Shown here: positions 1 to 64,000 of the stretch, piece by piece
Layout of the letters: every line of letters starts with the position of its first letter
Position numbering within the stretch: the first letter of the stretch is position 1
From: Bugula neritina
Taxonomy: Eukaryota; Animalia; Bryozoa
DNA: 64,000 bases
Assembly (NCBI GenBank): GCA_964035545.1
Contig: OZ037769.1
Span: 10,508,633-10,572,632, forward strand
Reading direction: 5' to 3'
Made by a program: the position numbers and the translations under genes
Notes under the pieces: model-generated
Databases searched by the model: none
Told to the model about the DNA's origin: nothing
What the model saw: the letters and a program-made list of their open reading frames with translations, nothing else

Positions 1-2
1 GA

Positions 3-3000
3 GTGAGTCGGCCGCAAGGCCCACCAATACCTCCGGCTTGGGCACTCAAAAACCGCTTTGAAGGTTTGCTTGATGAGGGAGTGAACGACGAATGGGAGCA
101 CAACAGGGATTTTCCTCGGTTGCCCACACGAGCATCAGTCCGAGAATTCACTCGGCCGCCCGTGTGTGAGCGAGACCGAGACGTACCCTGCCCGCCCATG
201 CAACGTCGACGACCCCCTCGCAACCGAAAAGCACAGGTGCATCCCCAATTCCATGCACATGAGGTGTCGCCTCAAGAGACAAATCGCTCAGTGAGCGCCC
301 AGCCATATGGAAGCAGCTATTTCCTCCCCGGCAAAATTGCTGGTAAAGCTGCCACATTCCTGTTGGATACTGGGTGTACCACAAATCTACTGAGTCGACG
401 TCTCTTCGATACTCTCAGTGCCAAGGACAGGGCTAGCCTAGAACCATATGAGGGGGAACACGGCACGTTGGCGGACGGGTCGTGTATTCCTTTCTATGGG
501 GTAATCCAGTTGACTGGTAGAGTCCGTGATCAGATGATCAGTGAGACCTTCATCGTCAGTCAACTCAAGGAGGATGCCATCTTGGGCATGCCATTTCTGA
601 AGCGACACAGGTGCTACATCGACTTTAGCAAGTCGGCAGTAGTGATGGCGGGGCGTGAGCTGGCCTGTGTCGACCGATTTGGCCGACCCTTGGTGGGGGG
701 AGTGCAGGTGGTACAGCGCTGTACTGTACCTGGGCGCTCCCGGGCTACAGTTCGCTGCAGAGTGAACTGTAGGGAGATCTCCGAGCTCGGAGTGGTGGAA
801 GGTGCACTGGGGGGCGTCCAGCTCGCTAACAGTCTGAATAGACTGGATGAGCGGAGGGAGTTCCTGGTCCAGTGTGTAAACCCTTTCACGGAGCCGGTAG
901 AATTACCGGCTGGGTCTCTAGTAGGGAAGTTCCACTCCGTGCAAGAGGAGGATGTAGGGCCCGCGCTGGAAACAGCGGGCGGTGCCCGGGGAGTACCCAC
1001 TAGAGACGGCAGGGGGCCGGTGCCTGAACACGTAGCAGAGTTGTACGAGGATGCCTGTGATGGCTGCGAGAGCAAGCGAGAACGCCTGGAGATGGCGCGG
1101 CTACTCTCTGAGTACAAGGATGTGTTCAGTTGCGGCGACCATGACATGGGTCTGACTGAGACGGTTCGTCATGAGATACCCCTGGCGGCGGGGACGGTGC
1201 CGATTCGGCAGCCGACCCGCCGGTTAGGTCCTGAGAAGGAGAGAGAAGTGAGCCGTCAGGTGCAAGACCTTCTGAACCGGGACCTGATTGAGCCAGGCCA
1301 TGGGGCCTGGAGTTCTCCAGTCGTCCTGGTTCGGAAAAAGGATGGTAGCTGGAGGTTTTGCGTTGATTATCGCAGGCTGAACAGCGTGACCATCCAGGAC
1401 GCTTACCCTCTCCCGAGGATCGATGAGTCGCTCGATGCCTTAGCTGGTAGCAAGTTCTTCAGCACGTTAGACTTGTTAAGCGGGTATTGGCAGGTGCCCC
1501 TGAGTCCTGAAGCACAGGACAAGGCCGCGTTTATAACGCGGGATGGGCTCTGGAAATGGAAGGTGTTGCCATTCGGACTTACGTCCGCACCAGCCACCTT
1601 CCAGCGACTCATGGAGCAGGTCCTGAGTGGACTGCACTGGAAGACCTTGCTCATATATCTCGATGATGTCATCGTCATCTCCCCCGACTTCGACACACAT
1701 GTCAGTCGACTCAGGGAGGTGTTCGACAGACTCCGAGCTGCTAACCTGAAGCTGAAGCCCTCGAAGTGTGCATTACTGCAACGCGAGGTCAAGTACCTGG
1801 GCCATGTAGTTGGTCGAGACGGGGTCGCCACCGACCCCGAGAAGGTACGGGCCGTGAGGGACTGGGCCGTTCCTGTCGACCTCTCTGAATTGCGGGCGTT
1901 CCTGGGGCTGGTAGGGTACTATCGTCAGTACATACCAGGCTTCGCAGGAATTGCACAGCCGTTAAATCGGCTGACCGCAAAGGGGGTGCGATGGCAGTGG
2001 ACGCAGGTTGAGCAGAAGGCATTTGACCACCTGAAGGATCGCCTGGTGGAAGCACCCATCTTGGCGTATCCTGACCCTGCGAAGGAGTACATTTTGGATA
2101 CTGATGCCAGTAACCATAATGTGGGGGCTGTGCTATCGCAGGTCCAAGATGGTCGCGAGGTGGTGGTGGCTTACTATAGCAAGGCCCTGTCGGCGCCTGA
2201 GAAGAACTACTGTACAACCAGGAGGGAACTCTTGGCAGTAGTCAAGGCGGTCAAACACTTTAGACCATATCTATATGGGCGCACATTCCGGCTTCGGACG
2301 GATCATGCGTCCCTGATATGGCTGTGTCGACGGGCAGAACCATCCAGCCAAGTGGCGCGCTGGCTAGAGATCCTGGCAGAGTTTTCTTATCGGATCGAGC
2401 ATCGACCCGGTAAGAAACACGGTAATGCAGATGGACTCAGCCGCCGCCAGGCAGATGGGTGTAAGCAATGCCAGAATATCGAGCGCAGGGACGGTGGACC
2501 CCCTCGCTCGGACGTCGAAGCGCAGTTGGGGAAAGCGGGTGTGTACAGCTGGGAAGAAGGGCAACTCCTGTCCGAATCACCCAACAAAGCTGTTAACAAC
2601 CTTCACGCAAACCCCACGTTGCTTCGGAACGTCAGGGAGCTATGCCGGCTCCAGTCCACGCTACCAGGAGTGGTAGCTGACCTAGTCCGGGCCAAGAAGG
2701 AGGGACGGCGGCCGAGTGAGGCCGAACAGCGAGTGAAGAGTACTGAGTTTAAGTACTTCTGTGACCGCTGGGACTCCCTAAGGTTCAACAGCGATGGGCT
2801 GCTAACGATTACGTTGGCAGTCGGCACCAATCGCAGTGAACGAGAGAGGGTAGTCTGCCCGTCAGCTCTGCGGCGGGAGTTGATCTGGGACACCCATAAG
2901 CAAGCTCACGCAGGAGCTAGCCGGGTGATCAGGTGTCTTCAACTCCAGTGGTTTTGGCCCGGTATGACCCGGGATGTCCGACTCCGGGTGCGGAAGTGCG

Positions 3001-4352
3001 AGGTGTGCCAAGCTAGTAAGCATGGCCGCCCCACTGAGACCGCAGGGAGGCGTCGCCTCCATGCCGGTCGTCCGTGGCAGGTGGTTGCTGTCGATCTGGT
3101 AGGCCCCATGCCCACTACAGCGAGAGGTAATAACTGGATACTGGTATTAACTGACCATTTCACGCGGTGGTCTGATGCACTGGCCATTCCAGATGCGTCG
3201 GCCCCCTCGGTGGCCAGAGCTCTGGATCAACAGGTGTTCTGCTATTTCGGCTTGCCGGAGCAGATACACTCTGACCAGGGCGCCCAGTTTCAGTCGCAAC
3301 TTATGAGCGATCTCTGTAGAATGTGGGGGGTAAACCAGAGTCGGACGACCCCGTATCACCCGCAAGGGAACGGGGTCGTGGAGCGGAACAACCGAATGCT
3401 AGGGGACTCTCTGAGAAGCCTGCTTATCGGTAGGAGCCAGGAAGAGTGGGACTTGGTGTTGCCGCAGATCATGCGAGCGTACCGTAGTACCCCTCACTCC
3501 AGTACACTGGAGACCCCTAATTTTCTCATGCTGGGGAGAGAAACAAGGGTTCCTGAGCACGTAACCTATCATGTTCCGAATCCAGAGAGCAATGTCCACG
3601 ACTACGTGGACAAGCTCGTAAACTGCATGGGGACGGCTCACGAGGTGCTACGTGAGCAGCAGTGGCAGGTCAGGAGTGGTGACTCTGACGACCCACCCTT
3701 ATACAAGGTGGGGGACTGGGTCTGGATGACCAGTCATCGCCGCAGGCGCGGACAGGCAGCCAAGTTGCAGCCGAAGTTCGTAGGTCCCTACTGCGTAATT
3801 GAGGTAATGCCAAATCATACATACAAAGTGGAACGGTCTGGACAAGTGTCGGTCCAGAACGAGGCACGGCTTAAACCTCACTGGGCGAGTCCTGATGCGG
3901 CAGGTCAAGCACCTCCTCTCTTAGAGCCAGCTAGGCGCCCTCCTATGAGGGGGCGGCCCATGGCATATCGAGAGATTGAGGAGATACTGCCAGACCAGGA
4001 CGGGGCGGCTGATGCGTCAGCCGACCAGCCCCAACCTCCTCCACCCCAGGAAGAGGAGGTCGACGCACCTGAAGACCTGTCGGAGCCGGCCCCACCACCT
4101 GTGGAGCCGGTCGACAGGCCCATCGTTCCGGATGAGATGGAAATTCCTCAGGATACTGAGGGAGAGGCAGCTGGGGGAGGGCCACCCGTACTGGTGGACC
4201 CCCCCGTACTGGCGACACCACCCATGGTGGAAGAGTCGCCAGTCGCAGCAAACTCCCCGGTACCGTTGGACCGTAGCCAACGTACCAGGGCGCCACCATC
4301 TTATTTAAAAGACTTCTTGTGTGACTTGGTCGACATGCACAGTATTCTGTAG
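3..4352 (+). CDS. Gypsy Pol polyprotein (protease, RT, RNase H, integrase with GPY/F); open at the left edge
   Basis: Protease FLLDTG; RT LPFGL and YLDD; RNase H ILDTDAS and RTDH; integrase HKQAH...CEVC, VDLVG, SDQG, VERNN; KLQPKFVGPY. Domain order is Ty3/Gypsy. Confidence 0.97.
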   Translation: MSRPQGPPIPPAWALKNRFEGLLDEGVNDEWEHNRDFPRLPTRASVREFTRPPVCERDRDVPCPPMQRRRPPRNRKAQVHPQFHAHEVSPQETNRSVSAQPYGSSYFLPGKIAGKAATFLLDTGCTTNLLSRRLFDTLSAKDRASLEPYEGEHGTLADGSCIPFYGVIQLTGRVRDQMISETFIVSQLKEDAILGMPFLKRHRCYIDFSKSAVVMAGRELACVDRFGRPLVGGVQVVQRCTVPGRSRATVRCRVNCREISELGVVEGALGGVQLANSLNRLDERREFLVQCVNPFTEPVELPAGSLVGKFHSVQEEDVGPALETAGGARGVPTRDGRGPVPEHVAELYEDACDGCESKRERLEMARLLSEYKDVFSCGDHDMGLTETVRHEIPLAAGTVPIRQPTRRLGPEKEREVSRQVQDLLNRDLIEPGHGAWSSPVVLVRKKDGSWRFCVDYRRLNSVTIQDAYPLPRIDESLDALAGSKFFSTLDLLSGYWQVPLSPEAQDKAAFITRDGLWKWKVLPFGLTSAPATFQRLMEQVLSGLHWKTLLIYLDDVIVISPDFDTHVSRLREVFDRLRAANLKLKPSKCALLQREVKYLGHVVGRDGVATDPEKVRAVRDWAVPVDLSELRAFLGLVGYYRQYIPGFAGIAQPLNRLTAKGVRWQWTQVEQKAFDHLKDRLVEAPILAYPDPAKEYILDTDASNHNVGAVLSQVQDGREVVVAYYSKALSAPEKNYCTTRRELLAVVKAVKHFRPYLYGRTFRLRTDHASLIWLCRRAEPSSQVARWLEILAEFSYRIEHRPGKKHGNADGLSRRQADGCKQCQNIERRDGGPPRSDVEAQLGKAGVYSWEEGQLLSESPNKAVNNLHANPTLLRNVRELCRLQSTLPGVVADLVRAKKEGRRPSEAEQRVKSTEFKYFCDRWDSLRFNSDGLLTITLAVGTNRSERERVVCPSALRRELIWDTHKQAHAGASRVIRCLQLQWFWPGMTRDVRLRVRKCEVCQASKHGRPTETAGRRRLHAGRPWQVVAVDLVGPMPTTARGNNWILVLTDHFTRWSDALAIPDASAPSVARALDQQVFCYFGLPEQIHSDQGAQFQSQLMSDLCRMWGVNQSRTTPYHPQGNGVVERNNRMLGDSLRSLLIGRSQEEWDLVLPQIMRAYRSTPHSSTLETPNFLMLGRETRVPEHVTYHVPNPESNVHDYVDKLVNCMGTAHEVLREQQWQVRSGDSDDPPLYKVGDWVWMTSHRRRRGQAAKLQPKFVGPYCVIEVMPNHTYKVERSGQVSVQNEARLKPHWASPDAAGQAPPLLEPARRPPMRGRPMAYREIEEILPDQDGAADASADQPQPPPPQEEEVDAPEDLSEPAPPPVEPVDRPIVPDEMEIPQDTEGEAAGGGPPVLVDPPVLATPPMVEESPVAANSPVPLDRSQRTRAPPSYLKDFLCDLVDMHSIL

Positions 4353-4592
4353 CATGGCGACATTCACAAAGGAGTCTGGGGGAGCGAGGTAATTGATAGC
4401 AGGCGACCCAGTGGCGGATTGAATAGGTCAGCCGGGGGTCAGCAGAGCGTAGCCAAATCACAGCGTATAGGGTGTTACATAAGCACTCTAGCTGTGAGCG
4501 CTCTTTTCAATTACAGCTAGCAAACAGGCAGCACGTCTTTTGCAATAAATAATTTGGCTATCTACGAGCCCTAAGAAAGCAGCAGCATCATT

Positions 4593-5543
4593 ATGTCTAA
4601 TGCAGCAACTGTTTTGGGGGGTGAGACTGAGCCTGTATCCGACGAGATACAGGCATTACTTGACACGCCTACGACTAACTGGGACAGCATGTCAGAAGCA
4701 GGGGTAGACATGCTGTCCGACATACATTTAGCAACATTTACGGACTCCCCGACACACACTGCGATGCAAATTGATACCAACGACTTGACTGATGACTTGA
4801 CTGTAGCCAAGGACACTACTCTAGCACTACCAAGAGCCTTACTGGGACGGACTAACTGGACGACTCGACGGACTCGAACATTGATAGAAGCAATAGTAGG
4901 GACGGACGACAATAGACAATGCACTGAATGTAGAAGAATACTATCGACTACTAGGAGACTGAGAATACACGTTCCACAACACTTTACTGTGACTTTCTGT
5001 CCCTGCGGAGTTCACCACTTCTGCAGGGACACGATACTGAGACACCAACGAACTAGAGACTGTTACGTAGGGCACTTGTATGAAGTCGACGCAGACTCTT
5101 ACACGGAGTTCCGGGACCTAATACTACCCCACGTGACTGACCCGGACCGACGACAGACTCTCCTGGACCACTTCCCCGCTACCCGACCTACAGTAGAGAG
5201 TGACTCTGATGCAGACCCCCAACCCTCCGAAACAACGACTACCTACCCTCCAGACGTAACCACCCAACCTCTACGCGTCGTAGTAACCCGTGCTGGACGC
5301 GCTGTGACGAAGGACTCACAACCCCCAACGACGACAATCTCCTATGTACCCCGACACACCCATAAGAAGAAGAGGGGTGCTAGCAACACACCCCGAGATG
5401 ACAGCGACCCTGACCAATCCCTACTAGCCGACATTAGGAAAATACAACGGCGTATGGCTCGCCTCAGTAAGGAACAGAAGCGAGCAACCACCGAGCTGGC
5501 TAAGTTGCAGACCCGACTAGAGAAACGGCTGGCAAAGAAGTGA
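4593..5543 (+). CDS. Retrotransposon accessory ORF: tandem zinc-finger and coiled-coil protein (316 aa)
   Basis: ATG-initiated ORF between pol and the PPT. Contains C-x2-C-x12-H-x3-H (CTECRRILSTTRRLRIHVPQH), a second C-x-C-x12-H-x5-C finger, HKKKR and a C-terminal heptad pattern. Confidence 0.8.
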   Translation: MSNAATVLGGETEPVSDEIQALLDTPTTNWDSMSEAGVDMLSDIHLATFTDSPTHTAMQIDTNDLTDDLTVAKDTTLALPRALLGRTNWTTRRTRTLIEAIVGTDDNRQCTECRRILSTTRRLRIHVPQHFTVTFCPCGVHHFCRDTILRHQRTRDCYVGHLYEVDADSYTEFRDLILPHVTDPDRRQTLLDHFPATRPTVESDSDADPQPSETTTTYPPDVTTQPLRVVVTRAGRAVTKDSQPPTTTISYVPRHTHKKKRGASNTPRDDSDPDQSLLADIRKIQRRMARLSKEQKRATTELAKLQTRLEKRLAKK

Positions 5544-5788
5544 TAGAGGTGCGGCCACCTACACATGTACCCCCCCCCTCCTGGCTAGTCAAGCAGTGTA
5601 AATAAGTGTTATGGACTACGGCGTGAAGACTCATTTATTATACTTATGTTATCTACTCTGTATATATATTTTCTCTTGTTCAATTGTACCCTAGTTTTGT
5701 AAAGCACTATGTTACCTTCATTATTATTCGTGTGTTACTGTCATGTAAATATTAAGGCTAGAGAGTACTTTTCGATAGGTGAGGAGAG

Positions 5789-6197
5789 TGTGATAGATTT
5801 TAGTAGTGCAAGTATTATGGTATTAATCGAAAAGGTTTACTCTATATTGTTTTATGTATCTTGTGAGTTCGACACTGTCGGAGTGTAGCTATGGGCAGTA
5901 GTGGCACCATTAGTAGCCACCAATCAGGACAATGACATTAATTGATAGCAGGTGGAGCTAGCTACTCGTAGTTGCAGTGCGCTGAGTAGCTAGCCGGCAG
6001 AGCAGCTTGGGACTTCATTTAGAACAGTTGTGTATTAAAGCTCACTAATTATGTAATCGTTTCTATTCATGCTAGCAGTAAATAACCTACTTGTATTTGT
6101 GTAAATAATAAAGTATCTTATCGTAAACAACCTGTCGCAGTGGCTTTGATTAAGTAGACCCACAAATAATAATAGTGAACTGGCAAAATTCACTACA
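5789..6197 (+). repeat. 3' LTR of the Gypsy element (about 409 bp)
   Basis: Starts TGT right after the PPT and ends ACA. Ends are imperfectly inverted (TGTGATAGATTTT vs TGTAGTGAATTTT on the reverse strand). AATAAA at 6107-6112. The partner LTR is not in the window, so the end is inferred. Confidence 0.75.
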
Positions 6198-6479
6198 ATA
6201 TGCAATAATCAATTATGCAAAAACTATACAATTGATAAGATTCCAGCAATAAATAGGATTTAGCACTTCATTTGAATAACTGCATTAAATTGAAACACCT
6301 GGATAAAGAGAAAAAGTAAAGGGGAAATATATTTAGAAAGACTGATGTATATGATTATTGCTGGAAAAGAAGTATTTAATCAGGAAAATGTCTGAACAAC
6401 TCAAATTTTACTGAGGCCTTTATAAAACAGCAAGTACAAGCTTTTAGTTGTCAGTTTTTCTTATCAATCACGCAAATCG

Positions 6480-9400
6480 CTATAAATCCAACATCATTTT
6501 ATCCAAAGAAAATTCACTATTGTGAACTACTTGTTCTGCTTCTCCTTCTATGTCTTCCAGTAGTTCATGTTCTGGAGTGAGTACCAACTCAATACTCCTA
6601 AATCTTCCTGCAAAATGTTTAGAGCTTATAGTAGCAATTAAAATATAAAAAAGCTAGAGACACTCTTGACCAATGCTACTCAAACATATCAGTGTACTTG
6701 TGTACTATGAATCCGAGACATTTAAAAAATGACCATTGGAAAGCACCAATAGACAACTGGAAAATAGGCAATTATAAAATGAACATTTGAAAAATAGACT
6801 TTCGGAAAATGAAGAATATTCAACTTTGCCTAGTCCAGATGGGGAGTTCAGCACCTGGCCGGGTTCAAAATAACTTATTGTAAACGTGTGCAATTTTAAA
6901 TTGGAACTATTCAGTAACTAATTCTACTTCCATAATAGGCCTAACTGATTCGATCTTTATATTTATCTTTGAAAGTTATTTTGAACCCGACCAGATGCTG
7001 AACCTCCCCTCTGAACTAGGCCATGTCGAATATTCTTCATTTTCCAAATGTCTATTTTCAAGTTGTCCATTTTCTAATTGTTTATTTTCGGGTTGTCTAT
7101 TGGTGATTTTTCGAAATGTTGTGTCACTAGTAACTACGCCACTCATATGTGCCATTCAAGCTCTTATTAACAACTATGACGCTTCAGCTTTTGCTTTGTA
7201 AAAGGTGCCATGAATTGTCTCACCAACAGGTTTTAAAACATGATTTTGAATGACAAGTTGCTTCATCTCCCTTTTAGTATGGTTTCCTAATTGCTTTGTA
7301 AATTTAATCCTCTGCTGTATTAGATCAGTGACGTGTGCCATCCTCAACAATTTCCTTATAGGCCTCTGAAGGCTTTCCAAATTTTTCCTTTCCTTAACTA
7401 AGTATTGAACATAGTCTGACACCTCCAGCACCTTCTTAGCTTTATAGTCTTTAATTTCGTTAATGAGGTCTTCTGCAGATTTCTTCAATGCCAAAATCTG
7501 CAAACAGCATGTCAACAACTTCATACAATAACAAAGCCTTTGGATAGCCAGACATCCATTTCTTTTACTTTCTCACAAACATTCACTAGCCAAGAGCTTT
7601 TATGTATTTAAACAGAATATTAAAAGAGAAGTAGAAATGACCCAAATGTAAACAAAGCCAGTCTCTCCTCAAGCTATTAACATAATTTGTTAAATGGGGA
7701 GGGGGTACATACAGACACACAGACTGAGTCACCTGTTTGTTCATACGTTTTAGTACTCTGCTTATCATCTTCTCTGAGTCAGACTCTAACTTATCAACTA
7801 CTGACCAAGCATGCTTTTCAGACTGACACAACTTAGTCACTCTGTCTGCTGCGTCGTCTAACAACTCATCAATTTCAGACTTCAACTCTCGTTCAGCTCT
7901 AGCCAAAGATCTAAACTCGTGCTTCTCTCTATCTATCATATAATCATGAATACACTTTACTGGTGAGAGTAAGGGAGTGAGAATAACACAGTGAGAGCTG
8001 CAGAATAACAGAATGATAGTAACAGGATAATAGAGTGAGAATAACAGAGTGAGAGTAACAGAGTGAGAAAAGTAGAGTCAAACAAATAAACTTCTACCTA
8101 GACAATGAAAGTTTAAAGCTTAGAGACCTGCATTATTAGAAGTTTCCAAAAAATACACAAAATTAGCTAAAAAAACAGGTAGCTAGTAAGCAGAACACAT
8201 GTATGCGTTACAAACACAGCGCCTTCAAAACCTATAACACATTCCTAAATGAATATACCAATTTAGACAATTGAATAGCAGTTTCACCTGAAAAAAGTTA
8301 CGAACTTACAGCTTTGTAGTTTTTGAGATTCAAAACTAATTGTCATTTCAACATTCAACACATTAATATCTGCTTCTGGATAAAATATGGCTGGGCATAA
8401 TTGCTGCTTGTAAATGCAACCACATGTTACAATTTTTAATCTCCACGACTGGAGATTTCAAGGAAGAGCAGGAAACCCGAGGCTTCACCTCTCCCACACT
8501 TTAGCGATTTGGTTGAAAAGATATTCCAATAACACTTACCATCTTTCCCACGTGGAGGTAGCTTATCTGTGTAGAAGAAACTTACCTGCGCAGAGGTCAC
8601 CTGGGTCACATCTTGCACAGGTCAACACGTGACACTTGAGACAGGCATGAGATAAATTCTCCCCCAAGTGCTTCTTACAAGCCACTCTACCATAGTAAGC
8701 AGGTCTTTGATAGTAGAGGAAGATATCAACACATACGTGACTGTCTTCAAAGTATGCATCATGTCTCTACAGAACACTCCGTCATTAACAAACAATAACA
8801 TCTGAAGATAGTTGTACATACAGAGTATATGTCTATAGTCTACACCAACCAGTATGTAGTCAAAATAAGTACCAAATCGTGTCCATCGAAAAACCAGGGT
8901 AATGGATGGAGATACTTAATTGGTCACGTATACAGGTAAGTCAAAATCTATGTACTTTAAAACATAATATGTCTAACATCTCTCACTTGAAAGACTCTAA
9001 GTATCCATTCAACTGGAATATCATTATAAAGTTGTGTGAAATGGGTTCACTAGAAGTCAGAAAATGCTATAAATAGAGAAGAGAGCTGAGTAGGTAAAGT
9101 ACCCAGCATTATGTTGTTACAGATTATATTTGTACAGAAATTAACACCTTCCAGAAGGCAATAGACATACTATTGATAGCCAGAGTTTTCTCATACACTG
9201 CGTTACCAAGCTTCGCATTATGTGAATGAATTTTCAGTCGATATTTAGAAAAAGTTACATAGAATGAAGCCACAACCATAAGTTCATCCACAATGCAAGT
9301 CATGGAAACCAGTGATCCAAGTGACAAATCAGGCAGAACTTAAACTATACAACTTAATAAAGATTAGTTGTAATACTAGTTCATGATGAATATTATTCCA

Positions 9401-10268
9401 GCTAGCTATACAGGTGAATTTGATGTCATCACAAGTGGCAGAGCAGGAAATAAATATGTAAATGATTGTAGGACAAAAGGTAGGCACTAGTAATAACACA
9501 AATTGACTCACTAGTAAGAATTAAAGACCATCCAATGCTGTACAACACGTCTACAAATTCAACTTTTAGTTGTCATAAAGCAACAGCAGGGATTATTGTT
9601 GTTTCTCTTTTAATTAGAATATTTCAACTAATGCCTTGAGTTAACACTAGCAACCACTTTCCCTGAACAGGATGAAGCTGATTGTTTTCTCCCACATAGT
9701 CTAACACCTGTTACATAGACTATTAAACCAAAGCCATACTGAAATTAGCTCTTGGCAAACTTAGTACCTTCTCAGACCAGAAACACTTTTAATAGATATT
9801 TGAGAACTTAACCTAAGAAAAAACCTAAAAGTGCTAACAGCATCATTGAATTCATGTTAGGATATCAAACGAAATAATTATAAGATATGGACTATTTCTA
9901 CCTGCTATTACTTAAAAAAAGATTTTTTTTCTCATAATTACTTATCTCAATTAGCAGCCATTGTGGTACATTACATCAAAATGGTAACCTATTGCTAGAG
10001 ACTTTTGAGTCTAGAACCTTCATTACTTTAGAGCAACTGAAAGGATAAACTTGCTCACCATGTGCCGAAATCAACACTAAACATGCAATTCTATAACATA
10101 GAGTTGTCATCACCTGCATATGCAGCACTGCAGAGTGCCCTGGACGTCATAGTCTTCCAGTATACAAGCTAGACAAAACACGTGTCCACACGGGAAACGC
10201 TTAGGGTCAACCATACAGCACGGCTCTTCTAAACAGTAGCCACATCTATTCCCACGTTCAGTGGACAT
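6480..10268 (-). CDS. TRIM-type RING/B-box/coiled-coil E3 ligase, multi-exon
   Basis: Exon 10114-10268 encodes a RING (CGYC...CGHVFCLAC...CCIC). Exon 8586-8766 encodes a B-box (CKKH...CLKCHVLTCARC). Exons 7733-7932 and 7224-7497 are coiled coil; the last exon is 6480-6607. GT-AG phases agree from the B-box exon onward. Exon(s) between 8766 and 10114 are unresolved. Confidence 0.78.
6715..7125. mobile_element. Foldback/MITE-like element with roughly 160-bp imperfect inverted arms
   Basis: About 6715-6876 is the diverged reverse complement of about 6972-7125 (gaagaatattc/gaatattcttc; gggttcaaaataactt/aagttattttgaaccc). Confidence 0.75.
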
Positions 10269-11149
10269 CTTTTATTGGTTGATGACTGGATACCAGAATC
10301 TAGCTTATTAGGAATACATCAAATAATAGTATACCACGTCATGGTATACTAAGTAATAATATAACATATTCTGGTATACTAAGTAATAATATAACACGTT
10401 AAATAACAATATATCATGTCATGGTAGATATAATATAAAACCAAGCATCATGTCATAGTTTACATATTCTAATCAAATATACTATTTGTGATACAATAAC
10501 CTATAACTATGTAAACCAGTGTGAACATTGTGATTGCAACTGCATTGCAATAAACGCTCATTTATACTTGGAAGAGTTTACAATGGAGAAAAGCCTGGAA
10601 TTCTTTGGGAACCATCATATTGATTCACCTATGCCTGTAAATGTAATGCAAACACAATACTTTATACAAATAATAACACACAAGGGTATAAAAAGTTGAG
10701 TGATTCACTTTGCTATGATGGCTACTTATGCTTTGCAGTTGATATTGTCAATGGCAAAATTAGAAGTTAGCAAGCCCAATAAAGTTATATTGACTCTAGC
10801 AATAATTGAAAGAAGTACTCAAAATTTTAGAAGACTTAGCCTACTTTAACAATTGACTTAATTTGACCTGCTGACTTAGGATATCTAGCTAACTTGAAGT
10901 TCAAACTAGGTCTTGTAGAATATTTGAAAATCCTGAAGTCTACTGAAAGTCTACTTTCCTGCATGATATAAATTATATTTCACAGAATAAAAATTGTCTG
11001 CTGCACAAAAACCCATGTAATTTATGTACACAAATTTAAACTAAAGCTATTTATTCATTATGAGAGCAAAAGATGGAGTACTTCAACTTCTATAAAACTT
11101 GATTGAATACTAGTTACTTACTCATTACTATAAATTGATAATACAGGTA

Positions 11150-11364
11150 CTAGTCAACTGCTACCATTACTGCTTCTAGTACTACTACTGCTACTGCTAC
11201 TGCTACTGCTACTACTGCTACTGCTACTGCTACTACTGCTACTGCTACTACTACTACTACTGCTACTACTACTACTGCTACTACTACTGCTACTACTGCT
11301 ACTACTACTACTGCTACTACTACTACTGCTACTACTACTACTACTACTGCTACTACTACTACTG

Positions 11365-11396
<32 letters not shown>

Positions 11397-11740
11397 GCTA
11401 TCAACTACTACTATTGCTACTACTGCTATTAACTACTACTGCTGCTACCGCTGCTACTACTATTACTGCTACTGCTATTAACTACTACTGCTGCTGCTAC
11501 TACTATTACTACTACTACCACTACTGCTACTACTACTAGCTTCCACTACAACTACTGCTACCACTACTGCTACTACTATTACCACTACTACTATACTACT
11601 ACTACTGCTAGTACCGCTACTACTACTATTACTACTACTACTATTACTACTACTGCTATTACTACTACTACTATTACTACTACTACTACTGCTCCTACTA
11701 CTAGCCCTTACTACTACTACTACTAGTTATAACTACTGCT
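11150..11740. repeat. (ACT/GCT)n trinucleotide microsatellite
   Basis: Directly visible imperfect ACT/GCT run of about 590 bp. Confidence 0.95.
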
Positions 11741-12518
11741 AGAACATAGGAGCATAATACTACAGTGTTACTAACTAGTACTAATATACTTTGACACCAC
11801 AGCTCCTGCTCTTACTGCCTCTTACTGCCACTACACATTGACACCACTGTTATTACTTTCACTCTGGCCAACAGCAAATACTAAGCCTAGTAGTGTAATT
11901 CCTTTTTTAAAATGGGGAATCCCCATCAAAAATGCTTGCCATTCAGGCAAAGGGTTGCACTCTGCATTCAGGTACCTGGAGCAATATGACGTTGCTTAGC
12001 AGCAGGCCTTATGCTATAGCTAACCCGTTCAACTAATTAGCTTTTAAAATGGTACTTATATGAACATACATACAATTTTGTAGTTTCAACAGTGACTTAC
12101 TGCTAATTTCTTGACATGCAGTAAGAATAAAATATCAGTCTAATTTCTGCTATTTCTATGGCTATGACTCATGGTAGGCCAAGATCATGATAATTAGCCT
12201 ATTCAATGACATGTCAGCTAAAATGAGGTAAGACCTACCTGCATGAGCTACATGAATTCAGTTCCTAATTACCATAGTTGTTTGCTTATATCAAGCAAAT
12301 TTTTGTGCACACCAAGAAGACTGTATTTAGATGCAAAAGTAACTTCTCTTCTACAAGCACAATTTGGCAACTTCCATAACTGTGTTTTATGGTCAGAAGT
12401 GAAGTGAGACCTGTAATTTTTGGTTTGGTACTCAGGTTTGAGGTGACATTGGCTAATTCCACAGACAGACAACTCCTCAAGACTTTACAAATGTCTGGTA
12501 GAACTAACACTTGGTGTA

Positions 12519-12925
12519 GGGCCACATGACGCATTTTACACATTTTACACGGTGTGCGAGAAAACCCGTACCCGTATAGACCTGCCACACACAGTGCGTG
12601 TGTTGCGAGTGGAAAAATTTATTAGCTAATGATGTTAGCGTTAGCGTTTACTGCTCCCCTACAGACATTTGTTTATAAAACGTGACTTTAGATATTATAA
12701 AAGCGGAAATGCAAATTATATGAAACTGTTTTAATTCAGTTCGCTAAAAGCTAAGAATTAACATAAAAAAGTGTGCTCGCTAAATGATAATAAGCCAATT
12801 AGATCAAACACGCACAAGCTTCCCGCACTTCTTGCTCAGCATGTTAGACGCATGAAAATTCCGCACACAACGTTCCATTTTTGGGCTAAACGGGTTTTCT
12901 CGCATGTCACCATGTCGTGTGGCCC
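12519..12925. mobile_element. MITE with GGGCCACA termini and TA flanks
   Basis: TA|GGGCCACATGAC...TGCGAGAAAACCCGT on the left; ACGGGTTTTCTCGCA...GTCGTGTGGCCC|TA on the right. Confidence 0.7.
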
Positions 12926-13239
12926 TACGCTCATTCTGAAAACTGCAACATGCAACTGCTTCCTACTGCTAGGTTAGTGGGTAAATATTCATCATTACTA
13001 TATCTATGACTGCAGACATGCTACTAGCCATACTTACAGCCCATCAACATAATTATAGCCAACTTATTGCATGAGATAATTGTTTGATCTGATAAACCAT
13101 ACTATATATTTAGCCAAATTATATACATTATGATACAAAAATGATATTTACACTTTTTCACACATATTCACTAGTAGAGTATATACATATATAACTAAAT
13201 GTTTTGAGTAGAAAGAGACACTGTGCAATACTCAGTTGC

Positions 13240-13540
13240 TGTACTCTATATGACTCAGTCACCATACTCTATATTACTCAGTCACCAAACTCTATATGAC
13301 TCAGTCAATATACTCTACATAACTCAGTCACTATACTCTATATGACTCAGTCACTATGCTCTATATGACTCAGTCACTATACTCTATATGACTCAGTCAC
13401 TATACTCTATATGACCCAGTCACTATAATCTGTATGACTCAGTCACTATACTCTATATGACCCAGTCACTATAATCTGTATGGCTCAGTCACTATACTCT
13501 ACATGACTCAGTCACTATACTCTATACGACTCGGTCACTC
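13240..13540. repeat. 23-bp minisatellite (ACTCTATATGACTCAGTCACTAT)n in the GTF3C3 3' UTR
   Basis: About 13 tandem copies starting about 15 bp after the stop codon. Confidence 0.92.
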
Positions 13541-13553
13541 AGCATCAATGTGT

Positions 13554-16500
13554 TCATATAACGCAGTGAGTCTGTATGATATGTGATGCCAACTCCTCAG
13601 AGCCACTAGCCTTGTATATGAGTGACAGGTTGAAGGCAGCGTCTCTTCGTAGGTCAAAGTCATCACCATCTAAACATGGTTGTGTTTCCAGACACTTTTT
13701 ATAGTAATAGACAGCAGCAGAGTTGATTGATAACTGCTGCATAGCTCTACCTGTAATACATTATACTACTACATAGCTCTACATGTAATACATTATATTA
13801 CTACATAGCTTTACCTGTAATACATTATATTACTACATAGCTCTACCTGAAATACATTATATTACTATATAGCTTTACCTGCATTACATTATATTACTAC
13901 ATAACTCTACCTGTAATACATTATATTACTACATAGCTCTACCTGTAATACATTATATTACTATATAGCTCTACATGTAATACATTATATTAACTGCTAA
14001 CTTTATTGGTAACTGCATGTCTCCAGTCACTAGAAAATCGACAATTCTTACCAGTCTACTATCCTCGCCCCCTGTACTACTATCCTTACCCCCTGCACTA
14101 CTATCCTCACCCCCTGTACTACTATCCTCACCCCCTGTACTACTATCCTTACCCCCTGCACTACTATCCTCACCCCCTGCACTACTATCCCCAACCCCTG
14201 TACTACTATCCTTCATTCCCTTAAAATAAGCAGAGTAAAATCATTTCTAAACCCAATGGTTTAAAGAATGTCAACATACTTAGCAATTATAAGTAATATA
14301 AGATACAGCATATGTAAATAATAGAATGTATCGGTCACAGTTGCATGATGAGGAACTTACCAATGTTGTAGAAGCTTTCCTGACACTCTCCTCGGAGCTT
14401 AAGATATTTATTAAGGAAACAGACCCCATGTGCAGCAAGAGTAGCCCTCTGAGTGGTGAACTTCATACACACAATGTGTAGAAAGCAGACACCTATGAGC
14501 AGGTTCAGAATAGGAGAGTCCTCTAACTGCTTGTAGGCATTCATAAACTGATCTACAAACATGGTAACAGAATATATACACAGTAGCTATGACAATGGCA
14601 GAAACAGATGGACTAAAAGGATGACTGCAGAAGAAAACTGAGATAATAATTACGCTACATTGTACACAACAGTTTTGAGCCACTTTTGTGTGGCTACCGG
14701 ATATGAATTTCGAGAGTGATTTTTATATTGAATATAATGTGTTACTTTAAAAAAAGAGTATTCATGAAGCCTGCCACTACACACTCCAACAAGAATTTGA
14801 TATTACAAATGCTAGTTCTTTTAAATAAAAGCTTTTTAAGTTTAGAGAGTAAAAATCAAATGAGATGGAAATGAAAACATTATATAAGCTTTCTGTGTCG
14901 TTTTTGTCAAGTCTCTAGTAACTTAGCTTCTCTCAATAGCAGAGGTCAGACAACTCTCAAACTGCAGTGTCAGATAATTACTGAAAGTGGTCACACTTCA
15001 CTGAACAAATTGTAAACTTGTTGTCAGTTGAATTTAGCAACACAAATCATGAAAAAGGTAAGAATGAAACCATTCATTTGATTTATACTAAATTTTGTGT
15101 TTTGAAAACAATTCAAGCATTCGAAGAGAATAGATTTTGAGCAATATTCATGTTCTAAAACCTTGAAATGCATAATAAATTAGAATTACTTTCACAAGAA
15201 AAACATTTCCAGAACTATTACTTCGGCACTATCAACTGTCAACATTGAAATTACAAATTCTAACAACTATGTATCACCTTATATTTGCCTAACTATTGTC
15301 CAATGTATTTAAAACTAGTTCTAATCAGTTTTTAAAAATTTTCAACTTGAATTTGAGTTACAATAACATAAATAGCGTCAATACTTGGTAAAATCCACTA
15401 GCATATTTGCCAAATAGCAGCTTACAAGTATTGCCAAGTTCCACCAATCTTCTATAATATAATATAACTTTTTTTTTCCCCAGAATTTTAGAGTTGACAA
15501 ACTGACTCTAGTCTCTCTTACATACTCGTATGATGGCTAATATACCAAACAAACAGTGCATTGTTTTATGGTAGAGTCATAAGAGACAGACTTACTAATG
15601 GCAGCTCTGTACGAGGTGTAGATGATACTTCCACATCCATGAGCGATACTAAGAACAGCCGAGTTGGGGTACTAAAAGAATATTCAATTATTATAATATC
15701 TGATAGCAACATGGCAGCCCGCCAACACCGTATATAAGCATTATAATTGCACATATGAATACTAGAATATATAACTAATTTAAAATGTAATATGAGCATA
15801 GTTATGGCTTTACTCATTATTTGATACAAAATGAAACAGAAATGCGAAAAGATTTAATTAAAACTCTCAGAACAATTATACTGAGTTGACTACCAAATGA
15901 GTTTCGACTAGAGTTTATACGTATGACATAATGTAGCTGTCAGAATATTGAAATTATTAAAAATAAGCATCCTGAAAATGAGATGTAAAAATGAAATGTT
16001 GCATCTAAAATTAGGCTAGCATGTTGTTGAAACGATCTTTTACAACTTTTGTATCAACAAACATTTTTCATTGTAAAAAGATGAGACAGAAGATCCCGGA
16101 ATGTTTTCCCTTACCTTGCGTAGTTGTCTTTCACTAAACCTTGCAAATCTCATATCGTGTGGAGTAATAGAAGTGATCATGGAGAAGATATTAGCCACCT
16201 GATTCACCCTGTCACCAAGACCAGCATCAGCTATCTATAACACATGTCAGGGGAGCACAAGTACTAGCAAGTGACAGGTGTGAGTATAACACTACTATGA
16301 CCATACATGAATAGTTCCCACAACTGTAACTAGTAAGACGACGCAACTGATGGGGCAGCGGTAAAATATCACTTTTATGACTCCATAATGCAAACAAATC
16401 CTTATAGTAAGGGAGTTTAGAACTACAAACATATAACATAGCAGTTACCTTCATGACAGAATCTCTGATAAGATCAAATGCCGCACCTCCATGTTGTAAC

Positions 16501-19500
16501 AACACATGACTACACATGCATTTAAAGTCCAGTTCCTAAAAACAATACTCAAGCATTTGAAGGTTTGAGACTTATACTACATAAAATATGTGAACTACAG
16601 GCAAATTAAAAAAAGAAAATATAATTTTCGCTGAGATTTGAATACCCGCAATTGTCTGCGTGATAATGGACATCAATATAGACCTTAGGTATACAGTATA
16701 ATACATTAGATATATACAGTATAATACATTAGATATATACAGTATAATACATTAGATATATATAGTATAATACATTAGACATATACAGTATAATACATTA
16801 GATATATACAGTATAATACATTAGATATATATAGTATAATACATTAGATATATAGTATAATACATTAGATATATATAGTATAATACATTAGATATATATA
16901 GTATAATACATTAGATATATATAGTATAATACATTAGATATATATAGTATAATACATTAGACATATAGTATAATACATTAGATATATATAGTATAATACA
17001 TTAGACATATACAGTATAATACATTAGACATATAGTATAATACATTAGATATATACAGTATAATACATTAGATATATACAGTATAATACATTAGATATAT
17101 ACAGTATAATACATTAGATATATACAGTATAATACATTAGACATATGTGTGATGGAAGAGTTATCAGCTTTGCCAAATATCTACACATTTGGATCCATAA
17201 CAATACTCCTTGACTTCACTATACGTATAACACAAACTCGCTAAGCTCTTCCAAACTTACAAAAGAAGTCAAAACCACACTTTTATTTCACTTAAGCAAT
17301 TTTTAAATATGTTTTTAAACATAACATTAACTAAGTACTATGTAATACTTACTGAATACTATGTAATACTTACTGAATAATATGTAATACTTACTGAATA
17401 ATATGTAATACTTACTGAATAATATGTAATACTTACTGAATACTATGTAATACTTACTGAATACTATGTAATACTTACTGAATACTATGTAACACTTACT
17501 TAATACAACATAAAACTTACTGAATACTATGTAATACTTACTGAATAATATGTAATACTTACTGAATAATATGTAACACTTACTGAATAATATGTAACAC
17601 TTACTGAATAATATGTAATACTTACCTAATACAACATAAAATTTACTGAATACTACATAAATACTCACATCACTCCACTGCTTTTTAGAAAAGAAGGCGT
17701 GTGTACAATATCCACTCTTCACTAGTGAGAATAAAGTGTCGTATCTTTTATGCTGATGAGCTGTTTCACAAGCCTGTATCAAAATGATAAGTATAGGAAA
17801 GTGAAAACAGTTTCAATAAAACTGACTGTCAAAACATGTATGCTTGTATGTCATGTCTTATAGACTGCAGTAGGTAAACTGTAACATGTATTATACACTA
17901 TACTATCTGTATTATACACTATACAATCTGCATTATACACTTTACAGTCTGTATTATACACTATACAGTCTGTATTATACACTATACAGTCTGTATTATA
18001 CACTATATAGTCTGTATTATACACTATACAGTCTGGATTATACACTATACAGTCTGTATTATACACTATACAGTCTGTATTATACACTATACAGTCTGTA
18101 TTATACACTATACAGTCTGTATTATACACTATACAGTCCGTATTATACACTATACAGTCCGTATTATACACTATACAGTCTGTATTATACACTATACAGT
18201 CTGTATTATACACTATACAGTCTGTATTATACACTATACAGTCTGTATTATACACTATACAGTCTGTATTATACACTATGCAGTCTGTATTATACACTAT
18301 ACAGTCTGTATTATACACTATACAGTCTGTATTATACACTATACAGTCTTTATTATACACTATACAGTCTGTATTATACACTATACAGTCTGTATTATAC
18401 ACTATACAGTCTGTATTATAAACTATACAGTCTGTGTATACATGAAGCTATTATATACCATACTGCAGCTTGCATAACACATGTATGTAATTTTCATATG
18501 CATAGGATGATCACAATGTGTTAGTTATTTCACGTTTAGCACAAAGAGTACACCAACAGCATGTGACTTACTTTATTGAATAAATCCCAGCACTCATTTT
18601 CTGTGAGAGAATTTTCACCCGAGACCAGAGCAGGAGCTGAAGTGGAAAATATAACCTAGTCTGAGTTGAGATAACCTAGTCTGAGTTGAGATAACCTAGT
18701 CTGAGTTGAGATAACCTAGTTTGAGTTGAGATAACCTAGTCTGAGTTGAGATAACCTAGTCTGAGTTGAGATAACCTAGTTTGAGTTGAGATAACCTAGT
18801 CTGAGTTGAGATAACCTAGTCTGAGTTGAGATAACCTAGTTTGAGTTGAGATAATTTAGTCTGAGTTGAGATAGGTGAATTCAGCACACCAGAAACAAGC
18901 ACTATACAAGAGATGACAATTCTTTACCCAAAGCTATAAGCACAAGTTGCAATGTCTAAACCTCACAGTAAATGTTATTTGGTGCTGGCTACTTATTTAT
19001 ATTATAGCAGATAATAACATCTCATAAACTGATATTTGATATAATAAAAGTGGTTATGTAAAATATATATGAATATAACACTTACGAGTCTTGTACACTT
19101 CATCATAGTCTGGTAAAATCCTGCGCAGGTATGTTATTCTCCCTTTGTATGGACGACATGCCATCAAGGCTACAATAGTATCAATAGTCTATACTTTATA
19201 CTATAGTATATAACTACATTAGATAATGTATGCGTATTACATGATGTATAATGATGGAGCGTTATATCTTATAGCAATACATATTTTACAATAACTACAC
19301 CATGCAGCACCCATGTATTATATGATATAATATATTATATATTACCACATATGATGAAACAACTACCTTATATAATACATGTAGTTACACATATTACTAT
19401 TATTCAATACAGGCTTGAAAAATAAACAAAGTACAATTACCTGCTTCGTGCTCCACAATTATGTGAGGTGGTAGTTGGCCAAAGAGCAAATATTGAACAT

Positions 19501-22500
19501 ATTTGAAGAACTCGTCTAACTTAGACTGAGAATGCAGCAGCAGACAAGTATGTAGCAAGAGACGTGGTTCTTTGCCCTCCAAACCAGTCCAATCATTTCT
19601 AACAGAACTGGCAGGCACTACAAAATTCTGATAGATACATCAACTGACACAATAGATTACTACAATTATTACATTGAGAGTGACACAGTCCATCTAAAGG
19701 TCTATCAATATCCCACACTTTACTATCATAAGAAAGCTCTAGACTGGCTGTATTTAAACTACAGTATTCTGTACAGTGTACACATATTCTTCTATAATAT
19801 ACGAAGACAGAATGCCATGAAAATCTATAATAGAGGTGTATTATTTTATATTATATAATGCATTGCAGTGACACTTTGGTGGGCATATAAACCATTTCTC
19901 CAATGCGTATATCGTTATGCTAAGTGGAATCAGACACTTTTAAAGAAATATAAGTGCCAATTGGCGACACAACAGCTTTGAGATGCTAATTGATTTCTCT
20001 ACAATGCAGAAATACTGTGGTCAGATAATTGGAAAATCCCAATAAATTAAGCAGAAAAGCAGAAGTTATGACTAGAAATGTGTCAATGTTGACAACACAA
20101 GTCTTCTGCAGCCATATGGTTCTTATACCACTGAGGCTTGACAAATTACACAATATGAAAAGATCTGTGAATGCATTATGAAAACAAACATTTGAAACAT
20201 TTTTGTCTCTCTGTATTACAGAGTAAATGTTTATAGGGTAGAAAAATATGTCGACTAAAATCAGAAGACCTCAAACTTTGCAATGACAAAATAAGTATAA
20301 GATGCTGGAAGACATGAGAGCAATGATAGCTTAAAACGCTATAATTTATTATCATGTTCGAGTCTTGAGATATGAAACATTCTCTATACATGTCCCACAG
20401 AGAAGTTACCAACCTCCACCCTCAGCCAACGTGTGCAAAGCTTCCTGCTCCAACCCCAGTTGTTGCTGTAGCAGAGATAACTGAACTCTAGCAGAGACAT
20501 GGTTGGGGGCCATCTCCACCACCCTTCCATATGCTCTAGCAGCATCTTCTATTCTCCCCAGAGCACTCAGGCACTCGGAATACTTCAGCCACACAGCTGC
20601 CTGTGCAATTCATAAACCCAGTGATTGAGTTTGTACTTTAGAAGGTACTTATATTATACTCATACATACGCATATTATACTATATACTCATACATACGCA
20701 TATTATACTATATACTTATACATACGCATATTATACTATATACTCATACATACGCATATTATGCTATATACTTATACATACGCATATTATACTATATACT
20801 TATACATACGCATATTATACTATATACTTATACATACGCATATTATACTATATACTTATACATACGCATATTATACTATATACTTATACATACGCATATT
20901 ATACTATATACTTATACATACGCATATTATACTATATACTTATACATACGCATATTATACTATATACTCATACAACACGAATATGCAATATCCCAAAATT
21001 TGACAACTTGTTGAGACATCAAATAATCAACACCATGTCACACGATCAACACCATGTCACACGATCAACACCATGTCACACAATCAACATCATGTCCCAT
21101 GATCAATACAATGTCACATGATCAACACCATGTCACACGATCAACACCATGTCACACGATCAACACCATGTCACACGATCAACACCATGTCACATGATCA
21201 ACACCATGTCACATGATGAACACCATGTCACATGATGAACACCATATCACATGATCAATACAATGTCACATGACTGACATAACATCAGATAATCGTCTAA
21301 CTAGAATTTGTTTCTGCAAAAGACAATATAATATAGTATAACTATAATCCTGTACCATTGTACTATTATAAAACTAGCTCATATAAAAACCCTTCCAGCA
21401 CACATTGTGATCAGCAAAGTATACATTTCATGAGGATAAGCAAGGTGTATATATATGAACCTATATGTAACAGCACAGTATACCTGACTGTAGGTATCAA
21501 CTTGAATGAGTTTCTCTAACAGATCTGTAGCCAGTACGTACATCCCATTTAGTTGGAGGGCTTCAGACATGTCTATGAAAAGGTCCCCCACCTCCTCCAC
21601 ACTCTCGTCTTGGAAACTAGCTAACACAGTCTACATAAGTATAGAAAGTATAGTACAGTATGGTATGTTAAACATAGCATAAATATAGCGAAAGTATAGA
21701 GTAAGTATAGTATAGTATGGTTTGTTAAATATAGCATAAGTATAAAGAAAATATAGTATAGTATGTTAAACATAGATAGCATAAACTATATAAAGTGACT
21801 GAGAAAATTTGAAAAAATAACCCAAGTATTAGATGAATAAAGAACAAGCAGGCGTTGCAGATTGGGGAAAAACTATCGACAAATAAACACAAAAACTCCA
21901 AATACTCGTCAAGAAACAAGACAGAAGCTGCGAGAGCACAACTCCAAATTATATTATGACAATCAACTATTGTAGTTCTTGTTTTTCTAAAAAAAAACGG
22001 TGTTGATTAACCTTTTCTTAATTTATTAAAACCAAAACTCATAATATAAATACTTTTAAAAAACAACAGCCTGAAACTACTTGTGTGAAATCCGACGACA
22101 GTGGAAGTACAACTCCAAACTATCCCTTACTGCATATTTAGTATTATCACAGTATTTATGATGTGAGGGTATTCATTACTAACCTTAACTGGCTCAACTA
22201 GAGACTTGTGGGCCAGAGAAATGGCAAGCTTGCTTCTCAAATCAACTGCCAGTTCTGCTGGAACTTTAATTGAACTACTGAAAACAAATTCTACATAAGT
22301 TATTCAATTTATTGATGAATAGTGCTTCTTCATTTTAGGAAGAAATCTACCCAAGAAATACGCATAAGTTGGCAGCATAAACATTTTCATGCAGTTTCAA
22401 GTTTACTGTGTACTATAGATGAAGCAATGCAGTAATAAAATAGAAAATCAACTTGAAATTGACTGGAAAAATCATCAAAACAGATATTATTATAAGTGTG

Positions 22501-25500
22501 ACTGATTACCTGTCTTTAGAGAGCACGACTCCACAGTGTGAAGTCAAGAGCTCCAGGACACAGCTGAACTTATTCTCTTCAATATAGAACTCTCCTAGCA
22601 TATTGATCTCTAAAGTAAATCAATTCAAATATTAAAGTAACTGTCTGAAAGAGAGAGCAGTCGTGGTCTAGGGGTTAAAAGCCTAGTAAACACAAAGTCA
22701 TGGGTTCGAATCCCGGTAAAGGCTATTGGTGATGTTAGGAAGAGCATCAAGTCATAATTGCTCCTGTGCCACATATAATAACTCCTTAACCTGCTTTAAA
22801 AAAACTCTTTCTATCAGGGGCCTCACAGGGATAGTGACTAAAAACCCATGTGAGTTTATGTCATTAGAGACAGCAGGGTGTGGCATGTAATAGCTTTGGA
22901 GGTTTTCCTTTTCTGTGTCCCTGATGCTCAATTTGATTGAAGAGTTGTGTCCTCTATCATGATACATCCTTTAACCCAGCTATCAAAATCAGCTTCGTGT
23001 AAATTTTAAAGTTTTGCTATTAAAAACCCTACACCAGCTATAGAGTGTTTCTCTAGTAGATCTATATTTGACTAGTAACACACACACGCAGCACACACAT
23101 TAGGGTAGCCCTATTTTAAACCACGACTTCTAGTTAAAGTTTGAGCACTAGAGACATGGGGAAACGATCTATTTATGCAACTGACCAGAACATCATCTGT
23201 GTTGAGTGACATATGATGCTTACCTTCAGATGTGACAAACTCAGGATGAAGTTCAATAGCTTTTTCAAGTACCTTGATGCCTTTATCAAGTTTACCCCTC
23301 TCTCTTTGCAACTAGAAACAGCACACAAGTTATGGTAATGAGTGGTGAAGGTAAATATACTATTATATTTTTTGCGCACTGATAGTGTAAACTACAATCT
23401 CAGTTATCCTGAGAAAATTTGATTAACTGTTTTAATAACAAAAAATAGCCAGCTTAGGCCAAAAATATAAAACAATTATAAAAACACAGCTCAAAAAAGA
23501 GTTAACCTTTGCCAGCTCCTTTGTGACACTTGTGTAGAGGTTAGAGTCAGCGTTGGCAGCATTACTGTCAAGTACCCACTGCAGCACCTCGGTAGCCTTC
23601 TTCAGGTCACCCAGCTGCACCTCCAGTTTGGAGCAGTGTAACAGGGCCCGGGTATTCTCTCTGTCGTGTTTAGCAACTAAGCAAGTACAATACAACATGG
23701 TAACAATATTACAACAATTTCTATAAGTTCTGGTCAATGTTACCACATCATTTCAAGAACATTTGGAAGTATTTGTATTTTTTGAATGCCTTTTTAGTGA
23801 ATAACCAGCTCATAGCCAGATGTGATCATTATCAAAGTTGCTGATGGTAAAAATATGGCATTCTACTTTGTTATTTTTCTTTATGTGAGAAAAGTTCAAC
23901 TATAGCTTACTAATCCCTCCCACATACTGGGGTTTGACATTTTCATGAGCACCAATATACTAATGTCACTTGCTGCCAGTTTTGATAAAGAAATTGCTCT
24001 CTGATGAAAGAACTAAAGTTGTTTAAACAAAATGACTCGACAACTAAAAATTTCTTTAATACTTTGCTTAGTAAAAATATATAATTGAATTCTTTGGCCT
24101 TGTTCTGGGTGACTCTTAAATATTTCACCGAATCTTAAACTTTTGTAGGCATCTTTCAGTTACAGCCCCATGGGAAGAGCAAACATTAAACAACATTTGC
24201 ATATGCATTATTTTATTCACCTAGTGAAAGTCTACATGTTCAATAACATTTACAAACTATTTTATTCTAAATTTTAATAAATCCACATAAGCGTTCTACT
24301 CTTTTAATCCCTATAGCGGAATGTTGTGCTACTCTCTATACACAAGTCTCGCATTAAATGGCGAACTCACCTTGTCTGTAACAATTGGCACAGTCCTTCA
24401 TATTCCCTGCTTCCATTGCCATTTCAGCCAACCGTATCCACTCTTCAGTGTTCCGCACATCTAGATGAGCTCCGACCAAACCAAACTACAAGATTCGTAA
24501 CTTTAACAGAAGTTGAGAAACTTAACTCTATTTAAAATCATAGTCTGATTAAGTTCCGTAGTACCAAGACCCAGTGCAGAGTGACTGAATTTGAGTCATA
24601 AAGTAACCTGGAATGCGTTGTCCATGTCCCCCATGTCTTCGTGTAGCACACTCAGCGTCTGGTAAGGCTCAGGGGCAGTGGGAGCTACAAAATAGAACCT
24701 ATCATAATACTATTACACGCCAAGTGTTTACAACATACTACATACTATTAAATGCATAGTGCTTAAAACTTACTATATAATAGAACCTATCAGAATACTT
24801 ACTACATACTATCACGTGCAAAGGGAGGAATTAGTAACACTGACGCAAGTGAATGTTACAGATATCAAGTGTACGAGAAAAACGTTCAAACACAACGGGC
24901 AACAACAATGCTAAGTTTAATTACAGCTGAGCTAATAATATAGCCAGTGCAGGTTTTCATTTGCTTATTCCATGTAATATAATTTTTAATGCAGCTCACT
25001 AAAAGCATAGTATTAGTTTATTCGATGGAAACACACCATCACAAGCGCGTGCAAAATGCAAGCAAAATCCACTCAAGATTGATGTGGTCACGTTTTGTGC
25101 AGCATTTATGCCAATTTCAATAAATATAGCAATTGGACTTTAAAAATAATTAGCAGGGAAAGTTAATATAAAATTTGACGTGATGGCCACATGTATAACA
25201 ACCAGTTTGTAATTAATACAAACAAAATCCAATACTTGGCACTATCTGAGCTGTCAAATGAACCTCATAGACAATAATTCTGCTCTTTGGAAATCTATTA
25301 TCGGTCTCCAGAAATGAAATTTTATCAATGTCATGCCTTTACTATCATAAACCTCAAACCAAGCTGAATTGCGTATATTAGAGTCTACAACAGATACAAA
25401 CTTAATTTCACCAACCTGATTTGATTATCTCTTTACACATAACCATAACCTCCTCATATTCCCCACGTGCAAACATCAGATTAGCTTCTCCCATAAGCCC

Positions 25501-27044
25501 TTGTAACTCTTTGGGGAGACGACTTCTGTTACGAGATCTACGGCTTTTAGGATGAGAAGATAAAGATACGTCTTCCTCTACACAAAGCATAAAGGAAGAT
25601 CTTCGCAACAAACTCCAGACACAGTAATTGCTATTAAAATGCAAAAGCTGAGTGTTAAGAGCAAACTTGAGCCTAATAGGTGTGACTGTAGCTTCAAGAA
25701 CATCAGTGTGTAGGTTAATAGACCCTTTTCAGAGATCTCTAATTTTCTCTTTACAATTAAGAGTTGTGCCCTCCCAAAGTGAATAAGTTGAACTTTTGTA
25801 TAAAGAGCAAACCCATTAAAAATTTAAAGTTTGGCCGCTACTTAAAATTATAATTATGCTATAGCATTGTTCTTTTAGGGTAGATATTTTAGTAGAAGCA
25901 CACATATTAGCAATTCAAAAAAAAATTAAAAATATTTCTTCATGGATAATTTTGACAAAAATAAACTTGAAAGCATTTATGTGGTTTTGATTACTGAGCA
26001 ATGCTGAAGTGGTACTTCAGCATTGCTCAGCAACCAAAATCACAAAAATGAGTTCAAGTCTATTTTGCTTAATAAATTTAATTTTGAGAGACCACAACTC
26101 TTAATTGTAAGGGGGGACATTGGGGACCTCTGAAAAGGGTCTATCAAAATCTAGTTTAGAAAAAGATGGCACCTATGAATGAGCTGAGACTAGATAGTAG
26201 ATGAATGAATCTGTGAGACATTATCATTCCACTAACAACAACTTGGATTCAATATGACTTTAAACTTGGTGAACTACAAGTTTGCCAAAAGATTGCTAAG
26301 TCATTCTTTTTGTCCACATTAGTTCAACTTAGTAGATGGTTTGAGGTATTTGAAATTGTAATTCAAGACGCTCAAGAAAATATGCAAATATAATTATTTA
26401 CCTCCTTGATCTATTAGATTTTGGTTCTTGGAGTTATTTACCAACATCTGAATAACTTCATCTACCTTGTGTGGCTGATTGGCTATGTTTGAGGTAGAGG
26501 GTGTGGCATACTTAGAAGGATCAACTAAATATTAGTAAAATATTGTATTAATACAGAGCGCCTGAATAATACCTTTTGAATGCACTGTAAAGTCAATGAC
26601 ATTAAAAACAAGATTGCAGTAATAACATATCTCTATGTGGACAACTAAAAAATATATTATTAACTGTGCAGTTTTTGAAATAGGCAATTTAGAGCCAAAA
26701 TGATCACATTGATAGTTGCAAAACACAAATGGTAAAAAACCTTTACTGAATAATTTTAGATTTCAGCTTCAACTAGACAGAAAAATATTGATTGTTTTCT
26801 ACTACTTTTAAGGAAGTAAACTAAAGCAACATTGCTTTAAATACACAAATAATTAACTTCTAATAGCCCAATTTGAAAAAGATGTTGACAGTAGTTGGAT
26901 TATAGATTGCTTATCTGATTTTCAATTCTAACTTTTACCTCCAATAAATTTCAGGGTGTTTTCACTGATGCCTCCATATTCAACATCAAACTCTGCATCG
27001 CTGCCACTATCACTATCACTCAGGGCATAATCAGCAGTTGCCAT
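13554..27044 (-). CDS. GTF3C3: General transcription factor IIIC subunit 3 (TFIIIC102, TPR protein), about 18 coding exons
   Basis: Recognisable segments: RSRLPKELQGLMGEANLMFARG (about 25415-25578), TPR exons (VWLKYSECLSALG, about 20414-20600), YLKLRGECQESFYNIG (14361-14552) and C-terminal DLRRDAAFNLSLIYKASG (13554-13750). Probable ATG at 27044 in exon 26938-27060. Confidence 0.92.
13740..13992. repeat. 32-bp minisatellite, 8 copies, duplicating the last GTF3C3 splice acceptor
   Basis: Unit CATAGCTCTACCTGTAATACATTATATTACTA at 13740, 13772, 13804 ... 13964. Confidence 0.92.
14056..14212. repeat. 21-bp minisatellite (CTACTATCCTCACCCCCTGTA)n
   Basis: About 7 copies visible. Confidence 0.9.
16690..17146. 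repeat. 21-23-bp minisatellite (TACAGTATAATACATTAGATATA)n
   Basis: About 20 copies visible. Confidence 0.93.
17330..17660. repeat. 21-bp minisatellite (TACTTACTGAATAATATGTAA)n
   Basis: About 15 copies abutting a GTF3C3 donor at 17668. Confidence 0.92.
17888..18436. repeat. 21-bp minisatellite (TATTATACACTATACAGTCTG)n
   Basis: About 26 copies; this explains the repetitive ORFs called here. Confidence 0.95.
18651..18873. repeat. 20-bp minisatellite (ATAACCTAGTCTGAGTTGAG)n
   Basis: 11 copies visible. Confidence 0.95.
20650..20972. repeat. 28-bp minisatellite (TATACTATATACTTATACATACGCATAT)n
   Basis: About 11 copies visible. Confidence 0.93.
21026..21272. repeat. 19-bp minisatellite (ATCAACACCATGTCACACG)n
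   Basis: About 13 copies visible. Confidence 0.92.
22654..22858 (+). mobile_element. tRNA-derived SINE, copy 1
   Basis: A-box-like GTGGTCTAGGGG, B-box GGTTCGAATCC, and a body shared with three other copies in the window. Confidence 0.8.
25721..26141. mobile_element. MITE with about 60-bp TIRs, TA flanks and an internal hairpin
   Basis: TA|GACCCTTTTCAGAG...TTACAATTAAGAGTTGTG on the left; CACAACTCTTAATTGTAA...CTCTGAAAAGGGTC|TA on the right. Internal palindrome at about 25962-26060. Confidence 0.8.
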
Positions 27045-27692
27045 TGCAGTTATATTTCTTCTGAATTACAGAAGAAACAACTATAACGCTAAGTGCGGTA
27101 GCTGATTTGATTTCATCAAACCAAATGAAACACCACTGCTACAGCATGTCAATAAAACTTCGCATAAAATATTGTTGGAAATAACATTGCCTTGTTACAA
27201 TTGTCATCTTTATCTACACAATAAAATGTCAAGCTTAAAATTTATAAATAATTGTAATGGTATTTACTATTATTAATTATTCATTCAAATAGTAATTAAA
27301 CCAATGGCAATAGTGTTTCTTTTATGTAACACTATGACTAACAGAGTTGGTAGCCTAATTTTAATTTACAATAATAATGTAAAACATTACTTCTAATTTC
27401 AATTTGATTATAAATATAATCAAATTCAATAAAAATAATATTAAATTTATGATTTAATAGTTGTAGCATTACAATTTCTATAGCTATTGCCTATTAGTAT
27501 TATCGTTAGTATAAGCATTAGTATGGCTATCACTATGAGTATGAGTATGAGTATAACATTAACTATTATCAGGTACTTAGATTTAATATAATTATAAAAC
27601 TGTGTGTTTATAGCGCACGGTTACATACACACGATTCTCTAGCGAACCTTCTTATAGTTGCATAAAAGAGACCAAGATTCTAGTTGTCCGTG

Positions 27693-28715
27693 ATGGCTGG
27701 TGCCCGGAACACTCAAAGCCAACCACAACCAGGATCACAACAGTCTCAAAGTGACAAAAACAAAGACTCAACCAACCCAGAATGCAAAACTTGTAACAAT
27801 GTCGATTGCTATGTTACTAACACAAGGGGCCTTTCTCAAAAATTTGGTGCCAAGTGGATCCAATGTGATTTTTGTGATGATTGGTTCCATGGTACCTGCC
27901 AAAGCCTCACCAATTCAGATGTTGCTACGCTAGACAAAATGGATGAAAAGAATGTGAAATGGTTCTGCAACACATGCCTTCCAGTCATTGAAGCTTCTCT
28001 TCAAGGCCGAGACAGGGTGAACAACAACGGTGAAGACTCTCTTGCGCTTCACAGCACCCACTCAAGAAAGCTTAATAAAATTGAAGACATAATGCAACAA
28101 ATTAATGCAAAGATTGGAGCAACAAACACTGCCCTTGAAGAAAGAATGACAAAACTAGAGAAATCATATGCCGACGCTGCAAAGTCAAATACTGAAAACC
28201 TGAAGAAAGGGATGGAGATCAGCGACAGTGCTCGAAACCTGCTGAAGAAGAGTATTGAACAACGGGAAACTGAAAACAGGAAAAATAATGCCGTTCTTTA
28301 TGGCATAGATGAACGGGAAGGTAAAAGCGCACTGGAGATGATTAAAGACTTAATGACGAGTGATACTTTTCATGCAACTCCGAAACCCCTAAGAGCAATA
28401 CGCTTACAGACCTCAGGACCAGTTGACAAAAACAAACCAAGGCCGATTAAAATAGAATTTCCAGACGAATATTCAAAGTGGGAATTCCTAAAAAGAACAA
28501 ATGCTACACTACGTAGACGCAAGATCTACTGCAAACTTGATGAATGCAAAGAGATTCGTGACCAGCAGTATGCCCTTCGGCAAGAGATAAAGCGAATGAA
28601 AGGGGAAAACAGTGACACTGACCAAGAAACTGACTATCGGATAAGAAATATGAGAATACAGACAAAATCCCGTTCGGGGGAATGGCGATACATGACCAAA
28701 CAGACCAGTGTTTAA
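27693..28715 (+). CDS. LINE ORF1: PHD finger, coiled coil and RRM-like region
   Basis: CKTC...WIQCDFCDDWFHGTC...WFCNTC (C4HC3); RKNNAVLYGIDE and RPIKIEF motifs typical of LINE ORF1. First ATG at 27693. Confidence 0.9.
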   Translation: MAGARNTQSQPQPGSQQSQSDKNKDSTNPECKTCNNVDCYVTNTRGLSQKFGAKWIQCDFCDDWFHGTCQSLTNSDVATLDKMDEKNVKWFCNTCLPVIEASLQGRDRVNNNGEDSLALHSTHSRKLNKIEDIMQQINAKIGATNTALEERMTKLEKSYADAAKSNTENLKKGMEISDSARNLLKKSIEQRETENRKNNAVLYGIDEREGKSALEMIKDLMTSDTFHATPKPLRAIRLQTSGPVDKNKPRPIKIEFPDEYSKWEFLKRTNATLRRRKIYCKLDECKEIRDQQYALRQEIKRMKGENSDTDQETDYRIRNMRIQTKSRSGEWRYMTKQTSV

Positions 28716-31456
28716 AATTCTTTCTTGCCAATGTGAGATCTCTCAAAGGCAAAACTATTGAACTATCATCACAAACATGTAATTCCGACATAATCTGCCT
28801 GACTGAGACACACATAAATCAGATGATACCAAGTCACACCATCTTTGATTATAACAACAAAAGGATCTACAGAAAGGATCGTAATGTAAATGGGGGTGGG
28901 GTCTTAATTGCCATTAATGACAACCTGCGCTCTACCCAAATTAACATAGAAGATAAAACTAGTGCTGAGATCATATTTGTAAGAATAGAGGAGAGCTTAA
29001 TTGTCGGATGTTACTACAGACCCCCACATGATAGAGATGTATCCATATTGAGTAGCAACCTAGAATTATTAACTCAACATTTCCCCAATGACCACATCAT
29101 CTTAGCCGGGGATTTCAATCTCCCTCACATTAATTGGCACACTTATCAACCCACACTGAAGGCCCAGGATAAGGTCCTTCATAACTCATTCCTATGTATG
29201 TTGAACTTCTATAACCTAAGTCAACTAATAACCTCACCAACCCACATTCATGGCAACACGCTCGACTTACTTTGCACCAACTCCCCCCAAGACTTAACAT
29301 CCCAAGACGTAATCTTCCCAGGGCTAAGTGATCACGCCATGATAAAAGCAAATATCCGATGGAACAAAGCAAAAGACCACCATATAGTAACCTCTAAAAC
29401 TGTCAAAGATTACCACAGAGTAGATATCAACAAATTCCGGGAAGATATGCAAAGAACTAAACATGACCTAGATGAATTGGAAGATGTACAAGAAATGTGG
29501 GATCATTTTTCATCTAGTCTACAACAGGCCATATGTGACCATGTCCCAACGAAAGTACTGTCGTCTAAGCTTAAAAATGAACCTGTTTGGTTTAACAAAG
29601 AGTGTAGACGGATATCACGTAAAGAGAGGAAAAGCTATAATCACTACAAAACAAACCGGGACTTATTCAGTTATGCGAAATACAAGGAAATCCGGAAAAC
29701 AGCCAAGAAAGTCTTTAGGATGGTAAAAAGTGAATATGGTCACAATAAAATCATCCAACCACTCCTAGAAGGCAACAGTAAGCCCTTTTACCGGCACCTC
29801 AAAGGAATCTCAAATAACAAAAATCGCATAAAACTCAAAATGACTGATGGTACCCTTAATGCAGATCCAGAAAACTGTGCGGAAACCTTCAACAAATTCT
29901 TCCACTCCCAGTTCAACAGTGGGCACCAACTGACATCACTTGGTCCCAACTCAACAAACATAGATAATCCACCAGATATCGACAGCAATGGTATTGCCAA
30001 GTTAATACAGAAACTCAAGCCTGGAAAAGCTCCAGGTCCAGATGGCCTGAGGAAGGCAGATCTGATGGTTGATCTCCCACTAATATCCGCTTGTCTTGCG
30101 ATCATATACAAAACCTCTATGAATCAACAGAAGCTCCCCACCCAGTGGAAAGAGGCGTATGTGACCCCTGTCCATAAAAGCGGTGCAGAGGATTGTGCTC
30201 AAAACTATCGACCCATCTCACTCACTAGCATCCCATGTAAAATGGCAGAACATCTCATTCTACGTAAAATACTTGCCAACGTTGACAATGTACTGAGCAC
30301 AAGACAACACGGCTTCCGCCAGGGCTTATCCTGCGAGACCCAATTATGTGCCACTCTCCATCAGATACTGAACTATGTCGATAAACATAAGGCTGTTCAC
30401 GCAGCAGTCCTAGATTTTACAAAAGCATTTGACCGGGTCCCCCATGCCCTTCTAATGGAGAAACTACGAACAATTGCACCAATGGAAGACTATCTGCTCG
30501 GATGGGTACACAACTTTCTCCTAAACCGATCTCAGAGGGTCGTACTCGATGGCAAAAAGTCAGAACCACTGCCAGTGACGTCTGGGGTACCTCAGGGCTC
30601 TGTGCTCGGCCCCATACTGTTTCTCGTGTTCATAAATGATCTCCCTGACTGTGTTGATTGTGAAGTTGGTCTCTTCGCAGATGACACCCTCCTCTACCAG
30701 CCTGTCTCAGATGACCAAGACAGACTAAGGTTTCAAAGGAACATAGATGCAGCAGGAAGTTGGACTTCAAAGTGGGGTATGGAGTTCAATGTTAAAAAGA
30801 GCAAAATTATGGCATTCAAAGAGCAAGATATACCAGCACACTACAAGTTAAATGGCTTAGTTCTAGAACAGGTGGACAAATCAACATACCTCGGAGTGAC
30901 TCTACAGGCCAACCTGAAGTTTGATAATCATATCCAGAGCAAAATATTGCTAGCAAACAAACAACTGGGGATGATCAAAAGGGCTTTGCACTGGGCACCC
31001 GAAAAAGTGAGACTCATGGCTTACAAATCCCTATGCCTTCCTCACCTAGACTATGCTTCTGCTGTTTGGGACCCCTATACTACAAAAGAAATAAATTCCA
31101 TCGAAGAGGTACAAACACGGGCAGTAAGAGCCATAGCTAACATCAAGGGTAGAAGAGGAGTGCGAGAAGCAAAAGAAAGACTGGAACTGGCCGCCCTCGA
31201 TGAAAGAAGAAGAACTCAACGGCTAAGACTCCTTATGAGGATACTCCAAAAGGAAGAATATCACCCAGCACTCTCTGCAGCGTATGACGAACTAATAAAT
31301 ACCCCGGAAAGTTTTATCCAAACTAGGGCCCAAACACTAGGACAGCCAAGATCAGTCAGCACCAATAATAACTGCTATTATAACAGCTTCTTGCCACGAA
31401 CAATCCGTGACCTTAAAGGGAACAATCCATGCAAGACTAATTTACACACAGAATAA
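28682..31456 (+). CDS. LINE ORF2: APE endonuclease and reverse transcriptase
   Basis: Endonuclease NVRSL, LTET, GDFN, SDH; RT KAPGPDG, YRPISLTS, GVPQGSVLGP, FADD; C-terminal SFLPRTIRD. Confidence 0.96.
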   Translation: MAIHDQTDQCLKFFLANVRSLKGKTIELSSQTCNSDIICLTETHINQMIPSHTIFDYNNKRIYRKDRNVNGGGVLIAINDNLRSTQINIEDKTSAEIIFVRIEESLIVGCYYRPPHDRDVSILSSNLELLTQHFPNDHIILAGDFNLPHINWHTYQPTLKAQDKVLHNSFLCMLNFYNLSQLITSPTHIHGNTLDLLCTNSPQDLTSQDVIFPGLSDHAMIKANIRWNKAKDHHIVTSKTVKDYHRVDINKFREDMQRTKHDLDELEDVQEMWDHFSSSLQQAICDHVPTKVLSSKLKNEPVWFNKECRRISRKERKSYNHYKTNRDLFSYAKYKEIRKTAKKVFRMVKSEYGHNKIIQPLLEGNSKPFYRHLKGISNNKNRIKLKMTDGTLNADPENCAETFNKFFHSQFNSGHQLTSLGPNSTNIDNPPDIDSNGIAKLIQKLKPGKAPGPDGLRKADLMVDLPLISACLAIIYKTSMNQQKLPTQWKEAYVTPVHKSGAEDCAQNYRPISLTSIPCKMAEHLILRKILANVDNVLSTRQHGFRQGLSCETQLCATLHQILNYVDKHKAVHAAVLDFTKAFDRVPHALLMEKLRTIAPMEDYLLGWVHNFLLNRSQRVVLDGKKSEPLPVTSGVPQGSVLGPILFLVFINDLPDCVDCEVGLFADDTLLYQPVSDDQDRLRFQRNIDAAGSWTSKWGMEFNVKKSKIMAFKEQDIPAHYKLNGLVLEQVDKSTYLGVTLQANLKFDNHIQSKILLANKQLGMIKRALHWAPEKVRLMAYKSLCLPHLDYASAVWDPYTTKEINSIEEVQTRAVRAIANIKGRRGVREAKERLELAALDERRRTQRLRLLMRILQKEEYHPALSAAYDELINTPESFIQTRAQTLGQPRSVSTNNNCYYNSFLPRTIRDLKGNNPCKTNLHTE

Positions 31457-32257
31457 TCTAAACATTGACAGGTTAACTTACCTGTACTAATAAACAATAT
31501 TGCAACACACACTGCAACCAATTTATGGACTATTGTATGTATTTTACTTTCTGACCAACCATAAACATATGAGGCATGCCGCTTCTGCTACCTAGTGGTC
31601 TAGCATGATCGTAATCTGGAGGTAACTGGAGGTAACTATTAGTATTAGTCGTACTCATTCTCATTTACATTGTAATTTGCTTTGAGTCTTAGCTTTACGT
31701 TAGACTTGGTTATTACTGATTACTTACTCTTAGTCATTACGGATTACTCATTAGACATTACTCACCAGTCTTAGAGTTAGTATAAGTAAGCATTACTATT
31801 ACTATTACTGTATTAGTATAAGTATTACGATTACACTTGGGGTAAGACTTAAGACTAAGAGTTAGTGGCTTAGATTGGTAGTAGTCAGTAGGCGTAGCTC
31901 AAGCTGTTAGTGCTAGACTCAGGGCCAGGCTCAAAGTCAAAGTAATGAAAGACACTGAAATAAGTTTATTTATTACTATCACTATGACTATGAGTATGAC
32001 TATGAGTATGAGTATCACTATCAGTATCAGTATGTACTCAGACTCTCACTCTCAGAGTAGAGTATAGGCAACAGCAATACGTATAATATCATATTTGTAA
32101 TGTGAAAAATTATTGCAATATCAAGTGTATTGCTATTGTCAGTGTGATTGTCGATTGTGATTGTGTTAGTGTGCGCCTACAATTAATACAATAATATTAA
32201 TATTATATTTATAACTAAAGATCTAGTAGCAGTCACATATGGCTTTTTTAAATTAAC

Positions 32258-32450
32258 CTCGCTACTATTGTTTAGTAGTTTGAGCAATCGGCTTGCTAAT
32301 CGGCATTTTCCGACTAGCTACCGCTGTAGTGCTTTGCGAAAGTATTTTAGAACTTCATCTCCGTATCTAAGGTCGAACATAAAGAATTGGTATCACTGTC
32401 CGTATACCATTAACTGTCCACACGTTTTAATTCCAATAGCTTTAGGTCAG
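32258..32450. promoter_or_regulatory. Putative GTF3C3/ELOC bidirectional promoter with non-coding first exons
   Basis: Local CpG-richer island bounded by a minus-strand donor (GAG|GTTAAT at 32257) and a plus-strand donor (CAG|GTAAGC at 32451). Both genes' ATG exons are preceded by acceptors (27061 and 38392), so each needs an upstream exon. Confidence 0.55.
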
Positions 32451-33304
32451 GTAAGCACCAATATATGATACTTTTGATTAGTGAGCAACTAAAAGGCAGT
32501 CGTCAACCCATGTCAGTAAAAATCAGTGTGGTTTACTTTTAGTTTTACTAACACTAACAGTTCAACTTTTACTTTTACTGAGTTTTAGATAATCATCATC
32601 ATCATGGTGATGATGATATTCATATTAAATTTAATTATCATTATCATTATGACATTCAGTATTCACATTATAATTATCATTGTGATCAATATCGATATGA
32701 TATTGAATGAATAATAATATCGGTATCACTATCAGTATGAATATGCCTCTGGGCTCTGAGTCCGAGTATCAGTATGAGTATGAGTATGAATATCAGTATG
32801 ACTATGAGTATGAGTATCACTATGACTATGAGTAATAAAATATGAGTATCAGTATGACCATGGTCACTTGCCAAGGTGATGGTGACACTCATAATAATTA
32901 CAGTGATTTGTCACTACTCTGACACTAACTGTTGGTGTTACCATATCTTGTCTCTTGATATTAGTGGAAGTTGCAGTCCAGACAGCCCTGAGCCAGAGCT
33001 ATGCCTATTTCTTTGACTGACTTGATAACATATTGATATTTATCATTGATACATATACTATTCTTACTTATAGTTATAATAAATCTCATAGTTATACTTA
33101 TATTTATAGTAACATTATAGTAATACTAATAGTTATATTGTTATGGCTGTTGAGTTATGCCTATAGTAAATATAGTTGAGTTAGGCTTAATGTTATACTC
33201 ATTCATATTGACTAAGTAAGTGCCATACTTACAATGATAATCATTTTGCGTTACTCTTACTAATAGCTTTAATACTTATATAGCAAAAGCAATATAACTG
33301 AAAA

Positions 33305-33491
33305 TACTCGTGCATGTTTATAGTCACCATCCCTGTGAAATACCCCTGATGGAAGGGGTTTTGTTAAAGCGTGCTAAGGACTCATTCAGATGGGGCACAA
33401 AAGTAATTGTGACTGGATAGTCTTCCTAATATCACCAATAGCCTTTGTCCGGGCTCGAACTCATGACTTCGGGCTTACTAGGCAAACGCTC
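33305..33491 (-). mobile_element. tRNA-derived SINE, copy 2
   Basis: Reverse complement matches the copies at 22654 and 45149 (GAGCGTTTGCCTAGTAAGC...GAGTTCGAGCCC...AAAGGCTATTGGTGAT). Confidence 0.8.
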
Positions 33492-33810
33492 CCAAAAGCA
33501 ATATAATTGGACTTAAACCTTTATTGTTTTTAAATAATTCAATTGTTTTTTTCCCTTTTTCGTCAACTACCTCTTTAGGTTTTCAAAAAGTTTTAGATAG
33601 CTTTAAATTGTAGTTTCTATTTCCGATATTAGGCTGCTTTTTCATTTGACTTGGTTCCCTTCATTCAGATAATAGTAGGCAGTTGTAATTTTTGTGGGCT
33701 TATCCTAAAACTGTTAAAGCCTTTTGCCATTGTCTAGTTTCTGCTATGAAAAAATTCAAATGCTAGATTTCATGTGACCAACTTTTAAACTAGATTTAAT
33801 AAGTAATAAT

Positions 33811-34042
33811 TGTTCGGTGTTCATGTAAACATTTATTTCTAATTTGTTATTTTATTATTTTACTATTTTTTGTCATAATCTTAATAATTAATTGTATCAC
33901 TTATTGTAATAGTTTTAGTATTTTCGTATATATATATTGTGGTAATAAATCACGGCTTCGGCCTCTTACGTTTATCAACTAACTCGAGCACGTTCTGTCT
34001 TTTCACGATAGCTGAAATAATATCACAAATCAACATAAAACA
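33811..34042 (+). repeat. 5' LTR (232 bp, TGTT...AACA)
   Basis: Identical by eye to 38079-38310. TATATATA followed by AATAAA at 33944-33949. Confidence 0.95.
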
Positions 34043-34086
34043 TGGTGCCCCGAGTCTAATTATTATTAATATTACACTGAAATAAC

Positions 34087-37000
34087 ATGGAGCAATTACT
34101 AGCGCCAAAACCATTAGCAGATGGACCGAATTTACCTGAGGAATGGAAGATTTTTAAACGTGACTTCGAACTTTTTTTAACTGCCACATCGAAAGATACA
34201 GCCGAAGGCAAAGTGAAAACTGCATACCTACTTAGAACTATCGGTCGCCGAGGCAACCAAATATACGACTCTTTCAACTGGACTGACAACAATGACAAAA
34301 CTGACTATGACAAAGTTGTGACGCAGTTTGATGACTACTGCAAACCAAGAATAAACTTAGTGGCTAAGACTCACTCACTACTGACTTGTAAGCAAGGAAA
34401 TAGAACTATTGACGAATTTTTGACTGAACTACATACCATTGCAGGACTATGTGACTTAAAAGACATGTACAACCGACTGATACTACAAGCACTGATACTG
34501 GGAATTGAAAGTGACAAGATTAGAAAGAAACTGTTTGACTTGACTGACTTTGACAAAGCAATTGAACTCTGCAGACGAGAAGAAGCATCGGCTATTGACT
34601 ACAAGACTATGACTAAGGATAACACATATGGACTCGAACAAGTGAACTTGGTAAAACATAGACCTCCGACTCATCAATATCACTCTAATGACACTCGTAA
34701 CACTGATAAACACAGAGGACAACTTTCACACACTCACTCTCAGCCCAACGTCAGAAAATCAGTTGGTGCTTCTAGGTGTGGAAACTGTGGAGGCAATCAC
34801 CCACCTCGAGCATGCCCAGCATATGGGAAACAGTGCAATCATTGCAAGAAATTTAACCACTTTGCTGCATACTGCAGGTCACGCATGCATCATTATCGCG
34901 ACTCAACCGAAACAGCCAATCAAGTCACCTGGAATTACTCTTCAGACAGTGACTCTCAACATGTAAGTACTATCTCCACTACTGTACGAGATCGTAAATT
35001 ATTAGCGATGCTCACTGCTAAGCAAGCAGATACTATTTATGACATTGAATTCCAACTTGACACTGGTGCATCATGCAATACTTTGAATACGATCGACTAC
35101 GACAAGCTAGGTAGACCGAAACTTACACCGACTGATACTGTACTAACTTTATATGACCAGAGCAAGTGTGCACCACTAGGGTGGACACGGATACAGATAC
35201 TAAACAAGCAAGGATGTTACACTACATTAAAATTCCTAGTTGTGGAAACCACCCAACATAGCTTGCTGTCATGGAAATCATGTTTGCACCTGGATTTATT
35301 ACAAATGCCCAGCACCAAAAGCGAGAATGTAAACTTTGCCACTACTGACCCAGACCTTCAGACTTTACTGACTAACTTTGATGACATATTTACCGGACTT
35401 GGAAAGTTTGAACAGGAATATAGGATAGAGCTAAGACCTGAAGCTGTACCAGTGCAAGTCCGACCGCGGAAGGTGCCCTTGTCGATGAAATCAGATCTCA
35501 TCAAGACTATTCTTGAACTAGAACAACGTCAAATTATCGCTAAGGTAGAAGCACCTACAGACTGGATAAGCCATCTACAACCAGTGCGCAAGCCTAATGG
35601 AAAGATACGCATCTGCATAGATCCGCAAAATCTCAATCAAGCAATTAAACGAAACCACGCTGTCATGCCAACATTGGAAGATGTTTTGCCACAACTCAAC
35701 GGTGCCAAGTTTTTCTCCTTGTGTGACGCCAAAGAAGGTTTCTATCAAATTCCCCTAGCTGAGGAATCTACAGACTTGACAACTTTCTGGACTCCCATAG
35801 GAAAGTACAAGTACCTAAGGCTACCCTTCGGAATTGCATCAGCGCCGGAGGAGTTTCAGAGAAGGCTCACGGAAAATCTTGCTGGTCTTGATGGCATCAC
35901 CATAGTTGCAGATGACATCCTAATTTTTGGAAGCACAAGGAAAGAGCATGATAGAAACCTTGAAGCGCTCTTCAAACGTGCTCGACAGACAGGACTGAGA
36001 CTGAACAAGGAAAAATCCCGCTTCCTTCAGGACGAACTACCTTACATTGGACACATACTGACGACTAATGGACTTAAACCAGATCCTAACAAAGTAAAAG
36101 CCATTCTTAAGATGAAACCTCCCTCATCTCCACAGGGAGTAAAACGATTCCTTGGTCACATCACATACATGTCAAAATTTATTAGCAACCTTGCATCGGA
36201 ATCTGAACCATTACGACGTTTACTGACACAAGACAATGCTCAAGACTTTCACTGGACTGACGACCAAATGAACGCTTTTAATAGACTGAAGACCTTACTA
36301 ACTGACTCAGAAACTCTACAATACTTTGACTGCAACAAGCCAGTAACTATACAAACTGACGCTTCAAATGCTGGTGTGGGTGCAACACTCATGCAAGGAG
36401 GCAAGCCTGTAGCATATGCATCTCGCAGTTTAACAAAATCGGAACAGAACTATGTGCCACTAGAGCTTGAGTGCCTTGCCATAGTGTTTGGCACTGAACG
36501 CTTTGACCAGTATATCTTTGGTCACCATGCTGTCACTATCCAAACTGACCACAAACCCCTTGTATCTATTTTCAGGAAATCCATTCATAAGGCATCTCGG
36601 AGGTTGCAGGCTATGCTTCTTCACTTACAAAGATACCCCAACATTAAGGTAACTTGGCAAAAGGGTGCTGAACAGATCACGGCTGACTTACTCTCAAGAG
36701 ACTCATACTTTGACTCCCCCAACTATCAACAACTACCAGAACACATTTTTCACATTGACTCTCAAAATAATGATGCTCCTGTTTGTGACGACTTAATTGA
36801 CAACATTAGGACTGCTACTGCACAGGACAATGAACTTATGACACTGACAAACCTTATTAAACATGACTGGAACATTGCCAACTGCACAACTCACGACAAG
36901 TACAAACACTTTCAGGACGAACTATCTATTGACAATGGCATTGTTTACAAAGGACTAAGAGCCATTATTCCAAAGACACTCCAGAGAAAGTTTCTCCAAC

Positions 37001-38037
37001 TACTTCACACCGGCCATAATGGGATTAACTCCACACTAAGACGTGCCCGCCACACAGTGTTTTGGCTTGGCATCACCAATGACATCAAAAACAATATTGC
37101 TAACTGTCGACAATGTCAACTGGATGCTCCCCGGCAACAGAAGGAAACACTTTTACTCCACACAGTTCCCCAACAACCCTGGACCAAAGTAGGAATTGAC
37201 TTGTTTGAATACAATCACACTCACTACATTACTATTGTTGACTATACGACTGACTACCTTGAATATGACCGACTGGACAACCAAACAGCAGAGGCTGTTA
37301 TCAACTCCATAAAGCGCTGTTTTGGACGCCTGGGAATACCCAGACAGGTTCACACTGACAACGGACCACAGTTTACCTCGCACCAGTTTTCCACTTTCAG
37401 CCAATCATGGAATTTCACACACACCACCAGCTCTCCATATCATCCTCAGTCCAATGGGAAGGCAGAGTCTGCTGTGAAGATAGCCAAACGTATACTCCGC
37501 AGATGTGAAGAGCCCGAACTTGCGTTACTGGAACATCTCAACACCACCAAAGAAGGCCTGACGGCCAGCCCAATTCAGCAACTTATCGGAAGACCCACCA
37601 GGTCAGTACTCCCACAAGTTCGGCCAGAAACAGAGAACAACCAAGGTTGGTGGGAAAAACAGGGCCGCAAGGAAAAACTGCAGCAGAGATGCAATGACGG
37701 TGCAAGAGATTTGGCAGTGCTGAAAGAAGGGCAACCAGTTTTGGTTCGAGACTGGAGTCAGCACCGGAGAAAATGGCAGGAGGCGCAAATTAACAAACAA
37801 TTGAGTAGCAGAGCCTATGCCATACAACTTAACAACAACCTCTTTCGGAGAAACCGGCGAGACATCAGACCACTCGTCACGGAGCCAGCGAGTCCTGAGA
37901 CACCAAAGGATCCTAAACAAAACGCTAGTAGTACCCAGGTTGACACCACCGAGAGCGCTAATCATAGCGACAATCTAAGACGTTCAACCAGAGAACGGAA
38001 GCCACCTAGTTGGATGGCAGACTATGTGCCCTCTTAA
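34087..38037 (+). CDS. Gag-Pol polyprotein (1316 aa)
   Basis: Two zinc knuckles CGNCGGNHPPRAC and CNHCKKFNHFAAYC; protease LDTGA; RT VADD; RNase H QTDAS; integrase HTGH...CRQC, IDLF, TDNG, AESAV. Confidence 0.97.
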   Translation: MEQLLAPKPLADGPNLPEEWKIFKRDFELFLTATSKDTAEGKVKTAYLLRTIGRRGNQIYDSFNWTDNNDKTDYDKVVTQFDDYCKPRINLVAKTHSLLTCKQGNRTIDEFLTELHTIAGLCDLKDMYNRLILQALILGIESDKIRKKLFDLTDFDKAIELCRREEASAIDYKTMTKDNTYGLEQVNLVKHRPPTHQYHSNDTRNTDKHRGQLSHTHSQPNVRKSVGASRCGNCGGNHPPRACPAYGKQCNHCKKFNHFAAYCRSRMHHYRDSTETANQVTWNYSSDSDSQHVSTISTTVRDRKLLAMLTAKQADTIYDIEFQLDTGASCNTLNTIDYDKLGRPKLTPTDTVLTLYDQSKCAPLGWTRIQILNKQGCYTTLKFLVVETTQHSLLSWKSCLHLDLLQMPSTKSENVNFATTDPDLQTLLTNFDDIFTGLGKFEQEYRIELRPEAVPVQVRPRKVPLSMKSDLIKTILELEQRQIIAKVEAPTDWISHLQPVRKPNGKIRICIDPQNLNQAIKRNHAVMPTLEDVLPQLNGAKFFSLCDAKEGFYQIPLAEESTDLTTFWTPIGKYKYLRLPFGIASAPEEFQRRLTENLAGLDGITIVADDILIFGSTRKEHDRNLEALFKRARQTGLRLNKEKSRFLQDELPYIGHILTTNGLKPDPNKVKAILKMKPPSSPQGVKRFLGHITYMSKFISNLASESEPLRRLLTQDNAQDFHWTDDQMNAFNRLKTLLTDSETLQYFDCNKPVTIQTDASNAGVGATLMQGGKPVAYASRSLTKSEQNYVPLELECLAIVFGTERFDQYIFGHHAVTIQTDHKPLVSIFRKSIHKASRRLQAMLLHLQRYPNIKVTWQKGAEQITADLLSRDSYFDSPNYQQLPEHIFHIDSQNNDAPVCDDLIDNIRTATAQDNELMTLTNLIKHDWNIANCTTHDKYKHFQDELSIDNGIVYKGLRAIIPKTLQRKFLQLLHTGHNGINSTLRRARHTVFWLGITNDIKNNIANCRQCQLDAPRQQKETLLLHTVPQQPWTKVGIDLFEYNHTHYITIVDYTTDYLEYDRLDNQTAEAVINSIKRCFGRLGIPRQVHTDNGPQFTSHQFSTFSQSWNFTHTTSSPYHPQSNGKAESAVKIAKRILRRCEEPELALLEHLNTTKEGLTASPIQQLIGRPTRSVLPQVRPETENNQGWWEKQGRKEKLQQRCNDGARDLAVLKEGQPVLVRDWSQHRRKWQEAQINKQLSSRAYAIQLNNNLFRRNRRDIRPLVTEPASPETPKDPKQNASSTQVDTTESANHSDNLRRSTRERKPPSWMADYVPS

Positions 38038-38078
38038 AACAATCATATCTAAATAGCTTTTTTCTATTCTGTGGGAGA

Positions 38079-38310
38079 TGTTCGGTGTTCATGTAAACAT
38101 TTATTTCTAATTTGTTATTTTATTATTTTACTATTTTTTGTCATAATCTTAATAATTAATTGTATCACTTATTGTAATAGTTTTAGTATTTTCGTATATA
38201 TATATTGTGGTAATAAATCACGGCTTCGGCCTCTTACGTTTATCAACTAACTCGAGCACGTTCTGTCTTTTCACGATAGCTGAAATAATATCACAAATCA
38301 ACATAAAACA
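38079..38310 (+). repeat. 3' LTR
   Basis: Direct repeat of 33811-34042. Confidence 0.95.
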
Positions 38311-38400
38311 AAACAATAATGTCAAGTAATAATAGCTATACTTTATGTCATTATATCTGATAAATAAGACACATGTGCACAATATGTTTTAGATAGCACA

Positions 38401-39795
<1,395 letters not shown>

Positions 39796-40921
39796 TCTTA
39801 GTATTTATAACATTAATGACAATACATAGTGTCTTCTTACTGTGGCACTATCTGTATGCTATGAATTACTTTTGCAAGTTGATCATATAGGCTGGTGTTC
39901 TCACAAGGCTACTTTCTAAAGTCGTAGATCTAATTTCTTGTCTGAATTTTTTAACTTGTTTCATGCTTCATTTTGTAAAGGCAGTGTTAGCTTATGTGCT
40001 TCTATTTCAATGTTTGTGATGATTGCCAAGTGTTTGGAAATCAAATCGACTACTTCATACCAGCTTCTAGTAAGATGAACAAATTAGTTTATAAACCATT
40101 CATCTTTAATCTACAATAAATATTTATTATATATGTGAATCAATTAATTCTGATTTCAACAACCAGTAAGATGTGGTATTCGTAACATCGTGTTACGAAG
40201 TGTAAGATGGAAAACTGTGTTTCTTGAGTTTATATAAAATTACATTTTAGCTGCATTCTACCCTGTGCCAGGAGCAAACATTACTTTTATACATGTCTAT
40301 CACCAGTAGAACATACAACCTGTTGGCATCATGTTGGCAAGCTGTATGGTTGAGAGACAGAGTAGCAGATCTTATTAGAAACTCATTCTGTAGTACCACA
40401 TGGTACTTACCATGTGGTTTACCATTATAAGAGTAATACAGCCCTAATCAGCAAGTTGAGCTATAATTTAATTTCACATCTTTAACACTTGATGACAATT
40501 TATTTGAAAATAGCAACTGAAAAGGTTTTTAAATGGTTTAACTGCATAAATCAAATAGGTTTGCCTAGAAAATCAAAATTGATCAACATTTATAGTGTGA
40601 ACACGGCATATGCCATAGTACTATGTGTGAGATTGACGAGAGAACAGCTACAATTTTCTAGTATTTCAAATTCAAACTCAATATGACCATTGGCCTTGAA
40701 CAATTGTGCTGGCTCTATTACTTTCTGCATGAGTTTAAAGTCATTAGTCTCATGTAAAGTAATCTTTTTCAATTCAGTTTTTAAACCACCTATAGCTAAA
40801 CCTAATAGTTCAGTTTCAGTTAACTTGATTTGTGACCGTGCACTTTCTCTTAATGTCATACATCGTGACTTGACTTGTGTCAACATATTTTACGGAAAGC
40901 TCTGCATTTGAAAATGAAAAT

Positions 40922-43900
40922 ATGATAATGCCTACATCAAACATTCTGGTTGCTTTAACTTGGCTCTTGGTTTTCCACTTGACATACTGTGACATTCCAA
41001 GTTGTAGTGTTAATGGAGTTTGGATTCCTTTGGCCCAGGTAACTTCTGATCGAACTGACGTCAATGTATTTTCTACTTACTTTTGTCTAGCTACAGCACG
41101 TAAGTAAATATTTTTGCCATTAAAATTATGTTGCCAATTCATTTTCAGTTTGGATTTCTCATGGGTATAAAAAAAACCTTTATAATCTCTACAGTGACTA
41201 CAGTATTTAGTAGATAAACTCTGCAATATAAAATTGACTCGTATAATTTTTTCAGCTAGTGGTACCAAATATAACTGGGGTGAAGCTAGTGGAGTATGCA
41301 ACAAGAATAAAGGCTTTCTTTTGTATTCCTTTCGCTACACCCACCTCAGATCTATTCTTGAGAGCTATAGAAAAGAATTGACCGACTCAGGAGTGACTAT
41401 TACTTCTGTAAGCTTCCATTCTTCTGTATGAACTAGTATGTTTCATTACTTTTTCTTCTTGATTTTATCATTTCGCGGCTGTATTGCGTGTATCTCAGGA
41501 TTCTGTAATATTTATTAGGCACCATTGAGTAAGAGAATGATTTTCTTGGCATTGCATGATTACGAGGAAGAAGGAAATTACCAATCAGACATGAGGTTCT
41601 TATTTAATAGGAATACACCGTTCAGCTCCTACATAAATCAATCCAGTGATTCACAAATGGCACGGATTCATGCTGCCACCCGAGGCATTTTTCCTAATGG
41701 CTATACTTCTCTATGGAACCCCCAGGAAGGTAATATATGGTGATACTGAAATATGACAAGTGGTCATGCTAGTGTTTAGAATAACTTATTGCATGTTCTA
41801 CCAATTTGAGTACAGAAAAATGAGCATCTCGGATAGGTATTCAAGACTGTAAACCACTCAATTCCTTTAGCAGCGTGGAGCCTACTCTACAGGCTTTGTG
41901 CTGTACAAGTACAGTTGCACTCTGTTGTAAAATATTTTACTACATCTTGTGATAAATTCAATAGACAAATGCGTGTATACTGTATTGTATTAATGGCTGC
42001 TTAAGAATGTCAAGCTGTACACTTGAAGGTAAGCTCCTTCCTCAGTTGATAGCCTCTGAAACAAACACTGAAGATAAAGACTGTTTGGCTGCTGTAATAG
42101 AGGCTGGAGATATACACCAGGAATGGGTTAACTGCAGAGATACTAAGGCCGAGTAAGTTCTTTTAATCTTACTGTATTATAAGGCCTTTCTAGAGCTAGG
42201 GAGTTGATGAATAAATACTCCTTACTGTGTATATATGAGTCACTGACAACCTGGGATGTATAAAAGTTGATTTTAGGTAAAAATTGACACTAGTAAAATG
42301 GCACAGGTAAACATGGCACCGTAAAAATGGCACAAATGGAAAAGTAGGTAAAAACCTTAAACTCAAACCCCCATCTCTAAACCACCACCCAAAACCCTAA
42401 TATTGAAAGCTGACATTTGTACCTGTGCCATTTTTACCGGACACCATAAAGGTTACAAAATGGCTGTTTTGTAGTCAAGTCATTTGTGTGAGAGAAGGAA
42501 ACAGCTCTCTGAGTAGTACGCCATGCTTCCTCAGCTATTCCTACCACCAACTAACAACCAACACTCAATCTCTTGCTCTTGCTATCATACCAGATATTAA
42601 GGAAATCAGAGTAAGTCTATTTCTTAACGTAGTCTTCTCAGGTTTGGCGCTAAATTCACTATAATCTTTAATTTAGCTGCCAGGATTTAGTTTGTGAAAG
42701 TTTACTTTTTCCTGAACTTATGTTTGGTATATTTAAAGAGCATGACTGATTTATAAATTTTAGTTATTTTTCGATTTTATTTTAAAGTCATATCTTTAGC
42801 TACGCTCTGTGTTTCCATGGCTTCGAATTATGCGAATGGGTGCTTGTAGTGGATAAATTTGTGGTTGCGGTTTGTAGTTTGCATGAACTTATGGTTTTAT
42901 TTGGTGCAACCTTTTCCAAACATTGAATAAAAAATTCATTCAAATTATCTGAAGCTTGGTGAGAGCTTGCTGTGTTAGGGCCAATATATTTATCTTAAAT
43001 AGAAATGTCATTAGATTTTGGCCTTCAATTATATTTCCCATGTACGAATGCAGAAGTAGTAAAATCAGGAGCAGTAGTGGAGAATTTTTAACAGTCTAAT
43101 TTTTACCTAAAAATTAGAAGAACTTCTTTTTCCTGCTTACATATGTAGATAACTAAAAAACTTGACTACTTATTCAGCAAATGCTTCTATGGAGAAATTG
43201 TCTTTACATGTAACCTATAGATTATAATTTGCTGTTGCACTAACTTCAAGTGAACATGTAGTCTGAATGACTTAAGGTAGATAAGCTGTACACAACTGAC
43301 TCTTGCTGTAGTTCTTGTATGCAGAGAGTGTGGCGAATGCAAAGAGACTCTGGCTGAGAACTAATGGTGACGCTGCTAAGTTCCTATTACCACGCCGGAA
43401 TACCATCTACTTCTTAGTGCTGTGTAAACCTGGCTGGTTTGTTTCTGACCTTCTCTTTGCCGTTGAAACGCTTTCATGTTACGATATCAGCCGGAATAGT
43501 CGGTAAGACAGGCTTTCAAAGTTAGTTTAATTCTTTAACCCCTTGTGGTTCTTTTCAGCAAGAATTGTGTCTTTTGTATCACAAATCAGTATGGCGGGTT
43601 GCGGTGTGTGGCTTAGTAGATCATTTTTATCACAGTACTCTTAATTAAGTAACATGTTTCAAGTGACTGGACTTTTTACTAAATCTAACGCTGAAGAGAC
43701 GAAAATAATTTTTTTATTCTTTTGTTAGTATAAGTTATAACCGTGACCATGGTTATAACTTATAATAAAATATATTATACATAATTCTTTTCTTTCATTT
43801 AGTATTTAATGATTCTTACTGTTATCCATTACCTCTAGTAACTGTTTGGTGCACTGATTCCATTAAATTACCAATATCATAGTAATTGAAGAGTTCAACA

Positions 43901-46900
43901 ACAAGTTAGATTCAATTGCAAACATAAAATTGTATTATTGTATGCATGTATGTAGTGTACAGTATGTATGTATGTAGTAACTAGTATACAGTGTGTATGT
44001 ATGTAGTGTACAATATGGTATTGGTATGTATGTAGGGTAAAATTTGTATTATTGTGACATAACTATATAAAATATGTATTATTTTGTGTCTAAATATTAT
44101 AATATAATTGTATTTATACTGTAATATAATAGCTCTGCTAATTGCATGGTACATGAGTTTCTGTAGCTAACAGACTTGTCAATCTACTCTAGGACATCTG
44201 GCCGGGCCACTCTCTGTTCATACTATCAAGGCTGCGTGAGCACTGACGGGGAGAAGGCCTTACATAAGGGAACTCACATAGATAGATGTAATGCACAAGG
44301 CTATTGCTATTCTCAGATGCATAACAATACTTATGGCACAACGTCCTGTACATGTCAACTAGGTAGCTACTCATCTCTTATGAATATTCAGTAGGGTTTA
44401 TAATAGTCTCAGTTTTCTTTAAGTTGTTATAACATAGTTTAACAAATAATTTAATTTATATTATAATACTCAAAGTTAAAAGTACCATGTAAAAGAAAGA
44501 GGGTTATTAAAATATTCCTCACCCCTTTTGTTTGCAAGGGTTGTGAGATTTATCAACTGAAACTGTAATACGATTGATGAATGCAGTAGCATTTATTGTA
44601 CCATTATGTTGGTAGAGGCTTCTAATCAAAGCAGGAAATAAATTGTACAATAGATTATTACTTCGTCCCCATACTTCTCGGAAAACTTTTTCTTTCATTG
44701 CAATAGAACAGTGTCAATCGAAATCACAACCATAAATTATTACAAGGCGACTGCAATTTCACCTGTAGGAGCCTCTCGTACAAATCACCATTCGATGCAT
44801 GGGAGCGTAGTGTATGAATAACAAACCGCAATACTTTATATATGATTACATAAACTAGTATTTCGACTACACAGGGTATTCTGGTTATACATGTAATGAA
44901 ACTGATTATGATCCATGCAATGACTCCACTAACCCAAATCCCTGCGGAGAGGGACAAAAATGTGTGGTAAGTTGGGAAACATATGCTAACATCAAGTATT
45001 TCTCTGTTGAAGTTACATACACTATTAGCATGTTAGATAAATGCAAGTCTGATTTTTCAGTACTTTAACTCTATTACTTGACATTGGTTAGTTCAAACGA
45101 GAATTTTTTCCATAAAGTTTAAGGGAGCAACAAGTTTTTCCCGTTTGTAGCAGCCGTGGTCTAGGGGTCAGAGCCGTGGTCTAGGGGTCAGAGCGTGGTC
45201 TAGGGGTTAGAGCGTTTGCCTAGTAAGCGCGAAGTCATTGGTTAAGCCCTGACAAAGGCCATTGGTGATGCTACAGAGAGCATCCAGTCATAATTGCTCC
45301 TGTGATATACATGAATAAGTCTTTAGCCGTTCTAAGAAGAGGGCCTCTCAAAGAGATGGCAACTATAATATTGCATGAATTTCTTTTAAAGTTTCTCAGT
45401 TGGAATGTGTTACTGTTTATTGAGTGGCATAAATAAAGTAGTGTGATGACATGCTGTCTGTAGAGTATGCAACATGATTATCACTGTGAATGTGTGGGGA
45501 GATTGTCATACAACAAGTACAGCTGTCCTATTGACATAGATGAGTGTGCTAACAGTCCCTGTAAGAACAATGCTACATGCATAGATGGACTCAACACTTT
45601 CTTTTGTGAATGTCAAAGTAGGTGTCTACATAATATTTGTAAGTGAAGATAGTAGGTGTAGATAGTAACTGTAGATAGTAACTGTAGATAGTAAGTGTAG
45701 ATAGTAAGTGTAGATAGTAAGTGTAGATATAGTAACTGTGGAGAGTAATTGTAGATAGCAGCTGTAGATAATAAGTGTAGATATTAAATGTATATATAGT
45801 AACTGGGGATAGCAAGTGTAGATAGTAACTGTAGCAAGTAACGGTAGATAGTAAATGTAAATAGAAACTGTAGATAGAAACTGTAGATGATACCACTGCG
45901 ACAGTTACTGTAACACTGGCTTGGCTCATGCACAGCAGTCTGTTGACTAAATTCATATTTTGCTATTCACTGTATATACTCTGCTGTTTATAAATAAAAG
46001 AGTTAGTGAAAGGTTCCAAGCAAATAGTCTATAAGAATGGTACTGAGGCGTACTGGACTGGCACACTCTGTGACCTTGACCCTGTGAACTCTTGCGGTCC
46101 AATCAATCCATGCCAGGGCTTCCCCAACACGGACTATCTCAAGCTATATGGCAGTACACCATATGGAACCTGTGAAGACCTACTAGATGGGTGAGCTCAC
46201 ACATGTTCACTTGTTTCTTGACTTTCTACTCTCTGCATGCTAGAAAGCTGCCCTCACCAAATTTCTTTGAGATATTTTTATATAAAACTGATATATGAAC
46301 GATTGAGCTAGTTAAAAATTTGTAAATCTGTGAGCTTTATATTGGACTGCTGTGAACATTATTAAGGGATAAGGGCGACTGTTTTGACATGTCAAAATTG
46401 AACCCAGGACAACAATCCTATTAACCTGGGAGTATTTTTAGCACAAGCATGTTGTTTGTTGTAAAATCATCATCATATCCAATAGACACTAAAAAAAGGT
46501 TATGGTTTCACACGTGTTAACTAGCTGCTACTGCAAGTCTAAGCTTTTAATACCATTGTTCATGAAAACAGTCTAGTCCCTATACTCTGGTAATTCCTGA
46601 GGTAGGTGCAGTAATGGAGAAATTTAGAAAAGCCTTGGTTTTAGATTAAAAATGTAGCAAAAAAGTTGTGTTTTTGCAAGAATTTCAACCTGTGCCCCAA
46701 ACCAAAAAATTTTATAAAAAAAACTTGAGGAATCTCAATTTCAATCTTAATTTCCCCGCTACTGCTCCTAAATGTAGTTCCCATCAGAATAGCCAAGAGG
46801 TCAGCGAAAGTCAACTGTTGCTGGTAGTGTTGGCAGCGCAACTAGTTTCCTAAAAACAGTAAAAGTCCCATCTTTTTAAATGTGGATTGATATTCTTTTG

Positions 46901-49226
46901 CAGGCTAATAATTTAATTCTTTATCGTTTGAAATGCAGACTCGTATCTGAAACTTGTTAAATGTGTAGTGCAATCAGTGTGATTTAAAAATATGAATATG
47001 TAAACTTTTTGTAAAGAAAATTATTTTTACTAGCGGCAAATCACATTCATGACACAATTCTTTCTAATTCAGGCCATTTTCCAGACCATTTTCATACCAT
47101 TAGACGTAAAGTCACTTTATGCAAGTGCCTAATATCCTATAGACTCAGCCTGTATAGACTGTGTGCTGCATATTACAGATTCCGGTGTGCGTGTGACTAC
47201 CCATGGAGTGGTGACAGATGTCACGAATATGATAAAAATGATATAGTGCAGGCTATTACTGGGAATAAACGAATTCTTATATACATTTACCTGGTCATCT
47301 TCATTATATTCAACTTTGCCTGTATGTTACTAACTTTGTTACGGAGGAGAGAAATCACACAAGGTATGTTATTCGTGCTTACATCATACCTAAACTTCTG
47401 CATGTTATTTCATACATATTGTACTTCCTTTACAGTAGATTTTATACTTACACTACAGTAGATACTATACTTACACTACAGTAGATAGTATGCTTACACT
47501 ACAGTAGATAGTATGCTTACACTACAGTACATACTATGCTTACACTACAGTAGATACTATACTTACACTACAGTACATACTATACTTACATGTAATATTA
47601 TGCTCGCACATGTTTAATACTTATAAGAAAGTAGAAACTATAATCTTGGTGTTGTTAGATAAAAGGTCGATGTATCATTTCCTAACTTCAAGGTAGATGC
47701 AGATTTGATGATCTTGAGCAATGTGCTTAACATCTACATTATGTAGTTTTCAATGTCAACATGTTCTGCTGCATCATGAAACAAGAGAGACAGTTTTAAT
47801 ATAAGAAATAAAGTAATAAAGGCCATGATTACACACAAGTGTGTAGTATTCTCACGGATTCTTTACATTCAGGAAGCTATCACACAGATGAAATGATCAT
47901 CTCTGTATATGAATCTCAGAAGAGAGAAGAAAGAGATAAGCTGATGCAGTTTGTGGAGGAGGCTGCTTACAGCTCAGATGAGGAAGACACAGCAAGATCT
48001 AAGTCTAAGAGGTCACACTCATCTACTGCTGTATGTATAGCCTGTGGTCCTAAACTTGGGCTCCAATTACTTTCAGTATCCTCTACAAGTTTATCTATTA
48101 TATTTAGTGCAAAAGTTTTTCTGGGTGCCGTTTCATTTATATTATGTGGCTGATGTTAAGTTATAATCGCGCTGGTGTCAAAATTCTGTGACATCATAAC
48201 TGGAATGGCAATAGCTTAGGGAAAGCTCATGTAGGATATCAACTGTTTAGCTTTAATAATGCATGTACCTTGTTCACTTGCATCAGTCTGTCAAGATGAC
48301 TTGCAACCATATATCACCAGTCTATATGATGTTATAGCCTGTACTGTATGCAGTCATATGCAATCAGTCTATGATGTCTGAACTGTTTTGCAGAGACGAA
48401 ACACGGAGCCCCTGGGAGGACAGGCCCGAATAACAGAGTCGCAGATCTCCGCAGGGTCCAGATCTCGTGTGTCCGTCCCATCTGCTGCTTCACCGAGTGG
48501 TGTCTTGCTGCAATGTAAGCTATCTCTTTTCCTCCCTCTTTAGAATGTGAAACAATTTCTATAGCAGAATAAAAAGTTTAATATGAAATGAAAGTGCCAT
48601 TTGCATACTTTTGTTGGTACGATATGTTTAACTTGGCCTCTGTTTGAGAATACTGAATGCATATAAATTGTTTGGTCAACAGATTGCATCTTGCAGTTAT
48701 ACAAGCGATTATATAAGCTGACTGTTATAGAAATAGTTGATGTGTTTTTAGCTCAAGCAGATAATATATCGTATACAAGTAATACGAGCAACACAGGATC
48801 TGGAAGGAAAGTGGGTGAGTACAATATATGTTGTTAATACACTCTGCACCTCTAAATGTATATTATATTACATATGATAGTACAAGTATCCTATTACATA
48901 ATGTGATACTTGTACTAGTATATTACATATGATTGTACAGGTAGCATATATAATATTATAATACCTCTCCAATCACATGGACATTTACTTCCACACAAAT
49001 ACATAAAATGCTATTACATATAATACAGTCATATAAGATATTGTGCTGTACCAAATATGATGTACCACAAATCAAGTATTCATTACTTATATAGTATAAT
49101 TGACTGCTACACATACTGACATCCAAACATGTAACATGCTGCTCAATTTAATCCTGTTACTCAGGTACTGTTATCATGTGTCTTGCAGGTAGGAAAAAGA
49201 GAGGAAAGTTGAAAGGTCGAAGATGA
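40922..49226 (+). CDS. Type I membrane protein: signal peptide, C-type-lectin-like domain, about 4 EGF repeats, TM helix, cytoplasmic tail (about 15 exons)
   Basis: Signal peptide ILVALTWLLVFHLTYC. CTL motifs NWGEASGVC, IFLALHD, EDKDC...WVNC...VIC. EGF exons at 44193-44362, 44875-44966, 45464-45617 (DIDECANSPCKNNATCIDGLNTFFCEC) and 46028-46190. TM ILIYIYLVIFIIFNFACMLLTLL-RRR. Stop after GRKKRGKLKGRR. Confidence 0.82.
42276..42440. mobile_element. Short TIR element with (GGTAAAAATGGCACA)n terminal repeats, copy 1
   Basis: Tandem 14-15-mers on the left and inverted TGTGCCATTTTTACC on the right; related to 51674-51936. Confidence 0.6.
45149..45382 (+). mobile_element. tRNA-derived SINE, copy 3, with a triplicated 5' end
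   Basis: (GCCGTGGTCTAGGGGTCAGA)x3 followed by the family body. Confidence 0.8.
45640..45890. repeat. 13-bp minisatellite (GTAGATAGTAACT/GT)n
   Basis: Degenerate tandem copies just downstream of the donor at 45618. Confidence 0.85.
47432..47590. repeat. Minisatellite (CTTACACTACAGTAGATACTATA)n
   Basis: About 6-7 copies visible. Confidence 0.85.
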
Positions 49227-51673
49227 TTATTGTAACTAAGCCAACTTCAGAACTCTGCCCTTATGTGACAGAAGTTTTCTTTAAAATAAGTGATGTATCA
49301 AGTGGCTATATTAGGCTGGTCATCAGATTTGAATTGTTCAGTAAATGTGGTTAGACTAAGTTACACTTCTAGCAGGAGAGCTGAGTACCCAGGTGTGTCT
49401 GCAGTACCTTAACAACTCATGGTTTTGTTTGACTCCGCCGTTTACTACAAAGGCTCACTTGGTTTTCTAACAGAACTTATATTGCTATGTTGAAAAAGGA
49501 TATTAATAGTACCACTTTTTCTATGCTACATTCTATATAATAGCTAAATCATGGTATGTATTACATGAAATGTGTTGCAGTTATATCACTGTATATGCTA
49601 TTCAAAACAATATAATTTTTTATAAACAGTTTGATGTAGTATTGATTATTATGTCTACAGTTATAATACACTCACACACGCAGACATAATATGCTAATGT
49701 CATGTGGTATTATGAAAGTATTTCATGTGGTATTTTAAAGCATCATAAATTACTCATAATATACCGATTAAAAATATTGGATATTATAATCAATTTAAGT
49801 AAAAACAATATGGCCGTTACTTTTTATCATTTTGCTTTTGAATTTTGGTGAGCAAAACAAAATATACATGGCTCAAAAATACCTGTTGAATTTTTATTGT
49901 CAAATATATTTTGTAGTCAAACACTGCAATTGTAAAACATAAACTTGTATAAATATCAGACAACATGATTCATTATGGTTTGTATTTTCCCTCGAGCAGT
50001 CTTTAGAGTTTAGTTGGTGTAACAAAATGGTTTGTTAAGCTATTTTGTTTTCTATCTAGATCACGTTATGGGTTGCATAACATGCAGAGTTTATACAGTA
50101 AAGCTTACAAGTCAGTTTTAATTAACTAGATGTAATTTGGAGTTGTGCCAACTTACTGGCTATAACATTTACCACTGAGTGTCCTCCAATCATATGAATA
50201 CATGTAGTAGGTTGTTCATAACATGTCTATGATGAAATCCCCTGTAGAGTTCCAACTGCTGATAATCAGTGAATTTACATATTCATAATAACATAATAAG
50301 CATTCAAGGAAAGACAAGTAGCTATAATGGGTGCATTTAGGAGCTCCAAACTGTATAATTTTCCTATATCCTTAGAGAAAGTGACGGTTGTTATTGAGCT
50401 GGCTATTTACATTGTGACGTGGTGTTGCATGTTACTATGATGTATAGATGCTGTGTAGTGTAGTGTAGTGTTCAAGTGTAAAAAAAGCATAATTTGAACC
50501 TGAAAAAACAACGTGAAAAACTAGAGCTACAGCAACAATGATGAGTGCTAAGCATTACATCAAAAGTTCGCTATAGATGCTCATTTGAATAAAGCAAAGC
50601 AGATTCGATAAGCTGAAACTAAATGGTGTTTTATGATTAGCCAATGTAGTTAGAAAAATGACAATATTCTTCGTAAGACTGTGTGGATAATTGTAAAACC
50701 TACCATGCAAGTAACATCAAAGATGTTTACAAAAAATATCATTGCTGCATTACTAGTGGCAATTTTTGAATAGAGTTGTCTCCTCTATATGACTTTTTGC
50801 AGTTTTCATGTTCACATAGCGAATCAATTTTCCGGATTTATCCAATCACTTAGTTTGACTCACTAAAACAAGGCCGATTTTAGTGGTTGGACCACTACTA
50901 ACAATAATTCTCTATTCTCACATAGCATAGTTCGTAGGTCGGTGCCTGGTCTCACGAACCAATCACTATGTGACTGTGTAAACAAACAAGGTGATAAATT
51001 GTGCGCAACTGGACCGTAGTTAATCACAAACCTAAAGTCAATATTGTAGCTGCTTGGTTATTTCTTGCTATTAGTATCGGTATAAGTAGGAGTATTCTAA
51101 CTTGAAGTTGAAAAATTGAATAGTTTCTATAGCTTGTATGGCAAACTCAACAAGTATACTGGAACTATTATTATTATTTTCAACTTTTCAAGTACAGAAT
51201 GATAGTCATAATGATAATCATTACGATTATGATTACGTTTACTGAGTCCAGTTACTCATTAGTCATTAGTCATCACTATTAGTCGTAGTATTAGTATTAC
51301 TATTAGCGGTATTAGTATTGCTAATACAAAGTAAAAGTGATCACAGTTATGATCATATTTTAATTATATATCTTTACTTGACTATCCTTAGCAGCTGACA
51401 TTAATTTTGTCTACTAAGTGATATCTATTAACCGTTGACATTGTGTAATACAAATATTATTCTTTAATAACGAAAAAACTTAATAGACTCAAGTCTGTGA
51501 TGGGAAATTTGTTGAAGTTGTTCAAAAGTCTACCAGTACCTGTATCAATTCATTGCATTTCACTGTTTAAATATTTTGATTTAAAATTAAGCTATCAGTA
51601 GCCTATTGATTATTTTTAACTCGATACTGATACTTAGCTTTACATTGATGTTGAAGTAAAGGTGGTGGTGTTT

Positions 51674-51936
51674 GGTAAAATTAGCACAGGTAGTTATGAC
51701 ACAGTAAAATGGAACAGGTAAAAAGGGCACAAATGGAAAAGTAAATAAAATGGCGCATTTTCAATATTAAGGTTTGAGGTAGGGGTTTAGAATTGAGGAT
51801 TTCGGTTTTTAGGGATTAGAAGTTTGCATGTAGATGCGTGGGTTTGGGTAAATTTAAAATCATTGTGCCATTTTTATCTACTTTTCCATTTGCGCCAGCA
51901 TTACCTGTACTATTATTACCTGTGACACTTTTACCT
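51674..51936. mobile_element. Short TIR element with (GGTAAAAATGGCACA)n terminal repeats, copy 2
   Basis: Shares GGCACAAATGGAAAAGTA with copy 1 and has the inverted TACTTTTCCATTTGCGCC on the right. Confidence 0.6.
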
Positions 51937-52902
51937 AAAGTCAAAGGTGGCATATTGATTCTGATAATAATACAAATCATCATCAGCATATCGTGTAAAA
52001 TGTAATGATCAAAATTTCTGAGTTATCAGCACATTGTTAAATTTATAATGAAGATTAGGGTGTAAATACTTAGTATATAAAACCTACCTAATGTATATAA
52101 AAAACCATTTCACATATCATTTTGTTTCTTGCCTTTTTATTTACTGATTATTGTCATTTTTTATTTAAAAGAGCTATTGATAGTTAATCATAATTGTTAA
52201 CATCAGGTTTCATGTTTGTTGCACTTAGTCATTTTGGTGATTATTGTGGCTCATTGTTTTTTATTTCATTTGTTTAACTTATTTGGTTTAGACCAATGAA
52301 ATCAGCGTGAAGTCATACAGCCAGATATCTCAAACATGATTTTCAAGCTGGTTTGTAGCAAAGTCTAAGTACGATCACAATAGAAGTACACTCACAGTAG
52401 AAGGACACGTTTACTTTGGCAGTGTAAGTATTTCTAATTGTTTGTACCCTAGTGATAAGGTGAAAATCACAAAAACTCAAATCAATGACCAAAAGGTCAT
52501 TTTAAATCATAAAGAAAGCACAGTGTCAAATGTCATACAATAGCAAATTACTTTTGAATTAACTTGCAAGTCTTGAAAAAAGCCCAATTGAATATTCACA
52601 TATGTTTAATAGTAATGGAATAACTAGAAATGTGTTATTCTGCAATTTATATAACAATTTGGTAATTCTAGTTCTCACTATTTTAGAATGAATATTTATT
52701 TATGGGTGACAATAAATATCAAAATCATCAAGACAGTCAAGGTGCACTTTAAGTACATTAAATGTTTTTGACACACTAATTATTCCTTATTGGTTGAGAT
52801 GTTTGTTTCAACATTTCATCTAGATCAATTGAATCAATTCAATGCTTCTACTAGCAAATACATAACATAGAGCTAAGATATTTGGGCTGCAAGTACTATC
52901 TA

Positions 52903-53062
52903 AAACTCACGCAAGTTTATATTCACTATCCTTGTGAGAATCCCTGATGGAAGGGGTTTTTGTTAAATCAGGCTAAGGACTTATTTATATGTGGCACAGG
53001 GGAAGTTATGACTGAATGCTCTTCCTAACATAACCAATGACCTTTACTGAGGATTAACCCAT
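52903..53062 (-). mobile_element. tRNA-derived SINE, copy 4 (5'-degenerate)
   Basis: CCCTGATGGAAGGGGTTTT...GCTAAGGAC...TCTTCCTAA is shared with copy 2. Confidence 0.75.
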
Positions 53063-54895
53063 GATTACAGCTGCTCCTTGGCTGCATATAGTATATACTC
53101 TAGATAAAAAGCATATGCTGCAATGTATTTCAGTATTTTGCTATATTTATTCTAGCATAAAGTTTTACATTCCGTCATAGTGCTTTTGACAATATAATTG
53201 AGTACAATTATATTGATAATGACCAGAAGAAGTTTGACGGTTGGAGATGTATGATCAGCCCAAAATGTGAACAGTTGTATCGTTAGACTGCTATGTTGTG
53301 AATATTTTAGTCATGTTGGCTGCGTACTTGTTGTCTCAAGTACTACTTGTCTTGAGTACTTGCGTTTACTTGACTTAGAGAACATGCTAGAATAGTTGAC
53401 TTGCTTTAATTAACATAAAACTTTTGACTGATAAGCTTCATTTATTATAGTTTAGTTAAGGAGAGTAAATTAAACTTCAAGCTTGACCAATTTAAAATTT
53501 ATAGCAATGAATTCAAGTTGGTTTGAGTCCATGGAATGACCACATGTTTTTGAACTTGCTACTTCATTGATTTGTTGAGAGTTTGATGTAACTTTGCTAC
53601 TTTGTAAGACAATATTAAACGATGTAATGCTTGCATACTTTGTATTAAATAAAATAATGGTATATACTATTCTTTTATATTAGCGTGGAAGCAAAATATC
53701 AGAGAAGATCCAAAAGTAAATGAATCAAGCTTACTTAGCTTTAGTACAGCATAAAGTTATGAAGCTTTTATATTCTTGTAAAGTATTTTGGTTATCTGCT
53801 TCATGCTTGACTGTAGTGATGGAAATGACAAAATTTGTGAAATTGCTTACATGAAGAGAGAAACTTAATCTGTCAGTCAGCAAGGTTTAGAATTATATTT
53901 AGAATTGTTTGAAGTTTTAACTACAAAATTGATTTGTTGTGCATTTAAATTTATCTCTTGATGATTACCTAATTTCTAAAACAATTACAAAACTTATAAA
54001 TCATTATTGGACAAGTATAATAGAATTCAAATTTTGACATTAAGTTGCAAGTTTGCATTTAAAATCAGTTGGAGCTTTAAAATGATAGTATAGTAAATGT
54101 ATGACTATTTATAGTATAGAGTATAGAAATGCCATGATTTGGTAGTGTAAACTATGAAAGCTATGAAAGATGCTGGTTGCAAACTTGTGGCATGTTGGGT
54201 GTAGTATGAAGAGTACATCTGCTGTACAGTTTAGTTCTGTCATTTGTTACTCACTTGAAATATCTTTCTAGTTAGCCATTCTATGATGCATGAAAATGAC
54301 TCTTTGTAAAGTATTACAATCCAACCTAAGACCAAGTTATTGATAATTGTAATATATTACAGTCAAAAGTTAGAAAATAATTACTGTATCAATCATTATT
54401 ATTGTGACGCTATTACAAGTAACAAAGTGCTTTCAAAGGCACTCACAAGTTTTGGGTGGGTACAACAGCAACAGTAAGTTCAAACTGGAGGGGCAGCTCC
54501 AGAGTAGGGTCATACCAACTGCACGCTCCTAGTTTAATTAAGGAAATGAGTCTATTTGTGACTTTGCTTGTACTACGTTTTATATAAAATTAGGATTTTT
54601 CAAGGGTACTGATAACTGTGTACTAACCATGCTATTGGTATGTTTGATTGTTATACTAGTAAAATATTATATATCCCAAGTTTAGAATAGTAACATCATC
54701 ATTATTGAAATAACAATGCATATTTAACACAAAGTATTGTTCCTATCGGATATAACTACTTAGCTGAAATTATTTAGTTGAGCCTATCTGTGTCTACTAC
54801 CTATATCTACTATCTATATCTTCTATTATCTATTATCTAGTGTTTATTTTTGTGATATATATTCAAGGACTGAACAAACATTTCTACCTCGATCA

Positions 54896-55110
54896 TTCAA
54901 TGTATGTATTATAACTTCTAGATTGTATTCAATGTATGTATTATAACTTCTAGATTATATTCAATGTATGTATTATAACTTCTAGATTATATTCAATGTA
55001 TGTATTATAACTTCTAGATTCTATTCCATGTATGTATTATAACATCTAGATAATATTCCATGTATGTAATTATGTTGATATTAATCATTATATCTAGATT
55101 ATATTCATTT
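54896..55110. repeat. 32-bp minisatellite (TTCAATGTATGTATTATAACTTCTAGATTATA)n
   Basis: About 6 copies visible. Confidence 0.9.
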
Positions 55111-56193
55111 TATGTAATATATATCTGTTTAGGAAATTAATGCAATTTTATTTTCCTAAAAATGCACTTCTGTACTAAATTTCACCCAAAAGATCTCCAT
55201 ACTTTAAAATTTGGAACAGCTCTGCTAAGACATAGATAAACATTTTTTCGTCAATTTTGACTTGACTTTTTCTCAAAGTCACACTTAGTAAGCTGGTATA
55301 TAGTAAGTTTGTATAAAATTCAAACAGCGACTTGCTGCTGAATATTTTAGTCAAAGTTGCATATCTGTTGAGACTACAAGCAACTCTCCTGGGTGACTTT
55401 GATGCTAAATGCTGCTCTGTAATTGGATGCCAGTGTGGTCAGTTAATATGCATAGGTTGTGTGGTAGTCAACATGCTTTTAGGTTACGTTATACATGGTA
55501 CTCAACTATCTAGTCAAAGTTATGGTTTTAATGTTTTAATCTCAGTCTAATTCTGGTCAACTTCTCACATTTCTGCTACTACACATAACATGGAGTTAGT
55601 AATAGAAGCTATCATTCTGGATTATGACCATTTGAGAATCAGTAGGTAGCACAAAACCCATGCTTGTACGATGTGTGATGTGTGCACATTTAAAGCTATA
55701 GGGGATAGGGGTGCAGGCATTTCTGGAGCTTAGGCTATATATAGAATTTTGGTTTCCAAAAATTTCCACTGAAAGACTCATCAGCCATAAAAATTGTATT
55801 ATTTGTTATGATTTTTTACCTGTATGATAGTAAATCTAACTCAGCACTACATAAATATAACATAAAGGGTAGGTCTGTATACTGCATACCTTTTTCAAAG
55901 CATATTATATTAACTTATATTTTAGTTAATTAATTAATTAATACTGGTATTATTTACTAGAAGTTGGCATTTTGTGATAATCACTGTTAGGCCCTCAACT
56001 TTCAATATCTCTGTATTATTGTGTATTGTGTATATTTAAGGAATGCATTTTCTTGTTGCGAACATTTCTTGGTTTCTTAAAATTTCTGGCATCAAATTGA
56101 CTAACCAGCTGATATAATTGGCATTTTTCTCCCATCAGTAACGTAAGTGAACCTGTGTTGTTAGTTTTAGGAGGGAGCGAGGAGAGTGTAACT

Positions 56194-59100
56194 ATGTTGG
56201 AGAATCGTCTCCCCAGCAGGACAAATGGTTTAAACCTGCCATTACACCCCCTGCAGTTTCTCGTAATTTGTGTCCTCATATACTTTGGACTCATCTGGAA
56301 CTGTGTGACAGTTCCAGCTCTACCTACGGTGTGGCAGCCAGCAGGGTACACTGTATCCTTTAACTATACGTACTGAGTTCAATATTCTGTTAAATAAACC
56401 TTTTTACTCTATGCTGTTTACTCCATATACCCACTATTACTTAGTGAATGGCAATAAATTTATAATTTTTTTGTTTTATTTATATTTGTCCTTCATGATT
56501 GTAAGCTACTCATTCTCTGCTTACCTAAAAGCTGCAGTAAATGTCCATTGATTTAAAACATTTGTAAAAGCTGGTATGCTAACTTTCTGTTTGGAATATT
56601 TACGTTAATGAACAAAGGGTATCTTCCTTACAAAGGTGTAATAGATATTAGCTGTAATTCTTATTTCGCACGTCATAACCTATGCGGTTGCCACAATCAT
56701 TGACCCAGCAGATGAAATGATTTCTCACAGACTAGTCAAAGGAACCAGCGCTTCACTGGATAGGAGTATACACAAGCATGCAATAGAGAACAACTTCTGC
56801 TACTTATGTGAATGCATGGTGTAAGTGTTCCCTTTTCCTTTTGATAAGTTGTGAGTAAGATGGTGCGTTACTTAGCAGTGTCATGATTAGTCAGGCTTTT
56901 AAATATTTCACCTTTTCAGCAGTAGGGTGTTTTGGTAAGGTGCCTTTCAAATATTCTAGCTTGCAAAGTAAGAGTTTACTAGCTAAAATTTTCTGTCTAC
57001 ACTCTACAGGCCTGTGAAAACATGTATTTGGCTCTTACCAGTTTTTAAGAAAGCCATCAAACTCTAGGTTCGCCAGATGAGGCAATCTTCAGAGTTGCAT
57101 TACTTCTGTGAAACAAAATAGAAACTGGTTACTTTTCTGTGCTCTTGAAAGGGCTATGACTCATCACATTAGCGAAGTGATTTAAGTATCACATATAAGT
57201 AGCTATACCCTATATTACGTAGACTAAAGCCAATAAGTTCTAATCATTGTCCAACATGGTGGTTTAATTGCATACGGAGTTGTATTTTTAATACAATTCC
57301 TAGAGCCAATAGTCATTCTATGTAAAAATATGGTTTAGCCTACTAAATGATAGTGAGAGTAAAAGTTGTGACTACTAAGCCACAATATTGTAACACCTTA
57401 AAGATTAAATATTAGTTTAATCGTCTCTTTGATCGTATAGCCACTAACCCTAGCAACCTCCTAGGTTCATAAGTGTATTCTATTGAGTGTAATCCAACTT
57501 ACTAAAATTTATACTCTGCTTGAAAGACTTCTGTGGTTGCACATAAACTCTATTTGCTATAACTTTTACTGTCAGTTTTTAATGTTGCTGATATTATATC
57601 TATTCCTGTTGTAGGGGGGACAAATCCAAACACTGCAGCATATGTAACAAGTGTGTCGAGGTATTTGACCACCACTGTGTGTGGCTCAACAACTGTGTTG
57701 GCCGGAAGAATTACAGGTTGGTTTGTTGACTTTTCTTACTTGCCAGCGCCTTCACCCACCTGGCTATTACTGCAATCATTGGTATTATGGACTCCAAATT
57801 AAATACAGTCAGTACTAGTTCAACTTTAAGAATTGCTTTTAATTAAACAAAATTGAAATAAATGCTAGAAGGCCCTTTGTTTCTATTATCACTTTGTTAT
57901 ACTGTATGCAGATTGTAGTGCTATGTTGTGTGTAGTACTATGTTGTGTGTAGTACTATGTTGAGTGTAGGGCTATGTTGTGTGTAGTACTATGTTGTGTG
58001 TAGTGCTATGTTATATTGGAAAGAATGTTGTGAATTATTAAATGCCAAGCCTTGGTTCAAGGCAAGAATATTTTTTACTGCTTATATACCTACTATTGTG
58101 TAATAATAGCTAGCAGCTGGTAAACCAATTGTGCTACAAATATCTACTATTGGGGGGACAATTCTTCACCTTCTTCAGTGATTGTAGTTGAGTGTTTAAT
58201 GTTCAGCATATAATCACTAGTTTATTCTTTTAGTTCCACCTACTAAATCCAATACACTTAATACTCTGGCACACCCTGTTTCCTTAGAAAGTCATATATA
58301 ATATATTTGTATAATATATCATTTATATTGCTCTATGATTTATATACCTAACACTTGGCATATAAATACTGATAACTTATATTATATCGTTTGTTTCTGT
58401 ATTGTAGAACATTTATAGCTTGTTTGTTCACGGGACTCATGGGGTCCGTTATCATTGGTTCTATTAACTTGATGCTGTTCATTGCATACTTTACTGACAA
58501 AGACAGAGGTGATATTCTCCAGCCTTACGCAGGTAAGTCGTATAGTATTATATGGTAAAGGTTCAATGCATCACTTTACCTGCAAGATACTCCGTATGTG
58601 GAAATTTCTTTTGGAGTATTCAGGTTCATCATCACAAGTTTTAGCAAACTTGTACATATACTGCATTTCTAATGATGTTATGTTTTGTTATATATCGTAT
58701 ATATGTTACGTATGTGTTATATCACAGTGTGATGTGCATTATTACACCTACTGTATATTTTATAGTGTGTCATTATACTGTATATGTTATCTATTATACT
58801 GTATATGCTATGTATTATATTGTATATGCTATGTATTATACTGTATATGCTATGTATTGCTATATTGTATGTGCTATGTATTATATTGTATATGCTATGT
58901 ATTATATTGTATATGCTATGTATTGCTATATTGTATATGCTATGTGTTATTATATTATATCTGTATAAATAATAAACACATTAAGCTGCACATATTTTAC
59001 CTCCAGATGTACAATTACAGATGCTATAGCACTGCATGATAACATAAACTTGAAATATTTTTCCTTAGGTTTCTATATCGAGTTGGCATTATGCCAAAGT

Positions 59101-62100
59101 GTTCTAGGCCAGCCCTGTATCCCTATTATCTACTTTTGTAGAGTTATTGAAGACTTCTACAGAATCTCAAGTGTCAACAGTGACAACTGGCACTGGTACG
59201 TAAACTTATGAAGTCTTATATGTGATGTACGTTTATATTATACCAGTTAAACATCAGTTATATATGTGGTGTGTATTGGTATTATACCAGTTAAACATTA
59301 GTCTTATATGTGATGCACATTTATATTATACACCCTCAACTCAGCATAGGTGTATAATTTATACATAATTATATATCAAATAATATATTATTCTATGCCA
59401 CAGAAATTATTAGAGATGTTTTACTTTACATTAAATTTTGACATTTTATTTTCCCCACTAGACACTGAATATTTTTCCAGTTTAAAAGTATTAAAATGAC
59501 AAATATATGCAAGTTTTCTAGTTAATTTATTGGTCAGCTAATAGTCATTAGTAGCATTACTAGAAAATCATCTGCTATCATTTTTTGCCTTGATTTTGGA
59601 ATTAAACTGAGTAAAAACTAATTTCTTGTCCAAGATTTTAGATAGTATTGGCTTATGTTGAGTCATGTATTTGTAATTCTTAGAGTTGGGGTTGATACAA
59701 GCTTGTTTCTTATTCCACAGCTACAATAAGTGATTTCTAGTAAGAACTGCAGTAAAATGTATACCTTTACACCCATGCCTATAACTATGATGTACTATAT
59801 AGCAACAGACACGCATGTATAACATTTCATAACAGTGTAACTATTCTATTGTAGCTCAGTTCTACCTGTTTTTCCGTCCAGCGCCATACGAGGCGTTTCT
59901 AGCCATCGTGGCCCTCACCACAGTCATGGGTTTCATAGCCTCTGGTCTCTTGGTGCATCTCCTTGGCTTCCATGTCTATTTGTGTAAGTGTGCAGAGTAT
60001 GTTTTAGTGATATGTTATAAGGGTATGCAGAGCATGCTGTAGTGGTATGTTGTAGTAGTATGCTGTAGTGGTATGTTGTAGTAGTATACTGTAGTGGTAT
60101 GTTATAGTAGTATGTTGTAGTGGTATGTTGTAGTAGTATGCTGTAGTGGTATGTTATAGTAGTATGCTGTAGTGGTATGTTGTAGTAGTATGCTGTAGTA
60201 GTATGTTGTAGTAGTATGCTGTAGTAGTATGTTGTAGTAGTATACTGTAGTGGTATGTTATAGTAGTATTCTGTAGTGGTATGTTATAGTAGTATGCTGT
60301 AGTGGTATGTTATAGTAGTATGCTGTAGTGGTATGTTATAGTGGTATTCTGTAGTGGTATGTTATAAGGGTATGCAGAGCATGCTGTAGTGATATGTTAT
60401 AGTAGTATGCTGTAGTGGTATGTTATAGTAGTATGCTGTAGTGGTATGTTGTAGTAGTATTCTGTAGTGGTATGTTATAGTAGTGTGCTGTAGTGGTATG
60501 TTATAAGGGTATGCAGAGCATGCTGTAGTGATATGTTATAGTAGTGTGCTGTAGTGATATGTTATAGTAGTATGCTGTAGGGGTATGTTATAGTAGTATG
60601 CTGTAGTGGTATGTTGTAGTAGTATGCTGTAGTGGTATGTTATAGTAGTATGCTGTAGTGGTATGTTGTAGTAGTATGCTGTAGTGGTATGTTGTAGTAG
60701 TATGCTGTAGTGGTATGTTATAGTCGTATGCTGTAGTGGTATGTTATAGTAGTATGCTGTAGTGGTATGTTATAGTAGTATGCTGTAGTGGTATGTTATA
60801 GTAGTATGCTGTAGTGGTATGTTATAGTGGTATGCTGTAGTGGTATGTTATAGTAGTATGCTGTAGTGGTATGTTGTAATAATATTAAAAATTTTAAAAA
60901 CGTTTTTGTCACTACTTATTGTAAAGCAGTATATATTTTATTCTTAATAAAACCTTCTTACTGCTAGCAGCTGTTTAAATTTTCAATTTAAAGGGAGTTC
61001 AATGCTCCTCATTTGTGACATACTGCTTACTTCCATTACTATAACACTAATACTTACTGCTTTATAATTGTGTGATTGTAATAATATAACCAGTGAAAAT
61101 TATCATAGAATATCTGCAGTTTTAGATTTGGATTAATTGCTGGAGTATATATTTGTCAAAATCGTGGCACAAACTGCCAGAGCTGCTGGTTTAGTGACGT
61201 GTGAAGAATATTATTTAACAGAATTTTTATGACTGCTTCGAAAGTTTAAATCAAAATTTATTTATAGTTTTTTAAGTACATTATATAATTTGTTGCACTT
61301 TCCTACAGCAGCAGCTCTCAAATGGTCGCCCATTTGTCGCGATACAGCGAGTATGAGGAACTCACTTTGTTTAAAACACTCCTGCATGTTGGATGTTTTC
61401 TTCTTCAGGGTTTAAAAAGCTGACAACTTACGAGCTAATACTTCAGGAGAGAGAAAAGGCAGATCTTGAAGCTCAAAGAAAGGCCAGCAATCCTAGTATT
61501 CAGGAGAGAGAAGAACAAGCTACTACCAGTACTTCATGTCTAAAGGTACTGCTACTTGTAGCTTCAGATCAGTGAAATGGATTCCAATCAGCTAAATGGA
61601 TATCTATTATATACATTCATCTAGCTTATATAAGTCAGATTGATAAAATATTTTCAGGTCAACCAGATTAATATTTAATTTACTTAGAAATATTATATAG
61701 GTCAACTAGATTTATATAAGCTAATCAAGTTTATATAGATGAGCAATATATGTGTAGAACACAAAATATAAATAATTTATTTAATTTAAAAATATATTTT
61801 AGTAAACCAGGTCTATCTATGTACATGAGTCAGTTATATAATAAGCCCCAGCTGGCAATACTAATTGGCACCTGTTTTTCTATTGGTCAACCTAACTGTC
61901 AATTTTATATACTAGATTCAGATTAATGATTTAGTTTAGGAAGATCAAAAACTCTGTGTTTGCTTTTAAACTAAAGAGATGAATGTTTGCAAATTACTAC
62001 TAGGAACTAGGAACTTACTGACACCTGAATACACTGTAAGCTATTAGGGTTTAGTAAGGTAGGTTCCCAGTCTATTGCTTGTATGTTTTGTTTGTAGAGT

Positions 62101-62190
62101 GTTAAACCTAAAAGATCAATAGTTCCGGTATCTACAACGTCTATGAAAGAGTTGCAACAGAAGCAGAAGACTGAGTATTCTCTTGTTTGA
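56194..62190 (+). CDS. DHHC palmitoyltransferase, ZDHHC1/ZDHHC11-like
   Basis: [13 protein letters not shown]; IDPAD; FCYLC...[32 protein letters not shown]; LLGFHVYL; LTTYE. Exons: 56194-56352, 56645-56820, 57615-57716, 58408-58532, 59142-59195, 59855-59983, 61409-61545, 62098-62190. The last exon is less certain. Confidence 0.92.
56353..56644 (+). other. U12-type (minor spliceosome) GT-AG intron
   Basis: 5' site GTATCCTTTAAC. Branch-like TTCCTTAC about 14 nt before the AG at 56643-56644, with no polypyrimidine tract. The reading frame is preserved. Confidence 0.88.
58770..58960. repeat. 21-24-bp minisatellite (TATATTGTATATGCTATGTAT)n
   Basis: About 8 copies visible. Confidence 0.88.
60000..60878. 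repeat. 26-bp (2x13) minisatellite (GTAGTATGCTGTAGTGGTATGTTATA)n
   Basis: About 870-bp array starting just after the donor at 59984. Confidence 0.95.
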
Positions 62191-64000
62191 TCCACAGAAC
62201 TGGAGGATCTGCTGGTGGTGCACAGAGTTAGATGATATTATTCTCTTCTTTTCTATTGTACAATCAAACAATTCTAACTCTACGCGTTTCTAAGGACTTT
62301 TGATTAGTTTACACATTTTTACTCAAGCAGCGTTTGACTTCCCAGCTCAAGAAATTAAACAGCTAAAGATATTAGCCATACCAGCAATAAGTATTGCTTG
62401 TAATAGATAATGAGAATACAGGAGAAAGGGTTCCTAATGAAATATAATATATCATTAGAGTTATCCCCCTTGACTGTGTTGCTTCCCACCTTCCCCCCAC
62501 CTTTGCTAGTATGCGATGTAAGCTCTGCTTTGATTAGTGCTGTATTACACTAGCCTTGAGTGATAGCAACTTAAAGCAAGTTTCAGTGATGTCTGTATAA
62601 GCCTGACTTGCATGGCATATAAGAGAGAAGTAATAATAAAGTATAAAAAACGTGTTTCATCTCCTTAAAATGCAACTCTTTTTCCAACCTGATATTAAAT
62701 TAGGCCTATATATTTTTGAATGCTTGTGTATAGTGAAATGTTGGTATAGCTATTTTATGTTATATCCTATGAAATTTCAAATTATGTAATTATTTTTTAT
62801 ATTTTATGTTTTGTTCATTCCTTGTTCAACTTATTAGGCCATGTTTAACTTAATAGGAAAAACAAGCCTTGATAAACTTATATTTTATTTTAATTACAAT
62901 CTTGTTTGTTCTACATTTGCTTTGTGTACAAAAAATTAACTTATTGTTTTATTTTAGCAGTAGGCTTTCTAATTATATCTCTTATTGAACTTAATTCAAA
63001 ATTCATATTTATTATATACATACCTTTCACTTTTTGCTCAACAATAAAATTAAGTATTTTTGTGACAATTTTCAAAATTTTTTCAACCAGTATTCTCAAT
63101 GTCTATATCCTATACATGTATGTATATAAAATATAACATCCTACCACTGTCAATTGAGATGTAAATGTGGATTATAAAGCACATGATTACTGATTAAATG
63201 CATATTCAAGGGCTGACATACAGCTGCTTTCTATATTAGTATAAACTATAAATGATAGTGTCATGCACATAATGCAATATTATTATACCAAAATAAAAGA
63301 CAGTTGCATTGATTACCTACTGTGAGATGCTGAAATGTGAATTTTCTCATAAGATTATAGGCCCTACTATTAACCCATTTATAACCTAAAATCATTACTA
63401 TAATTAAAACTTTGATAAGCATAAGCCATACATGTCAATTTAACAACATTACATGTAAGTACAGTACTGATTGCATGTGCCAGCTTGTCTATTATGCATG
63501 TGATATAAAGTAGCACAGGATCAATCTTAATTAGCAGTCTCTTCTTGCAAGACTAAACCAGCAGTGTGGTACAACCTACTAAGTACATCATATTAAACAG
63601 AAGCCTGTTACATCTTCTTACACTCTCTCTCTATCTCATATGTATTCTATGTATTAATATGTGTCATCTATGCAGGGATTATGAGTACTGTGAGGAGTTA
63701 GTTAATAATCAGTTATCTATAAGCAATCTCTTGTTAAGATCAGAACTACTAAGCTTATAATATGACATTAATAAAGAGTAACCTTAAATCAGAGGTCCCC
63801 TCACACAAAGATTATACAGCCACTTGGTAAATTTAAAGCGGAATTGAGGCATCACCTCCACTCTGTTGAGTGATCTGTGGTGCCTTGTATGGTAATGCCA
63901 ACATTGGGCCCGCGTACCACTAGCCATGCTATTTCGCACTGGGCCTCATCATCATTTCCGACAGCTTATTTTGATATAGGCTACTGTTATTTGTTACTAT

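What the first reader, a model, noticed from the sequence alone, without database searches (positions are those of the whole stretch)
4390..4516. Degenerate copy of the LTR promoter region upstream of the accessory ORF: candidate internal promoter
Seen: the exact 14-mer TAATTGATAGCAGG occurs at 4390-4403 and in the LTR at 5939-5952. Colinear similarity continues downstream: CAGTGGCGGATTGAATAGGTCAGCCGGGGGTCAGCAGAGCGTAGC internally versus CAGTGCGCTGAGTAGCTAGCCGGCAGAGCAGC in the LTR. The internal copy is followed by TATA-like TACATAAG (4476) and Inr-like TCAATT (4507). Established: foamy viruses use an internal promoter to make Tas, which activates both that promoter and the LTR. Inference: the shared motif could be the zinc-finger protein's binding site, giving a two-promoter autoregulatory circuit in an invertebrate retrotransposon.
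Basis: partly seen in the sequence, partly recalled or inferred. Interest (0 to 1): 0.8.

Follow-up and report, generated by a model that had tools for sequence, protein, structure and literature searches.

The report
LTR-like spacer before retrotransposon accessory gene
A jumping gene of the gypsy type carries a strongly conserved 240-base stretch, in front of its extra zinc-finger gene, that shares a 14-base word with the element's own promoter region; this stretch may be a second, internal promoter, but no transcript data were available to show it.

Summary
TAATTGATAGCAGG is exact at 4390-4403 and 5939-5952. The second site lies in a true 409-bp 3' LTR (5789-6197) of a 7.6-kb Ty3/gypsy element, about 125 bp upstream of the LTR's likely start site. 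Against shuffles, the 14-mer is unlikely for this pair of regions (about 0.004). The colinear similarity after it is marginal (about 0.01), and it fades in diverged subfamilies.

New facts:
- The 240-nt pol-ORF3 spacer is as conserved as pol and far more conserved than ORF3 or the LTR.
- The window copy precisely lacks a 243-nt GT..AG intron that 36 other copies carry just after ORF3 codon 10, so ORF3 is a spliced gene.
- ORF3 has two C2H2-type fingers.

An internal promoter is my leading reading (about 0.38). A splice-acceptor or structured-RNA module used by LTR-driven transcripts is nearly as likely (about 0.32). No transcript data could be reached. Binding of the zinc-finger protein to the motif is untested, and the two motif copies do not clearly co-vary.

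Another reader of this scan noted an intron-containing copy of the accessory gene elsewhere in this genome.

The parts
3..4352 (+). pol (protease, RT, RNase H, integrase) of a Ty3/gypsy-type LTR retrotransposon; the 5' LTR, primer-binding site and gag lie upstream of the window
   Evidence: ORF list; Pfam RVT_1, RT_RNaseH, rve, Integrase_H2C2, Asp_protease_2; upstream part read in L031
4353..4592 (+). non-coding pol-ORF3 spacer, the conserved cis-acting module under study
   Evidence: 73-88% identity in subfamilies whose ORF3 is 33-77% and LTR 35-72% identical in 150-nt windows; indels are not multiples of three
4390..4403 (+). internal copy of the 14-mer TAATTGATAGCAGG
   Evidence: core TAATTGATAG kept in most of 20 diverged spacers
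4389..4396 (+). GTAATTGA, 5' arm of a predicted long-range stem
   Evidence: MFE fold z -3.4; RNAalifold keeps the stem; 95% of cells paired; UA to CG compensatory change in one clade
   Evidence: pair GC to AU in 2 sequences
4507..4514 (+).
   Evidence: this block is the only part of the spacer still alignable in the distant family L049
4593..5543 (+). accessory ORF3, 316 aa: two tandem C2H2-type zinc fingers, a basic KKKR stretch (a possible nuclear localisation signal) and a C-terminal helical heptad region (a likely coiled coil). In this copy exon 1 (4593-4620) is already joined to exon 2 (4621 onward)
   Evidence: no Pfam hit; relatives found only in contigs carrying the same kind of element
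4620..4621 (+). exon-exon junction: a 243-nt GTAAGT..TTGCAG intron (241-273 nt in other subfamilies) is precisely absent here
   Evidence: 36 intron-containing against 4 intron-less junctions in the genome
5777..5788 (+). polypurine tract
   Evidence: sequence; it directly precedes the LTR start defined by the 5' LTR copy
5789..6197 (+). 3' LTR with conserved CCAAT (5920-5924), TATA-like TATTAAAG (6033-6040) and AATAAA (6107-6112)
   Evidence: 100% identical 5' LTR; alignment of diverged LTRs
5939..5952 (+). LTR (U3) copy of the 14-mer, 14 nt downstream of the CCAAT box

Best explanation
The 240-nt spacer between pol and the accessory zinc-finger gene is a conserved cis-regulatory module. Most likely it acts as an internal, subgenomic promoter.

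Proposed layout:
- An upstream element, the 14-mer shared with LTR U3, sits about 120 nt before the start site.
- A weak TATA-like TACATAA follows.
- Transcription starts near 4509.
- The first exon is about 110 nt and carries the ATG at 4593.
- A promoter-proximal intron of about 243 nt follows. It is removed in this copy.
- The rest of ORF3 comes next, with polyadenylation in the 3' LTR.

Shown: the shared word, the conservation of the spacer, the intron, and the zinc fingers.

Inferred: that transcription starts here, and that the same factor acts at both copies of the word. That factor could be a host factor (the word contains homeodomain-like TAAT and GATA-like TGATAG cores) or the element's own protein.
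For: - The exact 14-mer is unlikely by chance for this pair of regions: 8 of 2000 and 3 of 500 shuffles reach the score.
- The anchored downstream similarity is above shuffles and real-sequence controls. It aligns spacer TACATAAG with LTR TATTAAAG, and spacer TTTTCAATTACAGCTAGCA with LTR TTTCTATTCATGCTAGCA.
- The distance from the 14-mer to the putative start is similar in both places, 119 against about 125 nt.
- The spacer is as conserved as pol coding sequence, while the flanking ORF3 and LTR diverge fast.
- The core TAATTGATAG persists at the internal site in most diverged copies. A related word persists in the LTRs of several subfamilies whose LTRs are only 62-73% identical.
- An intron 28 nt after the ATG fits an independent Pol II unit with a short first exon.
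- No pyrimidine-rich acceptor at a fixed position upstream of the ATG is shared by all subfamilies.
- Precedent: foamy viruses drive their transactivator from an internal promoter (PMC8670036, PMC4929722).
Against: - There is no transcript evidence of any kind. The public contigs that carry relatives and reach this region still hold the intron, so they are not spliced transcripts.
- The extended LTR resemblance is marginal and is absent in diverged subfamilies. The distant family L049 shows none.
- The two motif copies vary independently in several subfamilies. In one clade the second copy lies upstream of the polypurine tract, not in the LTR.
- TACATAA is a poor TATA box, and it sits in a conserved hairpin loop.
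- The intron-less full-length copy shows that LTR-driven RNA runs through the spacer and is spliced there.
- The known norm is that ORF3s of LTR elements come from spliced LTR-driven messages (PMC5408684, PMC10309623).
Confidence: 0.38

Rival explanations
1. The spacer works at the RNA level in LTR-driven transcripts. It would provide the splice acceptor of a small internal exon (about 4517-4620) that carries the ORF3 start codon. It may also be a folded element that controls splicing, nuclear export of the intron-containing genomic RNA, or translation of ORF3. ORF3 would then be made from a multiply spliced subgenomic mRNA, as for retroviral env or accessory genes and Cer1 CERV. The 14-mer could then be an RNA site present twice in the genomic RNA, or its LTR match could be incidental.
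For: - The spacer folds better than all 200 shuffles (z -3.4).
- The stem GUAAUUGA:UCAAUUAC and the GGGUG:CACUC hairpin are kept in 95% of cells. There are a few compensatory and many G-U-preserving changes, and the covariation score exceeds nearly all shuffles.
- CTCTTTTCAATTACAG|C resembles the element's own intron acceptor CTCTATTGCAG|G. This block is the only spacer segment conserved in the distant family L049, where it reads TTCGTTCATTCCAATCGCAG|C.
- The intron-less full-length copies prove that full-length RNA is spliced here.
- Most copies keep the intron, so genomic RNA must normally escape splicing. In Cer1 the accessory protein solves this same problem (PMC10309623).
- ORF3s of LTR elements are usually expressed from spliced messages (PMC5408684).
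Against: - Covariation is modest: 3-5 pairs with double changes, and the count of such pairs is not above shuffles. An 8-bp inverted repeat in 240 nt is expected by chance about 0.4 times.
- The AG after the pyrimidine tract is not at a fixed column in all subfamilies.
- No convincing conserved donor was found in the leader.
- Three guessed leader-to-ORF3 junctions have no retro-copies in the genome. This negative result is weak.
- This model does not explain the match to U3.
- There is no Rfam match.
Confidence: 0.32
2. The resemblance to the LTR is a chance match in an AT-containing regulatory word. It was made exact by one recent substitution. The spacer is conserved for reasons unrelated to the LTR.
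For: - In older subfamilies the internal word ends in CATG or TATG rather than CAGG, so 14/14 identity is recent.
- The extended similarity has z of only about 2.5 in the focal clade and about 0-1 elsewhere.
- Repeated 14-mers occur by chance at the scale of the window.
- The comparison was chosen after the fact.
Against: - Even the older state is 12-13 of 14.
- The restricted comparison gives about 0.004.
- A related word recurs near the 3' end of the element in almost every subfamily examined.
Confidence: 0.15
3. The spacer is a relic of a former 3' LTR (part of U3 plus R). It would have been left inside the element when an ancestor captured the zinc-finger gene, with its intron, by read-through and recombination. 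The similarity would then reflect origin, whatever the present function.
For: - The resemblance is colinear from the 14-mer through the TATA-like box to an AATAAA-like word at matching offsets.
- There is a purine-rich run just upstream of the internal 14-mer.
- The intron in ORF3 is unusual for a retroelement gene.
Against: - The first 150 nt of an LTR and its end are missing.
- The similarity is weak and not seen with diverged LTRs.
- The spacer AATAAA is not conserved.
- The intron and the exon 1 donor are also present in the distant family L049, so any capture would be very old.
- No host homologue of ORF3 was found outside these elements.
Confidence: 0.15

Closest known systems
Foamy virus internal promoter and Tas transactivator (Spumaretrovirinae)
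   Same: In both, a second regulatory region lies inside the element, upstream of a nucleic-acid-binding accessory gene placed 3' of pol. In foamy viruses Tas acts on both the internal promoter and the LTR (PMC8670036, PMC4929722). Here a word is shared between the spacer and U3.
   Different: The foamy internal promoter lies within env, and its activity and Tas binding are shown by experiment. Here nothing is shown at the transcript or binding level. The protein is a C2H2-type zinc-finger protein unrelated to Tas, the host is an invertebrate, and the element is a Ty3/gypsy retrotransposon without env.
Cer1 (C. elegans Ty3/gypsy element) and its CERV protein
   Same: Both are invertebrate Ty3/gypsy elements with a lineage-restricted accessory ORF after pol. 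Both proteins have a cysteine-rich putative zinc finger, a basic nuclear-localisation-like motif and a helical zipper region. CERV is made from a spliced mRNA, and the genomic RNA keeps usable splice sites (PMC10309623).
   Different: CERV is a five-exon product that borrows gag exons and is needed for export of unspliced genomic RNA. Here only one intron is documented. No donor in gag or the leader was found, there is no sequence similarity to CERV, and the function is untested.
Spliced env/ORF3 mRNAs of errantiviruses and other LTR retrotransposons with a third ORF
   Same: Both have a third ORF downstream of pol. Such ORFs are described as separate units usually expressed from spliced messages (PMC5408684).
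   Different: ORF3 here is not an envelope, esterase or exonuclease. It carries its own conserved intron directly after the start codon, preceded by a 240-nt spacer conserved as strongly as pol.
Retrotransposed spliced copies of retroelements
   Same: An intron-less full-length copy sits beside many intron-containing ones, showing that spliced RNA can be reverse transcribed and integrated.
   Different: I did not find a paper describing this for a Ty3/gypsy accessory-gene intron in the two searches made. The comparison rests on general knowledge, not on a test.

Membership tests
Ty3/gypsy LTR retrotransposon | Two identical or near-identical LTRs with TG..CA ends, a target-site duplication, a primer-binding site after the 5' LTR and a polypurine tract before the 3' LTR | tested here: met
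   409-bp LTRs 100% identical, ATAT duplication, TGGTGGCAGCGGTGGGAT after the 5' LTR, AGGTGAGGAGAG before the 3' LTR
Ty3/gypsy LTR retrotransposon | pol domain order protease - RT - RNase H - integrase | tested here: met
   Pfam hits in this order along the 1449-aa ORF
Retroelement with an internal (subgenomic) promoter, foamy-virus type | Transcripts that start inside the element, upstream of the accessory gene | not testable with these tools
   No transcript data. The public contigs that carry relatives and reach this region still hold the intron, so they are not spliced transcripts; the others begin inside exon 2
Retroelement with an internal (subgenomic) promoter, foamy-virus type | Core promoter elements at the internal site | tested here: inconclusive
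   TACATAA and TCAATT are conserved with 31-nt spacing, but both are weak matches and both also fit a conserved RNA fold or a splice acceptor
Retroelement with an internal (subgenomic) promoter, foamy-virus type | The element's own transactivator acts on both the internal promoter and the LTR | not testable with these tools
   Only a shared word is seen. The two copies do not clearly co-vary
Accessory gene expressed from spliced mRNA (retroviral env / Cer1 CERV type) | Functional splice sites within the element, used in vivo | tested here: met
   A canonical GTAAGT..TTGCAG intron is present in 36 copies and precisely absent in 4, including this one
Accessory gene expressed from spliced mRNA (retroviral env / Cer1 CERV type) | A donor in the leader or gag joined to an acceptor upstream of the accessory ORF | tested here: inconclusive
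   Candidate acceptor at 4516 or 4527. No convincing conserved donor. No retro-copies of three guessed junctions
C2H2 zinc-finger nucleic-acid-binding protein | C-x2-C-x12-H-x3-H spacing with invariant ligands, in tandem | tested here: met
   C110, C113 and H130 are invariant; H126 is kept in all but one, probably decayed, copy. The second finger is C136-x-C138-x12-H151-x5-C157. The profile matches designed and Sall-type C2H2 fingers, best E 3.3e-6. The single sequence is below Pfam threshold

The most novel reading that the evidence does not exclude
An invertebrate Ty3/gypsy retrotransposon runs a foamy-virus-like two-promoter circuit. Its own C2H2 zinc-finger protein, made from an internal promoter in the pol-ORF3 spacer, binds the TAATTGATAG-type word in both the spacer and LTR U3 and so controls its own synthesis and that of the genomic RNA.
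Probability: 0.1. Interest if true: 0.8.

Novelty: new variant of a known kind. Interest (0 to 1): 0.45.

Why it matters
Regulatory accessory genes are the hallmark of complex retroviruses, and internal promoters are known essentially from foamy viruses. An invertebrate LTR retrotransposon with all of the following would be a tractable, independent example of how retroelements evolve self-regulation:
- a conserved nucleic-acid-binding accessory gene;
- a conserved intron that must be kept in the genomic RNA;
- a spacer conserved as strongly as pol.

That would hold whether the mechanism proves to be an internal promoter (Tas-like) or control of splicing and export (Rev- or CERV-like). As it stands, this is a well-defined hypothesis with clear tests, not a demonstrated mechanism.

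Tried and rejected
- Transcript evidence. An exact look-up of ORF3 found nothing. The word search found 33 relatives. Of the contigs I fetched, those that reach this region still carry the intron, and the others begin inside exon 2. They give no 5' ends.
- Retro-copies of a subgenomic mRNA. Three guessed junctions between a leader donor and the ORF3 region had no match in the genome. This is weak, because the donor was only guessed.
- A gag donor (CAG|GTAC) joined to ORF3 exon 2. Rejected, because the reading phases do not match (phase 2 against phase 1, worked out).
- L016 and L018, which lack the spacer. One is a 390-bp internal deletion without GT..AG ends. The other is a copy cut off at its 5' side, next to an unrelated reverse-transcriptase-like sequence. 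Neither is a spliced form.
- A second polypurine tract as the reason for the purine run before the internal 14-mer. It is not a copy of the 3' tract.
- A polyadenylation signal in the spacer (AATAAA at 4545). It is not conserved among subfamilies.
- The canonical TATAAAA found 20-25 nt before the ATG in several older subfamilies. It is lost in the youngest, most numerous subfamily and lies too close to the ATG.
- Known RNA families: none.
- Pfam, the solved-structure search and the protein atlas with the single ORF3 sequence: no clear hit.
- ATG depletion of the spacer as a sign of a scanned leader: not consistent across copies.

Full report
**1. What the locus is**

The window opens inside pol of a Ty3/gypsy-type LTR retrotransposon. 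The long ORF 3-4352 carries protease, reverse transcriptase, RNase H and integrase domains in that order.

A search of the window's own genome places a 409-bp repeat at window 5789-6197. An identical copy lies 1031-1439 nt upstream of the window start. Reading that upstream stretch shows TG..CA ends, a primer-binding site, gag, and the same ATAT on both outer flanks. A purine run directly precedes 5789.

After the pol stop come:
- a 240-nt non-coding spacer (4353-4592);
- a 316-aa ORF (4593-5543);
- about 245 nt of untranslated sequence;
- the polypurine tract and the 3' LTR.

I did not check that.

**2. The observation**

The 14-mer is exact at 4390-4403 and 5939-5952. It occurs 187 times in the genome and its reversed control never does. 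The listed places I could match to fetched loci all lie in copies of this element.

For spacer against LTR, the local alignment score of the 14-mer was reached by 8 of 2000 dinucleotide shuffles and by 3 of 500 in a repeat. At the scale of the whole window an exact 14-mer pair is not unusual; one search shows an unrelated one in the first 20 kb. The figure therefore only means something because the two regions are the element's obvious regulatory regions.

I then removed the 14-mer and aligned the 189 nt that follow it in each place.
- The global score was 1, against -17 +/- 6 for dinucleotide shuffles (3 of 1000).
- Shuffles that keep local composition gave -11 to -14 (2-21 of 1000).
- Only 2 of 378 real control segments from the host or the element reached it.

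This alignment puts spacer TACATAAG opposite LTR TATTAAAG. It puts spacer TTTTCAATTACAGCTAGCA opposite LTR TTTCTATTCATGCTAGCA. It also puts an AATAAA-like word opposite the LTR's AATAAA region.

**3. Anatomy of the LTR**

I aligned LTRs from subfamilies that are only 62-73% identical. The conserved blocks are:
- a CCAAT box (5920-5924);
- the 14-mer region 14 nt after it;
- GGCAGAG;
- AGTTGTGTAT..AAA (TATA-like, 6033-6040);
- ATTATGTAATCG;
- an AATAAA (6107-6112);
- a U5 block.

This places the 14-mer in U3, about 125 nt before the likely start site. In the spacer the 14-mer is 119 nt before A4509 of TCAATT.

**4. Conservation**

In copies whose ORF3 exon 2 is 82-88% and whose LTR 5' part is 67-89% identical to this copy, the spacer is 93-97% identical.

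Sliding windows against five more distant elements show the spacer at 73-88%, like pol. ORF3 is at 33-77% and the LTR at 35-72%. Indels in the spacer are not multiples of three, so it is non-coding and under constraint. This is the firmest new result: the spacer does something.

**5. Does the shared word behave like one functional site present twice?**

*Internal site.* The core TAATTGATAG is kept in most of the 20 spacers. The last four bases differ: CATG or TATG in older subfamilies, and ACAG/ACAT in intermediate ones. The 14/14 identity is therefore confined to the youngest subfamily.

*LTR site.* The word reads TAATTGATAGCAGG, TAATTAATAGCAGG, TAATTGATATCAGG, TAATTAGTAGTAGG, CAATTGATGAGTAGG or CAATTAGTAGTAAG. 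The variants at the two sites are mostly independent of each other. One position (C or T at base 11) changes in parallel in one clade, with one exception.

*Exceptions.* In the clade of L041, L042 and L057, the best second site lies about 28 nt upstream of the polypurine tract, outside the LTR. In a distant family from a metagenome contig (L049, ORF3 40% identical, same primer-binding site), spacer and LTR share no significant word.

*Extended resemblance.* The similarity of section 2 has z 1.9-2.5 only with LTRs of the window's clade, and z 0.05-1.1 with diverged LTRs.

A related word near both ends of the ORF3 region is thus a persistent feature. The evidence that it is one site kept in step at two places is thin.

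**6. A second reason for conservation: RNA structure**

As RNA the spacer folds to -77 kcal/mol, against -63 +/- 4 for shuffles (z -3.4).

It places TACATAA in the loop of a GGGUG:CACUC hairpin (4470-4488).

RNAalifold keeps both helices on 16 and on 20 sequences.
- 95% of cells stay paired.
- The outer stem has a UA to CG double change in one clade and several G-U-preserving changes.
- The hairpin has a GC to AU change.
- The covariation score exceeds 496-500 of 500 column shuffles.
- The number of pairs with double changes does not exceed the shuffles.

The tool itself warns that related sequences can exceed the shuffles without any structure. I therefore call the structure suggestive. No Rfam family matches.

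**7. The intron, which this copy lacks**

In every other well-matching copy, the match to the window breaks at 4620|4621 and resumes 241-273 nt later. The extra piece is a canonical intron, GTAAGTCTACTA ... CTCTATTGCAG. It is 243 nt long in the nearest relatives. It lies in phase 1 after the 28th coding base of ORF3.

Genome-wide, 36 junctions carry the intron and 4 are precisely intron-less. The four are this copy and three copies of an older clade, all with pol upstream. The nearest relatives of this copy (98-100% identical over ORF3 and the LTR) have the intron. The loss here is therefore recent and separate from the older one.

This shows three things:
- The intron is spliced in vivo.
- Full-length LTR-driven RNA runs through the spacer and can be spliced there.
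- Genomic RNA is normally packaged unspliced.

The 5' end of the intron and the donor context are conserved even in L049.

**8. The accessory protein**

The single ORF3 sequence has no Pfam hit. The word search found 33 relatives; every contig I fetched for them carries the same kind of element.

Their alignment shows an invariant core with C-x2-C-x12-H-x3-H followed by C-x-C-x12-H-x5-C, then EFRDLILPH. A profile of the alignment matches tandem C2H2 fingers of designed and Sall-type proteins, best E 3.3e-6. A basic KKKR stretch (a possible nuclear localisation signal) and a C-terminal heptad helix (a likely coiled coil) follow.

"Zinc-finger protein" is therefore supported. What it binds, DNA or RNA, is unknown.

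**9. How ORF3 is most likely expressed**

Two models fit.

*(a) Internal promoter.* This model rests on the shared U3 word, the weak colinear likeness that includes the TATA-like and start-like elements at matching offsets, the conservation of the whole spacer, and an intron just after a short first exon. The foamy virus precedent is established (PMC8670036, PMC4929722).

*(b) Splicing from an LTR-driven transcript.* In this model CTCTTTTCAATTACAG|C is the acceptor of a roughly 105-nt internal exon that carries the ATG, and the fold is a regulator of splicing, export or translation. This is the usual way for third ORFs of LTR elements (PMC5408684). It is also how Cer1 of C. elegans makes CERV, a nuclear, cysteine-rich protein needed to export unspliced genomic RNA (PMC10309623). 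The only spacer block still alignable in L049 is exactly this pyrimidine-CAAT-CAG block.

Against (b):
- I found no convincing conserved donor in the leader.
- Three guessed junctions have no retro-copies.
- The AG is not at a fixed column across subfamilies.

Against (a):
- There are no transcript data.
- The TATA is poor.
- The LTR likeness decays in diverged subfamilies.

My estimates are 0.38 for (a), 0.32 for (b), 0.15 for a chance match, and 0.15 for a relic of an old LTR without a role of its own in the resemblance. The last can coexist with (a) or (b).

**10. Novelty and verdict**

LTR retrotransposons with third ORFs, and retroelements with regulatory accessory genes, are known. What is new here is the combination: a C2H2 accessory gene, a conserved intron at its start, a spacer conserved like pol with a U3-like word, and retro-copies that have lost the intron. 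I rate it a new variant of a known kind.

The promoter reading is plausible but unproven. The autoregulatory circuit is speculation (about 0.1).

Noticed in passing
window 4620-4621: This copy of the retrotransposon precisely lacks the 243-nt intron of its accessory gene, although its nearest relatives (98-100% identical over ORF3 and the LTR) have it. Four intron-less against 36 intron-containing junctions were found in the genome, from at least two separate losses. This is a record of retrotransposition of spliced full-length RNA.
   Followed up: yes
window 11150-11760, 13184-14233, 16601-18913: Several long tandem arrays lie in the host DNA downstream of the element. One is a run rich in ACT/GCT triplets. 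The others are minisatellites with periods of 20, 21, 23 and 32 nt and up to 27 copies in register.
   Followed up: no
L049:2770-5320 (JGI metagenome 3300003318 contig): This is a distant family with the same primer-binding site and gene order. Its ORF3 is 40% identical. Its LTR is 719 bp with a clear TATAAAAG. The exon 1 donor GGTAAGTCCACTAGA is conserved, but the gene caller read a 479-aa ORF straight through the region. The contig runs LTR then gag, so it was assembled across a repeat or from tandem elements.
   Followed up: partly
L042 (reverse strand) about 7842-7884; also L041 and L057: In this clade a 14-mer-like word (TAATTAATAGCAGG, one mismatch) sits about 28 nt upstream of the polypurine tract in the 3' untranslated region, instead of inside the LTR. 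A 34-nt match to the 5' side of the element supports the LTR start.
   Followed up: partly
L016 (G000:C6:10712162-10712210 region): This copy has a deletion of about 390 bp that removes the end of pol and the whole spacer, including the internal 14-mer. It joins GGGCCACC to AGCATCATTATG without GT..AG ends.
   Followed up: partly
L018 (G000:C5:9208600-9209300): This copy is cut off about 20 nt before the ORF3 start codon. It abuts an unrelated sequence that looks like part of a non-LTR reverse transcriptase.
   Followed up: no
window 4568-4581 and the same place in L036-L045: Older subfamilies carry a canonical TATAAAA or TATATAA 20-25 nt before the ORF3 start codon. The youngest and most numerous subfamily has TAAGAAA there.
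   Followed up: partly
L047, L048 (Logan SRR4125604, SRR4020085): These contigs carry an ORF3 relative only 36% identical. It is preceded by an AT-rich intron-like stretch ending in CTCCTGTTGAAG and followed by a purine run and an LTR starting TGTGGTAGATTTTGG. The source organism is unknown to me.
   Followed up: no

Follow-up and report, generated by a model that had tools for sequence, protein, structure and literature searches.

Cer1, a Ty3/Gypsy element of Caenorhabditis elegans, carries in the slot of its third open reading frame (ORF) a gene for the nuclear regulatory protein CERV, which the passages of the paper considered here describe as a nuclear RNA export factor that is made from a spliced mRNA and confined to Caenorhabditis (PMC10309623). 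The third ORFs of LTR elements in bdelloid rotifers encode env proteins, GDSL esterases, DEDDy nucleases or transmembrane (TM) proteins (PMC5408684, in part), and some of the additional ORFs that follow pol in plant elements give nuclear proteins for which a regulatory role has been proposed (PMC7264820, in part). Foamy viruses possess an internal promoter and the protein Tas (PMC7828637, in part). In view of Cer1 and of the rotifer esterase and nuclease ORFs, the statement in a preliminary description of the present locus that a third ORF in Ty3/Gypsy elements is typically env is too strong.

Zinc fingers of the C2H2 type are mainly known as tools with which hosts silence transposons, and a deep Gypsy lineage that encodes a finger protein of its own would reverse that use. 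Here we describe such an element, with a third ORF (ORF3) for a double zinc-finger protein, in a window of the bryozoan Bugula neritina (the window being the whole stretch of 64,000 nucleotides that was analysed). It resembles the rotifer and plant elements in having an extra ORF downstream of pol (PMC5408684, PMC7264820, both in part); the word 'zinc' is absent from the main text of these two papers. The domains described for CERV are H, M and G, together with a loop of the C4 type, whereas ORF3 has a pair of C2H2 and CxC-x12-H-(C/H) fingers within a different predicted core, and the ORF3 domain is in some relatives fused to Pol, unlike CERV in that account (PMC10309623, in part). With foamy viruses the element shares a 3′ accessory gene and an activator-like anatomy, and like them it may have an internal promoter, here one that would resemble the LTR (PMC7828637, in part). 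However, foamy viruses are vertebrate retroviruses with env and the ORF3 element is without it, and ORF3 gave no match to foamy Tas in Pfam or BFVD at E≤0.001.

The preliminary description had called this a 'complex' retrotransposon. The 'complex' Gypsy element is not new as a concept, because Cer1 already has CERV. The ORF3 protein family itself appears to be new, CERV having been compared by description; alongside CERV, it would give animal LTR retrotransposons a second type of regulatory gene. It is a large family without a Pfam name, confidently folded in prediction and with a specific candidate binding site.

The element and its third reading frame

The window begins inside gag-pol, and the 5′ LTR, the PBS and most of gag lie outside it (Table 1). 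The Pfam hits on Pol follow the Ty3/Gypsy order of protease, reverse transcriptase (RT), RNase H and integrase, and a polypurine tract (PPT) precedes a 3′ LTR that starts with TG at 5789; a chromodomain at the integrase C-terminus, the mark of chromoviruses, is absent among the 11 Pfam hits on Pol.

Table 1. Features of the ORF3 element, in window coordinates
Feature	Position	Strand	Basis
gag end/pol ORF, open at 5′ end: protease, RT, RNase H, integrase (H2C2, rve, SH3/GPY-F-like), Pro/acidic tail	3..4352	+	Pfam, ORF list
Non-coding pol-ORF3 spacer, 240 nt, with the pol/ORF3 frame closed by three stops; possible internal promoter	4353..4592	+	
Spacer stretch collinear with LTR 5939-6118; 111/161 aligned columns identical	4390..4563	+	
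14-nt word TAATTGATAGCAGG, exactly as LTR 5939-5952; candidate binding site	4390..4403	+	
ORF3, accessory protein, 316 aa, ATG to TGA	4593..5543	+	
Acidic N-terminus (net charge -14 over aa 1-75), predicted disordered; possible activation region	4593..4817	+	
Compact conserved core, aa 74-204: N-terminal helix, C2H2 finger, CxC-x12-H-(C/H) finger, strand, two helices	4812..5204	+	
HKKKR basic motif; candidate nuclear localisation signal	5361..5375	+	Sequence
Long C-terminal helix, aa 273-316, coiled-coil-like	5409..5540	+	AlphaFold2, heptad score
Polypurine tract GAGGAGAG	5781..5788	+	
3′ LTR, TG...CA; end (~6197) inferred from terminal dinucleotide and drop in contig cover	5789..6197	+	

The claim that an intact ORF of 316 aa between the pol stop (4352) and the PPT and 3′ LTR is part of the element is borne out: none of 1000 shuffles of 4353-5789 contained an ORF as long (mean 81, maximum 219), and contigs from three runs of one study span the whole of ORF3. 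ORF3 shares the reading frame of pol, and simple read-through of the pol stop is ruled out because three in-frame stops intervene.

The following protein features named in the preliminary description are present: two fingers, an acidic N-terminus, the HKKKR motif and a coiled-coil-like C-terminal helix. Finger 1 (C110-x2-C113-x12-H126-x3-H130) conforms to the classical pattern C-x2-C-x3-F-x5-L-x2-H-x3-H, with position 117 occupied by L in the window and by F in 40% of relatives, and with L123 in 70%; it also matches classical fingers by profile (SALL3, E 3.7e-6). Finger 2 reads C136-x-C138-x12-H151-x5-C157. The marks of a Krueppel-type array were not found, the second finger being of CxC type and the linker consisting of 5 residues rather than being of TGEKP type. 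Net charge runs from -14 in residues 1-75 to +9 in residues 273-316, and in its best heptad register the C-terminal helix has hydrophobic residues at 69% of a/d positions. ORF3 has no TM helix, as had been stated, because its maximum 19-residue hydropathy is 0.74. The marks of env or of errantiviruses (signal peptide, TM anchor, fusion glycoprotein domain) are likewise missing on the evidence of this hydropathy ceiling and of a Pfam search in which the window's ORF3 had no hit.

AlphaFold2 predicts a confident core and C-terminal helix for full-length ORF3, with disordered flanks; the core alone (residues 74-204) reaches a pLDDT of 94.8 and a pTM of 0.86, and the homodimer prediction score is 0.14. 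When the core was compared with 48,161 solved chains, none matched at Z≥5 and there was no match over the whole domain, Foldseek against PDB and BFVD returned nothing at E≤0.001, and VIA-align with the whole model found generic helices only. The best structural matches were DNA-bound tandem fingers covering the finger pair only, as with Kaiso (Z 3.6, rmsd 2.8 Å, 57 aa) and SALL4 (Z 3.3, rmsd 2.6 Å, 51 aa); such low Z-scores show no more than the common finger fold. Overlaid on the tandem C2H2 fingers of Kaiso/ZBTB33, SALL3/4 and WT1, the pair fits at 2.2-2.8 Å over ~50-57 residues, but it differs from them in the CxC start and variable last ligand of finger 2, in its short linker and in the 130-aa core that surrounds both fingers.

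The ORF3 family and its linkage to Pol

A full HMMER search yielded 177 family representatives at E≤0.001 (150 of them listed), and of 2610 candidates from a word-indexed search 33 proved to be relatives, including one that is identical to the query and hence not independent. The family has no Pfam entry, its members receiving weak zf-C2H2 hits only, and the top ESM Atlas matches are unnamed clusters. No description of it was found in the literature, although curated repeat libraries (Repbase, Dfam, GyDB) and supplements may contain one; the passages considered of PMC13524379, PMC8220671, PMC2774666, PMC6338049 and PMC13228809 mention no comparable zinc-finger ORF. A match to an already characterised Gypsy ORF family, which the preliminary description had named as a result that would speak against it, was thus not obtained in Pfam, by Foldseek or in the literature.

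In a core alignment of 111 rows (the window and 110 selected relatives), from which the generic multi-finger host protein P0130 was excluded, as from all alignments, mean identity is 29%, and C110, C113, H126, H130, C136, C138 and H151 are each conserved at 93-99%, alongside W89, G139, R145, V165 and D166. The eighth and last ligand, at the end of finger 2, is variable: 78 of the 128 proteins (of 196) with the two-finger pattern have C there, 47 have H, and 3 lack the ligand. Basic residues are retained in the recognition helices (R/K121 in 89%, R122 in 69%, R145 in 75%), with D146 in 68%. Close relatives are 76% identical in the core and 52-54% in the flanks. The layout recurs across the family, in counts that include near-duplicates: N-termini are net acidic in 76 of 88 members, the heptad score beats all 20 shuffles in 67 of the 87 members whose tail is of sufficient length (in 65 near the C-terminus), and a TM-like stretch occurs in 3 of 129 rows. 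Downstream of the fingers, 76 of the 129 rows have a cluster of basic residues.

An organism is named for three of the 30 clusters looked up, all bryozoans (Watersipora subatra once, Bugula neritina twice). The bryozoan NCBI proteins among P0194, P0191, P0036/P0182 and P0043 contain the ORF3 finger domain, in two tandem copies in the Watersipora protein and in P0043; in the tree, P0194 branches as the sister of the clade with the window's ORF3 (support 90). These proteins may be domesticated host genes; for KAF6037488.1, KAF6040922.1 and XP_067940964.1 either an element or a host setting comes into question.

Direct linkage to Gypsy Pol is seen in P0190 (1460 aa), where RNase H, integrase and an SH3-like module are fused in frame to the finger domain; over 723 columns the Pol part shares 51% identity with that of the window (61% in the integrase), and over 94 columns the finger core shares 38%. 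Pol-like sequence also lies upstream of the finger domain in P0146 (E 5e-5), P0118 (E 2e-4) and P0071 (E 0.015), and an integrase-tail motif does so in P0138 and P0151, which makes 6 of the 106 relatives that have at least 30 aa there. Three Bugula-cluster rows that reached E 0.04-0.06 against Pol were counted as chance matches. In a quick 110-row tree built on few columns, Pol-linked relatives fall on either side of the midpoint split, whose SH-aLRT support of 93 is below the tool's mark of 95. Linkage of ORF3 to the element in relatives is seen at the level of proteins. Scans of viral contigs, metagenome contigs and prokaryote genomes gave no related DNA locus, which means nothing in collections with so little animal DNA. 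Word-limited searches for fusions of greater length, which missed even P0190, yielded none. In P0118 and P0146 short Pol pieces are joined straight to the finger domain, an arrangement that suggests internally deleted copies or spliced forms.

The preliminary description had proposed to judge its claim by conservation among copies. Within the listed differences between related copies, which are not independent of one another (9 in ORF3 among 40 listed of 1175), eight ORF3 codons are changed and six of them synonymously, against an expectation of 29% (p=0.01); the ORF is unbroken by the listed indels (12 of 47), none of which falls in ORF3 and six of which fall in the spacer. This codon count, which is not a dN/dS, may be taken as a rough sign of purifying selection. 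ORF3 is a real, conserved, element-borne, non-env accessory gene.

Possible functions of ORF3

The proposal that ORF3 encodes a nuclear nucleic-acid-binding regulator holds in so far as a conserved non-env accessory ORF is concerned, and the fingers, the basic motif and the lack of a TM helix fit such a protein; its nuclear location, its DNA or RNA target and its effect on the LTR are predictions. We tentatively favour, at somewhat less than an even chance, a reading in which the product is the element's own DNA-binding transcriptional activator, expressed from an LTR-derived internal promoter and self-activating. A weak promoter in the spacer, resembling a diverged copy of the middle of the LTR, would yield a short ORF3 mRNA; the protein would enter the nucleus by means of its basic motif and pair through its C-terminal helix; the finger pair would bind a site common to spacer and LTR, for which the 14-mer is a candidate, while the acidic N-terminus would bring in the transcription machinery. 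The resulting positive loop would switch on full-length gag-pol RNA, comparable to the internal promoter and Tas of foamy viruses. Tas binds both foamy virus promoters and has an acidic activation domain.

The similarity between spacer and LTR, which was found after the fact, hints at such an LTR-derived promoter. Its alignment score was equalled by 1 of 1000 shuffles and ranks top among 47 windows of the element, a common word as long as the 14-mer arose in 2 of 2000 shuffles, and the match with the 14-mer left out was equalled in 2 of 1000. Support is nevertheless only moderate, because an equally high score occurs in 9 of the 1054 control windows taken elsewhere, of which six lie in simple repeats and one is probably a related solo LTR. 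The 14-mer could alternatively be a site for a host factor.

Several points count against an activator. The linker between the fingers has only 5 residues, and position 6 of the finger 1 helix is mostly hydrophobic (V/I/L in 75%), which is unusual for base reading; the in-frame Pol fusions, moreover, suit a tethering of integrase at least as well. A bolder proposition appears doubtful to us: that an old invertebrate Gypsy lineage independently evolved a foamy-virus-like switch, in which a promoter duplicated from the LTR drives a zinc-finger transactivator encoded by the element and specific for sites in both promoters. Under this proposition the finger domain has been joined to Pol in certain branches and perhaps domesticated as bryozoan host genes. 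If true, it would mean that zinc fingers serve the transposon in its conflict with the host.

C2H2 fingers can also bind RNA, and ORF3 might be the terminal exon of an mRNA that is spliced and whose product, similar to CERV or Rev, binds the unspliced genomic RNA and exports or stabilises it. We consider this rather unlikely. The slot is the same as that of CERV, which is described as having a Cys loop, a basic NLS and a leucine zipper as well as its spliced mRNA (PMC10309623, in part), although by the same description the CERV domains are unlike the ORF3 core. Candidate splice acceptors lie at 4515-16, 4519-20 and 4604-05, and among the 10 relatives whose called sequence extends upstream of codon 10, six lose similarity abruptly at an 'AG[ED]' peptide, a boundary that may point to a splice acceptor and to an mRNA spliced like that of CERV; against this, the N-terminal Met peptide of the window recurs in three relatives (P0011, P0068, P0069). 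The RNA folding of the spacer is not distinctive, because windows in pol fold equally well (z -1.0 to -4.9, against -3.4 for the spacer), and Rfam gave no hit on the spacer.

The Pol fusions open a reading that the preliminary description missed, namely that the finger domain, either fused to Pol or separate, tethers integrase or the newly made cDNA to selected sites in host DNA or chromatin, much as the chromodomain does in chromoviruses. In its favour, P0190 has an open in-frame fusion, the integrase tail is continuous with the fingers in P0138, P0151 and P0071, and in the window ORF3 is in the frame of pol. We nonetheless regard targeting as quite unlikely: three stops part the two ORFs in the window, the relatives with Pol-like sequence upstream are the small minority counted above, and tethering requires neither an acidic N-terminus nor a separate promoter-like spacer.

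ORF3 could also be an anti-silencing factor that binds element DNA and blocks or removes host repression, or that diverts the zinc-finger repressors of the host by acting as their decoy. Elements encode such factors in plants, VANC being one precedent, and the core changes fast relative to Pol (in P0190, 38% identity over 94 aa against 61% in integrase), as proteins engaged in conflict do. Pfam and structure comparison found no enzyme or chromatin-reader domain, however, and this improbable reading overlaps with that of an activator to the point that sequence cannot separate the two.

That ORF3 is a passenger, a host zinc-finger gene recently captured and carried without use, is very improbable, since three NCBI bryozoan proteins of the family, possibly host genes, are outweighed by Pol linkage on either side of the deepest split (subject to its SH-aLRT of 93), by the synonymous excess and absence of listed indels in ORF3, and by zinc ligands kept at so low a mean identity.

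Other features of the window

The Pro-rich end of pol (window 3841-4560) folds strongly on both strands, with z from -2.6 to -6.3 against shuffles; this may be compositional, since pol elsewhere reaches -4.9. A stretch at ~26414-26727 aligns along the entire LTR at low identity; it is likely to be a solo LTR, now diverged, from a related family. The window further contains a second Gypsy element (33811-38310), with two identical 232-nt LTRs and a single gag-pol frame of 1318 codons (34081-38037); its LTR follows directly after pol, without a third ORF. An apparently intact non-LTR retrotransposon lies at 27684-31456, in which a PHD-like Cys/His motif in ORF1 and endonuclease and RT motifs in ORF2 were recognised by eye. 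Many short-period tandem arrays, with units of 3-32 nt, are found at 11000-21300, 45600-45900 and 59900-60900.
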